The translations under genes were made by a program, and so were the position numbers. A stretch of DNA of 64,000 bases from the NCBI GenBank assembly GCA_018672055.1, contig JABHGM010000001.1, positions 353,404 through 417,403 on the forward strand. Direction: 5' to 3'. Under the pieces are notes generated by a model. It did not search any database, was not told the DNA's origin, and saw nothing but the letters and a program-made list of their open reading frames with translations. Of this stretch, positions 1-64,000 are shown piece after piece. Origin of the DNA: a bacterium. GTDB taxonomy: Bacteria > Patescibacteriota > Patescibacteriia > UBA1558 > UBA10009. Position 1 is the stretch's first letter, and each line of letters starts with the position of its first letter.

Positions 1-231
1 TTAAAATCAGGTATTATTATTCCTGATACTATTGAAGGTGAAAAACCTGAAGAAGGTGAAGTTTTGGCTGTTGGCCCTGGTAAAATGCTTGATAATGGTA
101 ATCGTGGACCAATGGATGTTAAAGTTGGTGACAAGGTATTGTTTAAAAGTTTTAAGGCTGATGAATTTAAGATTGATGGTGAAGAAGTTTTAATAATTTC
201 TCAATCAGATATTAGTTCTATTATTAACTAA
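1..231 (+). CDS. groES: Co-chaperonin GroES, C-terminal part (5' end lies outside the window)
   Basis: Frame-1 translation ...GEVLAVGPGKMLDNGNRGPMDVKVGDKVLFKSF..IDGEEVLIISQSDI* is a typical GroES C-terminus; it sits 12 nt upstream of groL. Confidence 0.8.
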   Translation, partial: LKSGIIIPDTIEGEKPEEGEVLAVGPGKMLDNGNRGPMDVKVGDKVLFKSFKADEFKIDGEEVLIISQSDISSIIN

Positions 232-237
232 ATATAA

Positions 238-1875
<1,638 letters not shown>

Positions 1876-1937
1876 TAGATATTAAATTTGAAATAAAAAA
1901 AGCTCAGAGATTATCTCTGAGCTTTTTGATATTTAAA

Positions 1938-3146
1938 TTAGAATTGAATATTATTTAATTCACTTGGCTTTTCATCGCCCATGCCTGGGTTACTATTTAT
2001 TAAATCTAGAGCTCCACTAGTATCACCCTTTTTAATAAGATCTAGGACTTCATCTTTAAAAGCTTGTTGTTCTGGAGTTATGTCAGCACTATTTGCTTTC
2101 TGTCTTGGCTTATCAATATCTTCTACATTACCTGTTTCAATAACGGGGTCACTTTTAATTATTACTTCATCAGAAGTAAAAGTATTAGTTTTTGTTGGTT
2201 TTATACTCTCTGTATAGGCATGAGTTGGTATTTTATCTACATTATTTGACCAAGTATTTAATTCTTTTTCTAGGATTGGTAGTATAGTTTCTACTTCATT
2301 AATTATTCGTTCTTTGAAAATTATTATTTTTTCTTCAGCGTCTTCTTTTAAATTAATTTTATTTGGTTCAATTATTATTGTTTTGGCTGGTAGTTCTTTA
2401 ACTTCATTTTCCCAGACTTGTATTCTATCGTTGGCAATTTCTTCAAGAGCAGGTAATAGACTTGAAGTATCTTTAGCTTTATCTAATATAGCTTTAACAA
2501 ATTCAGATTGAGTATCTTTTATATCAGAAGCTGCATCTCTATACAGATTAACTTCCTGGTAATTTGTTTTTTCAGATAGTTCTTTAATACTTTTTCTACT
2601 ATCTGTTAATTCTCTATCATATCTATTAATAGGGACCAATGTGGTTTCAACATCATTCATCCTTTTAATATATTTAATACCTAAGTTTATTTTATCTTCA
2701 TAGTTTTCTAAAGCCCTATTTAATATTTTTGGATCTTTTAATAATTCAGGTTTAGTTCTTTTTAATTCATCTATTCTTTTCTGAGCATGTTTAAAAGCTA
2801 CTTCAGCTTTTTTTACTTTATCAAAAGTAAATACTTGCTCTACTCTTTCTGTAAGTAGTTTAACTGGGTAAAGAGTATCATTAGGTAAGCTATCTTGTGA
2901 AGCATAAGCTGTACCAGTAGAAAGAAGTAAGGCAATAATAATAAGAAAGGCGGGAACTGCTTTTAAACTAAAAATTTGCATACCAAATGAAGCATGCTTA
3001 GTTTTACTAATTTCTTTCTTTACTTTTACTAACGGATCATTATATATAGTTTTTAAAAGCTGTTCTTTGTTAGAAGCTAAAAAATTATGATCTACTGGTA
3101 GATTTTTTAAACTTTTTAGTTCTTTTTCTAGTTTGTTAGTTTTCAT
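1938..3146 (-). CDS. Single-pass membrane protein, putative anti-sigma factor
   Basis: 402 aa. About 60-aa cytoplasmic N-terminus, one TM helix (AVPAFLIIIALLLSTGTAYA), long extracytoplasmic domain. Start overlaps the stop of the upstream ECF sigma gene by 11 nt. Function inferred from context only. Confidence 0.4.
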   Translation of the reverse strand: MKTNKLEKELKSLKNLPVDHNFLASNKEQLLKTIYNDPLVKVKKEISKTKHASFGMQIFSLKAVPAFLIIIALLLSTGTAYASQDSLPNDTLYPVKLLTERVEQVFTFDKVKKAEVAFKHAQKRIDELKRTKPELLKDPKILNRALENYEDKINLGIKYIKRMNDVETTLVPINRYDRELTDSRKSIKELSEKTNYQEVNLYRDAASDIKDTQSEFVKAILDKAKDTSSLLPALEEIANDRIQVWENEVKELPAKTIIIEPNKINLKEDAEEKIIIFKERIINEVETILPILEKELNTWSNNVDKIPTHAYTESIKPTKTNTFTSDEVIIKSDPVIETGNVEDIDKPRQKANSADITPEQQAFKDEVLDLIKKGDTSGALDLINSNPGMGDEKPSELNNIQF

Positions 3147-3684
3147 ATATTATTTTTAGTCTTTTAACTGCTCTATGTAATTTGACGTATAAAGCATCAG
3201 GAGTCTTACCGGTTATTTTAGATATCTCTTTAAAATCCATATCATCTACGTATCTATACATCAATATTTCTTTGTCATCATGGTTTAATTCATCTATTTT
3301 ACTAAGCAACTCCTTTTTACTTATATCTCTATCAATCATTTCATTTATAATATCTTTGCCTTGCTTTGTATCTGGCATTCTAGCCATTAACTCATCATCA
3401 TGTATTTCTTTCTTTTTCCTATAATGATCTACTAATAGGTTATGAGCTATTCTGTAAATAAAGCTAGCAAAGTGATCTATATTATTATCACGTCTTAAAT
3501 AGTCCCAAGCTTTTAAAAATGTTTGACTCGTTAGATCTTCAGTTAGTTCTTGTGAGCTAGTTCTAAAATAAAAATACTTATATATTTTCTCACTATACAT
3601 ATCATAAGCTTCGGAAAAGGCATCTGGATCTAAGCTATTTATTTTAGCTAATAAACTAGGCTTAATCTTAAGGGTTTTAGTCAT
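3136..3684 (-). CDS. ECF-type sigma-70 family RNA polymerase sigma factor
   Basis: 182 aa. Region 2 (FLKAWDYLRR.., YRIAHNLLVDHYRKK) and region 4 HTH (MDFKEISKITGKTPDALYVKLHRAVKRLK) are present. Confidence 0.85.
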   Translation of the reverse strand: MTKTLKIKPSLLAKINSLDPDAFSEAYDMYSEKIYKYFYFRTSSQELTEDLTSQTFLKAWDYLRRDNNIDHFASFIYRIAHNLLVDHYRKKKEIHDDELMARMPDTKQGKDIINEMIDRDISKKELLSKIDELNHDDKEILMYRYVDDMDFKEISKITGKTPDALYVKLHRAVKRLKIIYEN

Positions 3685-3731
3685 AATTTAATATATTGAC
3701 GTATTATCTTATATAATCTTTCATTTATAAC

Positions 3732-3760
3732 TTGACAAAATTAATTATATATGATATTAT
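3732..3760 (+). promoter_or_regulatory. Sigma-70-like promoter (TTGACA-17-TATTAT) upstream of the 1017-aa surface protein gene
   Basis: Read directly: TTGACA at 3732-3737, 17-nt spacer, TATTAT at 3755-3760. Confidence 0.4.
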
Positions 3761-3792
3761 GATTATATACAATAATAAAAATAGGGTCAGGA

Positions 3793-3815
3793 CTGCATAT
3801 AGATGCAGTTTTTTT
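3793..3815 (+). promoter_or_regulatory. Perfect 16-bp palindrome CTGCATATAGATGCAG followed by a T7 run, in the leader of the 3896 gene (attenuator- or operator-like)
   Basis: Read directly. The hairpin plus U-run looks like an intrinsic terminator, yet it lies between the promoter and the start codon. Confidence 0.35.
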
Positions 3816-3895
3816 ACATTTATATCCAATAAAAAGACATAAAATATTAAAATATATAATATAAAAGGGGAATTAAAAATTAACTAGAAATAAAC

Positions 3896-6800
3896 ATGAA
3901 AAAGATTAAACTATATGGATTAGTAGGTGCTTTTATAATTAGTCAAGTTTTAGTTCCATCTATGCAATTACAAGCTTTAGATGATAAAACTACTACAAAA
4001 ACTAATGAAATTGTTGAAGAAACTAAGGTAGAGACTAAAACAGATACAGTTACTAAAGAAATAGTATCTTCAGTTGATTCAACAGTTGATACCAAAGAGG
4101 TTATTGTTGAAGAAACTAAAATAATAGTTGAAGAAGTAGTTACCAATGAGGTTATTGTTGAAGAAACTGAAACTGAAATAATAGTTCAAGAGACTGAAAC
4201 TGAAATAATAGTTGAAGAAGTTGTTACTAATAATGAATCAGATGATGATAATGAAGTTATTGTAGAAGAAGTTGAAGTTGAAATAATAGTTCCAGAGGTA
4301 GTTAATAATGAAGAATCAGATGATGATAATTATGAAGTCGAAGAGAGTTTTGAATCAGATGAAAAGGATTATACAGAATTAGAAAGAGTTTATTTCACAT
4401 TGTTAGAAAAATATAATGCATTAATTGAATTTAAAGATAGTCTAAACAATAAGATAGAAGGTTTAGAAAATAAATTAACCCTAGATAGTGAAAGAGTGGA
4501 TGACGAAAAAACACCTCAGATTATTAATGAGGATTTAACTAATCAGTTAAGAGGTAGAATACTTATAAAATCAGAAGATAGAGGTCAAGCATATTATGTT
4601 AATCCAGGTGATGGTAAGAAATATTTCATGGGTGATGGTAACTCAGCATATTCTATTCTACGTAATTTCAGTTTAGGGATAAATAATAGTGACATTAGTA
4701 GAATACCAATTGGTATTGATGATAGAATAAATTATATTGATACAGATAATGATAATTTGCCTGATATTTTAGAAGAAGCTTTAGGTTCAGATAAATATAA
4801 TCAAGATACTGATGGTGATGGTTACCTTGACGGACAAGAAGTAAGGAATGGATACAATTTATTTAATGATAGTTCAATTAAATTACCTGTAGATAATACC
4901 TTAATTGATAGATTAAGAGGAAGATTTTTAATTCAGACTGAGCAGAGTGGACAGTCTTGGTATATTAATCCTGATGATGGTCATAGATATTATGTACCTG
5001 ATGGAGATTCAGCTTTCGATTTACTAAGACTACAATCATTGGGTGTAGAAAATGCAGACCTTGATCAAATAGAAGACGGGGAATTAATTGAAGAAGAAAA
5101 TACTGAATTTATTACTAGTGTTGATTATGATTATCCAATTGATGAGTTAATTGCTCAGTTGCCTAGTACAAGAAATTCTTCTATAGGTAATAATCAGTCA
5201 GTATCACAAGTTGGTGATGAAGAAACTGAAGACGAAATTAATATTAGTGCTATTTGGGATGTTTCTCCAGATCAAATTAATCAAGAAATAGGTGAATCAA
5301 TTGTTCCAATGCAACTTATTATTTATTCTAATATAAGTAGAGTTACAAATAATTGGACTTTCTATTATCAAGGCGAAATAGGTGATGCACCAATTGCAGG
5401 TTCTCTAACTGGAGCAGATGGGCAAGTATTGACTCCTACAGCACTAGCTTTTGAACAAGTAGGGGAAGATCTGTACAGCTTTACCTTTTTTAATATGCCA
5501 ACAGCATTAATGATAGTCCCAAATGTAGCTAATGTCTTAAATTTAAATATAATTACCAGTACTCTACATACTTTAAATGGTCAGTTTTATATGACTCCTG
5601 AAGATATTGAATTTAACCCTGAAAATGAGCTTTTTTGGTCAGAAGACCCAATTTATGGCTCAGAAGTAAATATCACTGAACCATCTAATCAAGAACCTGG
5701 TGAGCTTTTTGTTACTGTGGAAGATAATCCTGCTATTGCTAATATAATTGCTGGTACTTCTGATGTACCTATGCTTAACCTTAAGTTTCAAGCAGTAAAT
5801 GAGTCATTTAATATAAATAATTTAACTGTTAGCATGATACATTCTACTCGATCAGTTGATTCAGTTACTATTTCTTATTTAAATGAAACTGGTGAAACTA
5901 TTACTGCTAATCAAGTAGAAATTTCAGGTGCTGCTAACTTCAATATCACATCAAATCCATTTTATGTTCCAGCTAATACATACAGAATAATGAATGTATA
6001 TTTTAGTGTTCCAGCAATTAATCAAACATATGCAGCATATACTGGTGATATAATTCAAGCTGAGTATAGTACTTATGATAATTTTGAGGCTATAGGGGTT
6101 GAATATGATACTCAGTTAACACAGCTAAGCAATCATCCTCTAAAATTATATAGTAATATCATGACTGTTCATGGAACAGTACCTACATTTATAGTTGATA
6201 GTACCACTAATACAAGTTTAGTTAATGGTCCTGCTGAGTTATATCGTTGGGAAGTAAGCGCTCCTGAAGGTGGTACTGATTTAAGCTTAAAGAAATTATC
6301 ATTTAAGTTAAGCATGAATGATTCAGTTCAAAATACATCTACTTTGAGTCTTTCAAACTTCAGAGTTTATGAAGGTACAAGCTATGCATCTGCAACTCTT
6401 TTAACACAAGGTGATAGTGGAACTGACAGCTATCAAGTATATAATGGTTGGGGTGCTACAACTACAATAGCTGGTAATGAATTTGGTGGTAAGTTAAGTG
6501 CACCAACAGGCGTGCTTTATCAAAACAGCCAAGGACTTACACCGTCTACTACTCATGATGTAATTATTGTCTTTAATGATGACAGATTAATTAGTGCTGG
6601 TTCTAGTAGGTATTACATCTTAAAGGCTACTGCAGGTAATGTTAACACGGGCGTACTTAGTAATGACTATATAGGTATGTATATTTATGATGGTGATACA
6701 GCTACAACTCATAGAATGACACTAGAACCAACTTGTGATGCTGATGGTACCAGCGGTACAGATAGTAAATATTGTTTAAGTAGTGATGGTAATAATGATG

Positions 6801-6949
6801 ATGTTGGTGCTTATATGATCTGGTCAGATAATACAGGTACAAATGGTAATAATACTCATACTGATGTTAATCTTTATGGTTTAAGTTCAGCTGATTGGTT
6901 TAATGGTTATAAGATTAATACATTAGATGTGATTAGACTTCTAAATTAA
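3896..6949 (+). CDS. Large secreted repeat protein (signal peptide, acidic tandem repeats, duplicated module, thrombospondin-type-3-like Ca-binding repeat)
   Basis: 1017 aa. N-terminal signal peptide. EVIVEETE/TEIIVEE repeats. Duplicated about 55-aa module (LRGRILIKSEDRGQAYYVNPGDGKKYF.. / LRGRFLIQTEQSGQSWYINPDDGHRYY..). DTDNDNLPD..DTDGDGYLDGQE TSP3-like repeat. Confidence 0.8.
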   Translation: MKKIKLYGLVGAFIISQVLVPSMQLQALDDKTTTKTNEIVEETKVETKTDTVTKEIVSSVDSTVDTKEVIVEETKIIVEEVVTNEVIVEETETEIIVQETETEIIVEEVVTNNESDDDNEVIVEEVEVEIIVPEVVNNEESDDDNYEVEESFESDEKDYTELERVYFTLLEKYNALIEFKDSLNNKIEGLENKLTLDSERVDDEKTPQIINEDLTNQLRGRILIKSEDRGQAYYVNPGDGKKYFMGDGNSAYSILRNFSLGINNSDISRIPIGIDDRINYIDTDNDNLPDILEEALGSDKYNQDTDGDGYLDGQEVRNGYNLFNDSSIKLPVDNTLIDRLRGRFLIQTEQSGQSWYINPDDGHRYYVPDGDSAFDLLRLQSLGVENADLDQIEDGELIEEENTEFITSVDYDYPIDELIAQLPSTRNSSIGNNQSVSQVGDEETEDEINISAIWDVSPDQINQEIGESIVPMQLIIYSNISRVTNNWTFYYQGEIGDAPIAGSLTGADGQVLTPTALAFEQVGEDLYSFTFFNMPTALMIVPNVANVLNLNIITSTLHTLNGQFYMTPEDIEFNPENELFWSEDPIYGSEVNITEPSNQEPGELFVTVEDNPAIANIIAGTSDVPMLNLKFQAVNESFNINNLTVSMIHSTRSVDSVTISYLNETGETITANQVEISGAANFNITSNPFYVPANTYRIMNVYFSVPAINQTYAAYTGDIIQAEYSTYDNFEAIGVEYDTQLTQLSNHPLKLYSNIMTVHGTVPTFIVDSTTNTSLVNGPAELYRWEVSAPEGGTDLSLKKLSFKLSMNDSVQNTSTLSLSNFRVYEGTSYASATLLTQGDSGTDSYQVYNGWGATTTIAGNEFGGKLSAPTGVLYQNSQGLTPSTTHDVIIVFNDDRLISAGSSRYYILKATAGNVNTGVLSNDYIGMYIYDGDTATTHRMTLEPTCDADGTSGTDSKYCLSSDGNNDDVGAYMIWSDNTGTNGNNTHTDVNLYGLSSADWFNGYKINTLDVIRLLN
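4004..4345 (+). repeat. In-frame tandem nucleotide repeats coding the acidic (E/V/I/T-rich, SDDDN) repeat region
   Basis: Repeated gttattgttgaagaaactgaaactgaaataatagtt... units and ...aatgaatcagatgatgataat... units are visible in the DNA. Confidence 0.6.
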
Positions 6950-6973
6950 AATTATATATAGAATATAAAAAAA

Positions 6974-6999
6974 CCCTATACAAGAGTATGGGGTTTTTT
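6974..6999 (+). terminator. Intrinsic terminator after the 1017-aa gene
   Basis: CCCTATA..TATGGGG stem followed by a T6 run. Confidence 0.5.
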
Positions 7000-7087
7000 A
7001 TTTAAATTAGAGTGTAAGGATATGGTTTTCGCTACGTCTTTTAGGGCATAGGAGATGAAAAAATTTAAATAATTAATCTATAAAAGT

Positions 7088-8266
7088 ATGAAAAAAGTAA
7101 GTCTAATTATACTAACCTTAGCCATTTTAATGGGTTCAGGAGTTAGTAATATAGCTTTAGCTCAAATAAGTGAGCACGATGTAAATGGTCATATTGTTGA
7201 TCAAAATGACATCCTTTATATGACTGAACAAATAAAGCATAATCGTTTAAGTAATGATTATGACTATAATAATGATGGTTCAGTTGATGATAATGATGTT
7301 TCTGATTTAAAATATGATATCTTTTTCCTTGATGCAATGCTTGGAGAAAAAAATAGAGTTTTAGATCAAGAAGATGTTGAAGGTTATAGTAAATTAATTC
7401 TTCAATTTGATCCTGAACTTTTAAGTCAAATACTTGGTGGTTCTAAATTTGATTTAAATCAAGATAATGAAATTAATGTTTCTGATATTGTAGCTTTAGT
7501 AAACATTACTATTAAGTATGACTTAGTAGATGGATACGAAGCAAATAAAAGTTATATTAAAGTTCGTTTCTCTGGTGATAATAAAGTATTAAAAGTTGGT
7601 GAAAGTTATAAGATTTCATGGAAAGCAAGTAAGGATTTACAAGATTCAATGCTAGCTCTTGATGTTATCTATTTAACTACAAATGCGGTTATTAATATTG
7701 ATACAATTCATTCAAATGGTTCCCCATATAATTTAAGTGACAGAGGTTTTCTTTGGACTGTTCCTGAATATTTTAATGAATTACCTGAAGGTAAGTTTAA
7801 AATAAGAGTTAGTACTAATCCTAACCGAGAAAATGGACCAGCTTTTGGAGAAAGTAAACCATTTGCTATTTCTCACTTAAGTGATTCAGAAGTTTCTGAA
7901 GTAAGTTACTCAGATCTATCAATTAAAAGTGTTAGATCAAAATCAGTTTATAAATTAGGTGATAGTGTATACTTTAGAGTATTAGTTACTAATACTGGTG
8001 ATCAAGATATAAATAGTTTTAGATTAAAAGCTGTTAAAAGTAATTCAAATGATGAACACTTCTTAACTAGAACTATTAATAAGAATATACCTGCTGGTAA
8101 ATCAAGATGGGTTACCTTTGGTAGTTCTTTGTTAGATCCTAATGGTAATCAACATAATATTACTGGGATTTATAATCTATTAATTACTATTGATCCATTT
8201 AATGAGATTCAAGAATCAAATGAAGATAATAATTATTTCAAACATACTATAAAAGTTATAAAGTAA
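7088..8266 (+). CDS. Secreted protein with dockerin-like Ca-binding repeats and a C-terminal CARDB-like domain
   Basis: 392 aa. Signal peptide. DYNNDGSVDDNDVSD and DLNQDNEINVSDIVALVN match the dockerin D-x-N-x-D-G..D pattern. The C-terminal SDLSIKSVRS..YFRVLVTNTGDQ..IPAGKSRWVTF segment resembles CARDB. Confidence 0.7.
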   Translation: MKKVSLIILTLAILMGSGVSNIALAQISEHDVNGHIVDQNDILYMTEQIKHNRLSNDYDYNNDGSVDDNDVSDLKYDIFFLDAMLGEKNRVLDQEDVEGYSKLILQFDPELLSQILGGSKFDLNQDNEINVSDIVALVNITIKYDLVDGYEANKSYIKVRFSGDNKVLKVGESYKISWKASKDLQDSMLALDVIYLTTNAVINIDTIHSNGSPYNLSDRGFLWTVPEYFNELPEGKFKIRVSTNPNRENGPAFGESKPFAISHLSDSEVSEVSYSDLSIKSVRSKSVYKLGDSVYFRVLVTNTGDQDINSFRLKAVKSNSNDEHFLTRTINKNIPAGKSRWVTFGSSLLDPNGNQHNITGIYNLLITIDPFNEIQESNEDNNYFKHTIKVIK

Positions 8267-8304
8267 ATAAAATATTAAAATAAATCGTTTACCTTAAACG
8301 AATA

Positions 8305-8332
8305 AAAAGTCGAGTTTAACACTCGACTTTTT
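8305..8332 (+). terminator. Intrinsic terminator (GTCGAGT-loop-ACTCGAC + T-run)
   Basis: Read directly. Confidence 0.6.
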
Positions 8333-8359
8333 AGTCATTTTTTTCTATACTTATAGTAT

Positions 8360-8905
8360 ATGACTGAGCATAAAAGAGATATAAAATATAGCCTAGACAA
8401 TGGAGAGCCTTGGCATAAAAATGATGAAGCCGAGGATAGTATGTTATATGAGAGTTCAAGTAGTGCAGTTGATAGTAAAAAGGCTAAAGACATAGAAACA
8501 GCAGGTGAATTTTTATATGGCAAAAGTTTAAAATGGTATAAATCTGTTTTAATCTGGCCTATGTTTATTCTGTTATTTATAGAAATAAGTATCAGGGTGT
8601 TAGAAGCTAAGTTTTTCATACTTTGGTCTGATAATTTATTCTTTTGGCTTATTGAACTAGTTAGAGTTATTATCTTTATTTACTTATCAATTACAGTACT
8701 TAAACAGTATAAGCTAGAAAAATCCCAATTATTCACTACTGTTATATTAGGCGGAGCTATTACCGGATTTTTATTAGCTATATTTCAGTTATTTTGGTAT
8801 TTTAAATTATGGACGTTCTTTAGTTTAATTGGTCTTCCTTTACAACTAGCCTTTGAAGGATTAATAATAAGTTATTTAATATATTTAATTAATCAAAATA
8901 AATAA
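8360..8905 (+). CDS. Hypothetical polytopic membrane protein
   Basis: 181-aa ORF with 4 predicted TM helices. Start codon uncertain; the ORF begins 25 nt after the terminator. Confidence 0.45.
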   Translation: MTEHKRDIKYSLDNGEPWHKNDEAEDSMLYESSSSAVDSKKAKDIETAGEFLYGKSLKWYKSVLIWPMFILLFIEISIRVLEAKFFILWSDNLFFWLIELVRVIIFIYLSITVLKQYKLEKSQLFTTVILGGAITGFLLAIFQLFWYFKLWTFFSLIGLPLQLAFEGLIISYLIYLINQNK

Positions 8906-8910
8906 AAAAT

Positions 8911-9225
8911 ATGAATGCAACAACATCTAATAATGATATTGAGGACAATAGAGTCATTGCTTCTTTTAGTTATGTTTGGATTCTATGCTTAGTTCCATTA
9001 TTTTTAAAACGTAAATCAAAGTTTGCACAATTTCATGCTAAACAAGGTTTATTACTTTTTGTTATTGAACTTTTTGGCTGGTTAATCTTTTGGATTCCAT
9101 TAATTGGTTGGGTACTCGGAATTATAATTTTAGTATTTGCTATTTTGGGAATTATGAATGCCTTACAAGGGGTTTATTGGGAAATGCCAATACTTGGCAA
9201 ATATGCCAAAAAATTAAATATATAA
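8911..9225 (+). CDS. Small membrane protein, DUF4870-like
   Basis: 104 aa. The SFSYVWILCLVPLFLKRKSKFAQFHAKQGLLLFV motif is typical of the DUF4870 / YIP-like small membrane family. Confidence 0.55.
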   Translation: MNATTSNNDIEDNRVIASFSYVWILCLVPLFLKRKSKFAQFHAKQGLLLFVIELFGWLIFWIPLIGWVLGIIILVFAILGIMNALQGVYWEMPILGKYAKKLNI

Positions 9226-9228
9226 GTT

Positions 9229-9942
9229 ATGCTTGAAATCAGTCATCGAGGTGCTGGAGGTCTTGGTCCGGAGAATACTCTCCGGTCTTTTAAGATCGCT
9301 TTAAAATATGATATTGATATGATTGAAACAGATCTATGGCTTTCTAAGGATAATAAACTAGTTATAAATCATGATTCTGATTTAAAAAGAATATATAAAG
9401 TAAATAAGAAGATTAAAGATTTAACGCTTGATGAAATAAAGAGTATTAATAGTGATATTCCTTCTTTAGAAGAAGTATTTGCTTTAGTGGATAGTAAAGT
9501 GCAACTTAATTTAGAAATTAAAACACCAGAAGTTGTTAAATATTTAATCAAGGAAATAAAAGATAGTGATTATCCGGTTGATAAGTTATTAATTAGTTCA
9601 AATTATTTAAATGTTCTAAATATTGTTAAACAAGAAATACCAAGCATTCGAATAGCTTGGATATTTCATTCAATAGGTTCTAGTGTAGGACAATTTTTTT
9701 GGTCGTTAATGGTAGTTAAAGTTTTATTTTTAGTACAAAATCATGTAGTTAAAAAAATACAAGATAATAATATTAAAATATTAGTGCTACATAAGGTTTT
9801 AGCAACTAAAAGATTTATAGATAAATTGCATAAGTTAAAGATTAAAGTTTTAATTTGGACAGTTGATGGTAAAGAGCAGATTATTAAGTATAGAAATAAA
9901 GGAGTTGATGGTATAATTTCAAATTATCCAAATAAATTTTAG
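9229..9942 (+). CDS. Glycerophosphodiester phosphodiesterase family protein
   Basis: 237 aa. N-terminal ISHRGAGG..ENTLRSF..DMIETDLWLSKD..LVINHD is the GDPD catalytic signature. Confidence 0.8.
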   Translation: MLEISHRGAGGLGPENTLRSFKIALKYDIDMIETDLWLSKDNKLVINHDSDLKRIYKVNKKIKDLTLDEIKSINSDIPSLEEVFALVDSKVQLNLEIKTPEVVKYLIKEIKDSDYPVDKLLISSNYLNVLNIVKQEIPSIRIAWIFHSIGSSVGQFFWSLMVVKVLFLVQNHVVKKIQDNNIKILVLHKVLATKRFIDKLHKLKIKVLIWTVDGKEQIIKYRNKGVDGIISNYPNKF

Positions 9943-9944
9943 TA

Positions 9945-9973
9945 TTGACATTATTGGAAATTTAGGCTAGTAT
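9945..9973 (+). promoter_or_regulatory. Promoter of the tRNA cluster (TTGACA-17-TAGTAT)
   Basis: Read directly, about 20 nt upstream of the first tRNA. Confidence 0.45.
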
Positions 9974-9991
9974 GGTAAAAGTTTTATATTA

Positions 9992-10066
9992 GGCGGCGTA
10001 GCTCAGTGGTAGAGCAGCAGACTCATAAGCTGTTGGTCGGGGGTTCAAATCCCTCCGCCGCTACCA
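9992..10066 (+). tRNA. tRNA with CAT anticodon (elongator Met or lysidine-dependent Ile2)
   Basis: Cloverleaf drawn by hand: acceptor GGCGGCG/CGCCGCT, anticodon loop CTCATAA, T-loop TTCAAAT, CCA encoded. 31:39 is an A-G mismatch. Confidence 0.8.
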
Positions 10067-10071
10067 ATTTA

Positions 10072-10156
10072 GCCAGAGTGGTGAAACTGGTATACACGCA
10101 CGACTCAAAATCGTGTGCCGCAAGGCATGTGGGTTCGACTCCCACCTCTGGCACCA
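10072..10156 (+). tRNA. tRNA-Leu (CAA), class II with long variable arm
   Basis: Acceptor GCCAGAG/CTCTGGC, anticodon stem CACGA/TCGTG with loop CTCAAAA, variable arm GCCGCAAGGC, T-arm GTGGG-TTCGACT-CCCAC, CCA encoded. Confidence 0.85.
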
Positions 10157-10170
10157 CTCATGTGATACAC

Positions 10171-10246
10171 CCGCGCATAGCTCAGTTGGTAGAGCAGTTG
10201 CCTCTTAAGCAAACGGTCGGGGGTTCAAATCCCTCTGCGCGGACCA
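10171..10246 (+). tRNA. tRNA-Lys (CTT)
   Basis: Acceptor CCGCGCA/TGCGCGG, anticodon stem GTTGC/GCAAC with loop CTCTTAA, T-loop TTCAAAT, CCA encoded. Confidence 0.85.
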
Positions 10247-10292
10247 TTGACAAAATTACTAATATACGATAGCTTATAAACATCATATTTGA

Positions 10293-10368
10293 CGCGGGGT
10301 AGAGCAGTTGGCAGCTCGGCAGGCCCATAACCTGCAGGTCGCCGGTTCGAGTCCGGCCCCCGCAACCA
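10293..10368 (+). tRNA. Initiator tRNA-fMet (CAT)
   Basis: Acceptor CGCGGGG/CCCCGCA gives a C1:A72 mismatch. A11:U24 is present. 3' end CCCCGCAACCA is identical to E. coli tRNA-fMet. Anticodon loop is CCCATAA. Confidence 0.85.
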
Positions 10369-10435
10369 AATTCCATTGAAAGATGGATTTTTTTGATTGA
10401 AAAATTAGTGAATTTACAGTATAATTAAGTAAATT

Positions 10436-11197
10436 ATGGCTAGAATAATCTCAATTATAAATCAAAAAGGCGGTGTAGGTAAAACTACTACCGCCATTAA
10501 TTTAGCTGCATATCTAGCAGCTTTAGGTAAAAAAGTTTTACTGGTTGATATTGATCCGCAAGGTAATGCTTCATCTGGGTTAGGTTTTGATTATCAAAAA
10601 ATAACTAAAGGTATATATGAGATAATGGCTTTTGATGAAATTAATTTACCTGACATTACACTACAGCATAAGATAGATAATTTACATATCGCCCCAGCCA
10701 CATTAAATTTAGCTGGAGCAAATGTTGAGCTAGTGGATCTACCAAGAAGAGAGTTTAGATTAAAAGACCAGCTTAAACCATACATGCATCAATATGATTT
10801 CATTTTAATAGATAATCCGCCTTCTCTTGGACTTTTAACTATAAATGGCATGGTTGCAGCTGATGAGCTCTTAATCCCTGTTCAATGCGAATATTTTGCT
10901 TTAGAGGGCCTTTCTCAATTACTTTATACTATTAATTTAATTCAGAATAATTTGAAACCAGACTTAAATATACTAGGAGCTATCTTAACAATGTATGATG
11001 GTAGAAATAGTTTATCAGAAGCAGTTTTTAATGAGCTCTATCAACATTTTCCAAGAAAGATATTTAGATCAGTTATTCCTAGAAATATACGTTTAGCTGA
11101 AGCTCCATCATATGGTAAATCTATTTTAGAGTACGAACCAAGTTCCAAGGGAGCTAGAGCATATAATAAGCTAGCTCAAGAAATATTATTAACTTAG
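10436..11197 (+). CDS. parA: Chromosome partitioning ATPase ParA/Soj
   Basis: 253 aa. Deviant Walker A INQKGGVGKTTTAINLAA. Confidence 0.95.
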   Translation: MARIISIINQKGGVGKTTTAINLAAYLAALGKKVLLVDIDPQGNASSGLGFDYQKITKGIYEIMAFDEINLPDITLQHKIDNLHIAPATLNLAGANVELVDLPRREFRLKDQLKPYMHQYDFILIDNPPSLGLLTINGMVAADELLIPVQCEYFALEGLSQLLYTINLIQNNLKPDLNILGAILTMYDGRNSLSEAVFNELYQHFPRKIFRSVIPRNIRLAEAPSYGKSILEYEPSSKGARAYNKLAQEILLT

Positions 11198-11203
11198 AAT
11201 ATT

Positions 11204-12076
11204 ATGACAAATAGTGGTTTAGGCAGAGGTTTAGGTTCATTAATTCCTAAATTAAATGTCACAGATTATGAAGATGCAAAAAGACCTTCTTTTGAAGATA
11301 AAGTTTTAGATATCTCAGAAAGAGTATTACAAATATCAGTTAATGATATTAGTAGTAATCCATATCAACCAAGAAAAAGTTTTGAAAGTAGTGATATGGA
11401 AGATTTAGTTGATTCAATTAAAACTCATGGTATTTTACAACCATTAATTGTTACTGAGGAAGATGGTAAGTATCAATTAATTGCCGGAGAAAGACGATTA
11501 AAAGCTGCGCGTGTAGCAGGACTCCTTAAAGTACCAATAATTGTTAGAAATGCTGAGAATAGAGAGAAGTTAGAACTAGCTTTAATAGAGAACGTTCAAA
11601 GACAAAATTTAAACCCTATTGAAGAAGCAGTTGCTTATAAGAAATTAATTGATGAATTTAATTTAACTCAAGAAGAAGTAGGTAAAAGAGTTGGCAAGAA
11701 AAGAGCAACTGTAGCTAATTCATTAAGAATGTTAGATTTGCCTCAGATTATAAAGGAAGGTTTAGTTTCTCGTAAAATATCTGCAGGGCTAGCTAAAGTA
11801 ATACTATCTGCAGAAGGTGAACAAGAAAGAATAAAATTATATAATAAAATAATTAAATTTGCTTTAACTGTACATAAAGCAGAAGCTGAAGTAAGAAAGA
11901 TTAAAGGTATAATAGAAAGTGATAATAAGGATGTAGAAATAGCTGAAAAAGAAGATTCTTTAAGAAAAGTTCTTGGAACTAAAGTAGCTATAAATAAAAA
12001 TGGCCCTAGGGGCCAAGTAGTAATTGATTTTTACTCTAATCAAGAGTTAGATGAAATAATTAAAAAGATTATTTAA
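11204..12076 (+). CDS. parB: Chromosome partitioning protein ParB/Spo0J
   Basis: 290 aa. GLGRGLGSLIP, LQPLIV..Y.LIAGERRLKAA and the HTH ParB-box region are present. Confidence 0.93.
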   Translation: MTNSGLGRGLGSLIPKLNVTDYEDAKRPSFEDKVLDISERVLQISVNDISSNPYQPRKSFESSDMEDLVDSIKTHGILQPLIVTEEDGKYQLIAGERRLKAARVAGLLKVPIIVRNAENREKLELALIENVQRQNLNPIEEAVAYKKLIDEFNLTQEEVGKRVGKKRATVANSLRMLDLPQIIKEGLVSRKISAGLAKVILSAEGEQERIKLYNKIIKFALTVHKAEAEVRKIKGIIESDNKDVEIAEKEDSLRKVLGTKVAINKNGPRGQVVIDFYSNQELDEIIKKII

Positions 12077-13544
12077 TTTTATTTTTATTTAATAAACTAA
12101 TTATTTTTCTATCTTTTTCTTTATTTAAATAATATTTTATTTTATCTTTTGCTACGTTAGTTTTAACAAAGTCTAACCAATCTGGATTAGGCTTTTTTCT
12201 ATTCTTATTAATTAATATTTCAATAACATCTCCACTTTTTAGAGGAGTGTCTAATGAATTCATTTCATCATTTATTAAAGCACCACTACATTTATTACCC
12301 ACATCTGTATGAATATGATATGCAAAATCAACAGGCGTAGAATTTTCAGGTAAATCAATTACATCACCTCTTGGTGTAAAGACAAATATTCTGTTTTGAA
12401 ATACTTCAACTTTAATTTCTGATAAATATTTTGAATCATCTTGAAACTTTTTTTGAATATCTTTTAAACCATCTATCCAGATAGCTTTTTCTTTTGTTAA
12501 CTTTTTAATATCACTTTCTTTGTATTTCCAATGAGCAGCAATACCAAATTCAGCAAGATCATGCATTTTTTGCTCTCTTATTTGGAACTCAACTATTTTA
12601 CCCTTCTCAGCAAAAACAGTTGTGTGTAATGATTGATAACCGTTAGGTTTAGGTTGTGCAATATAATCTTTAACCCTGCCTTTTAATGGTTTCCATTTTT
12701 TATGTACCAGACCAAGTACTCTATAGCATTCAGGAATATCTTTGACTACAACTCTTATAGCTATTAGATCATATATTTTATCTATATCTTTATCACGTGT
12801 TAACATTTTACGATACAGAGAATATATATGTTTTACTCTGCCATGTATAGAGATATATTCAATACCTTCTGCTTGTAATTCTTTTTGCATTATTTTCTTT
12901 ATCTTTTCAATAAATTTAAATTCTACTTTTAATTTATTTTCAGCTTCTTTTTTAACCCAGGCATATTCTTTAGGATAAACATAAGGAAAAGCTAAATCTT
13001 CTAAATTTCCTTTCATTTCACCCATACCAAGTCTAAGAGCAATTGGTGCATATATTTCTAAAGTTTCTAAAGCAATCCTTTTTCTTTTATCTGGTCTTAA
13101 GTGTTCTAAAGTTTCTAAGTTATGCATTCTATCTGCAAATTTAATTAATATAACCCTAATATCTTCAGCCATAGCTAAAAACATTTTACGTAAGTTTTCA
13201 GCATATCTTTCTAAACCACGATATTTAAGAGTACCAAGCTTTGTAATCCCTTCAACAAGTTTAACAACTTCTTTACCAAATTTCTTTTTAATATCTTCTA
13301 GTGTATAGCTAGTATCTTCAGGTACATCATGAAGCAGACCAGCGATTATAGAAGGCGTATCTAATCTTAATTTAGCAAGATTTAATGAAGTAGCTAAAGA
13401 ATGTTGAATATAGTCTTCACCTGACTGACGTTTCATGCCAGCATGAGCCATAGCAGCAAATTCATAAGCTTCACGTATTTTTTTAACGTTAGCATCAGGA
13501 TTATATTCTTTAACAGCTTCAATTATTTGTTCGATAGTTATCAT
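12069..13544 (-). CDS. RelA/SpoT-family (p)ppGpp synthetase/hydrolase, short form (HD + synthetase + TGS only)
   Basis: 491 aa. HD motif (HDVPEDT), RelA_SpoT synthetase core (GRVKHIYSLYRKM, YQSLHTTV) and a TGS domain are present; the helical/ZFD/ACT C-terminal half is absent. Confidence 0.9.
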   Translation of the reverse strand: MITIEQIIEAVKEYNPDANVKKIREAYEFAAMAHAGMKRQSGEDYIQHSLATSLNLAKLRLDTPSIIAGLLHDVPEDTSYTLEDIKKKFGKEVVKLVEGITKLGTLKYRGLERYAENLRKMFLAMAEDIRVILIKFADRMHNLETLEHLRPDKRKRIALETLEIYAPIALRLGMGEMKGNLEDLAFPYVYPKEYAWVKKEAENKLKVEFKFIEKIKKIMQKELQAEGIEYISIHGRVKHIYSLYRKMLTRDKDIDKIYDLIAIRVVVKDIPECYRVLGLVHKKWKPLKGRVKDYIAQPKPNGYQSLHTTVFAEKGKIVEFQIREQKMHDLAEFGIAAHWKYKESDIKKLTKEKAIWIDGLKDIQKKFQDDSKYLSEIKVEVFQNRIFVFTPRGDVIDLPENSTPVDFAYHIHTDVGNKCSGALINDEMNSLDTPLKSGDVIEILINKNRKKPNPDWLDFVKTNVAKDKIKYYLNKEKDRKIISLLNKNKIK

Positions 13545-13674
13545 ATATTTTGTTTATTTATTGTACTAATACTAGATAAATAAGTAAAGAGATACTTGAC
13601 TTTTAGAGTAAAATATTATAATATGTTCTATTAAATAAGTATGCACACAAACAACTAAATATAAGGAGAAAATA

Positions 13675-14643
13675 ATGCGTTATTTAATAGTACTTACAGT
13701 AATGGTAGTTATACTCTTAAATGTAACTATAGCTCAAAGACCTAACGTAATAATTATAAATGACTTTAATTGTCGTAATAATGCAAAATCAGCAATTGAA
13801 TATATGGATTGCTATGAGCAGGCAAGTAGAGCTACTACTACCTATTTTTCATTAGATAATGATAATTATAGTGATTTTGACACATTCGTTTATAACTCAG
13901 CGATACATGAATTGAATAATTTATTGTGGCTTATAATAACCTATAGGATAGATAATGGTCAGAATGAACGAATATTGTCAAATTATTTAAAAAAGGAATT
14001 AGATAATTATTCAGATGATAGTGTTAATCGTGGTGAAATCTTAATAACAAACTCAGATGAGTTTGTTGCAAATAGCGATAAACATAGAAAACTTACCAAT
14101 ATTATCTATGATAAACTGGCTCAGCTGGTCAATGAGATAATTGAATTAAAACCAGCAAATATGTACGATCGTATATTTGTAAACGGTATTACTACTAGTT
14201 ATTCTGCTTATAAGTACGAAGGCATTCCTACTATGTCTGACTTGGATAATGTAAAAAGTAGATTACTTAAATCGGGGGCAATTCCTATAGAGAATGTTAA
14301 AAAGATGATTTATACAGCTAATTCAAAAAGTCTTTTATATAATGCAGAGGATGAATTTCTTAGTTATTATAAAGACTTTGATTGGTATGAAGAACGAATA
14401 AAAAAAGCTTCTTTAGAAGTCCTTGAATTAGATCCTAGTTTTGCAATCCCTTGTTATAAAGGATATATTGATTATGACTGGGGCAGAGAAATGATGAATG
14501 CTGCAATAGAAGAGAGACCTTTTAATGAAAAATATTTTTTTAGGAAGTATCTTATACTTGGAGCAATACTAATTAATGTGGCATTAATCTTTTATTTAAT
14601 GTATTTGGCAACACATAAGCCTAAGCAATCGATACAATCTTAA
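13675..14643 (+). CDS. Hypothetical protein with N-terminal signal/anchor and C-terminal TM helix
   Basis: 322 aa. Hydrophobic N-terminus (LIVLTVMVVILLNVTIA) and C-terminal TM (LILGAILINVALIFYLMYLA). No recognisable catalytic motifs. Confidence 0.5.
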   Translation: MRYLIVLTVMVVILLNVTIAQRPNVIIINDFNCRNNAKSAIEYMDCYEQASRATTTYFSLDNDNYSDFDTFVYNSAIHELNNLLWLIITYRIDNGQNERILSNYLKKELDNYSDDSVNRGEILITNSDEFVANSDKHRKLTNIIYDKLAQLVNEIIELKPANMYDRIFVNGITTSYSAYKYEGIPTMSDLDNVKSRLLKSGAIPIENVKKMIYTANSKSLLYNAEDEFLSYYKDFDWYEERIKKASLEVLELDPSFAIPCYKGYIDYDWGREMMNAAIEERPFNEKYFFRKYLILGAILINVALIFYLMYLATHKPKQSIQS

Positions 14644-14656
14644 TGTATTTAAATAA

Positions 14657-14688
14657 CCCTCTGATCAATGATCAGAGGGTATTTTTTT
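14657..14688. terminator. Bidirectional intrinsic terminator between convergent genes (CCCTCTGA-loop-TCAGAGGG, T7 on the + side, A-run on the other)
   Basis: Read directly. Confidence 0.7.
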
Positions 14689-14712
14689 ATTTAAATTTAT
14701 TTGTTTATATAT

Positions 14713-16896
14713 TTACTTACAATCTTTATTTGAGCACTTAGTAGTATCTTTAGGTCCAAATACCATTAAGGCTTCACACTTTGGACATTTATCACCGGTT
14801 GGTTTAGACCATAGAGCGTGTTTACAATCAGGATATTGGTTACAAGCAAAAAATGTTTTACCTTTTTTACTTCTTTTTTCTACTATATCACCTTTATTAC
14901 ACTCTGGGCATTTTACTCCAGTCTTTTTTTCAATATTTTTTATATTCTTACAATCTGGGTAACCAGTACAAGCTATGAATTTTCCGAATCTACCATGCTT
15001 TACTGCCATAGGTTTACCGCACTTATCACACTTTTCTTTGATTTCTTCAGGTTCTTCAATTTTTCCATCATCACCAATTTGTTTAGTATTTTTACATTCT
15101 GGATAATTAGAACAAGCTAAGAATTTACCAAATCTACCTAATTTAATAAGCATAGCTTTACCGCATTTATCACATTTTTCATCTGACTTTTCTTCAGTTA
15201 TATCTTTTTTATTTATTTCTTCTTCTTTTAACATAAGATTTTTTTTAAAAGGTTCATAAAAGTTTTTTATAATTGGTTGCCACTCTTTATTACCCTGAGC
15301 TATTTCATCTAAATCATCTTCCATAGAAGCGGTAAATTTATAATCTACTATATCTTTAAAATGTTTTACTAATAAATCATTTACTACAATACCAATTTGT
15401 GTTGGTTTTAATCTTTTTTCTATTCTATCAACATATTTTCTAGTTTGTATTGTAGCAATAGTTGGAGCATAAGTTGAAGGTCTGCCAATACCATGCTCTT
15501 CTAATACTTTAACCAATCCAGCTTCAGAGTATCTAGCAGGTGGTTCTGTAAAATGTTGAATACTTTTAATTTCTTTATCTTTTAAAATATCTTTTATTGA
15601 AAGTTTAGGTAATATGTCATCACCGCTTTTAGGAGGTATTACTTTTAAGAAACCATCGAATGTTATAACTGAGCCTTTAGCTCTAAAGATATATTGATTA
15701 TCACTTACTATATCTACATTTGTATTATTAACGAGAGCAGAAGCCATTTGAGAGGCTATAGCTCTTCTCCAGATTAAATTATATAACTTAAATTGTTTAT
15801 CATTTAAATGTTGCTTAATACTTTCTGGATCATAACTAGCATGTGTTGGACGTATAGCTTCATGAGCTTCTTGAGCTAGTTTTGATTTTGTTTTGTAAAT
15901 ACCTTTTTTAAAATATTCTTTACCATACTTATCAGTAATATATCCTTCAGCTTCATTTATGAACTTATCAGATAAAGTTAAAGAGTCAGTACGCATATAG
16001 GTAATTAAACCAACTTGACCTTCATTACCAAGATTAATACCTTCATAAAGCTGTTGAGCAAACATCATAGTTTGTTTAGCTGAGAAGCCAAGCATTCGGT
16101 TGGCTGTTTGTTGTAGGGTTGAAGTAGTAAAAGGAGGTAGTGGATTTCTTTTTGATTCTTTTTCATCTACTTTGCCAACTGTATATTTTTGTCCTTTTAA
16201 TTCATCTAATATTTTATCAGAACCTTTTTTATCTGAAATATCAAATTTAGTTAACTTCTTTTCAGGCGTACTATTTAATTTAGCATTAATATCATTATCA
16301 TCTTTAGTAAATAGTCCTTCAATAGTCCAATATTCTTCTGGTTTAAATGCTTCTATTTCTCTTTCACGTTCTACTATTAAACGAACACAGACAGATTGAA
16401 CACGTCCAGCTGATAATCCACGAGCTACTTTTTTCCAAAGGAAAGGAGATAATTCATAACCGACTAATCTATCTAATATTCTACGAGCTTGTTGAGCATT
16501 TACTAAGTTATTATCAATTTTACCAGGTTTTTCTAAAGCTTCTTTTATAGCTGATTTAGTAATTTCATGAAAAGTAATTCTTTTGGTATTTTTTGGATGT
16601 TTAAATATATTATCTAAGTGCCAAGCAATAGCTTCACCTTCTCTATCTTCATCAGTTGCGTAATATACTGTAGAGGCTTTACTGGCTAATTTTTTAAGCT
16701 CACTAGCTCTTTTTTTAGCCTTGTCTGGTACTACGTATTCAGGTTCAAAATCATGTTCAATATCAACACCCATAGTACTTTTAGGTAAATCACGTATATG
16801 TCCAAAGCTAGATTCTACTTTATAGTCATATGATAAAAAACGGCTAATTGTTTTAGCTTTTGTAGGGGATTCGACTATGACTAAATTCTTACTCAT
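14713..16896 (-). CDS. topA: DNA topoisomerase I
   Basis: 727 aa. TOPRIM N-terminus (LVIVESPTKAKTI), active-site region, and three C-terminal C4 zinc-ribbon repeats (CDKCGK..C..YP.CKN). Confidence 0.95.
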   Translation of the reverse strand: MSKNLVIVESPTKAKTISRFLSYDYKVESSFGHIRDLPKSTMGVDIEHDFEPEYVVPDKAKKRASELKKLASKASTVYYATDEDREGEAIAWHLDNIFKHPKNTKRITFHEITKSAIKEALEKPGKIDNNLVNAQQARRILDRLVGYELSPFLWKKVARGLSAGRVQSVCVRLIVEREREIEAFKPEEYWTIEGLFTKDDNDINAKLNSTPEKKLTKFDISDKKGSDKILDELKGQKYTVGKVDEKESKRNPLPPFTTSTLQQTANRMLGFSAKQTMMFAQQLYEGINLGNEGQVGLITYMRTDSLTLSDKFINEAEGYITDKYGKEYFKKGIYKTKSKLAQEAHEAIRPTHASYDPESIKQHLNDKQFKLYNLIWRRAIASQMASALVNNTNVDIVSDNQYIFRAKGSVITFDGFLKVIPPKSGDDILPKLSIKDILKDKEIKSIQHFTEPPARYSEAGLVKVLEEHGIGRPSTYAPTIATIQTRKYVDRIEKRLKPTQIGIVVNDLLVKHFKDIVDYKFTASMEDDLDEIAQGNKEWQPIIKNFYEPFKKNLMLKEEEINKKDITEEKSDEKCDKCGKAMLIKLGRFGKFLACSNYPECKNTKQIGDDGKIEEPEEIKEKCDKCGKPMAVKHGRFGKFIACTGYPDCKNIKNIEKKTGVKCPECNKGDIVEKRSKKGKTFFACNQYPDCKHALWSKPTGDKCPKCEALMVFGPKDTTKCSNKDCK

Positions 16897-16899
16897 ATA

Positions 16900-18195
16900 T
16901 TATTTTTTACCGTTTTTACCATTAGGCTTTTTAAAACTTCTTCTAGTTTTTAAAATAGCTTCTTCATTAGTCCATTTAGTTCTAAGCTCTCCAGCTAAGA
17001 AGAACGAACCTGTTATTAAAAGCAGATCACCTTTTTCTAATTCATTTAAAGCATCTTTTAATGCTTTCCAAGGATCAATATGTATAACAATAGGTAGTTT
17101 AGATCTTTGAGTTCTAGCAATCTCACGTAGCTCTCTTAAGTTAGCAGATTTTCTAGTTTGTTTTAAGAATCTAGTAATATATATTTTATCAGCTATAGGT
17201 AATATTGATTTTAAACATTTTCTATAATCTTTATTAGCAGCTATAGCAAATACTAAAATTAATCTCTTGTATTTCTTCTTCTCAATTTTTTTTCTTAAAT
17301 ATTCAAGTTTAGGTGGGTTATGTGCTCCATCAATAATAACAAGAGGTTCTTTTTGCACAGATTCAAGTCTACAAGGCAGGGTAGTTTCGGTTAAACCTTT
17401 TTTAATAACCTTCTCTTTGATTCCTAAAGCAGCAGCAGCACCATGAGCTAGTATTTTATTAGAATTGCCATCTTCAGGTTTTAAGAAAATATATTTTGCT
17501 CCCATCTTAGCACATTTTTTCTTAAATATTTCTAAAAGTTTAGGTCTAGTTTCTGTAGTAATAAAAGTTGAATTCTTTTTAATAATTCCTGATTTATCTT
17601 TAGCAATTAAACTCAAAGTATTACCAAGTACATCCATATGGTCATAACCAACATTAGTAATTAAGGCTAGTTTAGTATTCTTAACTACATTAGTAGCATC
17701 ATAGGCACCACCAAGTCCTGCTTCTAAAACAATATAGTTACAATTTTTCTTTTTAAAGTAGAGAAAAGCTAAAGTTAAAAAGACTTCATAATATGAAGGG
17801 CAACCATAGGGAGATTTCATAATAGCTTTTTTTAAATGAGGTTTAATATGATCAACAAGTTCAATAAAATCTTTTTGTGAAATATATATATCATTTACTT
17901 TAATTCTTTCAATTGAAGTAGTTGAATGAGGAGAAAAGTAAGAACCTACCCTATAACCTGCTACTAAGAGTATTTTATGAAGATAATTAGTAACAGTTCC
18001 TTTACCACCAGTGCCAGTAATATGGATTATCTTAAAACCGTCTTGTGGGTTATCCATAAGCTTTAAGAAGTACCTTAAACGATCAACATAATATGATCTG
18101 TCGATTTTATCTTTCTTCATATAGTTCTTAGAGGTCATATTATTGATAGACTCTAAGAAATCAACTGCTCTTTGATATTTGCGAAATGTATTCAT
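16900..18195 (-). CDS. folC: Mur-ligase-family protein, folylpolyglutamate synthase/dihydrofolate synthase-like
   Basis: 431 aa. P-loop IHITGTGGKGTV typical of FolC/Mur ligases, plus the Mur ligase middle-domain pattern. Confidence 0.7.
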   Translation of the reverse strand: MNTFRKYQRAVDFLESINNMTSKNYMKKDKIDRSYYVDRLRYFLKLMDNPQDGFKIIHITGTGGKGTVTNYLHKILLVAGYRVGSYFSPHSTTSIERIKVNDIYISQKDFIELVDHIKPHLKKAIMKSPYGCPSYYEVFLTLAFLYFKKKNCNYIVLEAGLGGAYDATNVVKNTKLALITNVGYDHMDVLGNTLSLIAKDKSGIIKKNSTFITTETRPKLLEIFKKKCAKMGAKYIFLKPEDGNSNKILAHGAAAALGIKEKVIKKGLTETTLPCRLESVQKEPLVIIDGAHNPPKLEYLRKKIEKKKYKRLILVFAIAANKDYRKCLKSILPIADKIYITRFLKQTRKSANLRELREIARTQRSKLPIVIHIDPWKALKDALNELEKGDLLLITGSFFLAGELRTKWTNEEAILKTRRSFKKPNGKNGKK

Positions 18196-18228
18196 AGTTT
18201 TTAGGGTACATTATTTTTAAGTATTTTG

Positions 18229-19110
18229 TCAATAGTAATATTCTTTCAAGCTATCTAATATGTCATCTGAGCTAGTTATTAATTTAGCTCCTTGTTGAAT
18301 TAACATATTAGTTCCTTTAGAATTTTCATATACTATATTGCCAGGTAAGCATAATATATCCTTACCTTGTTCTAAAGCATACTTAGTAGTAATTAAAGCT
18401 CCAGACTTTAAAGTAGCTTCTATTATTAAAGTTACATTACTTAATCCAGAAATTAATCTATTTCTTCTAACAAAGTTTTTAGGCAAAGGTTTTGCTTTGG
18501 GATAAAACTCAGAAAGTATTAATCCGTTATTATTTATTATATCATCTACTAGCTTTAAATTGCTACTGGGATAAATATTGGAAAGCCCAGAGCCTAGTAT
18601 GGCAGTTGTTGGGCCTTTGTATCTTAAACTTATTTTATGAGCTAAAGTATCAACACCGTAAGCTAGTCCAGAAATAATATTTATATTATTCTTAGCTACG
18701 TCTTTTAATAGTGAAGGCATTACTTGTTTTGCATAATCTGATATATCTCTTGAACCAACTACAGCTAAATTTATATTATTTAATATATTTATATTTCCTT
18801 TGTAATAGAGAATGAATGGGGGATCATATATGTCTTTTAAAAGTTGAGGGTAATCATTATCATAGATAGACACTATATTAATATTATCATTAATTAATTC
18901 ATCTATTAATTTATCAGGGTCGAGCTTGTCTTTTTCTGCAAATATCTTTTTAACTGTTATATCAGCTAAACCTATTTTTATATATTCTTGATAACTTGCT
19001 TCAAAACAAGTTTTTGGATTAATAAAAAAATCCAAGACCTTCTTAAGAGTTACGGGACCTAGACCCTGGATTTGACTTAACGCCAATAAGTATTTCAAAT
19101 CACTTTTCAT
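18229..19110 (-). CDS. dprA: DNA processing protein DprA/Smf
   Basis: 293 aa. Rossmann-like core AVVGSRDIS..ISGLAYGVDTLAH..TTAILGSGL. Confidence 0.9.
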   Translation of the reverse strand: MKSDLKYLLALSQIQGLGPVTLKKVLDFFINPKTCFEASYQEYIKIGLADITVKKIFAEKDKLDPDKLIDELINDNINIVSIYDNDYPQLLKDIYDPPFILYYKGNINILNNINLAVVGSRDISDYAKQVMPSLLKDVAKNNINIISGLAYGVDTLAHKISLRYKGPTTAILGSGLSNIYPSSNLKLVDDIINNNGLILSEFYPKAKPLPKNFVRRNRLISGLSNVTLIIEATLKSGALITTKYALEQGKDILCLPGNIVYENSKGTNMLIQQGAKLITSSDDILDSLKEYYY

Positions 19111-19299
19111 AAATTGTAAGTGGATCTTAGAATATATCTATATTAGTGTCAAGGATTCTAAACTTGATCTTTTTGAGATATCTTGTTAATATATTTTAAC
19201 TACTGTTTAATTTATCTAATTTTAGCTAAAATTATTAGTTAAATATTGACAAAATTGTATTTTCTTGATAAGGTAATACATTATTAATTTTAAATATAG

Positions 19300-19450
19300 T
19301 AATTTGTTTTTAAATTTCTGCTTACCAGCGGTGAAAGTTAGTGTCTCCCTCCTAGCGCAAACGAGTAGCCTTAAGCTAAGACATTATTCCTTTTGGAGTA
19401 GTGCCTTACGCTGGTGAGTGGTAATTTGGAGATAAGTTCTCCATGTTCAT
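19300..19450 (+). ncRNA. Candidate small structured RNA of unknown class; strand uncertain
   Basis: GC-rich relative to its surroundings and contains no ORF. A 9-bp long-range helix (TTACCAGCG...CGCTGGTGA) encloses about 70 nt with internal hairpins, followed by a TGGAGA-TAAGT-TCTCCA hairpin. Plus-strand promoters sit upstream (TTGATC-17-TAATAT at 19164-19192) and a terminator downstream. Confidence 0.3.
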
Positions 19451-19460
19451 TTTAAACATA

Positions 19461-19490
19461 AAAAATGTTCCCATACGGGAACATTTTTTT
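19461..19490. terminator. Bidirectional intrinsic terminator (ATGTTCCC-ATAC-GGGAACAT flanked by an A-run and a T-run)
   Basis: Read directly. Confidence 0.7.
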
Positions 19491-19508
19491 GTTAGGTTGG
19501 AGACCTAT

Positions 19509-19727
19509 TTAGTTTTTAAAAAATTTAGACCAAGGCTTAATAGCAGCTAATAGGAAGACGATAAAGTACCAATACCATTCAAAAGATAGTAGATCAGGTA
19601 AAAGTTTAGCAAGCATTAAAGTAAAAGCAAATATAGCAAGTTTTACTAAGCCCATGTCAGACCAAGTCAATTTTTTAATATTTGAATTTGTCCAGTTTAA
19701 TATACTCATAATTTCACCCCCTTTCAA
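19509..19727 (-). CDS. Small hypothetical membrane protein
   Basis: 72 aa with two hydrophobic helices. Ends 7 nt after pth, likely co-transcribed. Confidence 0.4.
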   Translation of the reverse strand: MKGGEIMSILNWTNSNIKKLTWSDMGLVKLAIFAFTLMLAKLLPDLLSFEWYWYFIVFLLAAIKPWSKFFKN

Positions 19728-19734
19728 AGAAGAT

Positions 19735-20259
19735 TTATATTAAATTATTTATTTCTTGAATAACTTTATTTATCACTTCTTTAACTTTTTTCTTTTCAAA
19801 TAAACCAAATTTATTTAATACAAATTTACTTGTATCTGACATTTTACGTGGGTTATCAGATGCTACGCCTACTCTTATTCTAGTAAAGTCCTGAGTTTTT
19901 AAATGTTTTATAATAGATTTAACACCATTATGGCCAGCCGGTCCACGATTATTTTGTATTTTATATTCTCCGAGTAATAGGTCTTTGTCATCATGTATTA
20001 CTATTACATCTTTAGGATCAATATTATGTTTACGTATTGCGTAAGCTACGGTAAAACCAGATTCATTCATAAAGGTTTGTGGTTTAATGAGCTCAACATC
20101 AGTATTATTAACTTTGGTTTTAATAAAAAGACCTTTAGCCTTTTTATCGTTATTCCAGTTCTCATTACCAGCTAAAGCATCTAAAACCATGAAGCCAATA
20201 TTATGTCTGGTCTTTTCATATTGTTTACCTGGATTACCAAGTCCTATTATTAATTTCAT
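19735..20259 (-). CDS. pth: Peptidyl-tRNA hydrolase
   Basis: 174 aa. LIIGLGNPGKQYEKTRHNIGF N-terminus. Confidence 0.93.
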   Translation of the reverse strand: MKLIIGLGNPGKQYEKTRHNIGFMVLDALAGNENWNNDKKAKGLFIKTKVNNTDVELIKPQTFMNESGFTVAYAIRKHNIDPKDVIVIHDDKDLLLGEYKIQNNRGPAGHNGVKSIIKHLKTQDFTRIRVGVASDNPRKMSDTSKFVLNKFGLFEKKKVKEVINKVIQEINNLI

Positions 20260-20260
20260 A

Positions 20261-21571
20261 TTATTTTATTTTTCTAATTTTAATTATAATAGGTGTTCCT
20301 AAAAAACCAAACTGAGCTCTTAATTGTTTTTCAATAAATTTAAAGTATGATTCTTTTAGATCAGATTGAATATCTTTAACTAGTTCAAAATATGGTGGAT
20401 CCATACCAATCTGTTTTAAATTGAAAAGTTTTGGTTTAGCTGTACCTTTGCCTCTGGAAGGTGGATGTTTTTTAACAACCTTTTTTAAGAATTTATTTAA
20501 AGCATTATCTGTTATTTGTCTATGTCTTTCTTGATACACTTCTAATGATAAATCTAATAATTTTCTAACTCTTTGTTTTTCTAAAGCTGAAATAAAGATA
20601 ATTGGAGCGAATGATAAGAAGGGGAAATATGAGTAGTAATAATTTACATACTTATTAATAGTTAAATCATCTTTATCTGGTATTAAATCCCATTTATTTG
20701 CTGCTATTATTAATGAAGTATTACTTTTTAATATTTCACTTGCTAGCATTTTATCTTGCCTACCTAATTTTTTAGAAGCCTCAGTCATTAAAACTGTAAT
20801 GTCTGCACGTTCTAATGATTTAATACTTTGAGCTACACTAAATTTTTCTAATTTATTTCTTATCTTACTTTTTTTTCTAACTCCTGCTGTATCTATTAAA
20901 TTAAAGTTAAAGCCTTTATGCTTAATCATAATATCTTGGCTATCACGTGTAGTGTATGGTTCAGCTGAGGTAATTACTCTGTCTTCACCTAAAATAGAAT
21001 TAATTAAAGTTGATTTACCTGTATTAGGTTTACCTAAGATAGCTACACCAATACTCTTTTCTGGTTTTTGCTTTTTAGTGTTAGCAACATTCTTAGCAAT
21101 TTCATCTAGTAGGTCACCAGTCCCTGTACCATTAAGTGCTGAGATTGGATATGGATCACCTAAGTTTAATTTATAATACTCAGCTACATTTTCTTTCATC
21201 TTTTTATTATCTGCTTTATTTACTACTAAGATAACTTTCTTTTTACTTTTTTTAAGCATAGCTGCTACTTCTTTGTCTTGAGGCATTAAACCATCTTTAG
21301 CATCAACTAAAAAAAGAATTAAATTTGCTTCCTTTTTAGCAATATCTGCTTGTCTTAAAATATCTTTTTCAATATCTTTTGGATGGACAATATCAATACC
21401 ACCAGTGTCAACTAGATCAAATCTTTTAGAATTCCAAATTATTTCTTGATAATTTCTATCCCTAGTTGTTCCAGCAATATCAGAAGTAATGGCAACACGT
21501 TTTTCTGTTAAAGTATTAAATAGTGTTGATTTACCTGTATTTGCTCTACCAATTAAAACGACTTTATGCAT
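20261..21571 (-). CDS. der: Ribosome-biogenesis GTPase Der (EngA)
   Basis: 436 aa. Two tandem GTPase domains (GRANTGKSTLFN and GKPNTGKSTLIN) plus a KH-like C-terminus. Confidence 0.93.
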   Translation of the reverse strand: MHKVVLIGRANTGKSTLFNTLTEKRVAITSDIAGTTRDRNYQEIIWNSKRFDLVDTGGIDIVHPKDIEKDILRQADIAKKEANLILFLVDAKDGLMPQDKEVAAMLKKSKKKVILVVNKADNKKMKENVAEYYKLNLGDPYPISALNGTGTGDLLDEIAKNVANTKKQKPEKSIGVAILGKPNTGKSTLINSILGEDRVITSAEPYTTRDSQDIMIKHKGFNFNLIDTAGVRKKSKIRNKLEKFSVAQSIKSLERADITVLMTEASKKLGRQDKMLASEILKSNTSLIIAANKWDLIPDKDDLTINKYVNYYYSYFPFLSFAPIIFISALEKQRVRKLLDLSLEVYQERHRQITDNALNKFLKKVVKKHPPSRGKGTAKPKLFNLKQIGMDPPYFELVKDIQSDLKESYFKFIEKQLRAQFGFLGTPIIIKIRKIK

Positions 21572-21636
21572 ATTTTATTGTTATATTTAAATATTAATTA
21601 ATTTGATTTTATCAGTTTTTTAAGATTTTAGCTAAT

Positions 21637-21669
21637 AAAAAACTCCTTGCTATATTTTAAACAAGGAGT
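21637..21669 (-). terminator. Intrinsic terminator on the minus strand (ACTCCTTG-loop-CAAGGAGT + T-run on minus)
   Basis: Read directly, downstream of the LCP-family gene. Confidence 0.5.
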
Positions 21670-21813
21670 GATTCTTATATATAATGATTTACCAAAATCT
21701 TGATGAAAGAATAATTATTCTCATTTTTAGATTATTCATTATATTTTTACCTATAAATGGGCTTTTTAGAGGCTTAAATAAGCTTCTATACAATTCCCTA
21801 TGACGTCTATTCA

Positions 21814-23376
21814 TTAATCCTCCAGTATTTCTTCAATTACTTCGTCTGTTGAAGTAGAAGTTTCTATTTTAGGTTCGGGTATTTTAAATTCATTAGCATG
21901 ATCTTGTCCTAGTATAATAATAATATCAGGTTGATTATTTAAAGAACTTGGTGTGGTCGTAGCATTTAAATTATATTCTTGTAAAATGTATTCAGGAACG
22001 TCTTTAGCAATGTAGGCATCTAAATCGTTTTCTAACTTCTCTAAAGTTAATTCTTTTTCTCCGTCTGTTAGATCATAGATAATTGTTTTTTGATAATCAT
22101 CAGATGGTGCATTATCATATGATATTACATTATAATTAATTTTTTCTAAATAAAGATATGTGTATAGAGCTAGACCTGTTATTTCTGTACCATTTTGTAT
22201 GGCTATCTTAGCGTTTTCATCTTTAATCTTATTTAATTCAAATATATTTTTTATTAATGATGATAGTTTATTATAATCTCCATTCCTAGGTTGTAAAACA
22301 TAAGCGCCTTCTTCGGTAATCATAGGTTCTAACAAGCTACCTGGTGAATCATCTAAAACAAATCGAGATATATTTTCATTATCAATACTTTTGGCAATTT
22401 CTGCTAATTTTAAAGCTTGCCAAACTGAGATATTGGTATCAACATGATCATCTAATAATTCAAAGATACTGGATATTTTTTTAGGGCTAGTTAAAGTTGA
22501 AAATGATAGTACCTTATCTTTAACAGCTTGGATTAATAATTGTTGTCTTCTACTTCTAGCAAAGTCTCCGCTCTCTCCATTAGTTCCATGCCTAGATCTA
22601 ACAAACATTAGAGCAGTGTTACCATCCATTAGCTGCATGCCTTGTTCAAAGGAAACAGTTTGAGTTAAAAAGTCATCAGTTGGAAATGATTCATCAACAA
22701 AACTTCTTACAACATCAATATTAATACCACCAAGATCATCAATAAATGTTTCAAAGCCAGTAAAATCTATAATACTATGATAATGTATTTTAATGCCTAA
22801 GTTTTCTTCAATGATAGCAGTTGCATCAACACCTGCTGTTTTATAATTCTCAGCGTATTCATAGGCATAGATAGAATTAATTTTTTGATAGCTATTATCT
22901 TGTAACTTTATTATTAAATCACGTGGTAATGAAATTAAAGCAATCTCTGAAGTTGATGGTTTTATACTACCAAGTATAATAGTGTCAGTTAAAAAAGGTC
23001 CTTCATGACCAACACCACCAACACCCATTAATAGAAAGTTAATTCTGTCACTACCTTCACCAGATAATTTTTTATCAGCACTACTTATTAAATTAGCCAA
23101 GTGCCTGAACGGATTAAATTTATTTAAAGGATTAGCACTAGAATCAGGTGTAGAAAAAGTTATTTCAGATAAATACATACCACCTGTTATAATCAATATT
23201 AGAGTAAGAACTAATATAATTTTTAAAATATTAAACTTAGACTCTTTGGGTTGTTCTAATACTTGGGTTTCAACAGATTTTTTAGCCAATGGTTTAGGTA
23301 CTAAAAAATCAACCCTATCACTAGGCCTATTTCTAATTACTTTTGATCTTTTATGTATACCGTCAAGTGAACCCAT
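21814..23376 (-). CDS. LytR-CpsA-Psr (LCP) family cell-envelope phosphotransferase with a C-terminal LytR_C-like extension
   Basis: 520 aa. N-terminal TM, then LCP core (NFLLMGVGGVG..DTIILGSIKP..ISLPRDL). Confidence 0.8.
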   Translation of the reverse strand: MGSLDGIHKRSKVIRNRPSDRVDFLVPKPLAKKSVETQVLEQPKESKFNILKIILVLTLILIITGGMYLSEITFSTPDSSANPLNKFNPFRHLANLISSADKKLSGEGSDRINFLLMGVGGVGHEGPFLTDTIILGSIKPSTSEIALISLPRDLIIKLQDNSYQKINSIYAYEYAENYKTAGVDATAIIEENLGIKIHYHSIIDFTGFETFIDDLGGINIDVVRSFVDESFPTDDFLTQTVSFEQGMQLMDGNTALMFVRSRHGTNGESGDFARSRRQQLLIQAVKDKVLSFSTLTSPKKISSIFELLDDHVDTNISVWQALKLAEIAKSIDNENISRFVLDDSPGSLLEPMITEEGAYVLQPRNGDYNKLSSLIKNIFELNKIKDENAKIAIQNGTEITGLALYTYLYLEKINYNVISYDNAPSDDYQKTIIYDLTDGEKELTLEKLENDLDAYIAKDVPEYILQEYNLNATTTPSSLNNQPDIIIILGQDHANEFKIPEPKIETSTSTDEVIEEILED

Positions 23377-23408
23377 AAAACAGATGAATTATAGTAAGAA
23401 ATGGAGTC

Positions 23409-23438
23409 TTGGTCAATACTTTTAAATAGTGATATACT
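23409..23438 (+). promoter_or_regulatory. Promoter of tRNA-Val (TTGGTC-18-TATACT)
   Basis: Read directly, about 14 nt upstream of the tRNA. Confidence 0.4.
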
Positions 23439-23451
23439 AGCATTTTAAAGA

Positions 23452-23528
23452 GGACGCGTAGCTCAGCTGGTTAGAGCGCTTGATTCACATTCAAGAGGTC
23501 AGTGGTTCAAATCCTCTCGTGTCCACCA
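23452..23528 (+). tRNA. tRNA-Val (CAC)
   Basis: Acceptor GGACGCG/CGTGTCC, anticodon stem CTTGA/TCAAG with loop TTCACAT, T-loop TTCAAAT, CCA encoded. Confidence 0.85.
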
Positions 23529-23536
23529 TTTTTGAA

Positions 23537-23565
23537 ATAAAAAACCCCTACTATTAAAGTGGGGG
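23537..23565 (-). terminator. Intrinsic terminator for the minus-strand 115-aa gene (8-bp stem CCCCTACT/AGTGGGGG, T-run on minus)
   Basis: Read directly. Confidence 0.55.
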
Positions 23566-23584
23566 TTAAAGAAGTTTGTTTACT

Positions 23585-23932
23585 TCAAGCAGATTGAGAC
23601 CCATTCATTTTTTTTATCTTACGATTTCGTCGGTGAAGAATATAGACTTCTATAAGCATAACTATTAATATTACTGGCATAAAAACTACAAATACTCTAT
23701 GATTGAATATTTGACTTAATGGCCAACCAGCCGCTAAAACTCCAGATAAGCCTGAAAGTAAGCCTGCAATTAGCCCTCCAAACAAACTAATTGGTATTGC
23801 CACAAATAAAGGCGTTTTCGTATTATTATCAAGTTTTACAAACCATTTATGATCATAAAGTTTTTCAAGACATTTTTCAAGCCATTCTAAGACATGAAAT
23901 ACATATTTTTTTAACATTGTTTTTCCTTTCAT
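23585..23932 (-). CDS. Hypothetical small membrane protein
   Basis: 115 aa, two TM helices (Gly-rich GGLIAGLLSGLSGVLAAG). Confidence 0.45.
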   Translation of the reverse strand: MKGKTMLKKYVFHVLEWLEKCLEKLYDHKWFVKLDNNTKTPLFVAIPISLFGGLIAGLLSGLSGVLAAGWPLSQIFNHRVFVVFMPVILIVMLIEVYILHRRNRKIKKMNGSQSA

Positions 23933-24005
23933 TGTATTTAAAGAACTAATTGATATAATTACTTTATCTTATTGAATAAGCTGTGTCAATTTAACATATA
24001 AATAT

Positions 24006-24473
24006 ATGTCTAAAATAACTAATCTAACTTACATTTTAAATGATAATAATGAAGTGCTTTTAATTAAGGTAATGAGAGGTGTAAGTAAAGGCTATTGGAA
24101 CGCGCCAGGTGGTAAGTTAGAGGATAATGAAACAATTGAAGAATCAGCAATTAGAGAGACAGAAGAAGAAATAGGAATAAAAGTATTTAATTTAAAGCCA
24201 ATGGGTATTATTGAATTTGTAGCTCCAGAAAAAAAAGATAATGAAAGTAAATGCTATATCTTTACCACTACTAAATATGAAGGTGAGCCCAAGCCTTCTG
24301 ATGAAGGCATTCCTAAATGGTTTAAAATAGATGAAATACCATATGACAAGATGTGGGAAGATGACAGAGATTGGTTGCCTGAAGTGCTTGAAAAAGGTAA
24401 GGCAGTATATAAAAGATATCATTTAGATAAAGATGATAAGGTAGTGAAAGTAGAGGACTTGAAATTAAGTTAA
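24006..24473 (+). CDS. NUDIX hydrolase
   Basis: 155 aa. Nudix box GGKLEDNETIEESAIRETEEEIGI. Confidence 0.85.
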   Translation: MSKITNLTYILNDNNEVLLIKVMRGVSKGYWNAPGGKLEDNETIEESAIRETEEEIGIKVFNLKPMGIIEFVAPEKKDNESKCYIFTTTKYEGEPKPSDEGIPKWFKIDEIPYDKMWEDDRDWLPEVLEKGKAVYKRYHLDKDDKVVKVEDLKLS

Positions 24474-24497
24474 ATTTGTGATAATATAGAGTAAATT

Positions 24498-25136
24498 TTG
24501 CTAAAAATAAACAAAAAACTTAACATGGAAGAATCATTAAATAATTTACCTCCTGCTCCTAATCAACCATCTTACGCACAAAAGATTGGTGAATTTGTTT
24601 GGGAAATAGTTAAGATAGTAGTTATAGCTTTAGTTATAATTGTGCCTGTTAGAATGTATATTATTCAACCTTTTATTGTTGAAGGCGCTTCTATGGAACC
24701 TAACTTTTATGATGGTCAATATTTAATTGTTGATGAATTAAGTTATTTACTAGGTACTCCTAAAAGAGGTGAAGTTGTAATTTTTCATCCACCCAGTGAT
24801 AAAGATGTTTATTATATAAAAAGAGTTATTGGTTTACCTGGTGAAAGAGTTTTGATTGAAAATGGTTCTATATATATATTTAATAATTCAAAGCCAACAG
24901 GTACTAGGCTTAATGAAGAAGAATATAGTTTAGATCATAAAATTGTTAAAAGTGAAAAAGATGATTTAACTCTAAAAGATGATGAGTATTATTTAATTGG
25001 TGATAATAGAACAAATAGTTTGGATTCAAGAAGAATTGGTCCAATTAAAATAGATTTTATAAAAGGCCGTGCTTGGGTAAGAGCTTTCCCATTTGATGAC
25101 TTTTCTATATTTAAAGCTCCTAACTACAATTTTTAA
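24498..25136 (+). CDS. lepB: Signal peptidase I
   Basis: 212 aa. N-terminal TM, Ser box GASMEPN, KRVIGLPGE, GDNR..S.DSR boxes. Confidence 0.92.
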   Translation: MLKINKKLNMEESLNNLPPAPNQPSYAQKIGEFVWEIVKIVVIALVIIVPVRMYIIQPFIVEGASMEPNFYDGQYLIVDELSYLLGTPKRGEVVIFHPPSDKDVYYIKRVIGLPGERVLIENGSIYIFNNSKPTGTRLNEEEYSLDHKIVKSEKDDLTLKDDEYYLIGDNRTNSLDSRRIGPIKIDFIKGRAWVRAFPFDDFSIFKAPNYNF

Positions 25137-25137
25137 T

Positions 25138-26466
25138 ATGGGTAAAACTAAAAATTTTCAAACAGTTAAAGGCATGAAGGATATATTGCCTGATGAACAA
25201 AAATATTGGAAGTATATTTATGGCTTAGTTGATAACCTAGCTCGTGAATATGGTTTTTCTAGAATTGATTTACCTCTAGTTGAAGATACTTCACTTTATT
25301 CAAGATCAGTTGGTACATCTTCAGAAATAGTTGAAAAAGAAATGTATTCATTTACTGATAAAGGTGATTCTAATATTTCTATGAGACCTGAATTTACTGC
25401 TGGTATTGTTCGTTCATATATAGAGCATGGCATGTTAGATAAGCCTCAGCCTTTAAAGCTATATACTACTGGTCCATGTTTTAGATATGATAGACCTCAA
25501 TCAGGCAGATATAGACAATTTCATCAAATTAATTTTGAAATAATTGGTGAAGCTGATCCTATAACTGATGCTCAAATAATTCAAATTGCTTTTAAAATAA
25601 ATCAATTAGTTGGTCTTGATGTAGTTATGCAAGTAAATAGTATTGGCTGTAAAGACTGTCGTCCAGATTATGAAAAAGTATTAAAAGATTATTTAAAAAA
25701 ACACAGATCTAAGTTAAGTGAAATATCTAAAAAAAGATTTATTAAAAATCCTCTTAGAATTTTAGATTCAAAAGAAAAAGAAGATCAAGAAGTTATTGAT
25801 AATGCACCTCAGCAAGTTGATCACTTATGTGATGGTTGTAAGAATCATTTTATACAAGTTTTAGAGTATTTAGATGAAATAGAAGTTCCTTATGCTTTAA
25901 ATCCTAGAATTGTTAGAGGTTTAGATTATTATAGTAGAACTACTTTTGAAATAACACCTGCTAGTGATGAAGAACAAGGCAGACAAAGTGCTTTAGGTGG
26001 TGGCGGTAGATATGATGATTTGGTTGAATTAATTGGTGGACGTCCTGATACCCCTGCTGTTGGCTTTGCTTCTGGTATTGAAAGATTAATTTTACAAATA
26101 AAGAGTAAAGATTTAAAAGTACCATCAGATCCAGAGGTTGATGTATTTTTAGCACAGCTTGGAATTGAAGCTAGAAAAAAAGCTTTAGTACTATTTGAAG
26201 AATTAAAAGATGCAGGCTTTAATATACGTGAAGGATTTTCAAAAAAAGGTTTAAAGAATCAATTAGAGTTAGCTGATAAGCTGAATGCTAAATTAAGTTT
26301 AATTCTTGGTCAAAAAGAAATACTGGATGGTACTATTATGGTTAGAGACATGGAAGGTGGCATTCAAGAAGTAATTGATTACAAGAAGATAATCCCTGAA
26401 CTTGAAAAACGATTAAAGAAAGTTGAAACTATAGTAGTTAATGATAAAATTAAAGAAGAAAAATAA
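25138..26466 (+). CDS. hisS: Histidyl-tRNA synthetase
   Basis: Class II aaRS with HisRS motifs (MKDILPDE, FRYDRPQSGRYRQFHQ, GGGRYD), C-terminal anticodon-binding domain. Start set at ATG 25138 (MGKTKNF..), not the track ORF start 25093, which overlaps lepB. Confidence 0.9.
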   Translation: MGKTKNFQTVKGMKDILPDEQKYWKYIYGLVDNLAREYGFSRIDLPLVEDTSLYSRSVGTSSEIVEKEMYSFTDKGDSNISMRPEFTAGIVRSYIEHGMLDKPQPLKLYTTGPCFRYDRPQSGRYRQFHQINFEIIGEADPITDAQIIQIAFKINQLVGLDVVMQVNSIGCKDCRPDYEKVLKDYLKKHRSKLSEISKKRFIKNPLRILDSKEKEDQEVIDNAPQQVDHLCDGCKNHFIQVLEYLDEIEVPYALNPRIVRGLDYYSRTTFEITPASDEEQGRQSALGGGGRYDDLVELIGGRPDTPAVGFASGIERLILQIKSKDLKVPSDPEVDVFLAQLGIEARKKALVLFEELKDAGFNIREGFSKKGLKNQLELADKLNAKLSLILGQKEILDGTIMVRDMEGGIQEVIDYKKIIPELEKRLKKVETIVVNDKIKEEK

Positions 26467-26555
26467 TCGATATATAATAAAATATCCTCAAATAATATGG
26501 GGATTTTTTATTTGACTTATGATAATAATTATGTTATCACTATAGTTAGAATTAA

Positions 26556-26571
26556 TCGATTAATTAATCGA
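26556..26571. promoter_or_regulatory. Perfect 16-bp palindrome TCGATTAATTAATCGA upstream of rpsU (candidate operator)
   Basis: Read directly, 43 nt upstream of the rpsU GTG start. TTAATCGA is also a direct repeat 12 nt apart. Confidence 0.35.
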
Positions 26572-26613
26572 AATTCTTAAATAATAAATCTTATATGAAA
26601 GGTAGGTGAAGAC

Positions 26614-26871
26614 GTGTTAGAAGTAAAAAGAAAAGATAATGAAAGTTTTGAATCACTTGTTAGAAGATTTTCTAAAAAGTTGATGCAAAGCGGCAGAGTT
26701 ATCCAAGCTAAAAAAATTAGATATCATACAAAACCATTAAATAAGAGAGCCCAGAAATTAAAGGCTCTAAGACGTGAAGAAATTAATGATAAGAGAGAAT
26801 ATTTACGTAAAATTGGTAAATTGGATGAATATTTAGAAAATAAAAAAAGAATTGTTGTTAAAAAAAGATAA
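26614..26871 (+). CDS. rpsU: 30S ribosomal protein S21 (GTG start)
   Basis: 85 aa. VKRKDNESFESLVRRFSKK..GRV...KKIRYHTKP is an S21 signature. AGGTAGGTGA ribosome-binding site upstream. Confidence 0.88.
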   Translation: MLEVKRKDNESFESLVRRFSKKLMQSGRVIQAKKIRYHTKPLNKRAQKLKALRREEINDKREYLRKIGKLDEYLENKKRIVVKKR

Positions 26872-26873
26872 CT

Positions 26874-27323
26874 ATGTTAGATATTGAAAAAAGAATAGAT
26901 GCTAATTTAATTAAAGCCTTAAAAGCTAAAGAAAGCGATATAGTAGATACCTTAAGATTAGTTAAAACAGCATTAAAGAATGAGCAAATTGCTAAGAAAG
27001 AAGAATTGAATGAGTCAGATATTTTAAAAGTATTGAAAAAGGAAGCAAAAAAGCGCAAAGAAGCTAGTATTGCATTTGAAAAAGGCAATAGGCCTCAATT
27101 AAAGGAAAAAGAAGATACTGAACTCAAAATTATTTTAGAATACTTACCCGAAGAAATATCAGATGAGGAATTGAACAAATTAGTAGATGAAGTATTAAGT
27201 AATCATCAAGAAGCTTCAATGCAAGATTTTGGCACTATTATGAAAGAAGTAATGGCTAAAACAGATAATCAAGTTGATGGATCCAGGGTAAGTGGATTAG
27301 TAAAAGGGAAATTAAGTTCATAA
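26874..27323 (+). CDS. GatB/YqeY-domain protein
   Basis: 149 aa. Resembles YqeY (AIKNEQIAK..LSDEEVLKVLKKEAKKRKEA..). Sits downstream of rpsU as in many bacteria. Confidence 0.8.
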   Translation: MLDIEKRIDANLIKALKAKESDIVDTLRLVKTALKNEQIAKKEELNESDILKVLKKEAKKRKEASIAFEKGNRPQLKEKEDTELKIILEYLPEEISDEELNKLVDEVLSNHQEASMQDFGTIMKEVMAKTDNQVDGSRVSGLVKGKLSS

Positions 27324-27341
27324 ATTATTTAGAACTCGCCC

Positions 27342-28934
27342 ATGCTTTTAAGTCAAAAAACAAAAATTACAAAAACAGCTACAATAGCCTTAGTTTTAGT
27401 CTTTGCGGTAGCTGTTTTTATGTTACTTACAACCATTGCTTTCGCTCAAGATGATTTTGGTTTAGAACCGGTTGTAGAATCAGGTTTAGGTACTACGGAC
27501 ATTAGATTAGTTATTATTAATATTATAAGGGTAGCTTTAGGTTTCTTAGGGATTTTAGCTGTTATCATAATATTATATGGTGGCTATGTTTGGATGACAT
27601 CTGCTGGTAATGATGAAAATGTTAACAAAGCTAAAAGAATATTGGTTAATGGCGTAATTGGTTTAGTAATAATATTATCATCTTACGCTATTGTAACTTT
27701 TGTTTTTAATAAGATGGAAGATGTTATATTTGGAGATGGTTCAGAACAAGGTAGTGGTTATCAGAATTCTGATATTTCTGCAGGAGCTTTGGGTGGCGGG
27801 GTTATAGAAAGCGTTTATCCTTTACCTGGTGCTAATAATGTACCACGTAATACTTTAATAATGGTTTCATTTAAAGAAGAAATACTTTTAGATAGTATTA
27901 TAACTGGTACTCATGCTAATTGTCCTGAGAATATATCATGTGGTATTTTAGCCGGTGATTCCGAAGATCCAAATGTTAAGATACTAAATTTAAATGACAA
28001 CTCCATAATGTCGGCTAGTGATGTCATGGTTTATACTACTGATTTAAAAAATTATATCTTTGATCCATATGGTAGTACAGGTTCACATTTAGGTAACCCT
28101 AATGGCTATACTGATTATCAAGTTAATCTCTCAACTAATATATATTTTAATAATGATTTAAATACTCCAGTCTTTTCTTTAGATGGCTATACTTGGAATT
28201 TTGAAATAAGTAATATTATAGATTTAACACCACCGACAATTATTTCACGTATACCTCAAGGTGAGGTTAACAGGAATGTAGTTATTCAAATAGTATTTAG
28301 TGAAGCTATTAATGCTGCTGCTGCTGTTAATTTAAATAGCGTTGATGTTTTATATGAAAATGTAGCAGGTGAAGAAATATTAATAGAAGGAAGTAGAGTA
28401 ATAAGTAATGGTTTTACAACTCTAACTATTGTTTCTGATATAGCGTGTGAAGGACCTTCAGAGTTTAATTCATGTGGTGATCCAGTCTATTGTTTTCCAG
28501 GTGATGAAGATATTTCTGTAACAGTTAAAGCTGTGACTGATCCTTTATTTCCTTTAGCTGGTATTTCTGATACAGCTGGTAATTCTTTAGCTTTAGACAA
28601 TTCTTGGCTTTTTAATACAAATAATGAATTAGATTTAGATCCTCCTGAATTAGAATCTATTGATCCAGTAGATAATGCTGAACTGGTACCACGTAATAAG
28701 GTGATAGAGGCAGTATTTAATGAAGATCTATTAGCTAGCAGTGTAAATAGTACTAATGTTTTAATATATAATGGTTCATTAAATGATACTCCATATACTG
28801 TTAATTTAAATAATCATGATTTGATTAGAATTAACGCTACTATGGTAGGTAATGCTACATATAGTACACGTTTAACTTCAGGCATTAAAGATATTTATCA
28901 AAATTGTTTTATTCCTCCTTTAACTAATCCATAA
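27342..28934 (+). CDS. Surface protein: VirB2/TrbC-like (T4SS-pilin-like) N-terminal two-helix domain fused to three SbsA/Big_5-like Ig domains
   Basis: 530 aa. Signal peptide (cleavage near AFA|QDD), then GLEPV..GLG and two hydrophobic helices (IIRVALGFLGILAVIIILYGGYVWMTSAG / ILVNGVIGLVIILSSYAIVTFVF). Three Ig-like modules begin PLPGANNVPRNTLIMVSF, IPQGEVNRNVVIQIVFSE, IDPVDNAELVPRNKVIEAVFNE. Stop overlaps the next start (ATAATG). Confidence 0.75.
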   Translation: MLLSQKTKITKTATIALVLVFAVAVFMLLTTIAFAQDDFGLEPVVESGLGTTDIRLVIINIIRVALGFLGILAVIIILYGGYVWMTSAGNDENVNKAKRILVNGVIGLVIILSSYAIVTFVFNKMEDVIFGDGSEQGSGYQNSDISAGALGGGVIESVYPLPGANNVPRNTLIMVSFKEEILLDSIITGTHANCPENISCGILAGDSEDPNVKILNLNDNSIMSASDVMVYTTDLKNYIFDPYGSTGSHLGNPNGYTDYQVNLSTNIYFNNDLNTPVFSLDGYTWNFEISNIIDLTPPTIISRIPQGEVNRNVVIQIVFSEAINAAAAVNLNSVDVLYENVAGEEILIEGSRVISNGFTTLTIVSDIACEGPSEFNSCGDPVYCFPGDEDISVTVKAVTDPLFPLAGISDTAGNSLALDNSWLFNTNNELDLDPPELESIDPVDNAELVPRNKVIEAVFNEDLLASSVNSTNVLIYNGSLNDTPYTVNLNNHDLIRINATMVGNATYSTRLTSGIKDIYQNCFIPPLTNP

Positions 28935-31900
28935 TGAGATTTATTAAAAACAATTTATTCATTTTAATATTACTTGTTGTAGTTAGTTTTTTTCTAATAC
29001 CTAATCTTTCATTTGCTCAAACTGATTTAGGTTTAGAACCGGTTGCAGAAACAGGTTTAGGTTCTAGTAGTTTACCAGAGCTAATTGTTAGAATAATTCA
29101 AATAGCTTTAGGCTTTCTTGGTATCTTAGCCTTAATAGTTATACTTTATGGAGGCTATACATGGTTATCATCTGGTGGTAATCAAGATAAGGTGGCTGAT
29201 GCTAAAAAAATACTTGTTAACGGTGTAATTGGTTTAGTAATAATATTATCTGCATTTAGTATTGTTACTTTTTTAATTACTAGAATATTTGATGCTACAG
29301 GTGGTGAAGCTTTGTATTGCGAAATAGGTCAAGTTGAAGAATGTTCTATGTCAGGTGATTGTGAAAGAGAGAAAACTTGTATTGATAATGGTGAAGGTAA
29401 TGGTGTCTGGGGAGATTGCGAAATAATTTACTCAGGTGAATGTAGTCCACTTAGTGATAGTGAATTTTTTAGACTAACAGCAACTGCTCCAGCTAATGGG
29501 GATGAACTAAATATTGCTAATGTTGTGGTTCAATTAACTTTTAATAATAATGTAGGTGATTTTAATGCCATAGATTTATCAGAAGGAGAAGGTGTAACTA
29601 TAGTTCAACGTTCAACTAATAATTTAGTACCTTTAGTAGGCGAAGTTTCAAATAATCCAAAAAAATTAAATATATATCCTGATAAAGATCAAGCTGGTTA
29701 TGCTTGTACTGGACATCCAGATCTTGCTTGTTTTCCATATGATTCAATTGATGATTTAAATAATTGGTATACAGTTACTGTTTTAACTGAGGGCGTTGTT
29801 TTAACTAATTCTTCTGGAACTGAAGTTTCTTGTTTAGATATACCTTGCGTATTTGAATTTAAAACAGGGTTTTCTGTAGATACAGAAAACCCTGTTGTAG
29901 ATTTAATTTCAGCTGTAAGTAATGGTCAGTTTGATTGGAATAATTCAGATAATATAGATATAAATATTTCTGAAAGCTTTTTATTTAATAGTCAGGCTTC
30001 TGATGACGCTGGTTTAGCTAGTTCTAATTTTTTTGAAAATCAAATTACTTTATCATCTACTCCTGATCTTGGACAAGGCTTGTTCTTATCACTTATTCCG
30101 TGGTCTCCTGAAGATTTAGGTTACCAAGTATCAGATGTAAAGCAGGTTGGGGCTGAAGTAACTGATTATGCTGGTAATTCAACTCAATCGATTAAACAAG
30201 TAACTCTTTTTTCAGCCACTTGTTATAACGAGATACAAGATGGAGATGAAATAGGTATAGATTGTGGTGGCTCATGTCCAGCGTGTAGTGATGAAAATGT
30301 AGATAATCCAATAATAACTTCTATTGATCCACCTAATGGTGCTTCAGGAAATTGGATAACCATTTATGGTTCAGGTTTTGGTGAGAGTCAAGGTACTATT
30401 AAATACAGGGATCAACTAGGAAATATTAATTATATTGGTGTACCTTCTTTAGGTATGTTGGTATGCGAAAGTCCATGGAATGATACTTGGATAATTATGG
30501 AAATACCAGATATTGATCTTGGTTTGGTTGATTTACAGGTGGTTAGGTTTAATTCTAGTATTAGTAGTAATTGGTATGAAGATTTTGATGTAAATACTAT
30601 TCAAAGACCTGGTATTTGTTTAATGACTTCAGATGATGGATATTATAATGATGAATTAAATATTATTGGTCATAGTTTTGGTGATAACACTGATGTACGT
30701 GATATATTTTTTGGACAATCAGTGGAAAGGGTATCAGCTTCAAATCAAAGCTTCAGTATTGAGGGAAGCATAGAACATGCTTATGGTAATGTACCTTATT
30801 TAGAAAGTGGCCAGACAGTAGTTAGGGTTGAAATAGATGGTGAAGAAAGTAATGGACTATATTTTACAGTAATAGATTCTAACCAAGAAAGTTCAATAAG
30901 TTTTTCACCAGATTCAGGTAATGTAGGTGAATACATTACTATTTATGGTTCAGGTTTTGGTGATTTCAAAGGTGAAGGAACTGTATATTTTAATAATAAT
31001 ATTGAAGGTAGTTTTGATTTTCCAGATGCTTGTGGCACTAACTATTGGTCTGACGATCAAATCGTGGTTAAAGTACCTGTCGGATCAAGTGATGGAGCAT
31101 TAAGAGTAGAAACAGATAGTGGTTACGTTGTTACTTCATCAACATTTTTTGATTTTAATAATACATTAGATATTTCTCCTGGAATTTGTAGTATTACTCC
31201 TAATTCAGGTTTAATAGATACGCCTGTATATATTGCTGGTGAGTTTTCTGAAGATGTTTTAGTTAATTTTTCTGGGATTGAACTATCTGATGTTGATATT
31301 GATAATAATGAAATAACCATCTTAGTTCCGAATGTTTCTTCAGGCTTAGTAAATTTAGAAGAACCAACTGGCGCTGAAAGTAATAGTGTTAATTTTTCAG
31401 TTGGTCAGACTTCTCAAGGCGGAGAACCTAATGATGATTATTTTGAATGGCAGTTTACAACTTGTGAAGATTGTTTAATTCCTGAAGTTGAGGAAAATGG
31501 TATATGTTCAAATGGTGATTTAGCTTCACCAAGCCCAAGACCATATAGTACTGATGGTTTTATTGATCAAGATGTTACCATAACTTTTAATAGTACTATG
31601 GACCATAGTACATTTATTGCTAATGATTCTGTTATTTTAGAAGTATGTGATGGTTTAGAAGTTAATTGTACTTCTAGTAATTGGTCATTTGTATTAGGTG
31701 ATAATAGAAATTCTGTAGTATTAAATCCAGATAATGATTTTAATGCTGATACTTGGTATAGGATAACTTTAACTGAAGATATTGCTAATTTTGAATATAA
31801 TATGGATGCAGAATATTCTTGGTCATTTAAAACAGCTCAAGAAAATTTACAATGTACTGCTGACTCAGTTATTATTTCTCCTTATGATAGAAGAGAAGGA

Positions 31901-34900
31901 TCAACGCTTGGACCAATTGAATTAAATGAATATGTTAACTATTCAGCATCAGGTGTAAATAGTAATAATTGTGCTTCATGTTCAGATGATTTTGAATGGG
32001 AATGGGAATCGAATGATCCAGGTGCTGTTATATCTGATACTAATTTATCAACTAATCAACTACATGCTGAAGGTTTAATTTCTTCTAATCAAGAAATAAT
32101 AATAGCTCAGATAATAGACGTTGAACCTTATCCAATAGGTAATGCATATTTAAATATTGTAGAAGAAACAGGTAATCAAGATAATGAGCCAGGTGATGAT
32201 CAATTACTGCTTGTTGATTATCAACCGGTTGGTGATCAGGTTTGCTTAAATACCTTAGCTCAAGTTGAATTTAATCATGGATTATCGGATAATGGCTTAT
32301 CTCAGTTTAGTTTTTTTAAGTGCTCAACTAGCGAAGGAGACTGTCCAACTTTAGGGGAGGGAGGTAATTGGATATCTGCAGGTTCAGACATTACTTTTAA
32401 TAACAATAATACTCTAGTTAGTATGTCTCCTAGTAGTGGTTTACTTGATCCAGATTTTGATTATAGGATAATTATGTATAGTGGTGATCCTGATATTCTT
32501 GGTGAGAGTCGCATTAGTACAGATGATGGCTTATTCTTAAATCAAGAAGGCTGTGAATATGGAGGCGGTAATTGGTTTCAGGGTATGCAATGGTGCTATT
32601 GGATATTTAGCACAGTAGATGAAAGGTGTGAAGTTGATAGCATAGGAATTTCTCCAAATAATGTTATTAATAATATTAATGATACACAGGATTGGCAGGC
32701 TACAGCTTATGATCAAGAAGGCTTAGCATTAACTGATGTTGTTGACTCATGGACTGTTAATGATAGTGAAATAGCTAGTATTGTAGATAATGGTGATAAT
32801 ACTGCTACTACTGATAGTCTATCATCTGGCAGTACTTGGCTTTATACTGATATAGATATAGATAATATTCGAGGGGAAGCCTGGTTAGAAGTGGAGCCAA
32901 GTATTGTTAATCCTCAAATAATTAGTACTCAACCTATAGGTCAAGAATATTTTTGTACAAACTCATTGGTAGAAGTTACTTTTGATCAGTATTTAAAGAG
33001 AGAGACTGTAAATCAAAATACATTTGAATTAAATCAATTTTCAGATACAGATTTAGGTGGCTGTATTGCTTTTGATGAAACTATAGCTTTTGGTGAGCCA
33101 ACTAATTTAATAAATAAATTTACGGATGTATATTTTAATAAGTTTATATCTAATTTAACTAGTAAGTTAGTAAATTATGTATTTAACAAGGTGTATGCTA
33201 TTGTTCCTGACTGGATTCCTCAATCTGGATATTGGTGTCCCTTAAATAATTCAGGTGAATGGATTTTAGATAATATTGGTGGTGAAGGTAGGGTTAAATT
33301 TCAGCTAAACGAGGTTTTGCCAGGAAATAGTAGTATTCAAGTTTTAATTCAAGGCGGTCAAGGTGGAGTCTTAAGTATTCAAGACTTACCTTTAGATATA
33401 AATAGTGATACTTATGATTATTATTTTAATACTAGTGATACTTATTGTGAATTGAGCTTTTTACAAGTTTCTACTGATTTAGAAACTTATTCGCCAGAGT
33501 ATACTTTTAATATTAGTGAAGATTCTAGCAATCTAGATGAAAATGATCCATTGAGTGGTAATTTTGATACTATTAATGATTATGATAAAGCTTTCTATGT
33601 AACTGGTTTTAGTCAAAATGGTCAAGCTTTGACTTCAGTGCCTGGTGAGTATGAATGGATATGGCGTTGGAATAGTGAAGACACTTCTATTGCTTTAACT
33701 ACAGATTCTGTTAATTACAGTGAGTATTATGATGCAGATTATGATGGTAACTATAATGTAGTACTAGCCGCTAACAATAATGGTGAAACAGATATTACTG
33801 CTCATGCAGTATTTATAGATAACAGTTCCTTGGCAGGTACTGGGCAGGTTATCGTTGATTTATGCGAAAATCCATGGCCAGCTGTAGATATAACTAATTT
33901 AGATAATACATATTATGAAGATACTAATTTTTCATTTGGTTTAAGTTATTGTCGTGATGCTGGTTTATATGGCTTTAATGATGATCTACCTTCACTTGGT
34001 GATATTTCTGATAATGTAACCCTTTATAATATTAGTGCTGATGATTTATTAAAAGAGTATTTAATGCCAGTAGGAGATGATCTTATTGGTTTAAGAGTAT
34101 ATACTAATGATAATCATTTAAGTCCAGCTGAGTGGTATTCAAATAATATACCTGAGTTACAGCAGGGTAATTTATCCTATCTAATAGTAGATGGCTATCA
34201 AGCAATTCAAGATGGTAGAACTATTTACGTAGCAGCTACTAGTGTAACTAATGATAATATATCAATTTATTCAGATATTTTCCTTCTATCATATAACTCT
34301 GAGGCTTCAGCTGAAACAGTTAATATATATAATCAATTAATTGATAGATGGATTTTTAATACAAATATTTTAGAAGAGAATAAGGGTAAGTTAATTAGAG
34401 ATTTAAAAAGGTTAAATGATTTAACCTATATTAAAGAAGTATTAAATAATTATAATGCTATAAATAATACATATCCTATATTATCAGGTGGTACTTTCTT
34501 AACAGGTATGAGTACTTCTAAATGGCCTTCCTGGAATAATACTTTTTCTTCAGAACTTAATGCTTCATTACCTATTGATCCTATTAATCAATTTAATGCA
34601 TGCGCAGATTGCACTTCATCTTCAGATGCTAGTTGTGATAACTATGATATAAATACTTGTTGGAACCCTGATTTAAATAACGGGCAAGGTAATTTTTCTT
34701 GTGACGCTGGTTCTTATTTCTATAGATATCAATATTCATATAATGCAGGACCTGATTATTTATTAGCTGCTAAAATGGAATTTCCATATGTAGGTAATAT
34801 AGCTTCTACTTGGAATCCTTCTTTCGATACTAATCATTTATATTTAAGTACAGAATTTGTAGAAGGTTGTGGTTTTGAATTTTTAGGACAAGTTTGTGGT

Positions 34901-36727
34901 AATGGTTCTATTGAAGGCAGTGAAGAATGTGAGTTAGGTGATTCTATAAATTACTGTGGCTATGATCACGCATATTACGAGTCACAACTAGTTGGTTGTT
35001 CTGATATTGATTGTACTTGGGCTGAAGATGATTCTGGTGTTTGCGGAGGTTATTGTGGTGATGGTAATGTTGATAGTTTTGAAGATTGTGACGGAGGCAT
35101 TAATTGTAGTGACACTTGTGATTTTATACCATATTGTGGTGATAATATTGCTCAAACTTATTTAGATGAAGAATGTGATGGTTCTGATTTAGGTAATTTT
35201 AGTTGTAGTGATAATTCAACACCTAGTTGTAATACGTCTTGTGAAATAAGTTGTCCTTCTGGTGAATTATATGGTGGATCATGTGGTAATAATATAAAAG
35301 AAGGCACAGAAGAGTGTGATGGTCTTGATACGCCTCCTAATACCTCATGTAACACATCCTGTGAGGTAACAAGCTGTACTGGTAGTTATTTAGCTTGTGA
35401 TGGTAATTTAACTGATTTAGATGGTTGTGAAGTAGATATATTATCTGATGAATATAATTGTACTGCTTGTGGTAATAGCTGTTATGATGTTTCTGATATT
35501 AATGAGAATACTTTAGTTGAGTGTACTCAATATATTAATGATGATGGAGATGATTCAGCTGTTTGTTCATATGGTTGTAATCCATATGATACTTGGTTAA
35601 ACTGTGATTATTCTCCAGCGGGTTGTGAATCAAATTATTTAACGGATTCTAGTAATTGTAATGTTTGTGGAAATGACTGTAGTATTGATCCTGGCACTAT
35701 AATTCAAGCTGATCTTGATAATAATATTGATTATTTTTCAGGTTCACCATATCCAGCAGCTGATACTACAATTTATACCTGTGAAAATGGCGGTTGTGGT
35801 TTTATTTGTGAGGAAGGTAGTTATGCAAATTGTGATGAAGTTTCTGATTGTGAAACTATTTTATATAATGATAGTGAAATTACTTGCGGAGAATGTGGTA
35901 ACGGAGTAATTGAAGGTAATGAGCAATGTGAATTAGGTGATTATAGTGCAGAGTTAGTATTTGTTTTTGATATTTCTACAAGTATGGATGATGATGCAGC
36001 TGGTCTATGTTCAGCTTTAGATAGCTTATCTCAAGAATTAGATGAAGATGAAATTAACTATATGTTAACTGTAATGACTTTAAATGGTGGTGTTGGCACA
36101 ACAACTGTTGGCACAACAGATGCTTATGATGCTTTAGTGACTGATTGTGATATATATGGACATGATAATATTCAACACTTTAATTTTTATGATAATTCAT
36201 CAAATAATATTTCAGTTGACGTCGAACAAACTTGTGGGGTAATAACTGGTGCTAAGGAACATTGGGGATATGCTACAAATATTATTGCTCAGTCATATAA
36301 TTGGAATACAGATTATTCAATAACACAAAAGATAATTGTACCAGTTAGTAATGAAGGTCCTTGGTGTGGTGGCGGTAATACTAGTAATGATAGTACTATT
36401 GATAGTGAGGATATTAGTATTGTTTCTACTGCTATTACTACAGCCCTGAATAATTCTGTATTAGTTAGTCCTGTTATAATTCAATTTATTCCACTTGATT
36501 ATGATGAGGATGATGATGATTATGAAACATATTATTATGATGATAATGAAGAACCAGCTCAATCTTACGCTAGTCTTTCCTGGGGTGCTTTATCTGGTTT
36601 AAGTGATAATTTTGTACAGACTGGTGGAATATATACTAATTCATCAGATAATTGGTCTAGTACAATAAATACTATAATTACGGGTAGTACTTGTACTGAT
36701 GAATGTATTTTTCCAGTGATTGAATAA
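28934..36727 (+). CDS. Giant 2597-aa surface protein: same T4SS-pilin-like N-terminal domain, IPT/TIG and Big-like domains, five Myxococcus-type Cys-rich repeats, C-terminal vWA domain
   Basis: N-terminal 115 aa nearly identical in pattern to the upstream protein (GLEPVAETGLG..IIQIALGFLGILALIVILYGGYTWLSSGGNQDKVADAKKILVNGVIGLVIILSAFSIVTF). IPT/TIG-like ITSIDPPNGASGNWITIYGSGFG, ISFSPDSGNVGEYITIYGSGFG, ICSITPNSGLIDTPVYIAGEF. Five CGNG.IEG.EECELGD-type repeats. vWA MIDAS VFVFDISTSM. Confidence 0.8.
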   Translation: MRFIKNNLFILILLVVVSFFLIPNLSFAQTDLGLEPVAETGLGSSSLPELIVRIIQIALGFLGILALIVILYGGYTWLSSGGNQDKVADAKKILVNGVIGLVIILSAFSIVTFLITRIFDATGGEALYCEIGQVEECSMSGDCEREKTCIDNGEGNGVWGDCEIIYSGECSPLSDSEFFRLTATAPANGDELNIANVVVQLTFNNNVGDFNAIDLSEGEGVTIVQRSTNNLVPLVGEVSNNPKKLNIYPDKDQAGYACTGHPDLACFPYDSIDDLNNWYTVTVLTEGVVLTNSSGTEVSCLDIPCVFEFKTGFSVDTENPVVDLISAVSNGQFDWNNSDNIDINISESFLFNSQASDDAGLASSNFFENQITLSSTPDLGQGLFLSLIPWSPEDLGYQVSDVKQVGAEVTDYAGNSTQSIKQVTLFSATCYNEIQDGDEIGIDCGGSCPACSDENVDNPIITSIDPPNGASGNWITIYGSGFGESQGTIKYRDQLGNINYIGVPSLGMLVCESPWNDTWIIMEIPDIDLGLVDLQVVRFNSSISSNWYEDFDVNTIQRPGICLMTSDDGYYNDELNIIGHSFGDNTDVRDIFFGQSVERVSASNQSFSIEGSIEHAYGNVPYLESGQTVVRVEIDGEESNGLYFTVIDSNQESSISFSPDSGNVGEYITIYGSGFGDFKGEGTVYFNNNIEGSFDFPDACGTNYWSDDQIVVKVPVGSSDGALRVETDSGYVVTSSTFFDFNNTLDISPGICSITPNSGLIDTPVYIAGEFSEDVLVNFSGIELSDVDIDNNEITILVPNVSSGLVNLEEPTGAESNSVNFSVGQTSQGGEPNDDYFEWQFTTCEDCLIPEVEENGICSNGDLASPSPRPYSTDGFIDQDVTITFNSTMDHSTFIANDSVILEVCDGLEVNCTSSNWSFVLGDNRNSVVLNPDNDFNADTWYRITLTEDIANFEYNMDAEYSWSFKTAQENLQCTADSVIISPYDRREGSTLGPIELNEYVNYSASGVNSNNCASCSDDFEWEWESNDPGAVISDTNLSTNQLHAEGLISSNQEIIIAQIIDVEPYPIGNAYLNIVEETGNQDNEPGDDQLLLVDYQPVGDQVCLNTLAQVEFNHGLSDNGLSQFSFFKCSTSEGDCPTLGEGGNWISAGSDITFNNNNTLVSMSPSSGLLDPDFDYRIIMYSGDPDILGESRISTDDGLFLNQEGCEYGGGNWFQGMQWCYWIFSTVDERCEVDSIGISPNNVINNINDTQDWQATAYDQEGLALTDVVDSWTVNDSEIASIVDNGDNTATTDSLSSGSTWLYTDIDIDNIRGEAWLEVEPSIVNPQIISTQPIGQEYFCTNSLVEVTFDQYLKRETVNQNTFELNQFSDTDLGGCIAFDETIAFGEPTNLINKFTDVYFNKFISNLTSKLVNYVFNKVYAIVPDWIPQSGYWCPLNNSGEWILDNIGGEGRVKFQLNEVLPGNSSIQVLIQGGQGGVLSIQDLPLDINSDTYDYYFNTSDTYCELSFLQVSTDLETYSPEYTFNISEDSSNLDENDPLSGNFDTINDYDKAFYVTGFSQNGQALTSVPGEYEWIWRWNSEDTSIALTTDSVNYSEYYDADYDGNYNVVLAANNNGETDITAHAVFIDNSSLAGTGQVIVDLCENPWPAVDITNLDNTYYEDTNFSFGLSYCRDAGLYGFNDDLPSLGDISDNVTLYNISADDLLKEYLMPVGDDLIGLRVYTNDNHLSPAEWYSNNIPELQQGNLSYLIVDGYQAIQDGRTIYVAATSVTNDNISIYSDIFLLSYNSEASAETVNIYNQLIDRWIFNTNILEENKGKLIRDLKRLNDLTYIKEVLNNYNAINNTYPILSGGTFLTGMSTSKWPSWNNTFSSELNASLPIDPINQFNACADCTSSSDASCDNYDINTCWNPDLNNGQGNFSCDAGSYFYRYQYSYNAGPDYLLAAKMEFPYVGNIASTWNPSFDTNHLYLSTEFVEGCGFEFLGQVCGNGSIEGSEECELGDSINYCGYDHAYYESQLVGCSDIDCTWAEDDSGVCGGYCGDGNVDSFEDCDGGINCSDTCDFIPYCGDNIAQTYLDEECDGSDLGNFSCSDNSTPSCNTSCEISCPSGELYGGSCGNNIKEGTEECDGLDTPPNTSCNTSCEVTSCTGSYLACDGNLTDLDGCEVDILSDEYNCTACGNSCYDVSDINENTLVECTQYINDDGDDSAVCSYGCNPYDTWLNCDYSPAGCESNYLTDSSNCNVCGNDCSIDPGTIIQADLDNNIDYFSGSPYPAADTTIYTCENGGCGFICEEGSYANCDEVSDCETILYNDSEITCGECGNGVIEGNEQCELGDYSAELVFVFDISTSMDDDAAGLCSALDSLSQELDEDEINYMLTVMTLNGGVGTTTVGTTDAYDALVTDCDIYGHDNIQHFNFYDNSSNNISVDVEQTCGVITGAKEHWGYATNIIAQSYNWNTDYSITQKIIVPVSNEGPWCGGGNTSNDSTIDSEDISIVSTAITTALNNSVLVSPVIIQFIPLDYDEDDDDYETYYYDDNEEPAQSYASLSWGALSGLSDNFVQTGGIYTNSSDNWSSTINTIITGSTCTDECIFPVIE

Positions 36728-36816
36728 TTTTAATAATTAATATATAAATTGTGTATTACATATGATGCAATTTAATAGTTAATTTGATATAATATTAGTA
36801 TTAAATAAAATATTTT

Positions 36817-37560
36817 ATGTTTGATGATCAACAACAAAATCAAGTAGGTGAGCAACCTATACCAAAACAAGAACCAGAGCCTACAGTTATGCCTGATTTA
36901 AATGAGGCACCTAGCAATATACCAGTCCCTAATGAACCTGAAGACATATTTAAAGACTCTGAGGCTACTTCAGTCCCTAGTACTCCACCAGAACCTCAGG
37001 CTGCTCCAGAACCATCTGGTCCACCTGAGCCACTCAAAGAATTACCTGATGATTTAGATGGTGATGAAAAAGATAAGAAGTTTTTTATTATGGGTTTAGT
37101 AATTGTCTTTATTATCGTTTTTATAGGTGGCTATTATGCTTATACAAAACTTTTTAAAGATGATGTTATGGATGTACCATTGGTAGATTTTACTCAAGAG
37201 GATTCAATTAATGATTCTAATGATATTATAATTGATGAAGAATCAGATAATGTGCCAACCAGCGAAGAATTAGAACAAGAAATTAGTGATCTTGAAGATC
37301 AAATTACACCAAGTGAAGATACTACAGATTCAGATAATGATGGTTTAACTGATGTTGAAGAATTAGCAATTGGTACTGATCCTTTTGAAGTAGATAGTGA
37401 TGGTGACGGACTATTTGATAGAGAAGAAGTTAAAGTTTATCACACTAATCCTTTAAACCCTGATACAGATGGTGATGGGTGGTTAGATGGTACGGATGAA
37501 GTACATAAAGGCTGGGATCCATTAGGTCCTGGAAGACTCTTAGATATAAATAATCAATAA
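36817..37560 (+). CDS. Membrane-anchored protein with Pro-rich N-terminus and thrombospondin-type-3-like Ca-binding repeats
   Basis: 247 aa. Single TM (FFIMGLVIVFIIVFIGGYYAY), then DSDNDGLTDVEE..DSDGDGLFDREE..DTDGDGWLDGTDE. Confidence 0.7.
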   Translation: MFDDQQQNQVGEQPIPKQEPEPTVMPDLNEAPSNIPVPNEPEDIFKDSEATSVPSTPPEPQAAPEPSGPPEPLKELPDDLDGDEKDKKFFIMGLVIVFIIVFIGGYYAYTKLFKDDVMDVPLVDFTQEDSINDSNDIIIDEESDNVPTSEELEQEISDLEDQITPSEDTTDSDNDGLTDVEELAIGTDPFEVDSDGDGLFDREEVKVYHTNPLNPDTDGDGWLDGTDEVHKGWDPLGPGRLLDINNQ

Positions 37561-37566
37561 TAATAA

Positions 37567-38904
37567 ATGTTTACACCTCCAGACAAACAACCTGAAATTG
37601 TTTTAGATGATAGAGAAGCTAAGGTATTAACAGAAGAACCTGTTGAGCCAGCTGTTGAAGAAGAATTGCCAGAAATTCAAAGCAATGATATCCATACAAT
37701 GCCAGATAAGTTTTTAAAATCAACAGATGCTCCTAAAACAAAAGGTAGAATAAGTTGGGTAGTTTTAGCTTCGGTTATTTTTATTGTAGTAGGTGGTGTT
37801 ATTGTAACTCTATTCCTTTATTTTACACGGGAAGATGAAGTTTTAACTATTCCTGATGATATTAGTAATTTAAATATTAATATAGATTTACCAACCTCAA
37901 CACCTAGTGATTTAGACGATGTTAATGATGATACTGATTTAACTGAGCCTGAATCACGTGATAGTAAGAGATTAAATGATATTTATGACTTAAAATCAGC
38001 TTTAGCTATGTACTTTGCTAAATATGATGAGTATCCAGTTAATTTAAATACTTTACTTAGAGACTATTTAACATTAATACCAGAAAATCCAACTCCAGGT
38101 GGTGATAGTTATGATTATAAAGTAAATCAAGATCAAATTGATTTTGAATTAACTTTTTCTTTAGAATCAGGTGGTCCATTTGGTAACTTAACTTTAGACG
38201 CAAGTAAGTATGTTTTAACACCACAAGGTATTAGATTATATATTGATCCTGATTCACTATTACCAGATGATGAAGTAATAGCAGATACTACTCAAATACA
38301 AATGGGTTTAGATTCAGATGAAGATGGTGTATCTGATATTGAGGAAAATATGTATCAAACTAATTCAACTTTAAAAGATTCAGATGAAGATGGTTATGAT
38401 GATGCTATTGAGATTTTAGCGCTATTTGATCCGGCCATCGGTGATGGTGCTAAGTTACTTGATTCAAGTTCAGTTGCTATTTATCAAAATCCTAGCTATT
38501 TCTATTCTTTAATTTATCCTGCCTCTTGGACAACTACACCTTTAACTGTTGATAATAAGGAAGTAGTATTTATTTCAAGTACTGGAGAATTTTTTGAAGT
38601 AATTATTCAAGATAATCCACTTGGTATGTCAGCATATAGTTGGTATTTAGCAAATAATCCAGGTGTTGATCCAAATACTTTAACTACGTTATTAATTGAT
38701 GGTTTGCCTGCAGTTAAATCACCTGATGGTTTAAGAACATATCTTGGTATTGGTTCAAGTATATATATGCTAAATTATAATGTTGGTGCTAGTATGCAGA
38801 CTAATTTTTATACTTCATATAGATTATTTAGTGAAAAATTAATTTTTATTGATCCTAGTACTATTGAAGTAGGTGATACAGGCACTACAACAACTCAAGA
38901 ATAA
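37567..38904 (+). CDS. Membrane-anchored hypothetical protein with TSP3-like repeats
   Basis: 445 aa. TM (WVVLASVIFIVVGGVIVTLFLYF), then DSDEDGVSDIEE..DSDEDGYDDAIE. Confidence 0.65.
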   Translation: MFTPPDKQPEIVLDDREAKVLTEEPVEPAVEEELPEIQSNDIHTMPDKFLKSTDAPKTKGRISWVVLASVIFIVVGGVIVTLFLYFTREDEVLTIPDDISNLNINIDLPTSTPSDLDDVNDDTDLTEPESRDSKRLNDIYDLKSALAMYFAKYDEYPVNLNTLLRDYLTLIPENPTPGGDSYDYKVNQDQIDFELTFSLESGGPFGNLTLDASKYVLTPQGIRLYIDPDSLLPDDEVIADTTQIQMGLDSDEDGVSDIEENMYQTNSTLKDSDEDGYDDAIEILALFDPAIGDGAKLLDSSSVAIYQNPSYFYSLIYPASWTTTPLTVDNKEVVFISSTGEFFEVIIQDNPLGMSAYSWYLANNPGVDPNTLTTLLIDGLPAVKSPDGLRTYLGIGSSIYMLNYNVGASMQTNFYTSYRLFSEKLIFIDPSTIEVGDTGTTTTQE

Positions 38905-38905
38905 G

Positions 38906-39313
38906 ATGATAAGTTTATCTATAAACTACAAAGTAAAAATGCCTCTTATCTTTGGAGGCTTTTTAAAAAAGATATCTAAAGTAACTTCAACTAAGCTTAA
39001 AGTTAAAAAAGAGATGGATGTTTCTTTAGTTTTTGTTGGTGAAATGAGAATGAAAAAACTTAATGCAATTTACAGGGGGCAAGATGAAGTAACTGATGTC
39101 TTGTCATTTGGTGAAGTTAATGAAATAGTAATTTGTTTTAAACAAGCCAAGCGTCAAGCTACATCATCAGATACTAGTATTAAGCAAGAAGTAGGTTTCT
39201 TATTCTCTCATGGCTTATTACATCTTTTAGGTTATACTCATAATACAGGGAGTAAGTATAAAAAGATGATTGGTCTTCAAGAAGATATATTAAAAAAGAG
39301 TCTCAAGTCATAA
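38906..39313 (+). CDS. ybeY: rRNA maturation endoribonuclease YbeY
   Basis: H-x3-H-x5-H Zn motif FSHGLLHLLGYTH. Start uncertain: the track ORF begins at 38873 and overlaps the upstream gene; ATG 38906 or 38939 is more plausible. Confidence 0.75.
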   Translation: MISLSINYKVKMPLIFGGFLKKISKVTSTKLKVKKEMDVSLVFVGEMRMKKLNAIYRGQDEVTDVLSFGEVNEIVICFKQAKRQATSSDTSIKQEVGFLFSHGLLHLLGYTHNTGSKYKKMIGLQEDILKKSLKS

Positions 39314-39459
39314 TAACTAGAACAAGTAATTTGTTCAGTAATAAGTTAATTTTGGGGAAAAGTACAAAGGTTGATAATAATACCTTTTTTTAGTATAATT
39401 AATTCACGATGAACTAAATTTATTAGTTTAATTTTTCGTGTAATTAAGGATGATAAATT

Positions 39460-40710
39460 ATGCCTCATGAAAATATAATAACCGGATTAGATATTGGGTC
39501 CAGCTATATCAGAGCTGTTGTCTTAAGAACTAGCGGTGAAGATGGAAATATTGAAATAATTGGCGCTGCTGAAAAGCAAAGCCAGGGTATTTCCAAAGGA
39601 ATGGTTACTGATATTGAAGACGCAGTTTCAAGTATCTCTGAAGTTTTAGAACAACTTGAAAGAATGACTGGTTACCCTGTAGAATCTGCTGTGGTAGGCA
39701 TTTCTGGTACCCATATTAAGACTTTAGAGAGTACAGGTGTTGTAGCAGTAGCTAGAGCTGATAAAGAAATAACTGAAGAAGATGTTGAAAGAGCTATTGA
39801 AGCTGCTCAAGCAGTAGCTACCCCACCAAATCATGAAATACTTCATGTTATACCTCGTGACTTTACAGTAGATAATCAAACTGGGGTAAAAGATCCAGTT
39901 GGTATGAATGGAGTTCGTTTAGAAGTATCAACTCAGATTATAATTGGGCTATCATCACAGATAAAAAACTTAACTAAATCAATATATAGGACAGGTGTTG
40001 ATATTAATGATTTAGTTTTTGGAGTACTAGCTAGTTCTGAAAGTATTTTAGAAAAAAAGCAAAAAGAATTAGGTGTAGCCTTGGTAAACATTGGTAGTCA
40101 TATTACTACTCTTATTGTTTACGAAGAAGGTGATATTTTACATACTGCAGTTTTACCACTTGGTTCAAATCACGTTACTTCTGATATTGCTATTGGTCTA
40201 CGTACTTCTGTTGAAGCTGCTGAAGTTATTAAACTTGAAGTTGCTAAAGCTAGTTGTAAGAAAATTGGTAAACGTGATGAAATAGATTTAGCTAAATTTT
40301 CTGATAGAGAGAATGAAAGAACTATGGTTTCTGTAAAACAGATTTGTGATATATCAGAGGCTAGAGCAGAAGAAATATTTAGTTTAGTTGATAGAGAATT
40401 AAAAATAATAAATCGTTCTGGCTTACTTCCTTCTGGTATTGTTTTAACTGGCGGTGGTTCTAAGTTAGAAGGTTTAGTTGCTATGGCTAAAGATAAATTA
40501 AAATTACCAGTTGTTTTAGGAAAGCCATATGATATTGCTGATAATGCTATTGATAAAGTAAATGATCCAGGTTACTCTACTGCTTTAGGGCTTGCTCTAT
40601 GGGGTAGTCATAGCGGTTACAAGAGATCTAAATTTAATTTACCTAGCTTTTCTTCAGTTGATGATGCAGTAGATAAAATGAAAGATTGGTTTAAAACATT
40701 ACTTCCTTAA
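39460..40710 (+). CDS. ftsA: Cell division protein FtsA
   Basis: 416 aa. Actin-fold (ITGLDIGSSYIRAVV), SHSP-like signature. Confidence 0.93.
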   Translation: MPHENIITGLDIGSSYIRAVVLRTSGEDGNIEIIGAAEKQSQGISKGMVTDIEDAVSSISEVLEQLERMTGYPVESAVVGISGTHIKTLESTGVVAVARADKEITEEDVERAIEAAQAVATPPNHEILHVIPRDFTVDNQTGVKDPVGMNGVRLEVSTQIIIGLSSQIKNLTKSIYRTGVDINDLVFGVLASSESILEKKQKELGVALVNIGSHITTLIVYEEGDILHTAVLPLGSNHVTSDIAIGLRTSVEAAEVIKLEVAKASCKKIGKRDEIDLAKFSDRENERTMVSVKQICDISEARAEEIFSLVDRELKIINRSGLLPSGIVLTGGGSKLEGLVAMAKDKLKLPVVLGKPYDIADNAIDKVNDPGYSTALGLALWGSHSGYKRSKFNLPSFSSVDDAVDKMKDWFKTLLP

Positions 40711-40736
40711 ATTAATATTAATAATTATATATTTAT

Positions 40737-41933
40737 ATGGCTAAATCTAAATCAATAGAAATAAAACCAGATATAGAAACTTTTGCAAAAATTAAAGTGA
40801 TTGGTTTAGGTGGATCAGGTGGATCTGCTATCAATCGCATGATTAAGTCTAAGCTTCATGGTATTGAGTTTATTGCTATAAATACCGATGCTCAGGCTTT
40901 AAATAGTAATAAGGCATCAAAAAAGGTACATATAGGTAGAGAAGCTACTCGTGGTTTAGGTGCTGGTATGGATCCAGAACTAGGTGCTCAAGCTGCTGAA
41001 GAAAATGAAGAAGATATTAGGAAAGCTTTAGATGGAGCTGACATGGTTTTTATAACCTGTGGTTTAGGTGGTGGTACTGGTACAGGCTCTGCTCCAATTG
41101 TAGCTGATATTGCTCGTGAACTTGGTGCTTTAACGGTTGGTGTGGTCACTAAGCCGTTTTCTTTTGAAGGTGCTCAAAGAAAAGGTATTGGAGATAGAGG
41201 TTTAGATAGTTTAACTGATAAGGTTGATACAATAATTACAATTCCTAATGATAGATTATTACAAGTAATTGATAAGAAGACATCTTTACTTGATGCCTTC
41301 GCTATTGTTGATGAAGTTTTAAAACAAGGTGTCCAAGGAATTTCTGAAATAATTACAGTACCAGGACTCGTTAATGTCGATTTCGCTGATGTAAAAGCTA
41401 TTATGAAAGATGCTGGGTCTGCTTTAATGGGTATTGGTAGAGCAAGTGGTGAATCAAGAGCCGTTGATGCAGCTCGTGCTGCTATTGATAGTCCTTTGCT
41501 TGAATTGTCTATTAAAGGTGCTAAAGGAGTTCTCTTCACTATTTCTGGTAGTAAAGATTTAAGTATGCATGAAGTTAACGAAGCCGCCGAGGTAATAACT
41601 TCTTCAGTTGATCAAAATGCTAAAGTTATCTTTGGAGCTATTATTGATGAATCTTTAACTGATGAAGTAAAGATTACAGTAATTGCTACTGGCTTTAATA
41701 CAGCTAGATCAGATGGTGGAGATGTAGATTCAGTTATTAAGGAAGATACTTTTAATACAACACCTGCTTTTGAAAAAATAGTAGAGAAACCTCCAATAGC
41801 AAGTCGTAATCTTTTTTCTAAAAAAGCTAGTAAAAAAGATTCAGCTGAAAAAGTAAGTTTGCCTCCTAAATCAAAAGAAGAAGAAGAATTAGAAATACCA
41901 GCTTTCATTAGAAAAAAGATGGGTAGTAAATAA
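40737..41933 (+). CDS. ftsZ: Cell division GTPase FtsZ
   Basis: 398 aa. Tubulin signature [11 protein letters not shown]7 loop; ftsA-ftsZ order. Confidence 0.97.
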
Positions 41934-41936
41934 TAT

Positions 41937-42413
41937 ATGAAATGTCCTGTTTGTTTAACACAAGATACCAAAGTAAATGATTCTCGATTAATTGATGATG
42001 GTTTCTCAATAAGAAGAAGAAGAGAATGTCAGAAATGTAATTTTAGGTTTTCAACTCAAGAACAGATGGAAATTCTAAATTTAATGGTAATTAAAAGAGA
42101 TGGTAACAAAGAATCATATCAACAAGATAAGATAAAAAGAGGTTTAGAAAGAGCTTTAGAAAAAAGACCATATTCACTAGATCAATTTAAAAAGTTAGTT
42201 AACAGAGTAGAGAGAGATTTTCAGAAAAAAAAGAAAGAAGAAATTACTAGTGAAGAAATAGGTGAGGTCTTAATGAAAAGATTAAAGAGTTTTGATAAGG
42301 TAGCCTATATACGTTTTGCTTCAGTCTATAGATCATTTGAAGATGTTAAGACGTTTCAAAAAGAGTTAAAGAGTTTAGTAAATAAGAGAGTTCAAAAAAA
42401 TAAGAAAAAATAA
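41937..42413 (+). CDS. nrdR: Transcriptional repressor NrdR
   Basis: 158 aa. N-terminal Zn ribbon MKCPVC..D..V.DSR (CxxC..CxxC) plus an ATP-cone. Confidence 0.92.
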   Translation: MKCPVCLTQDTKVNDSRLIDDGFSIRRRRECQKCNFRFSTQEQMEILNLMVIKRDGNKESYQQDKIKRGLERALEKRPYSLDQFKKLVNRVERDFQKKKKEEITSEEIGEVLMKRLKSFDKVAYIRFASVYRSFEDVKTFQKELKSLVNKRVQKNKKK

Positions 42414-42883
42414 TGGAAAGACATTTTAACAGAGTAACTAGAATTATAATTGCCGGAACTTTGGCAATAATTATTTGGATAGTTGGTGTAATAATTGGTC
42501 AAGAACAAACAGTTACTATTTTAAATCCAGAAGGTGGTTTAGGTGGTCTAATTAGCAGAAGTAGAACAGCTCAAGTAAGTTTAATGTTAGATTATGGTAC
42601 AGGTGAAATTAAAGTATATCCGGAGATTAAATTAAGCTATGGTTCATCAGTTTTAGACTTACTTGATCGTATTAATAATTTAGAAAGTGAATTTAATCTA
42701 AACTATACTTTAGAAGATAATATAGAACTTACTTCATTTACTATAAGTGATTATCCAAATATATTAGACGGTAAGAATTGGTTAGTTTGGATTGATAATG
42801 GATTACAAGTTGATGACTATAATCTAATAAAATTAAAGTCAGGTGATAATATAGAATTAAAATATATTAAATTAAAAGAATAA
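42413..42883 (+). CDS. Hypothetical exported protein (DUF4430-like C-terminus)
   Basis: 156 aa. N-terminal TM. C-terminal ..LKSGDNIELKYIKL resembles DUF4430. Confidence 0.45.
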   Translation: MERHFNRVTRIIIAGTLAIIIWIVGVIIGQEQTVTILNPEGGLGGLISRSRTAQVSLMLDYGTGEIKVYPEIKLSYGSSVLDLLDRINNLESEFNLNYTLEDNIELTSFTISDYPNILDGKNWLVWIDNGLQVDDYNLIKLKSGDNIELKYIKLKE

Positions 42884-42887
42884 ATAT

Positions 42888-43247
42888 ATGCCTAATTATC
42901 AAGGCGCTTCATTAGAAGAGCAAGTTAAAGTACTCTTAGAACAAAATTTAGCTTACTCAAAAGAAATATATCATATGTCTAAAAAGATAAAGGGATATAT
43001 TTTATGGGGCAGAATAATGACAACTGTAAGTATAGTTGTTTTTGTTATTTTACCAATTGTAGTTGGTTTCGTGGTTTTACCACCCCTTTTAAATGATGCT
43101 ATGAGTCAATTTTTACCAGCTGGAAGTAAATCAAATACTGGGTTACTTGGTGATGATGCATCGACAACTGATTTAATAGATATGATCAAAAATAGTGGTG
43201 GTGCTTTAAATTATTATCAGCAGATTTTAGATCAAACTAATCAGTGA
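42888..43247 (+). CDS. Hypothetical membrane protein
   Basis: 119 aa, central TM helix. Confidence 0.4.
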   Translation: MPNYQGASLEEQVKVLLEQNLAYSKEIYHMSKKIKGYILWGRIMTTVSIVVFVILPIVVGFVVLPPLLNDAMSQFLPAGSKSNTGLLGDDASTTDLIDMIKNSGGALNYYQQILDQTNQ

Positions 43248-43312
43248 TAAATATTTTAAATAATATATTTACCTCTTTTAATTAGAGGTTTTTATATCTC
43301 TTCTTAAAAAAT

Positions 43313-43918
43313 ATGAATTTGTATCATAATATAAGATTAATAGATGAATTAGGTATTCCGCATCCTAAATGGGAATTTGTTAGGTCAAGTAAAGAATTAA
43401 AAAAATTTCATACTACTAAAGATTATTGTGGTTGGACAATACGTGTTGCTTTTTTTAAAGATAATGATTTTAGAAAACCTATCTATGATAATTGGGTGCC
43501 TAAAAATAAAGTATTAAAAAAAGTAGATGAATTTGCAGAACTAGCTCAAAATGATTATTTTATCGTAGTATACCCATCTTGGAAGTTTAATAAATCAGGT
43601 ACCCTTTTAATTGATGATGACCAATATATAATTGAAGCACATGCAGGTAGTGTTCAAGATTTAATGAGAAAAGGTAATGTAGATACTAGTTTAGTATTTA
43701 ACAGAGAAATGAAATTAATAGATGATAGTATTGGTAATCCAGATTTTTTAACTAAGAAAGAAATAAAGAATATTTTAAAAGCTACAGATATTATTAACAA
43801 GCCTACTATGTTAGAATGGGCTATTGGTCAACAAAATGAATTTAATTTTAATAAATTAGAAGATTTAAAAGTAGCAGGTAAAATGTTAGTAAAAAAATAT
43901 GAAGGAACAGTTAGATAA
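43313..43918 (+). CDS. Hypothetical cytoplasmic protein
   Basis: 201-aa ORF, no recognisable motifs. 3' end overlaps the prfB start by 20 nt. Confidence 0.45.
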   Translation: MNLYHNIRLIDELGIPHPKWEFVRSSKELKKFHTTKDYCGWTIRVAFFKDNDFRKPIYDNWVPKNKVLKKVDEFAELAQNDYFIVVYPSWKFNKSGTLLIDDDQYIIEAHAGSVQDLMRKGNVDTSLVFNREMKLIDDSIGNPDFLTKKEIKNILKATDIINKPTMLEWAIGQQNEFNFNKLEDLKVAGKMLVKKYEGTVR

Positions 43919-44972
43919 AATAAAAGAGCTTAAAAAAAGAATTAAAGATTTAAAATCTAATATTGATTTTAATTCCAAAAAAGAAGAAATAACTAGTTTA
44001 GAAGAAAGAATGAATACACCTAATTTTTGGGGCAATCAAGATGAAGCAACTATGGTTTCACAAAAAGTAGCCGCTCTTAAAGAAGAGATAACTAATTGGA
44101 AAGATATTGATACTGGAATAAAAGATATGTATGATTTAGCTAAAGAAGATGAAGATATTGATTTAAATGATGAGTATGAAATATTAAATAGTAAATTTAA
44201 TAAGTTAGAAATACTTACAGTGTTAAATAATAAATATGATGATTCTAATGCTATATTATCAATTTACGCTGGAGCTGGCGGAGTAGATGCTCAAGATTGG
44301 GCAGAGATGTTACTTAGAATGTATTTAAGATATGCAGAAAAGAAAGATTTTAAAGTTAAAACACTAGATAAGTCAAAAGGTACTGAAGCAGGTATTAAGT
44401 CTGTTACTTTAGAAATAAAAGGTAGATATGCTTATGGTTTTTTAAAATCAGAAAGTGGAGTACATAGATTAGTTAGATTATCTCCATATGATTCTGATAA
44501 TGCTAGACATACTTCTTTTGCTATGGTGGAAATAATACCTGAGATAGAAGTAGATTCTGATTTTGAGATAAAAGATGATGACTTAAAGGTAGATACCTTT
44601 AAAGCTTCAGGTCATGGTGGTCAAAGTGTTAATACAACAGATTCAGCAGTAAGAATAACTCATTTGCCTACTAAAATAACTGTAACCTGTCAAAATGAAA
44701 GATCTCAGCATCAGAATAAAGATACAGCTTTAAAGTATTTAAGAGGTAAGTTGATCAAATATAATGAAACAAAGGTTGAAGCTGAAAGACAAAGACTAAG
44801 AGGTGAATTTACTGAAGCTGCTTGGGGCAATCAAATACGTTCATATGTATTACATCCATATAAGATGGTTAAAGATCACAGAACTAAATATGAAGAAAAA
44901 GATCCAGAACGAGTATTAGATGGAGAGATAGATAAATATATAGAAGAATATTTAAAAAGTCAGATAGAATAA
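43899..44972 (+). CDS. prfB: Peptide chain release factor 2 (contiguous ORF, no +1 frameshift site)
   Basis: 357 aa. GGQ motif (SGHGGQSVNTTDSAVRITHLPT), RF2-type SPF-like tripeptide (SPY). The N-terminus aligns to RF2 from residue 1 in a single frame. Confidence 0.92.
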   Translation: MKEQLDKIKELKKRIKDLKSNIDFNSKKEEITSLEERMNTPNFWGNQDEATMVSQKVAALKEEITNWKDIDTGIKDMYDLAKEDEDIDLNDEYEILNSKFNKLEILTVLNNKYDDSNAILSIYAGAGGVDAQDWAEMLLRMYLRYAEKKDFKVKTLDKSKGTEAGIKSVTLEIKGRYAYGFLKSESGVHRLVRLSPYDSDNARHTSFAMVEIIPEIEVDSDFEIKDDDLKVDTFKASGHGGQSVNTTDSAVRITHLPTKITVTCQNERSQHQNKDTALKYLRGKLIKYNETKVEAERQRLRGEFTEAAWGNQIRSYVLHPYKMVKDHRTKYEEKDPERVLDGEIDKYIEEYLKSQIE

Positions 44973-45003
44973 AAAAAGACCCGTCCTAAGATGGGTCTTT
45001 ATT
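44971..45003. terminator. Bidirectional intrinsic terminator (GACCCGTC-CTAA-GATGGGTC)
   Basis: Read directly between convergent prfB and the membrane-protein gene. Confidence 0.7.
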
Positions 45004-45013
45004 TGGAAATATA

Positions 45014-45541
45014 TTAAATATTAATTATTCCAACCTCATTAGCTATTGCTATATAAGTAAGTATTGATAATGAAGTAGTAGTTAATCCAAGACTAATGAA
45101 GAAGCAACTTTTAAATGCTTTTTCTTTTTTTTGAGGATCAGAATAGTCAACTGCCCAATCAAGATAATCAAGTATATATATGAATAGTATTATAGCGCTT
45201 ATTATAATAAGTATACTACCTGCTATTTTCCATGCTATATGACTTTGAATAAAACTTAATAGAATAAGTATTATTGAGGACAAAAAGCATTGAGTCATAA
45301 AATAGAAAATGATTGGTGATTTTAGATTAATACTACTAACAAAATGTATTTTTGTACCATCAATTTTTAATATTTTAGCTATTAAGAAAAAAGTAATTGG
45401 TAGTAAAAATAATATTATACTAAGTGTACCAGCGGATTTATTATATTCTATTTCACTATGCGCTTGGATGAGCATGAAATCAGTACATATTAATATAGTT
45501 ATTAATGAGACAATAATCTCTCTCGATATTCTAAGTAACAT
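45014..45541 (-). CDS. Paralog 1 of a triplicated polytopic membrane protein family (unknown function)
   Basis: 175 aa, 4-5 TM helices. Shares FYFMTQCFLSSIILILLSF / DYLDWAVDY blocks with the 46305 paralog. Confidence 0.6.
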   Translation of the reverse strand: MLLRISREIIVSLITILICTDFMLIQAHSEIEYNKSAGTLSIILFLLPITFFLIAKILKIDGTKIHFVSSINLKSPIIFYFMTQCFLSSIILILLSFIQSHIAWKIAGSILIIISAIILFIYILDYLDWAVDYSDPQKKEKAFKSCFFISLGLTTTSLSILTYIAIANEVGIINI

Positions 45542-45573
45542 TTATTCTCCTTTTTAAAAAGCAATAATATTGT

Positions 45574-45602
45574 ATTCTAATTTAATTTTATCTATTTGTC
45601 AA
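45574..45602 (-). promoter_or_regulatory. Minus-strand promoter TTGACA-17-TAGAAT for paralog 1, followed by a GGAG ribosome-binding site
   Basis: Reverse complement read directly. Preceded at 45612-45642 by the terminator hairpin of paralog 2. Confidence 0.5.
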
Positions 45603-45656
45603 TTATTGAAATAAAAAACTCTTCATTCAGGAAGAGTTTATGTAGCTACTTAATAT

Positions 45657-46184
45657 TTACCAAGTTAACCAATTTTGAAGAGCAAAATTTTCTAAATATG
45701 TGGGAAGATTATTATATATCCTAACAGTTGGTATCATGATTACTAAATAGAGACAAAGAGTAGTTAATAGACCTATTATTGTCCATTGTTCTTTAGAATT
45801 TATGTACTTATTATATTCGTAATTTCTATCTATTGTATCTGTTAGTAATCTAGTTGCATAATATAGAAGAAATACAATCACTATGAGACCAGGCATGATT
45901 TGAGCTGACGTTGGATTTGCATTTTTCGCTATAAGAAGACCACTAATAGCAATAATTAGGAGCTGACTAACTATTACATAATCTCTTATTTTATTTACTT
46001 CTTTACCTTTTTTATATGGACCAGGATTTAATGAAAATGCCATTAAAATATATACAAAGATACTAATACCAACAGTCATATTATATCCTATAATCGGGGC
46101 AAGGCATATATAAAAAATAAATGTAAATAATAGTCCAATTACTGAAATACCAAAACTTTTACATATCGTATAAAAATTATTCAT
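45657..46184 (-). CDS. Paralog 2 of the membrane protein family
   Basis: 175 aa, polytopic. C-terminal ..LENFALQNWLTW is similar to ..LDYFCLQKYWYLLN of paralog 3. Confidence 0.55.
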   Translation of the reverse strand: MNNFYTICKSFGISVIGLLFTFIFYICLAPIIGYNMTVGISIFVYILMAFSLNPGPYKKGKEVNKIRDYVIVSQLLIIAISGLLIAKNANPTSAQIMPGLIVIVFLLYYATRLLTDTIDRNYEYNKYINSKEQWTIIGLLTTLCLYLVIMIPTVRIYNNLPTYLENFALQNWLTW

Positions 46185-46226
46185 TTTACACTCCTATTTT
46201 TATTTATTTGAAAGATCGTTAATTAC

Positions 46227-46255
46227 AACTTAGTATACATAATATGATTTGTCAA
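46227..46255 (-). promoter_or_regulatory. Minus-strand promoter TTGACA-17-TAAGTT for paralog 2
   Basis: The 26-nt block ATTTGTCAATTATTGAAATAAAAAAC is identical to the block upstream of paralog 1. It is followed (46266-46293) by the terminator hairpin AAACCCGTCTTTACGATGGGTTT of paralog 3. Confidence 0.45.
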
Positions 46256-46304
46256 TTATTGAAATAAAAAACCCATCGTAAAGACGGGTTTATAAGGATT
46301 GATA

Positions 46305-46952
46305 TTAATTAAGTAAGTACCAATATTTTTGTAAACAGAAATAATCTAAGATAGATGATTTATCTGCAGCAACTGTTATTGTTGAGTATGTTATCAGTAT
46401 CAATAATACAGCTGTTAATATGAGACTAACAAAAAACCAGTATTTGTACTTTTGTTCAATATTAAAGAATGGGTGATAAGGCATCGGCGCATGGTGATCA
46501 TAGTAATCAGTTAAAGCATTTACCCACTTAAAATATTTATTTGAAAAATATATCATGATGAGAAAACTAGCTATACTAATAATCATGTTACCTATTTCAT
46601 CAATAAAAGGTTGATAAAATGTACTGACCAAAATTAATATAGTCGCTGAAAGATAAGATTGAGTTACTAAATATAGATTGGTTGGTTTATCATATTTTTT
46701 GGATTCTTCTGAGTAATGGGCTTCTTTAGGATGAGAAAGAGGTTTTTTATATAATTCAAGTATCCATATTCCAGCTGGTGTTATTATTAACATCCATCCA
46801 AGAAAGTGGAATGATTGTTGGAAACTCATTCCAAGCTTTACTCCAAATATAATTAAGCTAATACAATATAGCAAACTTAGTATGGGGTATAAGAAATTAC
46901 GAGATATATTTTTTATTGAATATATTCTTATTTCTTTTTTTGTTGGTACCAT
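46305..46952 (-). CDS. Paralog 3 of the membrane protein family
   Basis: 215 aa, polytopic. Conserved blocks shared with paralogs 1 and 2. Confidence 0.6.
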   Translation of the reverse strand: MVPTKKEIRIYSIKNISRNFLYPILSLLYCISLIIFGVKLGMSFQQSFHFLGWMLIITPAGIWILELYKKPLSHPKEAHYSEESKKYDKPTNLYLVTQSYLSATILILVSTFYQPFIDEIGNMIISIASFLIMIYFSNKYFKWVNALTDYYDHHAPMPYHPFFNIEQKYKYWFFVSLILTAVLLILITYSTITVAADKSSILDYFCLQKYWYLLN

Positions 46953-46990
46953 TAGGTTCTCCTTTATTTTTTAAAAAGCAATAAAGAATT

Positions 46991-47019
46991 ATCTTAACTT
47001 AATTTATATTATTTGTCAA
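46991..47019 (-). promoter_or_regulatory. Minus-strand promoter TTGACA-17-TAAGAT for paralog 3; overlaps a divergent plus-strand TTGTCA-18-TAATAT promoter for cysS
   Basis: Read directly. 5' UTR element ATTGCTTTTTAAAAA..GGAG is shared with paralog 1. Confidence 0.45.
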
Positions 47020-47058
47020 TGTTTAGCCAAAATTCGTAATATATAGTAAAATAGATAT

Positions 47059-48432
47059 ATGAATAAAATATATCTATATAACACTCTAACGCGTAAGAAA
47101 GAGATATTTAAGCCTATACGAGGTAATAAGGTTGGTTTATATACATGTGGTCCTACAGTATATAATTACGCACATATTGGTAATTTAAGAACCTATGTTT
47201 TTGAAGATGTTTTAAGACGTGTTTTAGAATTTAATAAATATCGTGTAAAACATATAATGAATATTACTGATGTTGGGCACTTAACATCAGATGGTGATAC
47301 TGGTGAAGACAAGATAGAAAAAGGAGCAGAGCGAGAAGGTAAGACAGTTTGGCAGATAGCAGAGTACTATACTGATGCTTTTAAAGAACATCTTAATGCT
47401 TTAAATATTTTAATGCCTGATAAATGGGTAAAAGCTACTGACTATATTAAATTACAAATTAAATTAATTAAGAAATTAGAAAAAAAAGGTTTAACATATA
47501 AAATAGCTGATGGTATTTACTTTGATAGCTCTAAGTACAATGAATATGCAAAATTAGCTAAATTAAATATAAAAGGGCAAAGAGAAGGGGCTAGAGTAGA
47601 AGTGAATAAAGAAAAGAAGAATTCAACTGATTTTGCTTTATGGAAATTTAGTCCTAAAGATTCAAAAAGACAAATGGAATGGGCTAGTCCGTGGGGTAAG
47701 GGTTTTCCAGGTTGGCATTTAGAATGTAGTACTCTTAGTATGAAATTCTTAGGTAAAGAGTTTGATATTCATTGTGGAGGCATAGATCATATACCTGTAC
47801 ATCATACTAACGAGAGGGCTCAGAATTGGGGTATAACAGGGAGTGAAGTAGTTAAGTATTGGGTTCATGGAGAATTTTTAATAATGGATAAGAATAAGAT
47901 GGCTAAGAGTGAAGGTAATTTTATTATTCTACAAACTTTGATTGATAAAAAATTTAATCCATTAGCTTATAAGTATTTTATATTACAAGCACATTATAGG
48001 TCTAAGTTAAATTTTTCATATGAAGCATTACAAGCTGCTCAAACTGGTTATGATAATTTAATTAGAACTATTTCTAGTTTTGATAAACCAGGTAAAGTAT
48101 GTAGTAGCTGTTTAGAAAGATTTCAAAAAGCTATTAATAATGATTTAGACACTTCTAAAGCTTTAGCTATACTTCAAGAATTAATTAAATCAGATAAGGC
48201 TAGTTCTGTTAAAAGAGCTACTATAATTGAATTTGATAAAGTATTAGGACTTAATTTAAATCAGTATAAAGAAGAGAAGAAATTAAGTGATGATATAAAA
48301 AAGTTAATTGAAGAAAGGCAAAAGGCAAGAGAGAAGAAAGATTTTAAAAAGTCTGATGAATTAAGAAATAAATTAAAAGAACAAGGTATTAGTATTAAAG
48401 ATTTACCTGATAATAAGTATGAGCTCGATTAA
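47059..48432 (+). CDS. cysS: Cysteinyl-tRNA synthetase
   Basis: 457 aa. HIGH-type (HIGNLRT) and KMSKS-type (KMAKSEGN) motifs. Confidence 0.95.
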
Positions 48433-48910
48433 AGTTATTGAATATAAAGGAGATAAAAAGGTACTTGTGAAGCTCATTGAAGAGTTACAAGATTATTTAG
48501 TTAAGGTAGATCCATTAAAAAGACGTATAAGATTACCAGAATATGGAGAAATATATATTGATAATCTCTTAAAAGAGATTAGTGAAAATAATGGAATAAT
48601 TTACATTGCAGAATTTAAAAATACGCCAGTGGGTATGATTGCAGGAATTATTGAAGAATTTACTAAAAATGATGAAATAGAATATATTTCTTCTAAACCT
48701 GCAAAAGTTTTAGAATTAATTGTAAGTGAAAAAAATCGTGGGAAAAATATTGGAAAATTACTTATGGATAAAATGGAAGAATATTTTAAAACTAAAGAAT
48801 GCGATATAATTCAGGTTAAAGTATTTGAACCAAATAAAGACGCACATGGTTTTTATAAAAAACTTGGATATCAGGATAGATTTATAGATATGATTAAGGA
48901 ATCTAAATAA
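48419..48910 (+). CDS. GNAT-family N-acetyltransferase
   Basis: 163 aa. Acetyl-CoA binding motif [15 protein letters not shown].. Confidence 0.7.
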
Positions 48911-48928
48911 CGCCATTTAATATATTGA

Positions 48929-49327
48929 TTGAATTATAATATGAAAATGGAAGAATACTTTAAAAAGGGTCAAGCATATGTTTGGAAAGAAACGTTTGCA
49001 ATTATCAAAGCAAATAAAATTGATTCACAATCTTTTGTAAATATTGTTGATAAACATGAAATAACTGTTATTATTGATGAAAACAAAATAGATAAAAATA
49101 ATGTAATAGAAATAATGAAAGGATGGAAGATATTTACGCTTGATATTGTTTTCCCATCAACTTTTTGTGGGGTTACAGCTAAAATAGCAAGTGAATTATC
49201 TAAGAAAAATATTAGTATCATGCCAATTGCTGCATATTCAAGAGATCATTTCTTAATAAAAGAAGAAAATATAGTTAAAGCAATAAAAGTATTTGAAAGT
49301 TTAGGAATAAAAATAAAGATATATTAG
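48929..49327 (+). CDS. Small ACT-like domain protein (hypothetical)
   Basis: 132 aa. C-terminal half has a beta-alpha-beta-beta-alpha-beta ACT-like pattern. Confidence 0.4.
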   Translation: MNYNMKMEEYFKKGQAYVWKETFAIIKANKIDSQSFVNIVDKHEITVIIDENKIDKNNVIEIMKGWKIFTLDIVFPSTFCGVTAKIASELSKKNISIMPIAAYSRDHFLIKEENIVKAIKVFESLGIKIKIY

Positions 49328-49402
49328 TAAGTACGAGCTTGACTAATATATATAAATAGTATAATTTGTAACAAACAGGGTCATTAATATGGCGCTGTTT
49401 TT

Positions 49403-50875
49403 ATGTTATTTAGAAAATCACAATTTGTTTTTTATACTTGTTTAAGTTTTGTATTAGGTATTGGTATAGCTTCTTTTATTTTAATACCTAATTTTTATCT
49501 ATATATCTTTTTTTTATTAAGTTTAGTTATATTAATATTATCTTCAAGCAAGTCATTACTTCAATTAATTGGCTTGTCTTGTATATTCTTAATTTTAGGT
49601 ATTTATAGATACAACATATCAATTCCAAATATAGATGAAGATTATTTAGCATATTATAATAATGCTTCTGAATCTAAGTATAGTGAGAGAAGTAGAATAA
49701 CTTTTCAAGGGATAATAATTGATGAGCCTGATACTAGATCTGATCATATTAAATACAAAGTAGAAGGCATAGATAAAAAGGGTAGAGTTTTAGTGAAAAA
49801 TGGTTTATTTCCTAAATATAACTATGGTGATGTTTTAGAAATAAATTGTGCTTTGCAAGAAGTAGAGCCTATTGAAGATTTTAGATACGATAAATATTTA
49901 GCTTTAACAGGTGTTCGTTCTTTATGTTATAGAGGCTATATTAATTTAATAGATGAGAATCAGGGTAATTTATTCAAAGCTAGTATTTTTAAATTAAAAG
50001 ATAAAGTTGTTAAGACTTCAAGCCAAATATTACCTGAACCTCAAGCCTCATTTTTAGGTGGTTTATTATGGGGAGCTAAGAAAGGCATGCCTCCTGATAT
50101 ATTAGAAAATTTTAATCGTACTGGTGTTACTCATATAATAGCTGTTTCTGGTTATAATATAACAATTATTGCAGTAATGCTTACTAATCTATTTATATCA
50201 CTTGGTATATCTCGTAAAAAAGCCTTTATATTAATATTATTAGGTATAATATTTTTTGTTATTATAACTGGTTCTCCAGCTTCAATAGTACGTGCTGGGA
50301 TAATGGGCGTTATTGCTCTTATTTCTACTACTATAGGTAGAGCAACTTCAATGAATAATATATTAGTTTTAGTTTGCTTAATAATGCTTTCTTTTAATCC
50401 TTTAGTTTTAATATGGGATGCTGGGTTTCAATTATCTTTTTTAGCTACTATTGGTCTTGTTTACTTTGTACCAATTATTGAAAGATATTTTAAGTATTTG
50501 CCTAATGTTTTAGAAATACGTGATTCTTTATCTACTACAATGGCTGCTATTATTTTAACTACGCCTCTTATACTATTTCAATTTAAACGTTTTTCTTTTT
50601 TAGCACCTATTGCTAACTTATTAATTTTACCTATTATACCAATTAATATGGCTGTTGGGTTCTTAGGCGTTGTATTAGGTATGATTTATGTTCCTCTGGG
50701 TAAAGTAATCGGTTATTTATCATGGATTATTTTAACTTATGTTTTAAAGTTAACCGAAATCTTATCTAAAGTAACTTGGGCTTCTGTTGAAATTGGTAAT
50801 TTTCATTGGTCATTTATGTTACTTAGTTATTTATTAATTTTTATTTTAATAATACGTCATGAAAAAGTTACTTAA
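49403..50875 (+). CDS. comEC: ComEC/Rec2 DNA-uptake channel, membrane 'Competence' domain part
   Basis: 490 aa, polytopic. Competence-domain signature SFLGGLLWGAKKGMPPDILENFNRTGVTHIIAVSGYNITII. Confidence 0.85.
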   Translation: MLFRKSQFVFYTCLSFVLGIGIASFILIPNFYLYIFFLLSLVILILSSSKSLLQLIGLSCIFLILGIYRYNISIPNIDEDYLAYYNNASESKYSERSRITFQGIIIDEPDTRSDHIKYKVEGIDKKGRVLVKNGLFPKYNYGDVLEINCALQEVEPIEDFRYDKYLALTGVRSLCYRGYINLIDENQGNLFKASIFKLKDKVVKTSSQILPEPQASFLGGLLWGAKKGMPPDILENFNRTGVTHIIAVSGYNITIIAVMLTNLFISLGISRKKAFILILLGIIFFVIITGSPASIVRAGIMGVIALISTTIGRATSMNNILVLVCLIMLSFNPLVLIWDAGFQLSFLATIGLVYFVPIIERYFKYLPNVLEIRDSLSTTMAAIILTTPLILFQFKRFSFLAPIANLLILPIIPINMAVGFLGVVLGMIYVPLGKVIGYLSWIILTYVLKLTEILSKVTWASVEIGNFHWSFMLLSYLLIFILIIRHEKVT

Positions 50876-51695
50876 AATATTATTCTCATTTATTATATTA
50901 ATCTCTATATTATTATCTATAATTTATTTTGAAAATAATAATAGATTAAGAATATATTTTTTTAATATTGGTCAAGGTGATTCTATTTTCATTAGAACTC
51001 CTTCTAATGAAAATATATTAATTGATGGTGGTCCTGATAATACGTTAATTACTAAGTTAGGCAGCACGCTACCTTTCTATGATCAAACAATTGATTTAAT
51101 TATTTTAACTCATCCTCATGATGATCATTTATTTGGTTTAATAAATGTATTAGAAAGATATAATGTAAAAAAAATACTATATTACCCAACTAATCATGAA
51201 ACTAGAGCATATACTAATTTTAAAGAGATTATTTCAGAAAAAAATATTCCTACAGTTGAGGCTCTAGCTGGTCAAATATTTAATTTTAAAGATGTTAAGA
51301 TAAAAGTAATCTATCCATTCCCTGATCTTGAAATGAGTAATTTAAATAATTACTCTGTTGTTACTAGGCTTAGCTATCAAGAAATTGATTTTTTCTTTAC
51401 TGGTGATTTAGAAAAAGAAGGTGAGGAAATTGTTTTAGAAAATTATGAATATTTAGAATCTGAAGTATTAAAAGCAGGGCATCATGGTAGTAAAACTTCT
51501 AGTACTTTAGAGTTTGTTAAGTTTTTAAATCCAGATATAGTTGCTATACAAGTCGGGGTGGATAATAAGTTCAATCATCCGTCAGAATCAGTTATTGCTA
51601 GGTTTAATAACTTAGATATTGAGATATATAGGAATGATTTAATGGGTGATATATGCTTTGAAGTATTTGATAATATATTAAGTTTATGTGAATAA
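50859..51695 (+). CDS. ComEC C-terminal metallo-beta-lactamase domain, encoded as a separate overlapping ORF
   Basis: 278 aa. N-terminal TM, MBL motifs (GQGDSIFI, LILTHPHDDH, AGHHGSK). Overlaps the upstream ORF by 17 nt in another frame. Confidence 0.85.
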   Translation: MKKLLKILFSFIILISILLSIIYFENNNRLRIYFFNIGQGDSIFIRTPSNENILIDGGPDNTLITKLGSTLPFYDQTIDLIILTHPHDDHLFGLINVLERYNVKKILYYPTNHETRAYTNFKEIISEKNIPTVEALAGQIFNFKDVKIKVIYPFPDLEMSNLNNYSVVTRLSYQEIDFFFTGDLEKEGEEIVLENYEYLESEVLKAGHHGSKTSSTLEFVKFLNPDIVAIQVGVDNKFNHPSESVIARFNNLDIEIYRNDLMGDICFEVFDNILSLCE

Positions 51696-51769
51696 ATAAC
51701 TAATTTTAGGTAAATTTTCAACTTGATTTATTTAATCATTCTGATATAATAATCATATTATATAAATAT

Positions 51770-52150
51770 ATGAGTGATAAGAAATCTACAATTTTGCTTA
51801 TTGAAGATGAAGAAATGCTATCTAATATGTATGAGATTAAGTTTGTTAAAGAAGGTTACCAAGTTAAGAAAGCTTTAGACGGAGAAATTGGCTTTAAAAT
51901 GGCTTCTGAAGGAGTTAAACCTGATTTAATACTACTTGATATAATAATGCCTAAATTAGACGGTTTTACAGTGCTTAAGAATTTAAAAGCAAATGCTAGT
52001 ACCAAAGATATTCCTGTTATCCTATTAACTAATTTAGGACAGGATGAAGATATTAAAAAAGGTAATAAGCTAGGAGCTACTGGTTATTTAATTAAAGCTA
52101 ATTTAACTCCAGCTCAAGTAGTTGAAAAAATTAAAGAAGTATTAAAATAA
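51770..52150 (+). CDS. Stand-alone response-regulator receiver (CheY-like) protein
   Basis: 126 aa. ILLIEDEE, LDIIMPKLDG (phospho-acceptor Asp), conserved K near the C-terminus. Confidence 0.85.
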   Translation: MSDKKSTILLIEDEEMLSNMYEIKFVKEGYQVKKALDGEIGFKMASEGVKPDLILLDIIMPKLDGFTVLKNLKANASTKDIPVILLTNLGQDEDIKKGNKLGATGYLIKANLTPAQVVEKIKEVLK

Positions 52151-52157
52151 TAAATAT

Positions 52158-52607
52158 ATGGAAAAAACATTAATAATAATTAAACCTGATGCTCTTCAAA
52201 GAAATTTAGTTGGAGAAATATTAACTCGTTTTGAAAAAAAAGGCTTAAAAGTCGTTGGTATGAAAATGATGGAGCTTGATGATTTAAAATTAGAAGAACA
52301 TTATGCTCATATTAAGGATAAACCATTTTTCGGAGATATTAAAAAATATATGAAAAGCTCTCCAGTTATTATTTTAGTTCTAGAAGGTACTCAAGTAATA
52401 GAAGCTTGCCGTATAATTTGTGGCTCAACTAAAGGTATAGAAGCTGATGCTGGTACAATACGTGGTGATCTAGCTATGAGTAATTTTAACTTAGTTCATG
52501 CTTCTGATTCCTTAAAATCATCTGAAGAAGAGATAAAGAGATTATTTAATGAAGATGAGTTATTTGACTATAGTAAGTTAGACACTATAATGATATATGA
52601 GGATTAA
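52158..52607 (+). CDS. ndk: Nucleoside diphosphate kinase
   Basis: 149 aa. TLIIIKPDALQRNLVGEI and active-site His region N..HASD. Confidence 0.93.
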   Translation: MEKTLIIIKPDALQRNLVGEILTRFEKKGLKVVGMKMMELDDLKLEEHYAHIKDKPFFGDIKKYMKSSPVIILVLEGTQVIEACRIICGSTKGIEADAGTIRGDLAMSNFNLVHASDSLKSSEEEIKRLFNEDELFDYSKLDTIMIYED

Positions 52608-52881
52608 TTTGACCTTCAATTTAAAGTATGATAATATACTATTAATATGTTAAAAATAGCTGAAAATCCCATTTATTTTACAAACCAATACACTATTTGG
52701 GTTGTTAATCGTGGCTAGCTAGTTATATACATATAAATTATACAAGCTGGTCTCAAAAAAGGTCAGTTTTTTGAAAAAGTGGACATTAGGAACCTATATA
52801 TATTAATTAGTTAATATTTACAGATTTTTAGTGTTCATACTAAAAATGATTATTTAAAATAAATAGAGGAGATAAGAAAGA

Positions 52882-52956
52882 ATGAAAGATTCGGAATCTA
52901 AGAAAGAGAGTTACTTTAATGCAGGATTAAAGAAAAAATTTGAAGTTAACCGTTAA
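52882..52956 (+). CDS. Candidate 24-aa peptide ORF (MKDSESKKESYFNAGLKKKFEVNR) with strong ribosome-binding site
   Basis: ATG at 52882 preceded by AATAGAGGAGATAAGAAAGA (GGAGG at optimal spacing). Most genes here lack a strong Shine-Dalgarno sequence. Confidence 0.3.
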   Translation: MKDSESKKESYFNAGLKKKFEVNR

Positions 52957-52991
52957 AATGAATAGCACAATAATCAACCCGGGAGAAAAAT

Positions 52992-53225
52992 ATGCAAGTC
53001 AATAATTTCTGTATAAGTGAAACTGATAATATAATCGCAGTAATTAAAAATTACCAGAATAAACTCTTAATAATAAGAGGTAATTTAACCAGAAAAGAAG
53101 CTAGAAAGCTTCCTGAATACAGAAAGGTTGCTAAGGTAATAAAAAGACAAAATAAAAGATTATTGACCATTAGAAAAAATGAGATAACCGAAATTGAAAA
53201 TTCATCTCAATCAATGTATGCATAA
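52992..53225 (+). CDS. Small basic hypothetical protein (77 aa)
   Basis: Track ORF with CCGGGAGAAAAAT ATG ribosome-binding site. Lys/Arg-rich (..RKEARKLPEYRKVAKVIKRQNKRLLTIRKNE..). Confidence 0.4.
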   Translation: MQVNNFCISETDNIIAVIKNYQNKLLIIRGNLTRKEARKLPEYRKVAKVIKRQNKRLLTIRKNEITEIENSSQSMYA

Positions 53226-53250
53226 TAATTAGGCATAAGTGATCTAATAA

Positions 53251-53277
53251 ACCCTGTAGTTTCTACAGGGTTTTTTA
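53251..53277 (+). terminator. Strong intrinsic terminator (CCCTGTAG-TTT-CTACAGGG + T6)
   Basis: Read directly, after the 77-aa ORF. Confidence 0.75.
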
Positions 53278-53282
53278 TTTGT

Positions 53283-53612
53283 CTTGATTATGTCAGCATG
53301 CTATACTTAATTATGCCCTACTTAGTTTTGGCTGATTGAATCTCTACAACCTTTTTTCTGAGGGAGTTCTAAATCTTAAGGGGCCGTGGCCTCTTTTTGC
53401 GAACACCCAGCAACCGTAACGTAGGCTACATTAGTTTTAGTAGGTTAATAAACTTGATTAACTTATCTAGCCTGCGTGGTTCGTTTGGTTCTCAGGACTT
53501 TCAATCGCCCTAGTAGGGCTTTAAGTTAAGCTAAAAATGTATAATTTTGTAATAAAACAAGTAATTTCACGTCTTATTTACTAGTAGGGTTTTAAATCCT
53601 ATTTTTTTATTT
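53283..53612. ncRNA. GC-rich ORF-free structured segment; candidate ncRNA or cis-regulatory leader of unknown class
   Basis: Markedly higher GC than its surroundings. Hairpins GGGGCC-GT-GGCCTC+T5 and CTAC-ATTAGTTTTA-GTAG. 8-bp long-range pairing TGCCCTACT (53323) with AGTAGGGC (53513). No ORF of 60 aa or more on either strand. Confidence 0.25.
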
Positions 53613-55373
53613 ATGAATAATAATACTAAAAAAACATTTAATACTTATTGGCAACATATAAAGAAATATAAGTTGTCAGGTTTTGTTATATTTATTTCTA
53701 TAATTATTGGAGTTATCACTAATATATGGGCTCCTTTGTTATATAAAAAGTTTTTTGATATTTTAACTGGTTCTATAACCGTTGTATCTCAAACTGATGC
53801 TTTAATAGAAATATTATATAATATTTTATTTATCTATTTACTTGGTTGGGTATTCTGGCGACTAGCTACTTTTACTAATAGTTATTTTCAAACTAAAATA
53901 ATGGCGGATTTAACTAATACTTGCTTTTCATATATTCATAAACATTCAATTACTTTTTTTAATAATAACTTTGTTGGTTCTCTAGTTAAACGAGTAAACC
54001 GTTTTTCTAGAGCTTTTGAAGGGATAGCCGATGCTTTAACTTGGGAACTATTACCTGCCTTAATTAATATAATAGCTGTTACATTAGTATTATTTTCTAG
54101 AAATTCAATATTGGGCTTAGCAATACTTATTTGGGTTACTATATATATAACAATTAATTATTTCTTTAGTAGGTTTAAGTTAAAATATGATATTGCTAGA
54201 AGTAAGATGGATTCTGTGGTTACTGGAGTTTTAGCTGATTCTATTACTAATCAATTAAATATTAAAATCTTTACTGGCTATGAACGTGAAAAGAAAAGGT
54301 ATAATAAAGTAATCACTAAACTTCAAAAGATGAGAAGATTTAGTTGGGATTTAGGAAATGCTTTCGAAGCTTTTCAAGTTCTTTTGATGATATTTTTAGA
54401 ATTAGCTATGTTTTACTTTGCTATTAAGCTTTGGCAAAAAGATTTAGTAACAGTTGGTGACTTTGTTTTAATTCAAGCTTATTTAATGACAATATTTAAA
54501 CAGTTATGGAGCTTTGGTAGGGTTATAAGACATTTTTATGAACATTTAGCTGATGCTGAAGAAATGACCGAGATACTTGAAACACCTCATGAAATACAAG
54601 ATATTGCTAGAGCTACAAATTTAGAAATTAAAAAAGGTATGATTGAATTTGATAATGTTGATTTTAGCTATCATAAGACACGTAAAGTAATTAAGAAACT
54701 TAATTTAATTATTAAGCCTCAAGAAAGGTTAGCTTTAGTTGGTGAATCTGGAAGTGGTAAATCTACTATTATTAATATATTACTTAGAAATTACGATATT
54801 AATTCAGGTGATATTAAAATAGATGATCAAACTATTGTTAAAGTTACGCAAGAAAGCTTAAGAAAAAATATTAGTATTGTTTCTCAAGAGCCTATTTTAT
54901 TTCATAGAACTCTTAAAGAAAATATTCGTTATGGTAAACCTAATGCTACTAACGCTGAAGTTTTTAAAGCAGCTAAACTTGCTCATTGTAATAGATTTAT
55001 ATCAGAATTCCCAGAAGGATATGATACTTTTGTTGGAGAGAGAGGAGTTAAATTATCTGGCGGTGAACGTCAGAGAGTTGCCATAGCTAGAGCTATTTTA
55101 AAAAATGCTCCTATCTTAATACTTGATGAAGCTACTTCAAGCTTAGATTCAGAGTCAGAAGAATTAATTCAAGATGCTCTTAACTCTTTAATGAAGGATA
55201 AGACAGTTATTGTTATAGCTCATAGATTGTCTACAATTATGAGAATGGATAGAATTATAGTTTTGAAAAAAGGTAAGGTTATAGAGCAGGGAAGTCATTC
55301 TGAATTAATTAAAAAAAGAGAAGGTGTTTATAATAGGTTATGGACAAAACAGATTGGTGGATTTATAGCTTAA
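53613..55373 (+). CDS. ABC transporter, fused permease/ATP-binding subunit (MsbA-like exporter)
   Basis: 586 aa. Six TM helices, Walker A GESGSGKST, signature LSGGERQRVAIARA, Walker B ILILDEATS. Confidence 0.92.
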   Translation: MNNNTKKTFNTYWQHIKKYKLSGFVIFISIIIGVITNIWAPLLYKKFFDILTGSITVVSQTDALIEILYNILFIYLLGWVFWRLATFTNSYFQTKIMADLTNTCFSYIHKHSITFFNNNFVGSLVKRVNRFSRAFEGIADALTWELLPALINIIAVTLVLFSRNSILGLAILIWVTIYITINYFFSRFKLKYDIARSKMDSVVTGVLADSITNQLNIKIFTGYEREKKRYNKVITKLQKMRRFSWDLGNAFEAFQVLLMIFLELAMFYFAIKLWQKDLVTVGDFVLIQAYLMTIFKQLWSFGRVIRHFYEHLADAEEMTEILETPHEIQDIARATNLEIKKGMIEFDNVDFSYHKTRKVIKKLNLIIKPQERLALVGESGSGKSTIINILLRNYDINSGDIKIDDQTIVKVTQESLRKNISIVSQEPILFHRTLKENIRYGKPNATNAEVFKAAKLAHCNRFISEFPEGYDTFVGERGVKLSGGERQRVAIARAILKNAPILILDEATSSLDSESEELIQDALNSLMKDKTVIVIAHRLSTIMRMDRIIVLKKGKVIEQGSHSELIKKREGVYNRLWTKQIGGFIA

Positions 55374-55380
55374 ATAAAAA

Positions 55381-55410
55381 AAGACATAAAGTTAACTTTA
55401 TGTCTTTTTA
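55381..55410. terminator. Bidirectional intrinsic terminator (AAGACATAAAGT-TAAC-TTTATGTCTT)
   Basis: Read directly between the convergent ABC transporter gene and rpmB. Confidence 0.7.
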
Positions 55411-55421
55411 GTTATAAAAAG

Positions 55422-55598
55422 TTATTTATTTTTCTTTGCTTCATTCTTAATACAAGTAGTACATACTTTTTTACGTACACCATCTATTTTTTTACTTTGT
55501 AGGTTTATATGAATCATTCTTTTTGTCTTAATATTTGAATGACTTTTTTTAATACCTGATCTAGGGCCTTTACCGCAGATTGAACATCTTCTACTCAT
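55422..55598 (-). CDS. rpmB: 50S ribosomal protein L28
   Basis: Hand translation of the minus strand: MSRRCSICGKGPRSGIKKSHSNIKTKRMIHINLQSKKIDGVRKKVCTTCIKNEAKKNK (58 aa). This is the L28 pattern (C.ICGK.P..G...SH......R...NL). Absent from the ORF track because it is under 60 aa. Confidence 0.8.
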   Translation of the reverse strand: MSRRCSICGKGPRSGIKKSHSNIKTKRMIHINLQSKKIDGVRKKVCTTCIKNEAKKNK

Positions 55599-55673
55599 AT
55601 TATTGATAATTAGTATTATTTAATATATAATGGAGAAAGTTTATATTAATTTATTATATTTGTCAAGACTACT

Positions 55674-56309
55674 ATGATGTTATCATTACTTAATGAACAA
55701 CCTATATTATTCCTAGCCTGGTTACTCGCTATTTTTTATGGTATCACTGTACATGAATTTGCTCATGCTTGGGCAGCTTCTTGGCAAGGTGATGATACTG
55801 CTAAATCACTTGGACGCTTAACTCTTAATCCTTTATCTCATATTGATATTTTTGGACTCTTAATGTTAGTGCTAGCAGGTTTTGGTTGGGGTAAACCGGT
55901 CCCAGTAAATAAGTCCAATCTTAAAAATGGCAAGGTTAGTGATAATCTAGTATCTTTAGCTGGAATATTTACTAATTTAGTAAGCTTAGTTATATTTGGT
56001 ATTATTTTAAAACTATTAATACTATATTCTTCATTTGGACCTAATAACTTACTAATTAATTTCTTATTCATGTTAATGATGATTAATTTAGTCCTAGCTA
56101 TCTTTAATATAATACCTATTCCACCACTTGATGGTTCACATGTTCTATTTAATACATTACCTGATAAGTACAATAATTTTAAGATAACCTTAGCTCAGAA
56201 TGGTCCTTTTATATTACTGGGTTTAATTATTGCTGATAATTTTTTAAATATTAATATATTTAGTTCTTTCTTTAGTTTTTTTATTAATTTATTATATAAA
56301 TTCTTTTAA
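55674..56309 (+). CDS. Peptidase M50 (site-2 protease-like) family membrane metalloprotease
   Basis: 211 aa. HEFAH zinc motif within a TM helix; RLTLNPLSHID motif. Confidence 0.75.
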   Translation: MMLSLLNEQPILFLAWLLAIFYGITVHEFAHAWAASWQGDDTAKSLGRLTLNPLSHIDIFGLLMLVLAGFGWGKPVPVNKSNLKNGKVSDNLVSLAGIFTNLVSLVIFGIILKLLILYSSFGPNNLLINFLFMLMMINLVLAIFNIIPIPPLDGSHVLFNTLPDKYNNFKITLAQNGPFILLGLIIADNFLNINIFSSFFSFFINLLYKFF

Positions 56310-56372
56310 ATTGACTTAGGGTATATTAGATGATAGGCTGGATATAACGTACATAATAATTTAGGAGAAATT

Positions 56373-56561
56373 ATGACAGTAATAATAATTTTATTTGTTA
56401 TTGCTATAAATTTAGCAGTGTGGATTAGTATTCAAATTAAAAACCTAATAATAGTAGAGATACCAAGAATAGTATTCACTGAAACACCGAAATCATGTGA
56501 TTTTAAATTTATATCTCGTAAGGTTAATAAACTGAATTTAAACCCGAATTTAAACCCATAG
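56373..56561 (+). CDS. Small hypothetical membrane protein
   Basis: 62 aa. N-terminal TM (VIIILFVIAINLAVWISI). Ribosome-binding site AGGAGAAATT ATG. Followed by a terminator hairpin + T7 at about 56555-56579. Confidence 0.35.
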   Translation: MTVIIILFVIAINLAVWISIQIKNLIIVEIPRIVFTETPKSCDFKFISRKVNKLNLNPNLNP

Positions 56562-56584
56562 AAATGTGGGTTTTTTTATTACTC

Positions 56585-56613
56585 TTGACTTAAATATAGA
56601 TATTTGTTAATAT
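56585..56613 (+). promoter_or_regulatory. Promoter of the rpsL-rpsG-fusA (str) operon: TTGACT-17-TAATAT
   Basis: Read directly. Confidence 0.5.
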
Positions 56614-56733
56614 ATCATCAAGTTGAAAAAAGGTTCCAATTTTACAACTTATATAATATGTGTAGCTGATAACTGTCCACTATTGACTAGTTATCTTTTT
56701 TATTATACAATACTGTTTATTAATACAAATAAT

Positions 56734-57162
56734 ATGCCTACAGTCAGTCAATTAATTAGAAAACCTAGAAAATCCGCTAAGAGTAAGCCTAAAACTCCTG
56801 CTTTGAGGTTTAGACAAAATACTCTTAAAAGAAGTAAAACAGAAGAGCCTAAAGGGTCTCCTTTTAAACGTGGAGTATGTGTTAAAGTTACTACTACTAC
56901 ACCTAAGAAACCTAACTCAGCTCTTCGTAAAATTGCTAGAGTTCGTTTATCAAATGGTATGGAAGTTACAGCATATATCCCAGGTATGGGTCATAATCTA
57001 CAAGAGCATTCAATTGTAATGGTTAAAGGTGGTAGAACTAAGGATTTATCCGGTGTTCGTTATAAAGTAGTTAGAGGAAGATATGATGCTCAAGGTGTTG
57101 ATGGTAGAAAACAAAGCAGATCTTCATATGGTACTAAAAAAGAAAAAGCTAAGAAATCTTAA
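56734..57162 (+). CDS. rpsL: 30S ribosomal protein S12
   Basis: [13 protein letters not shown].. start at ATG 56734. The track ORF from 56623 is an in-frame upstream extension. Conserved [10 protein letters not shown] and GGRTKDL motifs. Confidence 0.93.
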
Positions 57163-57175
57163 GTGATATAATATT

Positions 57176-57655
57176 ATGAGAGGAAGTAATAAAAATTTCA
57201 AACGTAAAATTGATCCAGATCCAAAGTTCAATAATATTGATATTGCTAAATTCATTAATTACATTATGAAAGGTGGTAAGAAAACTACTGCTCGTCGTGT
57301 AGTTTATGATGCTTTTGATATGGTTTCAGATAAAACTAAAGGTGATTCATTAGAAATATTTGAAAGAGCTATCCAAAATATTGGACCTACTTTAGAAGTA
57401 AAGGGTAGAAGAATTGGTGGTGCTAATTATCAGATACCTTTTGTTGTTTCTCCTGAACGTAAATTAATTTTAGCATATAGATGGTTAATTAAAGCTTCTC
57501 AAGCTAAAAAAGGTAAACCTATGTCAGCTAAACTAGCTGATGAAATAGTAGCAGCTTCAAATAATGAAGGTGACGCTGTTAAGAAAAAAGAAGATACTCA
57601 CAGAATGGCTGAAGCAAATAAAGCTTTTGCTCATTTTGCTAGATCTAGAAGATAA
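57176..57655 (+). CDS. rpsG: 30S ribosomal protein S7
   Basis: 159 aa. S7 signature (DPKF.., LEVKGRRIGGANYQIP). Confidence 0.95.
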   Translation: MRGSNKNFKRKIDPDPKFNNIDIAKFINYIMKGGKKTTARRVVYDAFDMVSDKTKGDSLEIFERAIQNIGPTLEVKGRRIGGANYQIPFVVSPERKLILAYRWLIKASQAKKGKPMSAKLADEIVAASNNEGDAVKKKEDTHRMAEANKAFAHFARSRR

Positions 57656-57671
57656 TTAATTTTTAAATACT

Positions 57672-59753
57672 ATGCCAGAAGAATATCCAATAGATAAATA
57701 TCGTAACATTGGAATTATTGCTCATATTGATGCAGGTAAAACAACTGTAACTGAGCGTATTTTATATTACACCGGTAAAAAACATAAGATCGGTGAAGTT
57801 CATGAAGGTGAAGCTGAAATGGATTGGATGGAACAAGAACAAGAAAGAGGAATTACCATTACTTCAGCTGCTACTACATGTTTTTGGAATGATTGTCGTA
57901 TTAATATCATTGATACTCCAGGACATATTGATTTTACTGCTGAAGTACAAAGATCACTCCGTGTTTTAGATGGTGGGGTTACTGTTTTTGATGGTGTGGC
58001 TGGTGTTGAGCCTCAATCTGAGACTGTATGGCATCAAGCTGAAAAATTTAGCTTACCTCAATTATGTTTTATTAATAAGATGGATAGAATGGGTGCTGAT
58101 TTTTATAAAGATTTAGAATCAATTGATGCACGTTTAACTAAAAAAGCTTATCCTATTCAATTACCTATTGGTGCAGCTGAAACATTTGAAGGTATTATAG
58201 ATATTTTAACCCGTAGAGCCTATTATTATAAAGATGATATGGGTAAAGAAATAGAAGAAACTGATGTACCTGAGGATATGAAAGATAAAGTAGAAGAATA
58301 TAGAGCTAAGTTAATTGAAGCAGTTGCTGAAAATGATGAAGATTTAATGAATAAGTATTTAGATGGTCAAGAGTTAGAAATTGATGAAATTAAAAAAGTT
58401 TTAAGAAAAGCAGTACTAGCCTATGAAATGTTTCCTGTATTATGTGGTAGTGCTTTAAAAAACAAAGGTGTCCAATATTTATTAGACGCTGTTGTTGAAT
58501 ATTTACCATCACCTGTAGACGTTCCTGATATTGAAGGTTTTGAATCTGGTGATGAAGAAACTAAATTAACTCGTAAAGCTGATATAACTGAACCTTTTGC
58601 TGCACTTGCCTTTAAAATAGCTACTGACCCTTTTGTTGGTAAGTTAGCTTTTTTTAGAGTTTATTCTGGTACCTTAAAATCAGGTTCTTATCTATACAAT
58701 TCATCTACTGGTAAAAGAGAAAGAGTTGGTAGAATACTTTTAATGCATGCTAATAGCAGAGAAGAAATCGATGAAGCAAAAGCAGGGGATATAGCTGCTG
58801 CTGTTGGTTTAAAAAATACTGTAACTGGTAATACATTATGTGATGAAGATAATCAAATTGTTTTAGAAAATATTAATTTTCCAGATCCAGTTATTTCTAT
58901 TGCTGTTGAACCTAAAACAAAACAGGATCAAGAAAAAATGGGTATGGCCTTACAAAAACTATCAGAAGAAGATCCTACTTTCCAAGTTAAAACAGATGAA
59001 GAAACCTTACAGACTATTATTTCAGGAATGGGTGAGCTTCACTTAGAGATTATTATTGATCGTATGAAACGTGAGTTTAATGTTGAATGTAATGTTGGAC
59101 AACCTCAAGTCGCTTATAGAGAAACTATCAAAAAACTTGCTGAAGCTGAAGGTAAATATATTCGTCAGTCAGGTGGTCGTGGTCAATATGGTCATTGTTG
59201 GATTAGAGTAGAACCACAAGAAGCTGGCAAAGGTTTTGAATTTGATGATGAAATAAAAGGTGGTGCAATTCCTAAAGAATATATCCCAGCTATTGGTAAA
59301 GGTATTAAAGAAGCTGCTGATAATGGCGTACTTGCTGGTTATCAAGTTATTGATTTTAAAGCTACAGTATATGATGGTTCATTTCATGATGTTGATTCAT
59401 CTGAATCTGCATTTAAAATTGCTGGTTCAATGGCTTTTCAAGAAGCTGTTAAAAAAGCAAGTATTATCTTACTTGAACCAATGATGAAGATTGAAGTAAT
59501 TACTCCTGAAGAATTTATGGGTGATGTAATTGGTGATTTAAATTCAAAGAGAGGTCAAATTAATGAGATGACTGAAAGAGGTAATATGAAAGTAGTTGAT
59601 GGTATGGTACCACTTGCATCTATGTTTGGTTATGCAACTTCTTTAAGATCCCTAACTCAGGGTAGAGCTAGTTATTCAATGGAATTTGATAAATATACTG
59701 AAGTTCCTAAAAATGTTGAAGAGAAGATTAAAGAATCAAGAGGTAAGGAATAA
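57672..59753 (+). CDS. fusA: Elongation factor G
   Basis: 693 aa. G1 [10 protein letters not shown]3 DTPGHIDF, G4 NKMD, EF-G domains IV/V. Confidence 0.97.
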
Positions 59754-59774
59754 TTTAAATATATCATATAATAA

Positions 59775-59800
59775 ACCCTGCCTCGTTAGGCAGGGTTTTT
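59775..59800 (+). terminator. Intrinsic terminator after fusA (CCCTGCCT-CGTT-AGGCAGGG + T5)
   Basis: Read directly. Confidence 0.75.
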
Positions 59801-59838
59801 AAGTAGAATAATATGTGCTATAATAAATTAACAAAATT

Positions 59839-60210
59839 ATGAAGAAATTACTTACAATAATGGCAATATTATACTTTATTTCTATAATATTAATGCCACT
59901 TGCTATGCCTAACTGTGGAACCAATGGTTTTCATATGGGCTTTATGGCTGAGAATAATTTTTGTGGTGGTGGTATGGATTTAACTCATATTTCATTTATG
60001 AGAAGTTTAATATTTATTAATTTTATTGTTTCATTTGTTACAATATTTTTTATTTTATTTAAGCAGAGTGTTTTTTCAATAATAAATAATATTAAAGATA
60101 ACTTTAAGATAACTTTAAAACAATTTAATATCTCATATCTGATGAAACCATTTGATAGATTATTGCTGGCATACTCATCGGGTATTATTGAAAATAAGAC
60201 ATTCTGCTAA
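59839..60210 (+). CDS. Hypothetical membrane protein
   Basis: 123-aa ORF, two TM helices. Confidence 0.4.
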   Translation: MKKLLTIMAILYFISIILMPLAMPNCGTNGFHMGFMAENNFCGGGMDLTHISFMRSLIFINFIVSFVTIFFILFKQSVFSIINNIKDNFKITLKQFNISYLMKPFDRLLLAYSSGIIENKTFC

Positions 60211-60251
60211 CATCTTTTAATTATTTTAATTAATCATTAATAACTAAATTT

Positions 60252-60980
60252 ATGTTAGATAATAAACAGAGTGTTTTTTCTTTAATGAAACCAACAACTC
60301 TAATAATAACCGGTATCATTGTTGGTATCTTAGTAGCTTCTACAATAGGTTTTGTAGTCATGCTAGCCAAAGGTACAGATGATAGTAAAAAAACAACTAT
60401 TAATAATGTTGAAGATAATAATATAGCTCCTACGCCTCAAGCACCAGTAGCTGGTAGGAAAGATGTTGTAATTAATTCAGGTGATCATATATTAGGTGAT
60501 CCTAATGCACCTGTTAAGATTGTAGAATTTTCTGATTTTGAGTGTCCTTTCTGTAGCAGACATCATCCAACCTTAAAACAAGTTATGCAAGAATATGGTG
60601 ATCAAGTAGCTTGGGTATACAAGCATTTTCCGCTAGATTCAATTCATAAGGAAGCTCGTCCTGCTGCTGAGGCCTCTGAATGTGTAGCTGACCAATTGGG
60701 TGAAGAGGGTTTCTGGAATTTTACTGATACTATGTTTGCCAACCAAAGAAGTTTAGGTAGCAGTTATTACAAAGAAGTAGCCAGTGAATTAGGTGCTGAT
60801 CTTGATGAATTTAATAATTGTGTTAGTACTGGAAAATTTGCAGATAAAGTAGAGGATGATTACCAACAAGGTTTAAATTTAGGTGTAACTGGTACTCCTG
60901 GTAATTTCATTAATGGTATTGAAGTTAAAGGCGCTATACCATTTGCCACTCTTAAACAAATAATTGATTCAGAATTATAA
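60252..60980 (+). CDS. Membrane-anchored DsbA-like thiol:disulfide oxidoreductase
   Basis: 242 aa. N-terminal TM. Thioredoxin-fold active site FSDFECPFCSRHHP. Confidence 0.8.
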   Translation: MLDNKQSVFSLMKPTTLIITGIIVGILVASTIGFVVMLAKGTDDSKKTTINNVEDNNIAPTPQAPVAGRKDVVINSGDHILGDPNAPVKIVEFSDFECPFCSRHHPTLKQVMQEYGDQVAWVYKHFPLDSIHKEARPAAEASECVADQLGEEGFWNFTDTMFANQRSLGSSYYKEVASELGADLDEFNNCVSTGKFADKVEDDYQQGLNLGVTGTPGNFINGIEVKGAIPFATLKQIIDSEL

Positions 60981-60990
60981 AATTAACTAT

Positions 60991-61386
60991 ATGAATAAAC
61001 AATCATTAATCTTAATAATAATTACATTAATTGCCGTAACTTCTCTTGCAGCTTTAGTAATTTTCCCAAATTATTTCATCTATCGTTTTATGGGGCCAGA
61101 AGGCATGCATGAACATATGACTAAAGTTCGTGAGTATGGTATTCATATGGCTGGGGAAAGAGGGGAATACAATTGTTGCATTGAACCTGATTGTACTATG
61201 TGCTATTCAGAAGGTAATAAATGGAATTATGGCAAAGCTGGTACTTGTGCTTGTGATGATTTTATTGCTCGCGGTGAAGAGCCTTGTCCTCAATGTGCTA
61301 GGGCTTTAGATTGTAGTAGTGATGAGGAAGGTCCAGAGCATGATGGATCAGAAGATCCTGAAGTATGTGTAATTGACTTAGAATAA
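60991..61386 (+). CDS. Exported Cys-rich small protein (12 Cys; hypothetical metal- or disulfide-related)
   Basis: Start set at ATG 60991 (MNKQSLILIIITLIAVTSLAAL signal/anchor); the track ORF begins at 60964 inside dsbA. Cys pattern CC..C..C, C.C, C..C, C. Confidence 0.5.
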   Translation: MNKQSLILIIITLIAVTSLAALVIFPNYFIYRFMGPEGMHEHMTKVREYGIHMAGERGEYNCCIEPDCTMCYSEGNKWNYGKAGTCACDDFIARGEEPCPQCARALDCSSDEEGPEHDGSEDPEVCVIDLE

Positions 61387-61399
61387 CTAATATATAGAA

Positions 61400-61945
61400 A
61401 TGTTGAATTTAATAAAATCTTTTCAAATAGTATTTAAAGAATTTAAGTATATAATATTTGTATTGATTTTTGCTTTTATAATTTTCTTAATTAATTTATG
61501 GTTACCAAACAAGGAGTTATATAAATTAATTATAACCTCGGACAACTTTGATTTATTGGTTAGGTTTAAATTATTTATTTCAACATTTGGTTTGATTAAT
61601 TCTAGTTTCACGTTAGCTTCAAAAAGCATAGTTATTATTCTATCCATTTTAGGTGGTATTAATATCTCAATGTTTATATTTTACTTAAAGACCAGGATCA
61701 CTTTAGAGAAATCTTCGGGTCTTGGTCTTTTAGGTATTATTAGTGGGTTGCTTGGAGTTGGTTGTGCCTCATGTGGCTCTGTAGTACTTTCTACATTAAT
61801 AGGTGTTTCTTTAACTACAGGTATAGTTGATTTTTTACCTTTAAATGGTTTAGAGTTTGGAATCCTTGGAATGATTATAGTTATTTTATCAATTTATTTA
61901 CTTTCTAAGAAAATTTTAAATCCTTTAATTTGTAAAGTTAAATAA
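61400..61945 (+). CDS. Polytopic membrane protein with a CxxC pair (GVGCASCGS)
   Basis: 181 aa, 4 TM helices. GCASCG resembles the GMHCASCA metal-binding motif of the downstream P-type ATPase. Confidence 0.45.
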
Positions 61946-61955
61946 CATTAAATAT

Positions 61956-64000
61956 ATGAAACATACATATCCAATTAAAGGTATGCATTGCGCTTCATGT
62001 GCTCTGTCAATTGAAAAAGAGTTAAATAAGCTTTCTGAAGTAAAAGAAGTAGTTGTTAATTATGCTAATGAAAAATTAACTCTTGAAGTGGCTGGTGATC
62101 CTGATATAGAAAAACTTAAAAAAGTAATTGGTAGCGTTGGTAATTATGAGTTAATTATTGAAGATGAGCATCATAAAAAGGAAGGTGGTCATCATGATCA
62201 CGGACCTAAAGTAGACAAGCAGAAGAAATTAATGATTTGGTCAATTATTTTAACATTAGGCATATTTCTAATTAATTGGTTTCTAGATATTGAGTCCAAA
62301 AATCTTTTAATGCTTATTTTATCAACGCCAGTACAATTTTATATTGGAGGCCAATTCTATAAAGCAACATGGCCAGCTTTAAAAAGATTTAAAGCTAATA
62401 TGGATACTTTAATAGCTATGGGTACCTCTGTTGCGTATTTTTTTAGCTTAGCTGTTATTATTTTAGAATTAGATTTACATGTATATTTTGAAACTGCTTC
62501 AGCTATTATTACTTTAATAATAGTTGGACGTTATTTAGAGGCTAGAGCTAAATCAAAAGCTTCTAATGCTATTAAGAAATTATTAGAACTTAGTGCTAAA
62601 AAAGCACGTATAATTCGAGATAATAAAGAGATTGAAATTGATATTAGTGAAGTGAAAGTAAATGATAGTATTTTAGTAAAGCCAGGTGAAAAGTTCCCAG
62701 TTGATGGAGAAGTTATTGAAGGACACTCATCAGTTAATGAATCTATGGTTTCAGGTGAAAGTATACCAGTAGAAAAATCAGTAGGTGATTTAGTTATTGG
62801 GGCTACTATTAATCAAAATGGAGTAATTAAGTTCAAAGCAACAAAAGTTGGAAAAGATACAATGCTAGCACAAATAGTTAAAATGGTAGAAGAAGCCCAA
62901 GGTTCTAAAGCACCTATTCAAAGATTAGCTGATTCTATATCTTCTGTTTTTGTACCTACAGTTATTATAATAGCTTTATTTACATTTTTAAGTTGGTACT
63001 TTTTAACTGATATTGGTTTAGCATCATCAATTATTTATTCAGTGGCTGTTTTAGTTATTGCTTGTCCTTGTGCTTTAGGTTTAGCTACACCAACAGCTAT
63101 TATGGTTGGTTCAGGACGTGGTGCAGAAAATGGCATATTGATTAAAAATGCTGAGAGTTTAGAAAGAGCTCATAAAATTACTACAATTGTTTTTGATAAA
63201 ACTGGTACTATAACTAAGGGTAGTCCTGAAGTAGTAAATATTTTAGGAAATAATGATGTTTTAGAAATAGCTTATGCCTTAGAAAAAAATTCAGAACATC
63301 CTTTAGCTCAAGCTGTTATTAATGAAGCTGAAAAGAAAAAGTTAACTCTTAAAAAAGTAAGTGATTTTAAATCAGTAACTGGACGAGGTATTAAAGCTAG
63401 TATTGATAGCAACACATATCTATTAGGTAATTTGCCATTTTTAAATGACAATAGTATTACCTTATCTAATAATCAGGAAGCAGAAATAACTAAAGCTGAA
63501 AGTATGGGTCAGACTGCTTTAATCTTGGCGGGTAAGAATGAATATTTAGGAGTAATTCTAGTAGCTGATCAAATTAAAGAAACTTCTAAGAAAGCTATTG
63601 AGAAATTAAAAGATATGAATGTTAAAACAATTATGTTAACTGGTGATAATGAATTGACTGCTCAGGCTATTACTAAAGAAGTTGGTATTGATCAAGTTTA
63701 TGCAAGACTTATGCCTGATCAAAAAGTTGAGAAGATTAAGGAGCTTCAGAAAAAAAGTGAAGTTGTGGCTATGGTTGGGGATGGTATAAATGATGCACCT
63801 GCTTTAACTCAAGCAGATGTAGGCCTAGCTATTGGTACTGGAACAGACATTGCTATTGAATCAGCAAATATAACATTAGTTCATGGTGATTTATTAAAAG
63901 TAGCAGAAGCTATTAAATTATCTAAAAAAACTGTTCAAAATATTAAACAGAATTTATTTTGGGCTTTCTTCTATAATACTATAGGTATACCTCTTGCAGC
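61956..64000 (+). CDS. copA: Copper/heavy-metal translocating P-type ATPase, N-terminal about 680 aa (runs off the window)
   Basis: Hand translation from ATG 61956: [23 protein letters not shown].. (HMA domain), TM region, phosphorylation motif [10 protein letters not shown] around 63190, [10 protein letters not shown] near the end of the window. Absent from the track because no stop lies in the window. Confidence 0.85.

Follow-up and report, generated by a model that had tools for sequence, protein, structure and literature searches.

The data are best explained by two neighboring units that function independently of each other, a reading to which we assign a probability of about 60%. One unit would be an autoregulated operon for an ECF sigma factor and its anti-sigma factor, together with a dockerin/CARDB gene as a target. 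The other would be an insulated cassette for a secreted 1017-aa surface protein, with a hairpin in its leader that acts as a leaky terminator or as a structural element. The locus is located in a 64-kb window, i.e. the whole stretch of DNA that was analyzed, from the AT-rich genome (30% GC) of a member of the Patescibacteria/CPR. To our knowledge there is hardly any information on how genes are regulated in this group. A full-text literature search for ECF sigma factors in combination with Patescibacteria found nothing on the subject beyond two papers in which each term occurs once or twice, outside title and abstract.

The general layout of the locus agrees with the original prediction. The ECF sigma gene overlaps with the gene for a single-pass partner and is divergent from the gene for the secreted protein; both the Pfam results and the ORF coordinates are consistent with this arrangement. 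The sigma ORF (3136-3684) and the partner ORF (1938-3146) are on the minus strand and overlap by 11 nt, and the ORF of the 1017-aa protein (3896-6949) is on the plus strand. ECF (group IV) sigma factors consist of sigma2 and sigma4 only and have about 180-200 aa. The protein of 182 aa has this composition (Pfam: Sigma70_r2, residues 27-92; Sigma70_r4_2, residues 125-176), and it scores 82 bits against TIGR02937 (cutoff 42.9). Judged by its domains, the product of this ORF is a genuine ECF sigma factor.

The best specific model for the sigma factor is that of the BldN family (TIGR02952), albeit with a score of 110.5 bits. Because this is below the cutoff of 206.45, membership in the family (TIGR02952/ECF121) was rejected. 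The top solved relative is 6dxo_A (E=1e-15), which we take to be BldN from the paper on the RsbN-BldN structure; SigW comes next. The protein starts only ~20 residues ahead of region 2 and is without a pro-sequence of the BldN type at the N-terminus, and the partner protein gave no PDB match to the RsbN chain of 6dxo. An RsbN-like anti-sigma partner and an N-terminal pro-sequence are features of ECF121 (PMC7826278).

The partner, a protein of 402 aa, is a putative membrane anti-sigma factor. This assignment is suggested by its position and by its topology: a short N-terminal part in the cytoplasm is followed by a single hydrophobic span (about residues 55-82) and, on the extracytoplasmic side, by a DUF5667 domain (39 bits, Pfam). 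RsbN has the same topology (PMC6101532). Searches with Pfam, family models and the PDB detected no known anti-sigma domain in the partner; it has no relatives in the PDB, and a search for literature on DUF5667 returned nothing. All relatives have kept this gene as the partner of the sigma gene. The partner from L007 is 37% identical to that of the window and additionally has a DsbA/thioredoxin domain; the occurrence of this domain on the partner of relatives hints at an envelope or redox signal. Downstream of the anti-sigma gene is a bidirectional intrinsic terminator (1897-1927, both strands), which is common to this gene on the minus strand and groEL on the plus strand. It has a 14-bp stem, A5/T5 flanks and a folding energy of -17 to -18 kcal/mol.

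A comparison with four related lineages revealed an ECF-type promoter motif, TG(T/A)AAG-N16-CGTC. The 64 kb contain two exact matches to this motif where 0.04 are expected, and two or more matches were found in none of 100 shuffled sequences. Both matches are intergenic and in the correct orientation. The first one (TGAAAG-N16-CGTC, 3698-3723, minus strand) is a predicted ECF-type promoter ahead of the sigma operon. Its -10 element ends 13 nt from the ATG, so that the sigma mRNA would be nearly leaderless. The count of the motif upstream of the sigma gene is five lineages. L014, L006-8 and L010-13 have it in the corresponding position, and L009 carries the variant CGTAAG, which differs by one base in the first hexamer. 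With a conserved -35 element, a spacer in the range of N16-17 and a -10 element of the CGT type, the site has the sequence of a self-promoter, and the motif predicts that the promoter of the sigma operon is autoregulatory.

The second match (TGTAAG-N16-CGTC, 7013-7038, plus strand) is located ahead of a gene for a secreted dockerin-like/CARDB protein of 392 aa (7088-8266, plus strand; CARDB 31 bits, Pfam). This gene has its own terminator (8304-8332, plus strand; A5-GTCGAG-loop-CTCGAC-T5). In an alignment with L014, L007 and L009, TGTAAG and CGTCT form conserved islands ahead of the gene; the motif occurs here in four lineages, in spacers that have otherwise diverged. The sigma gene directly faces the dockerin/CARDB gene in all relatives (L014, L006/L007 and L009), with sigma factors that are 84% (L014) or 55-56% (L006/L007 and L009) identical to that of the window. 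The dockerin/CARDB protein of the window is 70% identical to the product of the sigma-facing gene in L014 and 45-48% identical to the sigma-facing Dockerin_1/CARDB protein in L007. Motif and synteny together predict that the dockerin/CARDB gene is a conserved target of the ECF sigma factor. The first unit would thus comprise the sigma/anti-sigma operon (3684 to 1938, minus strand) and the dockerin/CARDB gene. We infer that the membrane partner releases the sigma factor, upon which transcription of the sigma operon and of the dockerin/CARDB gene would increase.

This module resembles SigW-RsiW from Bacillus subtilis and BldN-RsbN from Streptomyces, the latter of which drives chaplin and rodlin surface proteins. 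The similarity includes the two-domain sigma factor with an overlapping single-pass membrane partner, the self-promoter with an AA-rich -35 element, a CGT(C) -10 element and 16-nt spacing, and the secreted surface protein as a target, which here is predicted. The SigW consensus is TGAAAC-N16-CGTA, and TGAAAG-N16-CGTC is one base away from it in each element. The module differs from BldN-RsbN in that its sigma factor remains below the BldN cutoff (110 vs 206 bits) and has no N-terminal pro-extension; no similarity of the DUF5667 partner to RsbN or the ZAS/class I anti-sigma domains was detected. The host, a Patescibacterium with a reduced genome, and the nearly leaderless sigma mRNA further distinguish the module from the SigW and BldN systems. 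Another known system is SigI/RsgI from Clostridium thermocellum, which controls cellulosomal dockerin-bearing genes and in which RsgI senses polysaccharides via CBM-like domains. Both systems have an autoregulated alternative sigma factor (predicted in the present case), a membrane anti-sigma factor with an extracellular domain (a putative one in the window) and adjoining genes for secreted dockerin proteins. However, SigI is larger and not a group IV ECF sigma factor, and the partner has DUF5667 here, with DsbA/thioredoxin added in relatives.

It had been proposed that the gene for the 1017-aa protein may be under the control of the ECF pair. The results do not support this: the motif is ahead of the dockerin/CARDB gene instead, and neither the synteny nor the locations of the homologues point to such a control. 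The ECF motif is absent from the leader of the 1017-aa gene; the sequence between 3724 and 3895 contains no CG dinucleotide, which makes a CGTC -10 element impossible there. Among the lineages compared, only that of the window has the 1017-aa gene between the sigma gene and the dockerin/CARDB gene. Relatives of the 1017-aa gene adjoin PNPase or SecG, or are found on another contig of the L006 assembly, and no ECF pair was seen near them. The adjacency of the sigma and dockerin/CARDB genes in every relative, together with the motif-free leader, indicates that the 1017-aa gene is a lineage-specific, self-contained unit. Ahead of its homologues there was no ECF motif beyond a borderline site in the leader from L026 (CGTAAT-N17-CGTCAA, in which G is replaced by T and the spacer is 17 nt long); given this near-motif, members of the family in other genomes may be under ECF control. 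A scan of JGI metagenomes found no copy of the 1017-aa gene of this organism, only relatives with at most 56% identity, and the ORFs of most of these run past the ends of the retrieved DNA. The homology search with the full-length protein was dominated by matches to its low-complexity region.

The second unit would be a cassette of ~3.3 kb (roughly 3730-7010), which separates the sigma gene from its ancestral target. The translation and a TSP3_bac match indicate that it encodes a secreted modular surface protein. The modules are a signal peptide, an acidic low-complexity region, a coiled coil, a double-repeat module that flanks a TSP3 repeat, and a beta-rich C-terminal domain. The double-repeat module is widespread, with thousands of proteins, and the C-terminal domain is rarer, with about ten clusters. 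An AF2 model of the C-terminal 577 aa, which was based on an alignment of 5 sequences, shows nothing but beta-sandwiches, at low confidence (mean pLDDT 48).

The gene would be read from a near-consensus housekeeping promoter of the sigma-70 type with an extended -10 element (TTGACA-17-TGaTATTAT, 3732-3760, plus strand), which adjoins the ECF promoter of the sigma operon and points away from it. Its elements are TTGACA at 3732-3737, a 17-nt spacer, TG at 3752-3753 and TATTAT at 3755-3760. The positions of this promoter, of the repeat with T7 at 3793-3815 and of the ATG at 3896 had been predicted correctly. With 11 of 12 matching positions plus TG the promoter is the best one between 1800 and 7400, and it is the only one in the window with at least 11/12 and TG. 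The window has eight promoter matches of at least 11/12 against 6.3 expected, which means that such a match alone is not rare; for matches with TG the numbers are 1 and 0.31. Six of the eight matches occur in intergenic DNA, upstream of genes and in the correct orientation, and canonical promoters are thus apparently used in this organism. From the promoter sequence, the 1017-aa mRNA is predicted to start at ~3767. A strong intrinsic terminator (6968-6999, plus strand; 14-bp stem followed by T6, -16.4 kcal/mol) closes the unit. With its own promoter and a strong terminator, the 1017-aa gene would be insulated from the ECF circuit.

The leader of this gene contains a stem-loop followed by U7 (3789-3815, plus strand), which extends from about +23 to about +49 relative to the predicted start. 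The core (CTGCAT-ATAG-ATGCAG, 3793-3808) directly abuts T7 (3809-3815). The element had been described as a perfect palindrome with a T7. The T7 and the inverted repeat are there, but the repeat is not perfect: the reverse complement of CTGCATATAGATGCAG is CTGCATCTATATGCAG, and the two differ at 2 positions. The sequence instead forms a 6-bp stem (7 bp with the flanking A/T) with the 4-nt loop ATAG, and then T7. The core has a folding energy of -5.7 kcal/mol; with additional pairing of AGGA to the first U residues the value is -9.9 or -10.4 kcal/mol. In form, the hairpin matches an intrinsic terminator: 10 pairs were counted, some of which (G-U and A-U) are formed with the U-tract, and it has 3 G-C pairs, a loop of 4 nt and U7. 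The terminator-like shape, in a leader that is itself predicted, is thus confirmed, but the hairpin is weaker than the typical gene-end terminators of the window. These have stems of 9-14 bp with A-tract/T-tract flanks and energies of -6.4 to -18.2 kcal/mol (median near -13 kcal/mol). On the scale of this census the leader hairpin has -8.8, and it is located behind no gene. It was rejected as the end of an upstream gene, because the neighbor on that side is divergent, and as half of a bidirectional terminator, because no T-run follows the stem on the minus strand.

A hairpin and T-run of this stability occurred in 0 of 4000 dinucleotide shuffles of the intergenic region, which has 17.5% GC. 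Pooled intergenic shuffles gave 0.048 sites per kb-strand, equivalent to ~0.01 for the leader region and ~0.55 (about 0.5) for the whole window. The leader hairpin is locally non-random, yet not decisive after a look-elsewhere correction. This expected number in shuffled intergenic DNA would fit a hairpin without any role in termination, either a structural element of the 5' UTR such as an mRNA stabilizer or a fortuitous repeat beside a T-run. The same can be said of eleven sites inside genes where a hairpin with a T-run is at least as stable as that of the leader, and of the homologue leader in L019, where a stable hairpin occurs without a U-run. Structured 5' UTRs that prolong the life of the mRNA are known from S-layer genes, for example in the mRNA of the abundant S-layer protein SlpA (slpA) of Lactobacillus; these have in common with the present leader that a long leader with a stable hairpin is upstream of a highly secreted surface protein, and the leaders of homologues (100-170 nt) are structured as well. 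However, the local shuffles never matched the hairpin, the perfect U7, which a stabilizer does not need, is directly attached to the stem, and the stem starts ~23 nt into the predicted transcript, a distance too large for 5'-end protection of the classical kind. We consider it unlikely that the hairpin has no part in termination. The region 3660-3920 is 100% identical in four other assemblies from the same population (L001, L002, L015 and L016); since this population is clonal and all copies of the leader are identical, they allow no covariation test of the hairpin.

Attenuation or antitermination had been proposed as the function of the hairpin. The anatomy of the leader and the missing Rfam match rule out the classical sensors, namely a riboswitch, a T-box or leader-peptide attenuation. 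From the predicted start, only ~22-26 unstructured A/U-rich nt precede the stem. The hairpin is all that is seen in the MFE and centroid folds, with no alternative pairing or antiterminator in the leader, and the sole mini-ORF of the leader (3804-3833) begins inside the 3' arm of the hairpin. Apart from tRNAs and a chance-level match to STnc40 (E=0.87), nothing was found in Rfam with the whole window (gathering score) or with 3650-3950 (E<=10). What is left of the proposal is an efficient terminator that is bypassed only via a trans-acting factor on the leader, so that the surface protein is made conditionally. Candidates for this factor are an RNA-binding antiterminator, a processive antiterminator related to NusG as a paralogue, or NTP-sensing reiterative transcription. 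The shape and the local non-randomness of the hairpin downstream of a very strong promoter are consistent with such a factor. The homologue from L017 has the same layout of promoter, hairpin and U-run (TTGACT-17-TGnTATTAT, a hairpin of -24.5 kcal/mol, U5, and the ATG 35 nt further on), and homologue leaders are generally long (100-170 nt). On the other hand, the leader offers no competing structure and no Rfam family beyond the chance-level one, the hairpin is weak by the standard of this genome region, a hairpin followed by a U-run is absent from four other homologue leaders (L019, L021, L026 and L032), and no candidate factor was identified. Taken together, we regard such a conditional bypass as rather improbable.

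Promoter-proximal terminators and attenuators are known from the pyrG leader and from leaders with terminators that are bypassed by processive antiterminators of the LoaP/RfaH type. The present locus shares with them the short leader, the stem-loop with U-tract, the strong promoter and the long gene for an envelope product. It differs from them in that there is no antiterminator pairing and no ops-like or known recruitment element, and in that the hairpin is weak. A more specific version is doubtful to a higher degree, namely that hairpin and U-tract form a functional checkpoint, which also occurs in L017 with an unrelated sequence, and that read-through depends on a trans-acting, possibly processive, antitermination factor. 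If true, this would be the first described control of cell-surface proteins at the level of transcription elongation in Patescibacteria.

The short distance of 48 nt between the predicted start and the end of the terminator, the strong promoter and the single-stranded 5' half of the product could also reflect a small RNA of ~48 nt, which runs from the promoter at 3732 to U7; in this case a separate promoter, past 3815, would serve the 1017-aa gene. But no promoter-like site of at least 9/12 is present in 3816-3895, and the TATAAT at 3855-3860 lacks a usable -35 element and would place the start inside or after a GGGG element. The STnc40 match was all that Rfam returned for such an RNA, and the window contains no homologous sequence elsewhere, nor any meaningful second copy of the leader. 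A small RNA is very unlikely on these grounds.

The repeat was also suggested to be an operator. A dimeric regulator on the DNA could be a roadblock for transcription from the plus-strand promoter, or could control a minus-strand promoter for basal expression of the sigma factor. The symmetric 7-bp arms ACTGCAT/ATGCAGT would suit such a regulator, and the repeat abuts the -35 element of a candidate sigma-70-like promoter on the minus strand (CTGACC-17-TATAAT, 3790 to 3762, 10/12). However, no other promoter region in the 64-kb window has a copy with up to 3 mismatches; the sole other match (2531-2546, 2 mismatches) is inside the anti-sigma coding region. The repeat is furthermore absent from the equivalent spacers of relatives, and there is no adjacent regulator gene. 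An operator function, as part of the original prediction, is not borne out, and we consider it extremely improbable.

Most likely, the leader stem-loop is a genuine RNA element without a built-in sensor, which has a role as a leaky terminator or a structural role. In the two-unit reading, the stem-loop with U7 would trim the output of a very strong promoter, either by leaky intrinsic termination close to the promoter or as a simple structure in the 5' UTR. Taken by itself the hairpin is of minor importance, unless its read-through turns out to be regulated.

The locus provides a testable candidate regulon for the Patescibacteria, which consists of a promoter motif, the operon of the sigma factor itself and a dockerin/CARDB surface protein, and which is conserved across several lineages. 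It also suggests that a newly acquired gene for a surface protein can be inserted between a regulator and the target of this regulator and yet remain outside the circuit. The position of the 1017-aa gene is therefore a caution against reading regulation from adjacency alone.

Analysis of ORFs and Pfam domains in the window (30% G+C) agreed with the original prediction of an ECF sigma factor (3136-3684, minus strand), an overlapping single-pass partner (1938-3146, minus strand) and a secreted 1017-aa ORF (3896-6949, plus strand). The sigma factor (182 aa) has Sigma70_r2 and r4_2 domains and passed the general ECF model; its top specific model was the BldN family, with a score under the model cutoff. 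The top solved relatives were SigW and 6dxo_A, presumably BldN from the structure paper on RsbN-BldN. The closest sequence relatives carry the annotation Parcubacteria or Komeilibacteria, consistent with a Patescibacteria/CPR genome. The partner (402 aa) contains DUF5667 and a single hydrophobic span, and its ORF overlaps that of sigma by 11 nt. In Komeilibacteria-like relatives this partner is a 548-aa protein with a terminal DsbA/Thioredoxin_4 domain (85 bits; L006 1379-3025, L007 6382-8028, L010 752-2398), a domain that is missing from the versions in the window and at L009 (402 and 392 aa). With the additional domain, some lineages may respond to an extracytoplasmic redox or disulfide signal.

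We compared the loci of sigma homologues from related lineages, i.e. L014 (84% identical), L006-8 and L009 (55-56%) and L010-13 (56%). At every locus with upstream DNA present, the gene divergent from sigma encodes a dockerin/CARDB protein, and at none is it related to the 1017-aa gene. The sigma-facing neighbour in L014 is 70% identical to the window gene at 7088-8266 (plus strand); its counterpart in both L007 and L009, a Dockerin_1/CARDB protein of 737 aa, shares 45-48% identity with the 392-aa protein of the window. Reading the spacers across relatives revealed a common motif on both strands, TG(T/A)AAG-N16-CGTC, which is of the ordinary ECF type and differs by a single base from the B. 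subtilis SigW consensus. In five lineages a copy is directed into the sigma gene (as the variant CGTAAG in L009), and in four a copy is directed into the dockerin/CARDB gene. The 64-kb window contains two exact matches where 0.04 are expected, a number that 100 shuffles never reached; one match is directly upstream of sigma (3698-3723, minus strand), the other 50 nt in front of the dockerin/CARDB gene (7013-7038, plus strand). In an alignment of four dockerin/CARDB upstream regions, TGTAAG and CGTCT stand out as conserved islands amid diverged sequence. These results argue for an autoregulated ECF sigma/anti-sigma module with the dockerin/CARDB gene as its conserved target, a reading to which we assign a probability of about 0.8.

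In every lineage just 4-15 nt separate the CGTC -10 element from the start codon of sigma, and a Shine-Dalgarno sequence is lacking (window 3684-3723, minus strand; L010 182-213; L006 806-846); hence the sigma mRNA is apparently leaderless or nearly so. Four lineages share a conserved box, TTAAATAATTA, 10-20 nt ahead of the dockerin/CARDB ATG (7062-7075 of the window in the alignment). Shine-Dalgarno-like GGGG or AGGAG elements are found 25-40 nt upstream of both surface-protein starts, beyond the normal spacing (3864-3871 for the 1017-aa gene, 7047-7051 for the dockerin/CARDB gene).

The predicted promoter of the 1017-aa gene, TTGACA (3732-3737), a 17-nt spacer and TATTAT (3755-3760), was confirmed together with the hairpin sequence, the T-run and the ATG at 3896. 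It is the top promoter-like site within 1800-7400, with 11/12 positions matched. The AT-rich window shows no excess of matches of 11/12 or better (8 versus 6.3 expected), yet six of the eight fall in intergenic DNA, which makes up ~12% of the window, and are oriented correctly upstream of genes. The 3732 site is the only one among them with the TG of an extended -10 (3752-3753; 0.31 expected). Similar TTGAC(A/T)-17-TGnTAT(T/A)(A/T)T promoters are present at homologues of the 1017-aa gene.

The proposal that the ECF pair controls the 1017-aa gene was not supported. The 211-nt region upstream of this gene has no CG dinucleotide downstream of 3724, which makes a CGTC -10 element impossible in its leader. 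Besides its own promoter the gene has its own strong terminator (6968-6999, -16.4 kcal/mol), with 13 nt between the end of this terminator and the ECF promoter of the following gene. The C-terminal domain has homologues (41-56% identical) in other settings, beside PNPase, near SecG or on another contig of L006's assembly; no ECF pair was near them at the loci examined. The protein is a mosaic that carries a signal peptide and in which no Pfam domain reaches threshold. Its ~420-aa C-terminal domain is limited to about ten clusters; its coiled coil and double-repeat module (~residues 170-400) also form the C-terminus of the relatives' 737-aa ECF target and are present in thousands of proteins. 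A search with residues 151-1017 gave 4798 clusters at E<=1e-3, most of the matches listed covering the double-repeat module only, usually C-terminally. In this module (~residues 210-400, window 4520-5090), which is without a Pfam family, a double repeat of the form LRGRxLIQ..G.AWYVnP.dGkryy...LGI.n.DL flanks a TSP3 calcium-binding repeat; possibly this module serves widely for surface anchoring in CPR bacteria. Most simply, a ~3.3-kb segment comprising promoter, leader, ORF and terminator would in this lineage have been placed between sigma and its ancestral target. The interposed gene is likely driven by the housekeeping sigma and outside ECF control. The leader of a 1228-aa homologue at L026 contains CGTAAT-N17-CGTCAA (1269-1297), an ECF near-match with one base changed and a spacer longer by one; the family might be ECF-controlled in that genome.

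The leader element CTGCATATAGATGCAG (3793-3808), followed by T7 (3809-3815), had been described as a perfect palindrome; the 16-mer differs from its own reverse complement at two positions and is a 6-bp inverted repeat (7 bp with flanking A/T) with the 4-nt loop ATAG. There is evidence that it is a real element: 4000 dinucleotide shuffles of the spacer failed to produce a hairpin plus T-run of equal stability, the G and C that this spacer contains (17.5% GC) cluster in the element, and U7 directly abuts the stem. It is the sole such site in the window with a divergent gene as upstream neighbour and therefore is not a gene-end terminator. Several findings speak against a strong or regulated terminator. 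The core stem is just -5.7 kcal/mol (-8.8 on the terminator-census scale); the gene-end terminators of the window, with stems of 9-14 bp, have a median near -13. Within genes, eleven sites equal or exceed it in stability, and ~0.55 such sites per window arise in shuffled intergenic DNA of average composition. The whole spacer is identical in four other assemblies, an identity that carries no conservation signal. A nine-codon mini-ORF (MQFFYIYIQ, then stop; 3804-3833) has its AUG within the 3' arm, with AGGA 11 nt ahead of it; formation of the hairpin would sequester both.

Among homologue leaders, one of six (L017) shares the promoter-hairpin-U-run layout, with an extended -10 promoter, a -24.5 kcal/mol hairpin (4903-4966) built from four tandem copies of the 14-nt unit GTCATTGAGCTATA, U5, and an ATG 35 nt on; the others have hairpins without U-runs or nothing comparable. 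Attenuation or anti-termination had been suggested for the window leader. Only ~22-26 A/U-rich, unstructured nt separate the predicted start near 3767 from the stem, with no competing fold; this anatomy excludes a riboswitch, a T-box and leader-peptide attenuation, and Rfam gave no match for the leader. Factor-dependent antitermination at the hairpin persists as the main rival. An operator role of the inverted repeat, also suggested originally, has little support, as does the view that promoter and hairpin constitute a small RNA. Tentatively, we favour partial, unregulated termination at a weak stem-loop, or mere structuring of the 5' UTR.

Elsewhere in the window, ~1 kb at 52564-53612 contains small ORFs only (largest 77 aa, 52992-53225). 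A sigma-70 promoter with 11/12 positions matched is located at 52564, and hairpins of terminator-like form end near 53276 and 53398. Rfam gave no match in this region, which might harbour a small gene or RNA not yet described. Four tRNA genes are clustered immediately upstream of parA/parB-like genes (9992-12076), and an 11/12 sigma-70 promoter at 10397 leaves a leader of merely ~5 nt before the parA ATG at 10436.

Overall, the region adds another member to an established kind of system, in a phylum that has received little study, rather than a new mechanism.

Follow-up and report, generated by a model that had tools for sequence, protein, structure and literature searches.

The RsaE/RoxS RNAs and the streptococcal csRNAs are small RNAs of the Firmicutes, about 100-150 nt in size, that end at a terminator and carry unpaired C-rich or CCUCC-like stretches that pair with ribosome-binding sites. 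The csRNAs regulate competence, and their promoters are dependent on CiaR. In RNase III-cut stems, as found in rRNA precursors and multi-unit transcripts, a flank duplex of 25-30 bp brackets the functional RNA. In the Alphaproteobacteria, the 'cuckoo' small RNAs (RSs0680/CcsR, SmelC397 and related RNAs) consist of 2-4 simple adjacent hairpins, each of which has a CCUCCUCCC anti-Shine-Dalgarno motif in its loop; their proposed action is occlusion of ribosome-binding sites, and at least one member has been reported to be Hfq-bound (PMC4615179).

Here we describe an RNA gene in a 64,000-nt stretch of DNA from a member of the Patescibacteria, referred to as the window. A literature search returned no account of this RNA, nor of any small RNAs from Patescibacteria, and a transcriptome preprint states that the TM7x genome has 'no currently validated small RNAs' (10.1101/2022.03.25.485537). 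Like the cuckoo RNAs, the RNA appears to be stand-alone, its only strongly conserved sequence is a C/U anti-Shine-Dalgarno-like loop motif, its stems show compensatory changes, its neighbourhood is preserved and copies can lie side by side. In contrast to the cuckoo RNAs, it has a single motif hairpin, which is set in a predicted scaffold with a closing helix of 29 bp, a three-way junction and an internal loop of the AGUA/GAA type, and it belongs to the Patescibacteria. The closing helix, the junction and the AGUA/GAA motif are all lacking in the RsaE/RoxS RNAs and the csRNAs, which also differ from the RNA in their promoters, and none of the corresponding Rfam models matches it. The RNA does adjoin the competence gene dprA, but this likeness to the csRNAs is positional only.

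With 6S RNA it shares a stand-alone gene, wide conservation, a size of about 150-200 nt and a long, near-continuous closing helix. However, 6S RNA has a central asymmetric bubble and a terminal stem that mimic an open promoter, whereas the helix described here is predicted to end in a three- to five-way junction. There is also a likeness to RNase III-cut stems in that two loci (L166 and L199) have two bracketed units after one promoter, which may be cut in a similar way. We file the RNA as a new family of small RNAs with an anti-Shine-Dalgarno-like loop, which has an unusual scaffold and a fixed genomic position and has been found so far only in Patescibacteria.

Transcription unit between dprA and the pth operon

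The candidate RNA gene is located in a gap of 398 nt between dprA and the der-pth operon. The features of this region are:

18229-19110, minus strand: dprA (Pfam DNA_processg_A, E = 4.6e-78)
19246-19274, plus strand: putative promoter, with the -35 box TTGACA at 19246-19251, a 17-nt spacer and the -10 box TAAGGT at 19269-19274
19460-19490, both strands: predicted bidirectional intrinsic terminator, a 13-bp stem AAAAAATGTTCCC-ATAC-GGGAACATTTTTT with an AUAC loop, an upstream A run and a downstream T run
19509-19709, minus strand: ORF for a small membrane protein of 66 aa (ATG at 19709), the last ORF of the der-pth operon and convergent to the RNA
19735-20259, minus strand: pth, member of the der-pth operon
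20261-21571, minus strand: der, member of the der-pth operon

Among the neighbours of the RNA, Pth and Der (an Era-like GTPase with a KH-like domain) are related to translation.

A preliminary description of the DNA had proposed that the gap contains an orphan unit of promoter, structured GC-rich RNA and terminator that lacks an ORF, as a candidate small RNA. The promoter, covariation, terminator and absence of ORFs reported here all support this proposal. As had been claimed, the G+C content rises in the structured segment, from 16-23% in the preceding 200 nt to 39-43% in 19300-19450. No plus-strand ORF was found beyond the terminator (after 19490), in agreement with the suggestion that no protein gene follows on this strand. 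A 37-codon ORF with a TTG start at 19304-19417 was rejected as a small protein gene since it overlaps helices with compensatory substitutions.

Two promoters had been suggested. Only the second of these (TTGACA-17-TAAGGT, 19246-19274) is supported, since the TTGACA box and the spacing recur in the homologues described below. These show a TTGACA-16/18-TAnnnT arrangement upstream of the RNA, with the -10 box ending at a median distance of 40 nt before the first conserved helix (P1). Sigma-70-type matches to at least 10 of the 12 consensus positions were present within 90 nt upstream in 62.5% of 72 distinct loci among the matches listed, usually with a perfect TTGACA, as compared to 2.8% of random windows from the same contigs, which corresponds to a 22-fold enrichment at the RNA loci. 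The first suggested promoter (TTGATC-17-TAATAT) is indeed present at 19164-19192, but it matches only 8 of the 12 consensus positions, was not listed by the promoter scan and has no counterpart in the homologues, and was rejected as the promoter of the RNA. From the position of the second promoter, we infer that transcription starts at about 19281.

Both sequence and predicted fold are in line with the strong bidirectional terminator that had been noted. The hairpin in the window has an energy of -15.4 kcal/mol and is common to the RNA gene and the convergent pth operon. Among the matches listed, 36 of 57 loci have a terminator-like hairpin, with an energy of -7 kcal/mol or lower and a T run after it, in the 130 nt downstream of the RNA. 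With a promoter upstream and an intrinsic terminator downstream that both recur in homologues, the RNA is, as far as the sequences indicate, a stand-alone gene, which begins at a sigma-70-type promoter of its own and ends at the bidirectional terminator shared with the pth operon.

Homologues, covariation and predicted fold

The best match to the Pth protein of the window was a 63% identical protein in Parcubacteria GW2011_GWF2_45_11, followed by proteins from Magasanikbacteria (50-59%). Searches with the RNA region using nhmmer and blastn yielded a 76%-identical copy in a contig of Parcubacteria GW2011_GWF2_45_11 (L001; LCKE01000054.1, 6800-6990, minus strand), located in the same position as the copy in the window, along with weak matches in loci L038 and L056. 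All three copies are located just 3' of pth on the opposite strand. The first copies have a common architecture, with a long closing helix, P1a (a helix of 3 bp), a strand with the sequence GAAA, a hairpin with a CCCUCCU loop, an NNGUA strand, a UUAAG linker and a variable hairpin. Because MAFFT misaligned these first homologues, four sequences were aligned by hand and N-padded to build a covariance model, R1. The model recovered a held-out copy (L045) at 67.8 bits, and identified new members in the pth loci L015 (54.7 bits), L025 (28.7 bits) and L051 (19.3 bits). All four matches adjoin pth and are antisense to it.

To search metagenome contigs independently of gene context, we used the pattern GCTA N10-18 AGGAGGG N9-14 TTTSRCCRCT, which covers core positions of the RNA only. 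The scan yielded at least 119 stretches, and 80 among the matches listed gave full-length matches to R1. In total, R1 identified at least 87 copies, of which at least 83 are distinct, in Patescibacteria genomes and metagenome contigs, and the RNA is thus found widely outside the genome of the window. Seven pattern matches in viral contigs, which served as a negative control, all failed R1, and the pattern alone therefore makes no R1 matches. On the same result, a phage origin of the RNA was rejected. No hidden copies were identified 3' of pth in the loci without an R1 match, where the genes either nearly abut or are separated by gaps without CCUCC; the sole CCTCC in these loci (L048) belongs to a tRNA and was discarded.

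Among the metagenome matches, CCCUCCU, UAGC and AGYGGYSAAA are invariant because the search pattern demanded them, and the only unbiased evidence for these positions comes from the eight sequences that were obtained independently of the pattern (the window, L001, L015, L025, L038, L045, L051 and L056). All eight contain the CCUCCU motif, which in six of them is extended to CCCUCCU. The divergent copies L025 and L051 are without the GAAA/AGUA loop and the variable hairpin (P3), but have kept the CCUCCU loop. The family has a single conserved hairpin loop, which is 10-13 nt in size and contains CCCUCCU; the motif, either CCCUCCU or CUCCUCCU, is found in one hairpin that is enclosed by P1/P1a and located beside the motif-free P3. 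In a subgroup of five loci (L086, L087, L090, L109 and L127), P3 is replaced by three hairpins while the core is unchanged, giving up to five arms.

To quantify the covariation, we used an alignment of 87 sequences (83 distinct) among the matches listed. In this alignment 92.9% of the pair cells are paired, as compared to 73.4% after shuffling, and compensatory changes on both sides were observed in 27 of the 31 modelled pairs. None of 500 shuffles reached any of the five covariation measures, and sliding the partners by 1-3 columns lowered the paired fraction to 35-48%. A set of 58 sequences gave the same picture. Since the 87-sequence alignment was fitted to R1, two independent checks were made. 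MAFFT combined with RNAalifold on 30 sequences with flanks recovered P0, P1 and P1a together with the basal part of P3, and 30 of the 35 pairs showed compensatory changes. A structure-blind mutual-information scan ranked the annotated pairs at the top and added two basal pairs to P3 (19377 with 19408 and 19378 with 19407). The flanks that form the outer closing helix P0 pair at a mean of 10.96 of 12 positions in 53 homologues among the matches listed, against 7.25 for flanks taken from different loci.

The alignment contains 369 G-U/U-G cells and only 27 A-C/C-A cells, an excess that identifies the strand antisense to pth (the plus strand in the window) as the functional one. For this reason, and because the promoter and terminator are oriented along the plus strand, a minus-strand RNA or a leader of dprA was rejected. 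We are close to certain that these sequences represent a real family of structured RNA genes. The covariation shows a predicted three-way-junction fold with a closing helix of about 29 bp, a P1a/P2 arm and a variable P3 arm. The parts of this fold in the window, all on the plus strand, are:

About 19301-19438, plus strand: structured unit, with the closing helix P0+P1 (about 29 bp) and the three-way junction
19301-19316, plus strand: P0 5' strand AAUUUGUUUUUAAAUU, outer closing helix, pairs with 19423-19438 in the minimum free energy (MFE) fold
19317-19329, plus strand: P1 5' strand UCUGCUUACCAGC; the R1 match spans 19317-19422 (79.4 bits)
19330-19332, plus strand: P1a 5' strand GGU, 99.6% paired, including U-G and A-U variants
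19333-19336, plus strand: junction strand GAAA, kept in 5-6 of the 8 pattern-independent homologues
19337-19362, plus strand: P2 hairpin, stem GUUAGUG/CGCAAAC, with compensatory changes in 8 of 8 P2 pairs
19344-19355, plus strand: 12-nt P2 loop UCUCCCUCCUAG, with CCCUCCU at 19347-19353
19363-19367, plus strand: junction strand GAGUA, opposite GAAA and between P1a and P2
19368-19370, plus strand: P1a 3' strand GCC, from the consensus and the pairing statistics
19371-19376, plus strand: junction linker UUAAGC (consensus nnAAGY), which remains single-stranded when the two basal pairs are added to P3
19377-19408, plus strand: variable arm P3, UAAGACAUUAUUCC-UUUU-GGAGUAGUGCCUUA, base 92.5% paired, with compensatory changes in 7 of 7 modelled pairs
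19410-19422, plus strand: P1 3' strand GCUGGUGAGUGGU, from the R1 match and the pairing statistics
19423-19438, plus strand: P0 3' strand AAUUUGGAGAUAAGUU, from the MFE fold, flank pairing and RNAalifold; overlaps the TGGAGA hairpin

The plus strand of 19300-19500 folds to -70.8 kcal/mol (z = -6.9; none of 200 shuffles was as good), as compared to -54.3 kcal/mol (z = -4.9) for the minus strand. Helix P1 is 96.2% paired with compensatory changes in 10 of its 13 pairs, and the P2 loop is unpaired in every predicted fold. The junction is compact, with 0 nt between P1 and P1a, about 6 nt (UUAAGC) between P1a and P3 and 1 nt between P3 and P1. The preliminary description had placed the RNA at 19320-19450, which captured the structured segment but not its limits, now corrected to about 19301-19438. 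Likewise, the two strands of its 9-bp closing helix (TTACCAGCG/CGCTGGTGA) are present, but the helix is longer, with 13 bp in P1 and 16 bp in P0. The proposed TGGAGA-TAAGT-TCTCCA stem-loop can be found at 19427-19443, but competes with the 3' strand of P0. Since it overlaps this conserved strand and no counterpart was seen in the homologue flanks that were read, it was rejected as a functional stem or terminator, and the hairpin is probably incidental.

The sarcin-ricin or loop E (bulged-G) consensus consists of opposed 5'-AGUA-3' and 5'-GAA-3' strands with helices on both flanks. The GAAA strand (19333-19336) opposite GAGUA (19363-19367) matches this consensus at the level of sequence. The two strands are kept in most members, a conservation that was partly imposed by the metagenome search pattern. 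Overall, base-pairing small RNAs usually have a less elaborate fold than the one predicted here.

Known RNA classes and genomic context

With Rfam 15, the only matches above the gathering score in the whole window were tRNAs. When the threshold was relaxed to E <= 10 for 19100-19560, the only matches were terminator look-alikes (such as STnc370 and Phe_leader) over 19423-19497, and 13 homologue loci searched at E <= 1 yielded only tRNAs and noise. The remark in the preliminary description that the segment lacks the signatures of SRP RNA, tmRNA and RNase P RNA thus agrees with the database search that it had recommended.

SRP, 6S and RNase P RNAs and tmRNA are all absent from the window, which raises the question of whether the RNA is a highly divergent form of one of these that the Rfam models missed. 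The long closing helix, as in SRP and 6S RNAs, and the conservation across the phylum would be consistent with such an origin. However, no family matched the window at E <= 10 or the 13 homologue loci at E <= 1. As for SRP RNA, there was no match to RF00169 or RF01854, and the conserved hairpin loop contains CCCUCCU and is 10-13 nt in size, as opposed to a GNRA-capped helix 8. For 6S RNA, there was no match to RF00013, and the topology supported by covariation has two hairpin arms at a three-way junction in place of a central bubble and a terminal stem. RNase P RNAs and tmRNAs are far longer than the core of about 106 nt observed here. Finally, the RNA is missing between pth and dprA in many Patescibacteria and tandemly duplicated in others, and we consider a divergent known RNA extremely improbable.

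The position of the RNA relative to pth is strongly preserved. In 66 of 86 loci among the matches listed, pth is located downstream and convergent to the RNA at a median distance of 230 nt. The contig ends too early for pth to be determined in 10 loci, and the 10 others have room downstream but no pth. In 36 loci among the matches listed, dprA is located upstream and divergent. The Pth protein encoded beside each metagenome copy is closest to the Pth of a Patescibacteria-like locus. Several metagenome-assembled genomes with copies carry other automatic labels, such as 'Gammaproteobacteria'. The lineages with copies are diverse, their Pth proteins being only 40-60% identical. In many Patescibacteria, especially the Magasanikbacteria, pth and dprA nearly abut and the RNA is absent from the gap between them, and the der/pth block also exists without the RNA, as does pth-dprA in loci L002-L020. 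Hence, only some of the lineages have the RNA within their conserved der-pth-dprA block.

The convergent arrangement might in itself be functional, such that antisense read-through or polymerase interference would tune the expression of der, pth and the gene for the small membrane protein. The closeness of pth in most of these loci, obtained with a search pattern that is itself free of pth, and the bidirectional terminator that the two units share in the window are both in line with this explanation. Yet there is no overlap between the two genes, and in most loci they are kept apart by strong terminators; an elaborate covarying fold with a preserved loop would not be needed for transcriptional interference, and pth is missing from 10 loci in which the downstream sequence is long enough to contain it. 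This makes such an effect on the pth operon quite unlikely as the function of the RNA.

A cis-regulatory, riboswitch-like leader is another conceivable role, in which the CCUCC loop would sequester the ribosome-binding site of a downstream gene or the terminator would serve as an expression platform. Same-strand ORFs start 35-165 nt after the RNA in about 10 loci (including L001, L084, L091, L103, L113, L114, L086 and L137), often preceded by a strong GGAGG site; their products are small membrane proteins or lipoproteins. On the other hand, these account for only about 10 of 55 loci among the matches listed, while no such ORF follows closely in the window and about 45 of the 55 loci, as expected from the earlier claim that the RNA is not a 5' leader. 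The downstream ORFs appear to be unrelated as judged from their N-terminal sequences, which were read but not aligned, and there is no consistent same-strand downstream gene of the kind associated with riboswitches and leaders. Moreover, the space before pth is less than 250 nt in about 20 loci, and tandem copies exist. A leader function is therefore very improbable. A type I antitoxin RNA was also rejected, on the grounds that the spacing to pth is below 250 nt in about 20 loci and that the small ORFs differ in strand and N-terminal sequence.

Possible roles of the CCUCCU loop

Our preferred reading, to which we assign somewhat less than an even chance, is that the CCUCCU loop pairs in trans with GGAGG-type sites in mRNAs. 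According to this model, a rigid scaffold would display the anti-Shine-Dalgarno-like CCCUCCU loop, which would pair with purine-rich sites of the GGAGG type. These would for the most part be ribosome-binding sites, in the minority of mRNAs with a Shine-Dalgarno motif, and the pairing would lower the translation or stability of the target mRNAs. The long P0/P1 duplex would define and protect the unit, and RNase III or another RNase specific for double strands may act on it to excise the unit from longer transcripts or those with two copies. The two tandem copies in each of L166 and L199 have their own P0/P1 and follow a single promoter, and the combination of this duplex with two-copy transcripts suggests that such an enzyme may excise or protect the unit. 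In many loci the inferred transcription start is near the base of P0, and processing of the 5' end may thus be unneeded.

The cuckoo RNAs with their CCUCCUCCC loops provide a precedent for pairing (PMC4615179). The preservation of the loop in the divergent copies L025 and L051 argues for the loop as the functional end of the molecule, and the low number of downstream ORFs (about 10 of 55 loci) together with the tandem copies argues for action in trans rather than in cis. The best predicted partner of the loop in the window was GGGGGUGA, the ribosome-binding site of the ORF at 19509-19709, with a pairing energy of -11.1 kcal/mol as compared to a median of -3.65 kcal/mol over 54 window genes, and of the five other genes with a Shine-Dalgarno-type motif, four are among the partners ranked next. 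Genes led by AGGAG are found at 13675, 45014, 45657 and 46305. The full complement of the loop, CTAGGAGGGAGA, was found nowhere else in the 64-kb window, even when up to two mismatches were allowed. The predicted ranking fits a small, specific set of targets, but it may only mirror which genes have G-rich ribosome-binding sites. Since 48 of 53 window genes are without a Shine-Dalgarno motif, Shine-Dalgarno pairing would have no general role in this organism, as seen from the window.

Alternatively, the RNA could be a protein-binding or housekeeping RNA in a ribonucleoprotein, with the junction, the AGUA/GAA motif and the pyrimidine loop as the binding surface. Possible variants are a decoy of the single-stranded 16S rRNA 3' tail (..AUCACCUCCUUA) for a factor that recognises this tail, or a scaffold for a protein involved in translation or RNA processing. 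The AGUA/GAA motif, the helix positions that are conserved in sequence and the presence of up to five arms point to a protein partner or a structural role. Not only helix positions but also junction strands are conserved in sequence, and this across lineages in which Pth is only 40-60% identical, while the core is fixed and peripheral arms are attached to it in a modular fashion, a feature shared with large structured RNAs. The lack of Shine-Dalgarno motifs in most window genes and the translation-related neighbours, namely Pth and Der, the Era-like GTPase with a KH-like domain, are also consistent with this alternative.

Against it, no protein is uniquely linked to the RNA, and a conserved gene block, which also occurs where the RNA is missing, can account for the association of the RNA with pth, der and dprA. 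Tandem duplication is more typical of regulatory small RNAs, and L025 and L051 have dropped the AGUA/GAA motif but kept the loop. As for the decoy in particular, the flanks of the loop beyond CCUCCU differ from the sequence of the 16S tail. We regard a protein-binding or housekeeping role as a serious contender, though somewhat less probable than pairing, and pairing of the loop with mRNA in trans remains the reading that we tentatively prefer.

A broader and rather unlikely view is that this complex RNA, which was found here only in Patescibacteria, works with the translation machinery in a manner unlike that of an ordinary base-pairing small RNA. Possibly, it would be a displayed copy of the 16S anti-Shine-Dalgarno tail, titrating either the few mRNAs led by Shine-Dalgarno sites or a factor that binds the 3' tail of 16S rRNA. 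If true, this would represent a new global layer of translational control in organisms that are mostly without Shine-Dalgarno sites.

Patescibacteria have tiny genomes, are host-dependent and remain largely uncultured. That an RNA gene with its own strong promoter, a covarying fold, an anti-Shine-Dalgarno-like loop and a fixed position is kept under such conditions suggests that it is likely to have an important role. The family is suitable for addition to RNA databases such as Rfam and offers a handle on post-transcriptional control in the Patescibacteria, and the conserved display of CCUCCU in an organism largely without Shine-Dalgarno sites poses a pointed question about the biology of the group.

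Tandem, expanded and minimal forms of the RNA

The structured small RNA located between dprA and pth varies in copy number and size among its homologue loci in other Patescibacteria contigs, and the following four loci represent tandem copies and minimal relatives.

L166, 2496-2737, minus strand: two tandem copies of the RNA
L199, 4509-4751, minus strand: two tandem copies of the RNA
L025, 6557-6635, minus strand: minimal divergent relative, Patescibacteria genome
L051, 6485-6568, minus strand: minimal divergent relative, Kerfeldbacteria genome

The tandem copies in L166 and L199 are spaced by about 30 nt, each with its own long closing helix, and at both loci a single TTGACA promoter lies ahead of the pair. 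Expanded variants were found in L086, L087, L090, L109 and L127, where the hits of the covariance model built from four sequences of the RNA were 148-183 nt in size. In these variants, a conserved small hairpin (CGAC-GCCAG-GUCG) and two more hairpins are present in place of the variable arm P3, yielding a five-way junction around an unchanged core.

The relatives in L025 and L051 consist of a long helix and one hairpin, the loop of which carries ACUCCUCCUAA. Both are devoid of the GAAA/AGUA motif and of P3, and both remain convergent with pth. The gap after pth in L062 (about 6621-6783, antisense to pth), which is the place of the RNA in other lineages, contains TTGACA followed by a direct repeat of two consecutive copies of CTTAGTTAAGCACACTCAAA, with an extra A before the first copy; the CCUCC motif was not found in this gap.

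Start-codon upstream regions and tRNA genes in the window

We extracted the regions upstream of the start codons of 53 ORFs in the window, each of at least 110 aa. A Shine-Dalgarno-like motif was absent from 48 of the 53, which are instead preceded by A/U-rich sequence. Only four genes were led by AGGAG, and one more by a weaker motif.

13675-14643: AGGAG upstream
45014-45541: AGGAG upstream
45657-46184: AGGAG upstream
46305-46952: AGGAG upstream
39460 (gene at): weaker AGGA upstream

Judging from their sequences, the four AGGAG-led genes look like membrane or secreted proteins; none had a match in Pfam. At 28934-36727 (plus strand) the window also contains an ORF that is very large, with 2597 aa. 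A 41-codon ORF (21689-21814, minus strand) is a putative gene, the ATG start of which overlaps the LytR-CpsA-Psr stop codon (TAATG) and is preceded within a few nt by GGAGG, one of very few such start-codon-proximal motifs in the window.

Five tRNA genes are located in the window.

9992-10368, plus strand: cluster of four tRNAs (Met-CAT, Leu-CAA, Lys-CTT, Met-CAT)
23452-23528, plus strand: single tRNA-Val-CAC

Within the cluster, the tRNAs at 9992 and 10171 both carry AAAUCCCUC in the T arm, which is similar to the loop consensus of the RNA, AAUCCCUCC; this likeness is probably a coincidence.

Genes flanking the RNA

One feature was noted on each side of the RNA.

19124-19152, minus strand: TTGACA-17-TAAGAT, 14 nt ahead of the start codon of dprA
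19509-19727, minus strand: small membrane ORF downstream of pth

The first is a candidate dprA promoter, in which case the dprA leader would be very short, and is placed back-to-back with the promoter of the RNA (19246-19274, plus strand) at a distance of about 100 nt.

The small membrane ORF, for which no Pfam match was obtained, likely starts at the ATG at 19709, giving a protein of 66 aa. It is convergent with the RNA and the two have a terminator in common. Just before this ATG lies GGGGGUGA, which is richer in G than any other ribosome-binding site noticed in the window; among the window genes, it is with this site that the CCUCC loop of the RNA is predicted to pair best.

Follow-up and report, generated by a model that had tools for sequence, protein, structure and literature searches.

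A conserved gene cassette of Patescibacteria encoding two candidate modular VirB2-type pilins with large ectodomains

Two adjacent genes, called A and B here, encode proteins of 530 and 2597 residues that both begin with a module of the T4SS_pilin family (PF18895). They lie in a 64,000-nucleotide stretch of a Patescibacteria genome, referred to below as the window. The pair is a conserved, chromosomally encoded cassette in Patescibacteria of the Parcubacteria/ABY1/Paceibacteria type. Taken as a whole, the reading of A and B as modular VirB2-type pilins, with exported ectodomains, a role as adhesins and retained pilin compatibility, appears to us just on the probable side.

Gene A (27342..28934, + strand), delimited as an ORF and supported by Pfam and orthologues, would encode a modular VirB2-like pilin composed of a signal peptide, a hairpin module and a Big_5 ectodomain. 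Gene B (28934..36727, + strand) would encode a second such pilin with a giant ectodomain, as indicated by its ORF and by matches to PF18895, TIG (three) and Big_5 (two). The identical two products emerge from independent gene calls in public data for contigs of 417-947 kb, the same ORFs are present in many independent assemblies, and a protein identical to A occurs in 136 blocks of a public gene-call collection. The final base of the TAA stop codon of A is the initial base of the ATG of B (...CCATAATGAG...), an overlap of 1 base that is read directly from the sequence (TAATG, 28932..28936, + strand). Together the genes occupy 9386 nt, which is 14.7% of the window. The preliminary description of this DNA was exact as to the coordinates and sizes of the two ORFs, and its other statements on the layout, an overlap of stop and start and an extent of 9.4 kb or about 15% of the window, agree with these measurements. 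The 1-nt overlap is consistent with translational coupling of A and B, but in relatives the two genes are separated by 2-232 nt. Shine-Dalgarno sites precede only 3 of 36 genes of this genome, so that the presence or absence of such a site is uninformative on coupling. A six-frame HMM search of the window found the module in no ORF besides A and B.

Aligned without gaps over 116 residues, the N-termini of A and B are 53% identical and 78% similar (BLASTP E 1e-36), with 66% DNA identity across the module and one run of 26 identical nt. The hydropathy profile of each protein has three hydrophobic segments, corresponding to a signal peptide and two transmembrane segments (TM1 and TM2), with Lys/Arg residues in the loop between TM1 and TM2. 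Hydropathy and the -3/-1 rule place the signal peptide of A at residues 1-35 (27342..27446, + strand), with predicted cleavage between AFA and QDD, and that of B, outlined by hydropathy and an AlphaFold2 helix, at residues 1-28 (28934..29017, + strand), with predicted cleavage between SFA and QTD. The 'AQ' of the predicted cleavage site is kept in the module alignment (A1). The pilin-like helical hairpin module that follows comprises residues 36-125 of A (27447..27716, + strand; PF18895 at residues 58-121, TrbC at 9-120, transmembrane segments at 53-89 and 99-125) and residues 29-121 of B (29018..29296, + strand; PF18895 at residues 44-114, AlphaFold2 helices and hhalign). In the AlphaFold2 model of the B N-terminus, helices extend over residues 3-31 (signal peptide), 47-79 and 84-121, and the hairpin has a pLDDT of 84-94. 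A hydropathy scan of B past residue 125 revealed no further transmembrane segment.

Membership of the module in the T4SS_pilin family (PF18895) is confirmed at the HMM level. The full-length proteins score 32.4 (A) and 35.7 bits (B) against a gathering threshold of 26.6 bits, and residues 1-130 on their own score 37.2 (E 3e-9) and 41.3 bits (E 1.6e-10); public precomputed annotations make the same assignment. The TrbC/VirB2 family (PF04956, gathering threshold 27.9) is a borderline case, with full-length scores of 24.0 bits for A and 21.3 bits for B and scores for the isolated N-termini of 28.0 (just over) and 27.7 (just under). A profile of the module (A1) aligned by hhalign with VirB2 of Agrobacterium tumefaciens C58 over 78 columns at 27% identity (probability 59.7%, E 8.9e-5), and the landmarks brought into register include the AQ site of the signal peptide, TM1, the W-M turn and, within TM2, the motif GVIGLVII/GVVGGIVI. 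Near-invariant motifs are common to the module and free-standing pilins: LGFLGI, GG..WM..GGN, AK and NGVIGLVIILS. Comparison of the hairpin model with the PDB using Foldseek returned hairpins such as the ATP-synthase c subunit at the top, all with E>1 and none with E<=0.001, and the archaeal conjugative pilin of A. pernix (8dfu) ranked 49 (E 6.2). The hairpin fold is very simple, and consequently a fold search cannot tell the module from other helical hairpins. A search of the module profile against PDB chain sequences gave only chance matches and recovered no solved VirB2 or TraA, and a tblastn search with the module against 72,556 plasmids gave no match.

The preliminary description had taken the N-terminal modules to be almost the same. 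A shared N-terminus is indeed evident, since 53% identity is far beyond chance, but 'almost the same' overstates it. Its outline of a signal peptide and two hydrophobic helices with a short loop between them is borne out by hydropathy and by AlphaFold2, which also predicts the helical hairpin that it had proposed as a structural check. Of the two HMM families that it had named, PF18895 is matched above gathering by both proteins and PF04956 only marginally. Its reading of the module as T4SS-pilin-like is supported by PF18895, the predicted hairpin and the hhalign match to VirB2.

The regions following the module are large and acidic. The ectodomain of A (residues 126-530; 27717..28931, + strand) has 405 residues and a net charge of -40, and matches the bacterial Ig-like domain Big_5 in three stretches (68.8 bits; E 2.3e-19 for the slice of residues 126-530; Pfam and composition). 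That of B has 2477 residues and a net charge of -347, and its Pfam domains are three TIG and two Big_5. The sequence right after the module is poorly conserved across loci. Further on in B, a TIG/IPT region (residues ~459-738; 30308..31147, + strand; Pfam TIG) is kept in 31-35 loci according to BLAST coverage, and is followed by a Big_5 Ig-like domain (residues 867-967; 31532..31834, + strand; E 3.6e-11). A conserved block at residues 1700-1960 (34031..34813, + strand) appears to combine a PsbP/LpqN-like sandwich with a putative type-IV-pilin-like head at residues ~1814-1960. In loci of the Paceibacteria type, this block is a separate third gene, component C. Homologues of the block were drawn from giant family representatives; a word-based homologue search with it returned nothing, and neither did phmmer searches of PDB sequences with B segments 1700-1960, 1961-2319 and 2320-2597. 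B has 92 cysteines, 44 of which fall within a region of CGNG..EECD-type repeats (residues ~1979-2332; 34868..35929, + strand). These repeats have no Pfam match at E<=0.05 and are lineage-specific, as few or no related loci cover the region by BLAST. The C-terminal region (residues 2333-2597; 35930..36724, + strand), in which a DxSxS motif (VFDISTSMD) can be read, is not conserved in related loci by the same measure. A vWA domain was considered for the C-terminus of B, whose DISTS motif fits the DxSxS pattern of a MIDAS, but gained no support, as no Pfam match at E<=0.05 and no PDB sequence match was found.

A medium and a giant gene, both with the module, occur together in 35 of 80 related loci, and a lone giant gene in 4 more. 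The conserved gene order is lepB-hisS-rpsU-(yqeY or relA)-A-B. There are at least 205 full-length orthologues of A, nearly all with the same PF18895 and Big_5 architecture; the B-type orthologues that follow A-type genes in the 35 loci measure 1619-3120 residues when complete and exceed 3460 residues in a case left incomplete by the locus edge. Single-module fusions of 530-5289 residues make up 34 of the 150 best family representatives, out of 70,018 family clusters. In public databases they are named 'hypothetical', 'Ig-like domain-containing' or 'pilin', so the fusion is common there and is unstudied rather than unseen. We found no paper describing the pair, and reports on Patescibacteria pilins (PMC10633639, PMC12102498) are silent on such fusions.

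Across the 35 loci, the gene in first position has an ectodomain that matches A, and the gene in second position one that matches B. This sorting by gene position indicates that A and B are distinct orthologue groups. It also bears on whether the pair arose by recent local duplication, or from an error of gene calling or assembly, with the N-termini alike by coincidence. The 26-nt identical run could point that way, and so could the modules being more alike within a genome (A-B identity 0.63) than between genomes (A-A 0.50, B-B 0.53). The separate tracking of A-type and B-type ectodomains argues against it, as do the nearest neighbours among modules from other loci, which are of the same type for 28 of 36 A modules and 33 of 36 B modules, the recurrence of the ORFs in independent assemblies and the PF18895 scores above gathering. 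Since A and B form a conserved cassette of separate orthologue groups, the recent-duplication scenario is rejected, and we regard any origin of this kind as extremely improbable. The higher A-B identity within genomes could come in part from gene conversion or composition, without functional constraint.

The pair and short arrays of free-standing pilins are found together in individual MAGs (L005+L024, L039+L054, L066+L036). Within a MAG, the identity between the module and the lead short pilin is 58-65%. Compared with the short-pilin array by position, A and B modules share ~50% identity with position 1 and 37-41% with positions 2-6, and the short pilins inside one array have a mean identity of only 0.38. 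Judged by these identities, the fused modules and the lead pilin of the short arrays belong to one conserved subfamily. A narrower proposal, that the B module is specifically nearest to the lead pilin of its own genome, was rejected, as the own lead ranks 5-6 of 25.

Directly upstream of A lie rpsU (S21) and yqeY (26614..27323, + strand; Pfam labels on public gene calls and conserved synteny), with intergenic distances of 2 and 18 nt. Ahead of rpsU is a terminator-like site (26484-26504), and rpsU/yqeY and A/B probably form one transcription unit. A promoter scan gave 81 matches against 79.8 expected, which is chance level and consequently gives no promoter evidence. Two genes downstream of the pair (36817..38904, + strand) encode membrane proteins, a TSP3-repeat protein of 247 residues (PF18884 TSP3_bac, E 1.7e-14) and a protein of 445 residues. 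The former has homologues just after the cassette in 9 loci (10 ORFs), the latter in 2, and either may be part of the system. VirB3, VirB4, VirB6, VirD4 or other T4SS machinery is encoded neither in the window nor within 10 kb past either end (~84 kb in all). The short arrays of related MAGs have no T4SS genes within 10 kb either, so that the link to a T4SS derives, for these lineages, from the name of the family and from what is seen in other lineages.

These features of the locus could also be expected if the PF18895 hairpin were a general two-helix anchor for surface proteins, with A and B never in a filament and without any tie to a T4SS. The absence of T4SS genes beside the pair and the short arrays fits such a role, as do the position of the cassette among housekeeping genes, in an apparent operon with rpsU/yqeY, and the non-specific fold of the hairpin; an enormous family (70,018 clusters) with very diverse ectodomains in proteins of 530-5289 residues is also what a generic anchor would lead one to expect. 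However, a plain anchor would not retain near-invariant motifs common to free-standing pilins, would not stay specifically nearest the lead pilin of the arrays and would not hold the two modules of each genome to such a high similarity, and the module still appears homologous to VirB2/TrbC. We consider this explanation rather unlikely, though it deserves serious attention.

Proteolytic maturation and cyclisation are established for VirB2/TrbC pilins, and the C-terminus of RP4 TrbC is trimmed by the signal-peptidase-like TraF. By analogy with RP4 TrbC, the ectodomains of A and B might be cut from the hairpin after export, yielding a secreted protein and a mature pilin. Besides the known maturation of these pilins, such processing would be in line with the retention in 33 related loci of a signal peptidase I gene (Peptidase_S26, PF10502; public gene calls) four genes upstream of the pair (24498..25136, + strand), and with the 'conjugative transfer signal peptidase TraF' in the annotation of pTiC58. 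Yet the simplest view of the S26 gene is that it encodes the housekeeping LepB in a conserved housekeeping cluster, and a functional tie between it and the pair is speculative. No conserved cleavage motif was identified after TM2, and the poor conservation of the sequence just past the module also speaks against this scheme, which we hold to be quite improbable. The giant C-terminal extension would make head-to-tail cyclisation of the VirB2/TrbC kind impossible unless it were cleaved off.

As modular VirB2-type pilins, A and B would each be exported by the Sec pathway and their signal peptides removed by signal peptidase I. Hydropathy and the positive-inside rule suggest that the PF18895 hairpin would then reside in the cytoplasmic membrane with its N-terminus outside, the lysine-rich loop inside and the C-terminus outside. 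This VirB2-type topology would place the acidic, Cys-rich ectodomain, with its Big_5, TIG, PsbP-like and type-IV-pilin-like head domains and Cys-rich repeats, outside the cell, and we infer surface display of both ectodomains. From their domain types, the ectodomains may serve as adhesins or contact proteins directed towards a host or partner cell. The most likely reason for the subfamily match would be a need for the module to stay compatible with the lead short pilin or with the machinery that assembles it. If compatible, A and B might be built into a VirB2-like filament, or nucleate or cap it, in parallel to PilB of Streptococcus sanguinis. Against this reading, a load of 2500 residues at the C-terminus is more than each subunit of a helical pilus could carry.

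To our knowledge, a pilus built of PF18895 proteins has never been visualised, and we know of no pilus seen or adhesin assigned for the T4SS-like system of Patescibacteria. A bolder proposal would have a VirB2-like filament that owes its specificity to giant adhesins covalently fused to pilin subunits. A, B and component C (fused into B here) would be its conserved minor or tip subunits, nucleating or capping it and binding the host cell. They would then represent the 'missing adhesin' of the essential T4SS-like apparatus of Patescibacteria, and the matched A and B modules would reflect co-assembly. We consider this bolder proposal unlikely.

A large part of bacterial diversity falls within the Patescibacteria, and those in culture all live, as far as we know, attached to other cells. 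The cassette, in which giant Ig-domain ectodomains are covalently tied to the pilin module, is a concrete and testable candidate for a contact apparatus. Variable ectodomains on a constant module could set host range. A and B take up ~1% of a genome that is apparently smaller than 1 Mb, which suggests that they are important to the cell.

Southlakia is the only genetically tractable representative of the Patescibacteria that we know of, and its T4SS-like system is essential. VirB2-like pilins, which occur widely in this group, are likewise essential in Southlakia, and a survey of 3,035 genomes found no PrgB-type adhesin (PMC12102498, PMC10633639). In Paceibacterales growing on methanogens, the extracellular proteins of unknown function with the highest expression include PF18895 proteins (PMC10936435). 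The VirB2-like pilin arrays of Patescibacteria (Wang et al. 2023, PMC10633639; Quinonero-Coronel et al. 2025, PMC12102498) share with A and B the PF18895 family, a signal peptide and hairpin, tandem arrangement and chromosomal location. However, array pilins are small (~120-190 residues here) and free-standing, form arrays of 2-11 and are often near virB4, whereas A and B have ectodomains of 405 and 2477 residues and a housekeeping locus with no T4SS gene within ~84 kb.

Like A and B, the VirB2/TrbC/TraA pilins (PF04956) of diderm T4SSs have a signal peptide and two hydrophobic helices on either side of a short basic loop, and they adopt the N-out/C-out topology predicted for A and B, but sequence identity is very low and the host of A and B is monoderm. 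The Mbov_0395 family of mycoplasma ICEs (NF045849) comprises small hairpin pilin-like proteins of wall-less or monoderm bacteria. It matches residues 51-123 of A and B with 29.2 and 26.1 bits, below the 40-bit cut-off, so that A and B are not members of it. PrgB, the LPXTG adhesin of Gram-positive conjugation, is a large surface adhesin proposed to bring about cell-cell contact for a monoderm T4SS, as A and B might be, but it is sortase-anchored to the wall and lacks a pilin module, and no similarity of A or B to it was detected.

A parallel in design is offered by the modular type IV pilins, among them S. sanguinis PilB, which joins an N-terminal pilin module to a C-terminal adhesive von Willebrand A module and, like A and B, belongs to a monoderm and is encoded alongside ordinary pilins (PMC8179133). 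Incorporation into filaments has been demonstrated for PilB (PMC8179133) and may occur in A and B. The two cases differ in pilin superfamily and assembly machine, which are unrelated (type IV filament versus T4SS VirB2-like), and in payload, which is 10-20 times larger in A and B. As in a modular pilin, a module of the ordinary-pilin type is followed in A and B by C-terminal Big_5, TIG and other domains, and the 'modular pilin' idea would in this way carry over from type IV pili to another, unrelated pilin superfamily, that of VirB2.

Genes A (27342..28934, + strand, 530-aa ORF) and B (28934..36727, + strand, 2597-aa ORF) overlap by one base, the final A of the TAA stop of A serving as the A of the ATG of B (CCATAATGAG, read from the sequence). 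They do not represent an assembly artefact, since the same two products are present in public gene calls from independent assemblies (contigs of 417 and 947 kb) and a protein identical to A appears in 136 blocks of the collection. BLASTP aligned residues 17–132 of A with residues 10–125 of B without gaps (53% identity, 78% similarity, E 1e-36), while no other significant alignment between the two full proteins was found outside this N-terminal module. No other module-bearing ORF was detected in the window by a six-frame HMM search. These results bear out the preliminary description of two adjacent genes with similar N-termini; the similarity is far beyond chance, but at 53% identity the wording 'almost the same' was too strong.

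By profile score, A and B are members of PF18895 (T4SS_pilin): both exceed its gathering score of 26.6, as full-length proteins (32.4 and 35.7 bits, respectively) and as residues 1–130 alone (37.2 and 41.3 bits). PF04956 (TrbC/VirB2) covers the same residues at a borderline level, with 28.0 bits for A and 27.7 bits for B in the isolated N-termini against a gathering score of 27.9, and lower scores on the full-length proteins. A mycoplasma-ICE 'pilin-like conjugal transfer protein' family of NCBIfam was matched below threshold. As had been proposed, a hydropathy scan predicted in both proteins a signal peptide (cleavage sites AFA-Q in A and SFA-Q in B) and two hydrophobic helices separated by a short K/R-containing loop (SAGNDENVNKAKR in A, SGGNQDKVADAKK in B), with no further transmembrane segment past the hairpin. 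Alignment of the module profile with VirB2 of pTiC58 by hhalign (probability 59.7%, E 8.9e-5, 78 columns) brought together the AQ of the signal-peptide site, TM1, the W-M turn and the TM2 motif (GVIGLVII/GVVGGIVI), and A and B are probable distant homologues of VirB2/TrbC. At the domain level, the interpretation of a pilin-like module on both proteins was correct. The structural comparison was less decisive. AlphaFold2, supplied with a 17-sequence alignment, modelled the hairpin confidently (helices 3–31, 47–79 and 84–121; pLDDT 84–94 across the hairpin), but the fold search did not separate conjugative pilins from generic hairpins. Foldseek returned from the PDB generic hairpins only, all at E>1, with an ATP-synthase c subunit at rank 1 and an archaeal conjugative pilin at rank 49 (E 6.2), and a module profile search of PDB sequences gave no match. 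Comparison based on the predicted fold is therefore uninformative for the module and does not constitute counter-evidence.

A scan with the module alignment, using one genome per GTDB species, yielded 80 related loci (L001–L080), apparently all from Patescibacteria MAGs, many of them titled 'uncultured Gammaproteobacteria'. Around half of the MAG records of L002–L080 carry the title 'uncultured Gammaproteobacteria bacterium' with gene content and synteny that are clearly those of Patescibacteria, so these TPA assemblies appear to be mislabelled. HMM analysis of the 80 loci identified 330 module-bearing ORFs and two locus types. The first consists of arrays of roughly 2–12 short pilins of about 115–290 aa. 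In the second, a medium-sized protein (521–999 aa) is directly followed by a giant one, with the module at both N-termini; such a pair occurs in 35 of the 80 loci, and a lone giant in four more. Complete giants are 1619–3120 aa long and those cut by the locus end exceed 3460 aa. In BLAST with the window proteins, alignments of the first genes to A span 300–690 residues, and those of the second genes to B reach about 1490. The flanking order signal peptidase I, hisS, rpsU, yqeY, A, B is conserved, a divergent relA occupying the yqeY position in Paceibacteria-type loci, and nine loci also have a homologue of the TSP3-repeat gene after the cassette (10 ORFs). The pair is a conserved, widespread cassette, more general than first noted. 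A set of 5.8 billion proteins contains at least 205 full-length orthologues of A, nearly all with the PF18895 + Big_5 architecture, named in their sources 'hypothetical protein', 'Ig-like domain-containing protein' or 'pilin'. An exhaustive HMMER search gave 70,018 family clusters (22,591 at E<=1e-10), and by our count 34 representatives of the best 150 of these clusters are proteins of 530–5289 aa with one module only, at the N-terminus. The fusion, initially regarded as rare, is thus common in databases.

P0018, P0016 (552 aa, 6 modules), P0042 (1775 aa, 17 modules) and about 60 others of the same best 150 representatives are single polypeptides in which short linkers string together 2–17 hairpin modules behind one signal peptide. 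They appear to be genuine poly-pilin proteins rather than read-through artefacts; we found no description of them in the accessible literature.

The remainder of each protein after the hairpin is very acidic (net charge -40 in A and -347 in B), and B is rich in cysteine (92 Cys). The topology of VirB2 fits both, with the N-terminus out, the loop in, the C-terminus out and the large region extracellular. The hairpin would hold A and B in the membrane with the ectodomain outside, and from this topology and the domain types we infer surface display and adhesion. According to Pfam, the ectodomain of A carries Big_5 Ig-like domains. B also carries Big_5 domains, together with three TIG/IPT domains (aa ~459–738) conserved in 31–35 loci and a second conserved block (aa ~1300–1950) covered by 23–29 loci, followed by Cys-rich repeats (aa ~1979–2332) and a C-terminal region of 265 residues, the last two being lineage-specific and without family match. 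A vWA domain at the C-terminus of B was considered and rejected, as a DxSxS motif alone is insufficient and the region matches no family. Parcubacteria GW2011_GWF2_45_11, the closest relative in GTDB, has its B homologue divided between two overlapping ORFs (L001:5019-10193 and 10175-15406) that jointly match window B, owing either to a frameshift or sequencing error or to a real split.

In Paceibacteria-type loci, residues 1716–1954 of B have their counterpart in the N-terminal part of an independent third gene (for example L025:15825-18998, L040:15872-18814 and L047:16418-19642), whose product carries a normal Sec signal peptide but lacks the pilin module. In the conserved block (aa 1700–1960, window 34031-34813), a PsbP/LpqN-like sandwich is joined to a type-IV-pilin-like head devoid of its hydrophobic helix; the block is also embedded deep within 15 other giant representatives. 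Many giant homologues, like window B, have it fused in, whereas in Paceibacteria-type loci it belongs to a separate Sec-secreted protein. Window B thus unites components that other loci encode as individual genes, and this suggests that these components work together; it links, in Rosetta-stone fashion, a type-IV-pilin-like domain to a protein with a VirB2-like anchor.

Modules of the window (27447-27716 in A, 29018-29296 in B) were compared with those of 35 related loci. The nearest neighbour from another locus was of the same type for 28 of 36 A modules and 33 of 36 B modules, so that the duplication predates these lineages. A recent duplication with coincidentally similar N-termini is ruled out by the conserved pair, the separate A and B orthologues and the shared flanks. 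Within a genome, however, A and B modules share on average 63% identity (range 45–74%; 61% in the window) versus between-genome values of 50% (A-A) and 53% (B-B), and A_x-B_x exceeds A_x-A_y in 92% of the comparisons across genomes. Amino-acid composition bias does not by itself account for this likeness, given that the short pilins of an array share a mean of only 38% (44% between adjacent pairs). Judged by these identities, it points to concerted evolution through gene conversion, or to a genome-specific constraint acting on both modules; either is compatible with the run of 26 identical nt that they share in the TM2 region (GTAATTGGTTTAGTAATAATATTATC). The window modules are about 50% identical to the pilin at array position 1 (the lead pilin) and 37–41% to positions 2–6. 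In three cases a pair and an array locus came from one and the same MAG, and the B module is 58–65% identical to the lead pilin of its own MAG. This affinity is a property of the subfamily and is not genome-specific.

Arrays of six short pilins were found at L024, L036, L007 and L032, flanked by genes for SMC, a solute-binding protein, an HTH protein, a methyltransferase, a GT2 glycosyltransferase, PPDK, Lgt and an MFS transporter, with no virB4 or virB6 within 10 kb. An isolated seventh pilin gene lies at a conserved position ~4–5 kb upstream of these arrays.

The gaps in rpsU-yqeY-A-B measure 2, 18 and -1 nt, and together with a terminator-like hairpin upstream of rpsU they suggest one transcription unit; promoter matches were at chance level. 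A Shine-Dalgarno-like motif precedes only 3 of the 36 gene starts in the window, the upstream regions being A/T-rich instead, and the organism appears to initiate translation largely without such sites, so its lack before B is uninformative. Co-expression had been deduced from the overlap, which is real; in relatives, however, the A-B gap is 2–232 nt (median near 29). Tight linkage is conserved and the one-base overlap is not; translational coupling may plausibly occur in this genome.

Two membrane proteins are encoded downstream (36817-38904): one of 247 aa with bacterial TSP3 (calcium-binding) repeats, and one of 445 aa without family match, whose 'RLNDIYDLKSAL..Y..YP' motif after a TM helix resembles, in sequence, the start of type IV pilin heads. 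Further surface proteins are probably encoded at 3896-6949 (1017 aa, no Pfam family, weak CglD/TSP3-like match only) and 7088-8266 (392 aa, CARDB domain), adjoining a divergent sigma-70/DUF5667 pair (1938-3684). Four tRNA genes (Met, Leu, Lys, Met; 9992-10368) directly precede parA and parB (10436-12076), and this region may be near the replication origin. No T4SS genes were seen beside it, unlike the report of such genes near dnaA in Paceibacteria (PMC12102498).

A and B are best read as modular VirB2-type pilins. The main rival explanation, that the module is a plain anchor with no T4SS role, draws support from the surroundings. The window is ordinary chromosome (GC about 30%) with housekeeping genes before the pair (GroEL, ParAB, RelA/SpoT, TopA, DprA, Der, LytR, HisRS, S21, YqeY) and after it (YbeY, FtsA, FtsZ, RF, CysRS, ComEC, EF-G), and VirB4, VirB6 and VirD4 are missing from about 84 kb, namely the 64-kb window and 10 kb beyond either end; these two flanks likewise contain no further pilin modules, nor do T4SS genes occur within 10 kb of the short arrays in related MAGs. 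On the other side, the strictly conserved pilin motifs, the lead-pilin affinity and the matched A and B modules suggest that pilin-type interactions are retained by the module. If A and B are modular pilins retaining such interactions, they could possibly be incorporated into, or nucleate, a VirB2-like filament, and we put forward incorporation as a hypothesis. A processing or carrier model for the ectodomains is possible, with no finding directly in its favour.

The family and the tandem pilins are already known, and the fusion is present in databases. Stand-alone VirB2-like pilins and arrays of 2–11 pilin genes were reported across Patescibacteria in a survey that did not find PrgB-type adhesins (PMC12102498). 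The pilins of Southlakia are essential and located within the T4SS cluster (PMC10633639), and a 2025 review considers the systems unique among monoderms in their potential for conjugative pili (PMC12857230). Kuroda et al. termed PF18895 proteins adhesion-related and placed them with the unknown extracellular proteins most highly expressed in Paceibacterales; PF18895 genes of 1230 and 1458 nt are in their tables (PMC10936435). Full-text searches, with most subscription journals outside their scope, revealed no paper describing the giant-ectodomain fusion or the A-B cassette. The closest concept to A and B is the 'modular pilin' of type IV pili, exemplified by PilB of S. sanguinis (PMC8179133).

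What the first reader, a model, noticed from the sequence alone, without database searches (positions are those of the whole stretch)
45014..47058. Three tandem paralogous membrane-protein genes, each with its own recycled terminator-promoter module
The three minus-strand genes (175, 175 and 215 aa; 4-5 TM helices) share sequence blocks (FYFMTQCFLSSIILILLSF versus LYLVTQSYLSATILILVSTF; C-terminal L(E/D)(N/Y)F(A/C)LQ(N/K)(W/Y)..). Each intergenic spacer holds a terminator hairpin for the upstream gene, followed by TTGACA-17-TA(A/G)(G/A)(A/T)T and a GGAG ribosome-binding site. Two spacers share a 26-nt identical block (ATTTGTCAATTATTGAAATAAAAAAC). Paralogs 1 and 3 share the 5' UTR element ATTGCTTTTTAAAAA. 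Independently transcribed, diversifying small membrane paralogs resemble immunity-protein arrays or phage/competitor receptors. Their function is unknown.
Basis: seen in the sequence. Interest (0 to 1): 0.55.

Follow-up and report, generated by a model that had tools for sequence, protein, structure and literature searches.

The report
Orphan membrane-gene trio inserted between prfB and cysS
Three small five-helix membrane-protein genes, each apparently with its own promoter and terminator, form a 2-kb insertion that only this one candidate-phyla-radiation (CPR) bacterial species carries, and their function cannot yet be assigned.

Summary
Three minus-strand ORFs (g1 45014-45541, g2 45657-46184, g3 46305-46952) each have a TTGACA-17-TAnnnT promoter, a GGAG ribosome-binding site and an intrinsic terminator. 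The 26-nt block and the 15-nt leader element are exact repeats.

- **Paralogy:** g1 and g3 are clear paralogues (BLASTP 1e-10). g2 is linked to g3 only weakly (E 0.011; 1 of 1000 shuffles) and not to g1 directly.
- **Orphan family:** an exhaustive HMMER profile search of 1.84 billion representative proteins returned only these three. Pfam, NCBIfam, PHROGs, PADLOC, PDB and viral collections gave nothing.
- **Insertion:** the block is a precise 2049-bp insertion (44973-47021). In relatives with 81%, 72% and 71% CysS identity, prfB abuts cysS. A 75% relative carries different cargo at the same junction.
- **Population:** all 24 sampled contigs of this species carry the block.
- **Regulatory conservation:** the regulatory modules are 77-94% identical while the coding DNA is 46% identical.
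- **Context:** no toxin or bacteriocin domain was found among the 20 nearby proteins scanned.

The best reading is a species-specific accessory cassette amplified by tandem duplication. A role inside the membrane, such as immunity or phage exclusion, is only a guess. Interest is moderate to low.

The parts
44973..47021 (-). Whole inserted block of 2049 bp. It holds three complete transcription units and nothing else.
   Evidence: blastn of relative L003 against the window: L003 1-3746 matches window 41209-44972, and L003 3747-5157 matches window 47022-48432. The junction alignment agrees.
44971..45004 (.). Terminator hairpin after g1. On the + strand the same hairpin follows the prfB stop codon, so it looks bidirectional.
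   Evidence: Folding gives -13.4 kcal/mol on the minus strand and -16.7 kcal/mol on the + strand, z -3.7 and -5.0. Both are followed by T-runs. Coordinates are my reading of the structure.
45014..45541 (-). g1, a 175-aa protein with five predicted membrane helices (protein P0003).
45547..45550 (-). GGAG ribosome-binding site of g1.
   Evidence: Read from the sequence.
45551..45565 (-). Leader element ATTGCTTTTTAAAAA, g1 copy.
   Evidence: Two exact copies in the window; 0.24 expected by chance at up to one mismatch.
45574..45602 (-). g1 promoter, TTGACA-17-TAGAAT.
   Evidence: 11 of 12 consensus positions match; also found.
45594..45619 (-). 26-nt exact block, copy 1. It covers the T-tract of the g2 terminator, an A/T-rich linker and the -35 box of g1.
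45616..45639 (-). g2 terminator hairpin.
   Evidence: -9.3 kcal/mol.
45657..46184 (-). g2, a 175-aa protein with five predicted membrane helices (protein P0002). It is the most divergent of the three.
46191..46194 (-). GGAG ribosome-binding site of g2.
46227..46255 (-). g2 promoter, TTGACA-17-TAAGTT. The -10 box is weak.
46247..46272 (-). 26-nt exact block, copy 2. It covers the T-tract of the g3 terminator, the linker and the -35 box of g2.
46269..46291 (-). g3 terminator hairpin.
   Evidence: -11.5 kcal/mol.
46305..46952 (-). g3, a 215-aa protein with five predicted membrane helices (protein P0001). It is the member to which both of the others align.
   Evidence: AlphaFold2 model with five long helices, pLDDT 67.
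46959..46962 (-). GGAG ribosome-binding site of g3.
46968..46982 (-). Leader element ATTGCTTTTTAAAAA, g3 copy.
   Evidence: It is part of the 53-nt, 77% identical repeat D1.
46991..47019 (-). g3 promoter, TTGACA-17-TAAGAT. Its -35 box lies 2 nt inside the right edge of the insertion.

Best explanation
SHOWN.
- The window comes from a small-genome Patescibacteria/CPR bacterium.
- Between the stop codon of prfB and the 37 bp that precede cysS lies a 2049-bp block that the nearest relatives lack.
- The block consists only of three head-to-tail cassettes on the opposite strand. Each cassette runs -35 TTGACA, 17 bp, -10 TAnnnT, a predicted leader of about 26-36 nt with GGAG, a coding sequence, and an intrinsic terminator.
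- The three products form a family with no other member in the public protein collections searched.

INFERRED, core (about 0.7).
- One self-sufficient cassette entered the prfB|cysS junction in this lineage and was amplified by two tandem duplications of the whole promoter-gene-terminator unit.
- The coding regions then drifted to 16-27% amino-acid identity, with third codon positions about 40% identical.
- The terminator tail, the -35 box and the leader stayed 77-94% identical. They are either constrained signals or were homogenised by recombination.
- The three genes are transcribed separately from housekeeping-type promoters.
- The hairpin after g1 also ends prfB transcription, which uncouples prfB from cysS.

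INFERRED, function (about 0.25).
- The proteins are N-in/C-out five-helix inner-membrane proteins with almost nothing exposed outside.
- They share a conserved Gln inside helix 3 and a cytoplasmic D-x-x-D motif.
- They most likely act within the membrane as accessory protective factors. That could be immunity to a membrane-active toxin or blocking of phage entry. A surface receptor or an enzyme is less likely.
For: Anatomy.

Real coding genes: the annotated frame scores 0.08, 0.13 and -0.02 bits per codon, against -0.28 to -1.67 in the other five frames. The chance of 175 stop-free codons is 4e-7.

Housekeeping-type promoters: TTGACA occurs only 16 times in the 64-kb window. Eleven of those are followed by TAnnnT at 16-18 nt, and several of these sit just upstream of tRNA or protein genes. 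Three of the 11 are in this 2-kb block.

Homology and shared architecture. The AlphaFold2 model has five long helices.

Orphan status: only self hits in the 5.8-billion-cluster search. Only the three proteins in the exhaustive profile search of 1.84 billion representatives. That collection holds near-complete MAG contigs of this species (up to 963 kb), so there are apparently no further paralogues elsewhere in its genome either.

Insertion: exact breakpoints, with junction alignment. prfB and cysS are adjacent in L003/L083 (81% CysS identity), L088 (72%) and L094 (71%). L085 (75%) holds unrelated cargo at the same junction.

Fixed in the species.

Regulatory versus coding conservation.

Whole-cassette duplication: the g3 and g1 terminator stems are variants of one another (CCCGTC..GATGGG versus CCCATC..GACGGG), read.

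Atypical codon and amino-acid usage: the three genes score at or below the lowest (0.10) of 51 neighbouring genes (mean 0.43, sd 0.15). This fits a foreign or young origin.
Against: - There is no RNA evidence for three separate transcripts.
- g2 is tied to the family only by marginal statistics, and g1-g2 show nothing directly.
- Insertion rather than repeated precise loss rests on parsimony over four relatives.
- No source for the inserted DNA was found. GC content is host-like. There is no integrase and no target-site duplication.
- The functional guess has no positive evidence. No toxin gene was found nearby. There were no defence or immunity family hits. Copy number does not vary among strains. 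The structure matches only generic helical bundles.
Confidence: 0.55

Rival explanations
1. Small transport, channel or membrane-homeostasis subunits. The three paralogues would form homo- or hetero-oligomers that move a small solute or ion, a lineage-specific physiological function rather than a conflict function.
Confidence: 0.2
2. Young orphan genes of marginal function. A recently acquired or recently born AT-rich sequence encodes helices easily. It was amplified by unequal recombination and persists mainly because it is harmless.
For: There is no homologue anywhere. Codon and amino-acid usage scores at or below the lowest neighbouring gene, and first-position GC is low (0.30-0.34 against 0.43). 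The paralogues have diverged greatly. T-rich sequence readily yields transmembrane peptides (PMC7005711, shown in yeast).
Against: Three intact ORFs of 175-215 codons in 25% GC DNA each have P of about 1e-7 to 1e-8 by chance. Each keeps a consensus promoter, ribosome-binding site and terminator. The five-helix topology and specific polar residues are retained in all three. A genome of about 0.96 Mb is unlikely to keep 2 kb of idle DNA. Birth in place is excluded, because relatives have only 9-37 bp at this junction.
Confidence: 0.15
3. Surface receptors or attachment factors, or decoys for phage or competitor receptors.
For: The paralogues are divergent and individually expressed. CPR bacteria live attached to hosts. 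g2 and g3 share an outside-facing C-terminal tail motif, L(D/E)xF(C/A)LQ.
Against: The predicted outside-facing loops are about 4-13 residues, plus a tail of about 20 residues that g1 lacks entirely. There is no signal peptide, adhesin or Ig-like domain. The window does hold true giant pilin-like surface proteins elsewhere.
Confidence: 0.07
4. These are not real genes. They would be chance ORFs or an assembly artefact.
For: They are annotated only as hypothetical proteins. NCBI annotation of some assemblies called shorter starts (140 and 153 aa).
Against: The DNA is identical across independent assemblies. The coding-frame signal is strong and the ORFs are extremely improbable by chance. g1 and g3 are significantly similar as proteins.
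Confidence: 0.03

Closest known systems
Tandem arrays of type VII secretion immunity genes in Firmicutes: tsaI (polytopic membrane immunity to the depolarising toxin TspA) and esaG strings (PMC7456083 / 10.1101/443630; PMC9484751)
   Same: Strings of non-identical small paralogues sit side by side. In the esaG arrays the intergenic regions form a conserved homology block while the gene bodies vary (PMC9484751). Here the spacers are 77-94% identical while the coding DNA is 46% identical. TsaI, like these proteins, is a small multi-pass membrane protein.
   Different: There is no sequence relationship: Pfam, which includes DUF443, gave no hit. No adjacent toxin gene or secretion locus was found. 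Copy number does not vary between genomes. The host is a CPR bacterium. Each gene here has its own terminator.
Phage 'morons': a gene with its own promoter and terminator inserted between two conserved genes (a concept from the lambdoid phage literature, recalled from general knowledge; usage as in PMC7067206)
   Same: Each unit is a promoter-gene-terminator cassette. The block sits exactly between two genes that are adjacent in relatives. It encodes small membrane proteins, which is a common class of moron cargo.
   Different: The flanking genes are housekeeping chromosomal genes (prfB, cysS), not phage genes. There were no phage hits in PHROGs, IMG/VR, INPHARED or BFVD. GC content is host-like.
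Taxonomically restricted (orphan) genes, and the emergence of membrane proteins from T-rich DNA (PMC7005711)
   Same: There is no detectable homologue. The codons are AT-rich and the products are rich in transmembrane helices. Codon usage is atypical.
   Different: The DNA itself is inserted, so the genes did not arise from a pre-existing non-coding stretch at this locus. They are long (175-215 aa), have five helices and carry full regulatory signals. The cited work is on yeast.
Lineage-specific cargo at junctions of conserved gene strings in related Patescibacteria, seen in the loci fetched here
   Same: The backbone ftsA-ftsZ-nrdR-...-prfB-cysS-comEC-MBL-response regulator-ndk is conserved. 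Different relatives carry different inserts at prfB|cysS (L085: a coiled-coil protein plus two PLP enzymes) and at cysS|comEC (window: GNAT + ACT; L088: Por_Secre_tail proteins + bAvd; L094: a 74-aa ORF).
   Different: Only the window's insert is on the opposite strand, is made of orphan genes, and is internally duplicated with recycled regulatory modules.

Membership tests
TsaI / DUF443 membrane immunity proteins (type VII secretion) | Sequence match to the DUF443 family | tested here: not met
   The Pfam scan at E <= 1 returned only sub-threshold hits to DUF202, TctB, PhoLip_ATPase_C and DUF3784.
Toxin-immunity (polymorphic toxin or bacteriocin) array | A cognate toxin or bacteriocin gene, or a secretion or export locus, next to the array | tested here: not met
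   The flanks are prfB and cysS. Pfam scans of 20 proteins between 26.9 and 61.9 kb found no toxin or bacteriocin domain. The rest of the genome was not available.
Toxin-immunity (polymorphic toxin or bacteriocin) array | Copy number or content of the array varies between strains | tested here: not met
   24 contigs were read and all show the same three genes. Two loci are 100% identical to the window. The sampled population is almost clonal, so the test is weak.
CPBP/Abi-type (CAAX protease-like) bacteriocin immunity proteins | Match to PF02517 with its conserved Glu-Glu and His motifs | tested here: not met
   No Pfam hit. No such motifs in the alignment.
Known anti-phage defence systems | Match to a PADLOC model | tested here: not met
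   0 families for all three proteins at E <= 1.
Phage moron | Own promoter and own terminator flanking the gene | tested here: met
   Consensus promoter and terminator motifs flank each gene. This is motif evidence only.
Phage moron | Located inside a phage or prophage genome | tested here: not met
   The neighbours are prfB, cysS, nrdR, ftsZ and comEC. No phage similarity was found.
Phage moron | Absent from the same position in related genomes | tested here: met
   prfB and cysS are adjacent in L003/L083, L088 and L094.
   g1-g3 gives E 1e-10. g2-g3 gives E 0.011, and 1 of 1000 shuffles scores as well. hhalign gives E 0.052. g1-g2 is not significant. Collinear alignment and hydropathy profiles support membership of g2.
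Independent transcription units | Three separate transcripts | not testable with these tools
   Only promoter and terminator motifs and hairpin energies are available. There are no RNA data.

The most novel reading that the evidence does not exclude
The trio is a newly arisen, species-restricted gene family caught early in its history. A single self-contained promoter-gene-terminator cassette would have come from an unsampled mobile source, such as a phage of this CPR bacterium. It landed in a housekeeping operon junction and was amplified in place. The paralogues are now diverging rapidly under conflict-type selection while their shared regulatory modules are held constant. If so, this would be a tractable example of how ultra-small symbiotic genomes invent new membrane functions, for example phage exclusion or toxin immunity with a fold and family not seen before.
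Probability: 0.15. Interest if true: 0.6.

Novelty: new variant of a known kind. Interest (0 to 1): 0.33.

Why it matters
CPR/Patescibacteria genomes are small and full of unknown membrane proteins, which are thought to govern their dependence on hosts. This locus is an unusually clean case:
- exact insertion boundaries;
- an ancestral state visible in several relatives;
- three complete, insulated expression cassettes;
- no homologue in about 15 billion proteins.

That makes it a useful small model for how accessory genes enter and expand in reduced genomes. It also shows that regulatory modules can be kept while coding sequence is almost randomised. It does not reveal a new mechanism, and without expression or phenotype data the function stays open.

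Tried and rejected
Family assignment led nowhere.
- Pfam, PHROGs, PADLOC and NCBIfam gave only sub-threshold noise.
- A profile search of PDB sequences gave 0 hits at E <= 10.

Structure was uninformative.
- The AlphaFold2 model of g3 from a 3-sequence alignment is only moderate (pLDDT 67, pTM 0.61).
- Foldseek against viral structures gave nothing at E <= 0.001.
- The afdb50 library was not available.

Searches for relatives found only the proteins themselves.
- Two word-indexed searches.
- The exhaustive profile search.
- IMG/VR and INPHARED tblastn.
- JGI metagenome contigs, by DNA module and by protein.
- tblastn against 95 fetched loci, 1.29 Mb.
- No paralogue or similar DNA elsewhere in the window.

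Foreign composition was rejected. The GC fraction of the block (0.23-0.29) is within the host range.

Leader structure or a riboswitch was rejected. The leaders are short and fold no better than shuffles. Rfam finds only tRNAs in the window.

Mobile-element ends were rejected. The 17-nt inverted repeat near both edges (I18, 82% complementary) is one of 45 comparable pairs in 2.2 kb of AT-rich DNA. There is no target-site duplication.

dN/dS and polymorphism analysis was not possible. The cluster variants are single-residue singletons or truncated calls.

The L004/L005 relatives (62% CysS identity) have lost synteny and were uninformative.

Literature searches found no description of this family or locus.
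Full report
**1. What is in the sequence**

Between prfB (43899-44972, + strand) and cysS (47059-48432, + strand) lie three minus-strand ORFs. They are g1 (45014-45541, 175 aa), g2 (45657-46184, 175 aa) and g3 (46305-46952, 215 aa).

Each is preceded by TTGACA, 17 bp, then TAGAAT, TAAGTT or TAAGAT. GGAG lies 7-8 nt before each ATG. Each gene is followed by a G+C-containing hairpin and a T-run. Two of these were found by the scanner. The third, after g1, was read from the sequence. Folding energies are -11.5, -9.3 and -13.4 kcal/mol, with z between -3.4 and -3.8.

The hairpin after g1 also folds on the + strand, at -16.7 kcal/mol. There it sits directly after the prfB stop codon and is followed by TTTATTT, so it can terminate prfB as well.

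It spans the terminator T-tract, an A/T-rich linker and the next gene's -35 box. A 24-nt version has 0 matches expected by chance.

The leader element ATTGCTTTTTAAAAA is exact upstream of g1 and g3. It is part of a 53-nt repeat at 77% identity that runs from the -35 box to the ribosome-binding site. Similarity between spacers has z of about 9, and 0 of 2000 shuffles score as well.

The stems of the g3 and g1 terminators are variants of one sequence: CCCGTC...GATGGG against CCCATC...GACGGG (read). All of this points to duplication of a whole promoter-gene-terminator unit.

**2. Are these real genes and real promoters?**

The window has about 25-30% G+C. At that composition 175 stop-free codons have a probability of 4e-7. 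A codon model trained on 51 neighbouring genes scores the annotated frames at 0.08, 0.13 and -0.02 bits per codon. The other five frames score -0.28 to -1.67.

TTGACA occurs only 16 times in 64 kb. Eleven of those copies are followed by TAnnnT at 16-18 nt. Several of these sit just upstream of tRNA or protein genes, and three are in this 2-kb block. This looks like the organism's housekeeping promoter type, used three times here. Separate transcription is therefore the expected behaviour, but it remains an inference.

**3. Are the three proteins related?**

- g1 and g3: yes. Identity is 27% over 180 columns with E 1e-10, and Smith-Waterman z is 14.
- g2 and g3: probably. BLASTP gives E 0.011 on the C-terminal part. 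The shuffle test gives z 5.2-6.5 with 1 of 1000 shuffles as good, even when shuffling preserves local composition. hhalign gives E 0.052.
- g1 and g2: nothing direct.

The three-way alignment is collinear over the full length. Invariant residues include C30, P59, K70, Q98, D149 and D152 in g3 numbering. Hydropathy profiles correlate: g3-g2 r = 0.73, above every circular shift, and g3-g1 r = 0.63.

Counting Lys and Arg in the loops gives the same topology for all three: N-terminus inside, five helices, C-terminus outside. The outside loops are 4-13 residues. g2 and g3 also carry an outside tail of about 20 residues with the L(D/E)xF(C/A)LQ motif, which g1 lacks. AlphaFold2 on g3 gives five long helices, with pLDDT 67 and pTM 0.61.

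**4. Relatives elsewhere**

None were found.
- The word-indexed searches of 5.8 billion clusters returned only the queries themselves.
- The exhaustive HMMER profile search of 1.84 billion representatives returned exactly three proteins: g3, g1 and g2.
- The collection holds near-complete MAG contigs of this species, up to 963 kb. So there appear to be no further paralogues in its own genome.
- Pfam, PHROGs, PADLOC, NCBIfam, PDB sequences, BFVD, IMG/VR, INPHARED, JGI metagenome contigs and 1.29 Mb of fetched loci were all negative.

**5. Genomic context and history**

CysS places the organism among Patescibacteria. The best named hits are Candidatus Komeilibacteria, at 65-71% identity.

The string ybeY-ftsA-ftsZ-nrdR-(two or three unknown genes)-prfB-cysS-comEC-MBL-response regulator-ndk is conserved in relatives.

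The closest relative is L003/L083, with 81% CysS identity. There the prfB stop codon is followed 31-37 bp later by cysS. blastn gives exact breakpoints: L003 1-3746 matches window 41209-44972, and L003 3747-5157 matches window 47022-48432. The extra DNA in the window is therefore 44973-47021, 2049 bp. It starts at the base after the prfB stop codon and ends 2 nt beyond the -35 box of g3. It contains three cassettes and nothing else.

prfB and cysS are also adjacent (9 bp apart) in L088 (72%) and L094 (71%). L085 (75%) carries a different three-gene insert on the + strand at the same junction: a coiled-coil protein, a PALP enzyme and a Cys/Met-metabolism PLP enzyme.

Parsimony therefore favours gain in the window's lineage, at a junction that accepts cargo repeatedly. 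The neighbouring cysS|comEC junction behaves the same way. It holds GNAT + ACT_7 in the window (48433-49324, a second indel), Por_Secre_tail proteins + bAvd in L088, and a 74-aa ORF in L094.

All 24 contigs of this species that were read carry the trio. Two independent assemblies are 100% identical to the window over 6.9 and 12.6 kb. Protein variants are single-residue singletons or truncated calls.

The G+C content of the block is host-like. Its codon and amino-acid usage scores at or below the lowest of the 51 neighbouring genes (0.10; mean 0.43, sd 0.15), and first-position G+C is 0.30-0.34 against 0.43.

**6. Regulatory modules outlast coding sequence**

Codon-aligned nucleotide identity between the paralogues is 41-47%. 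Third positions are about 40% identical, not far above the roughly 30% expected from composition. The regulatory blocks are 77% identical over 53 nt and 94% over 31 nt, with 26 nt exact.

Either these signals are under strong constraint or they are homogenised by recombination. The signals are the T-tract, a possible UP-like A/T stretch, the -35 box, the -10 box, the leader and the ribosome-binding site. The same pattern, conserved intergenic homology blocks with variable gene bodies, is described for esaG immunity strings (PMC9484751).

The leaders themselves do not fold better than shuffles, and Rfam finds only tRNAs in the window.

**7. How it most likely works**

Shown:
- three complete cassettes;
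- an orphan family of five-helix proteins;
- a precise lineage-specific insertion, present in every sampled genome.

Inferred, about 0.7:
- one cassette was inserted and duplicated twice;
- the genes are transcribed separately from housekeeping-type promoters;
- the left-hand hairpin now ends prfB transcription, so cysS depends on the short conserved upstream stretch, possibly with the TTGTCA at 47013-47018 that the insert's edge supplies (speculative).

Function, about 0.25: the proteins act inside the cytoplasmic membrane as accessory protective factors, such as immunity to a membrane-active toxin or exclusion of phage entry. The reasons are their size and topology, their minimal exposure outside, their lineage restriction, the cassette style and the array pattern.

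No positive functional evidence exists. No toxin or bacteriocin domain was found among the 20 proteins scanned between 26.9 and 61.9 kb, and copy number does not vary.

Rivals:
- a small channel, transporter or membrane-homeostasis factor (0.2), suggested by the conserved intramembrane Gln and the D-x-x-D motif;
- a young orphan family of marginal function (0.15);
- a surface receptor (0.07), disfavoured by the topology;
- an artefact (0.03).

**8. Comparison with what is known**

The locus works like, but is not a member of, the tsaI/esaG-type immunity strings. There is no family match, no toxin and no copy-number variation.

Each unit looks like a phage moron. It has its own promoter and terminator and is absent at the same position in relatives. 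But it is not in a phage.

It is a taxonomically restricted gene family. Birth in place from non-coding DNA is excluded, because relatives have only 9-37 bp at the junction.

**9. Verdict**

The new and solid results are the orphan status and the exact insertion. This is a tidy example of accessory-gene gain and amplification in a reduced genome, but not a demonstrated new mechanism. Interest is 0.33.

Noticed in passing
window 27342-28934 and 28934-36727 (+): Two adjacent proteins of 530 aa and 2597 aa begin with a T4SS_pilin / TrbC(VirB2)-like domain and continue with Big_5 and TIG Ig-like domains. They look like giant pilin-like surface proteins.
   Followed up: partly
window 48433-49324 (+): A GNAT acetyltransferase gene and an ACT_7 gene form a second indel relative to L003/L083, where cysS is followed directly by comEC.
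   Followed up: partly
window 52608-53612: About 1 kb has no ORF of 100 aa or more and no Rfam match. It lies just upstream of an ABC exporter gene (53613-55373). Only 27-77 aa ORFs are present.
   Followed up: partly
window 55638-55666 (-): A promoter-like site, TTGACAAAT...-TAAACT, of the same type as the three in the block points into the 3' end of the ABC gene. No ORF of 100 aa or more lies downstream of it on the minus strand. It could drive an antisense or small RNA.
   Followed up: no
window 47013-47052 (+): The right edge of the insert supplies a TTGTCA on the + strand that overlaps g3's -35 box. It lies 18 bp before TAATAT, upstream of cysS. The conserved TAAAAT at 47047-47052 sits only 6 nt before the cysS ATG, which hints at a very short or absent leader.
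   Followed up: no
L088 7458-12703: In a relative with 72% CysS identity, the cysS|comEC junction holds a 230-aa single-pass protein, two Por_Secre_tail proteins and a bAvd gene. bAvd is an accessory of diversity-generating retroelements.
   Followed up: no
L085 2263-5022: In a relative with 75% CysS identity, the prfB|cysS junction holds a repeat-rich coiled-coil protein (145 aa) plus a PALP enzyme and a Cys/Met-metabolism PLP enzyme. This is cysteine-related cargo next to cysS.
   Followed up: partly
whole window; L001, L002: The same genome appears with 100% DNA identity in unrelated assemblies and in about 150-160 blocks of the public collection, on contigs up to 963 kb. That is unusually clonal and widespread for an uncultured CPR bacterium.
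   Followed up: no
window 43313-43918 (+): A 201-aa gene with no Pfam match overlaps the start of prfB by 20 nt. It is present in the closest relatives (L003/L083; a 199-aa gene in L085) and absent from L088 and L094.
   Followed up: no
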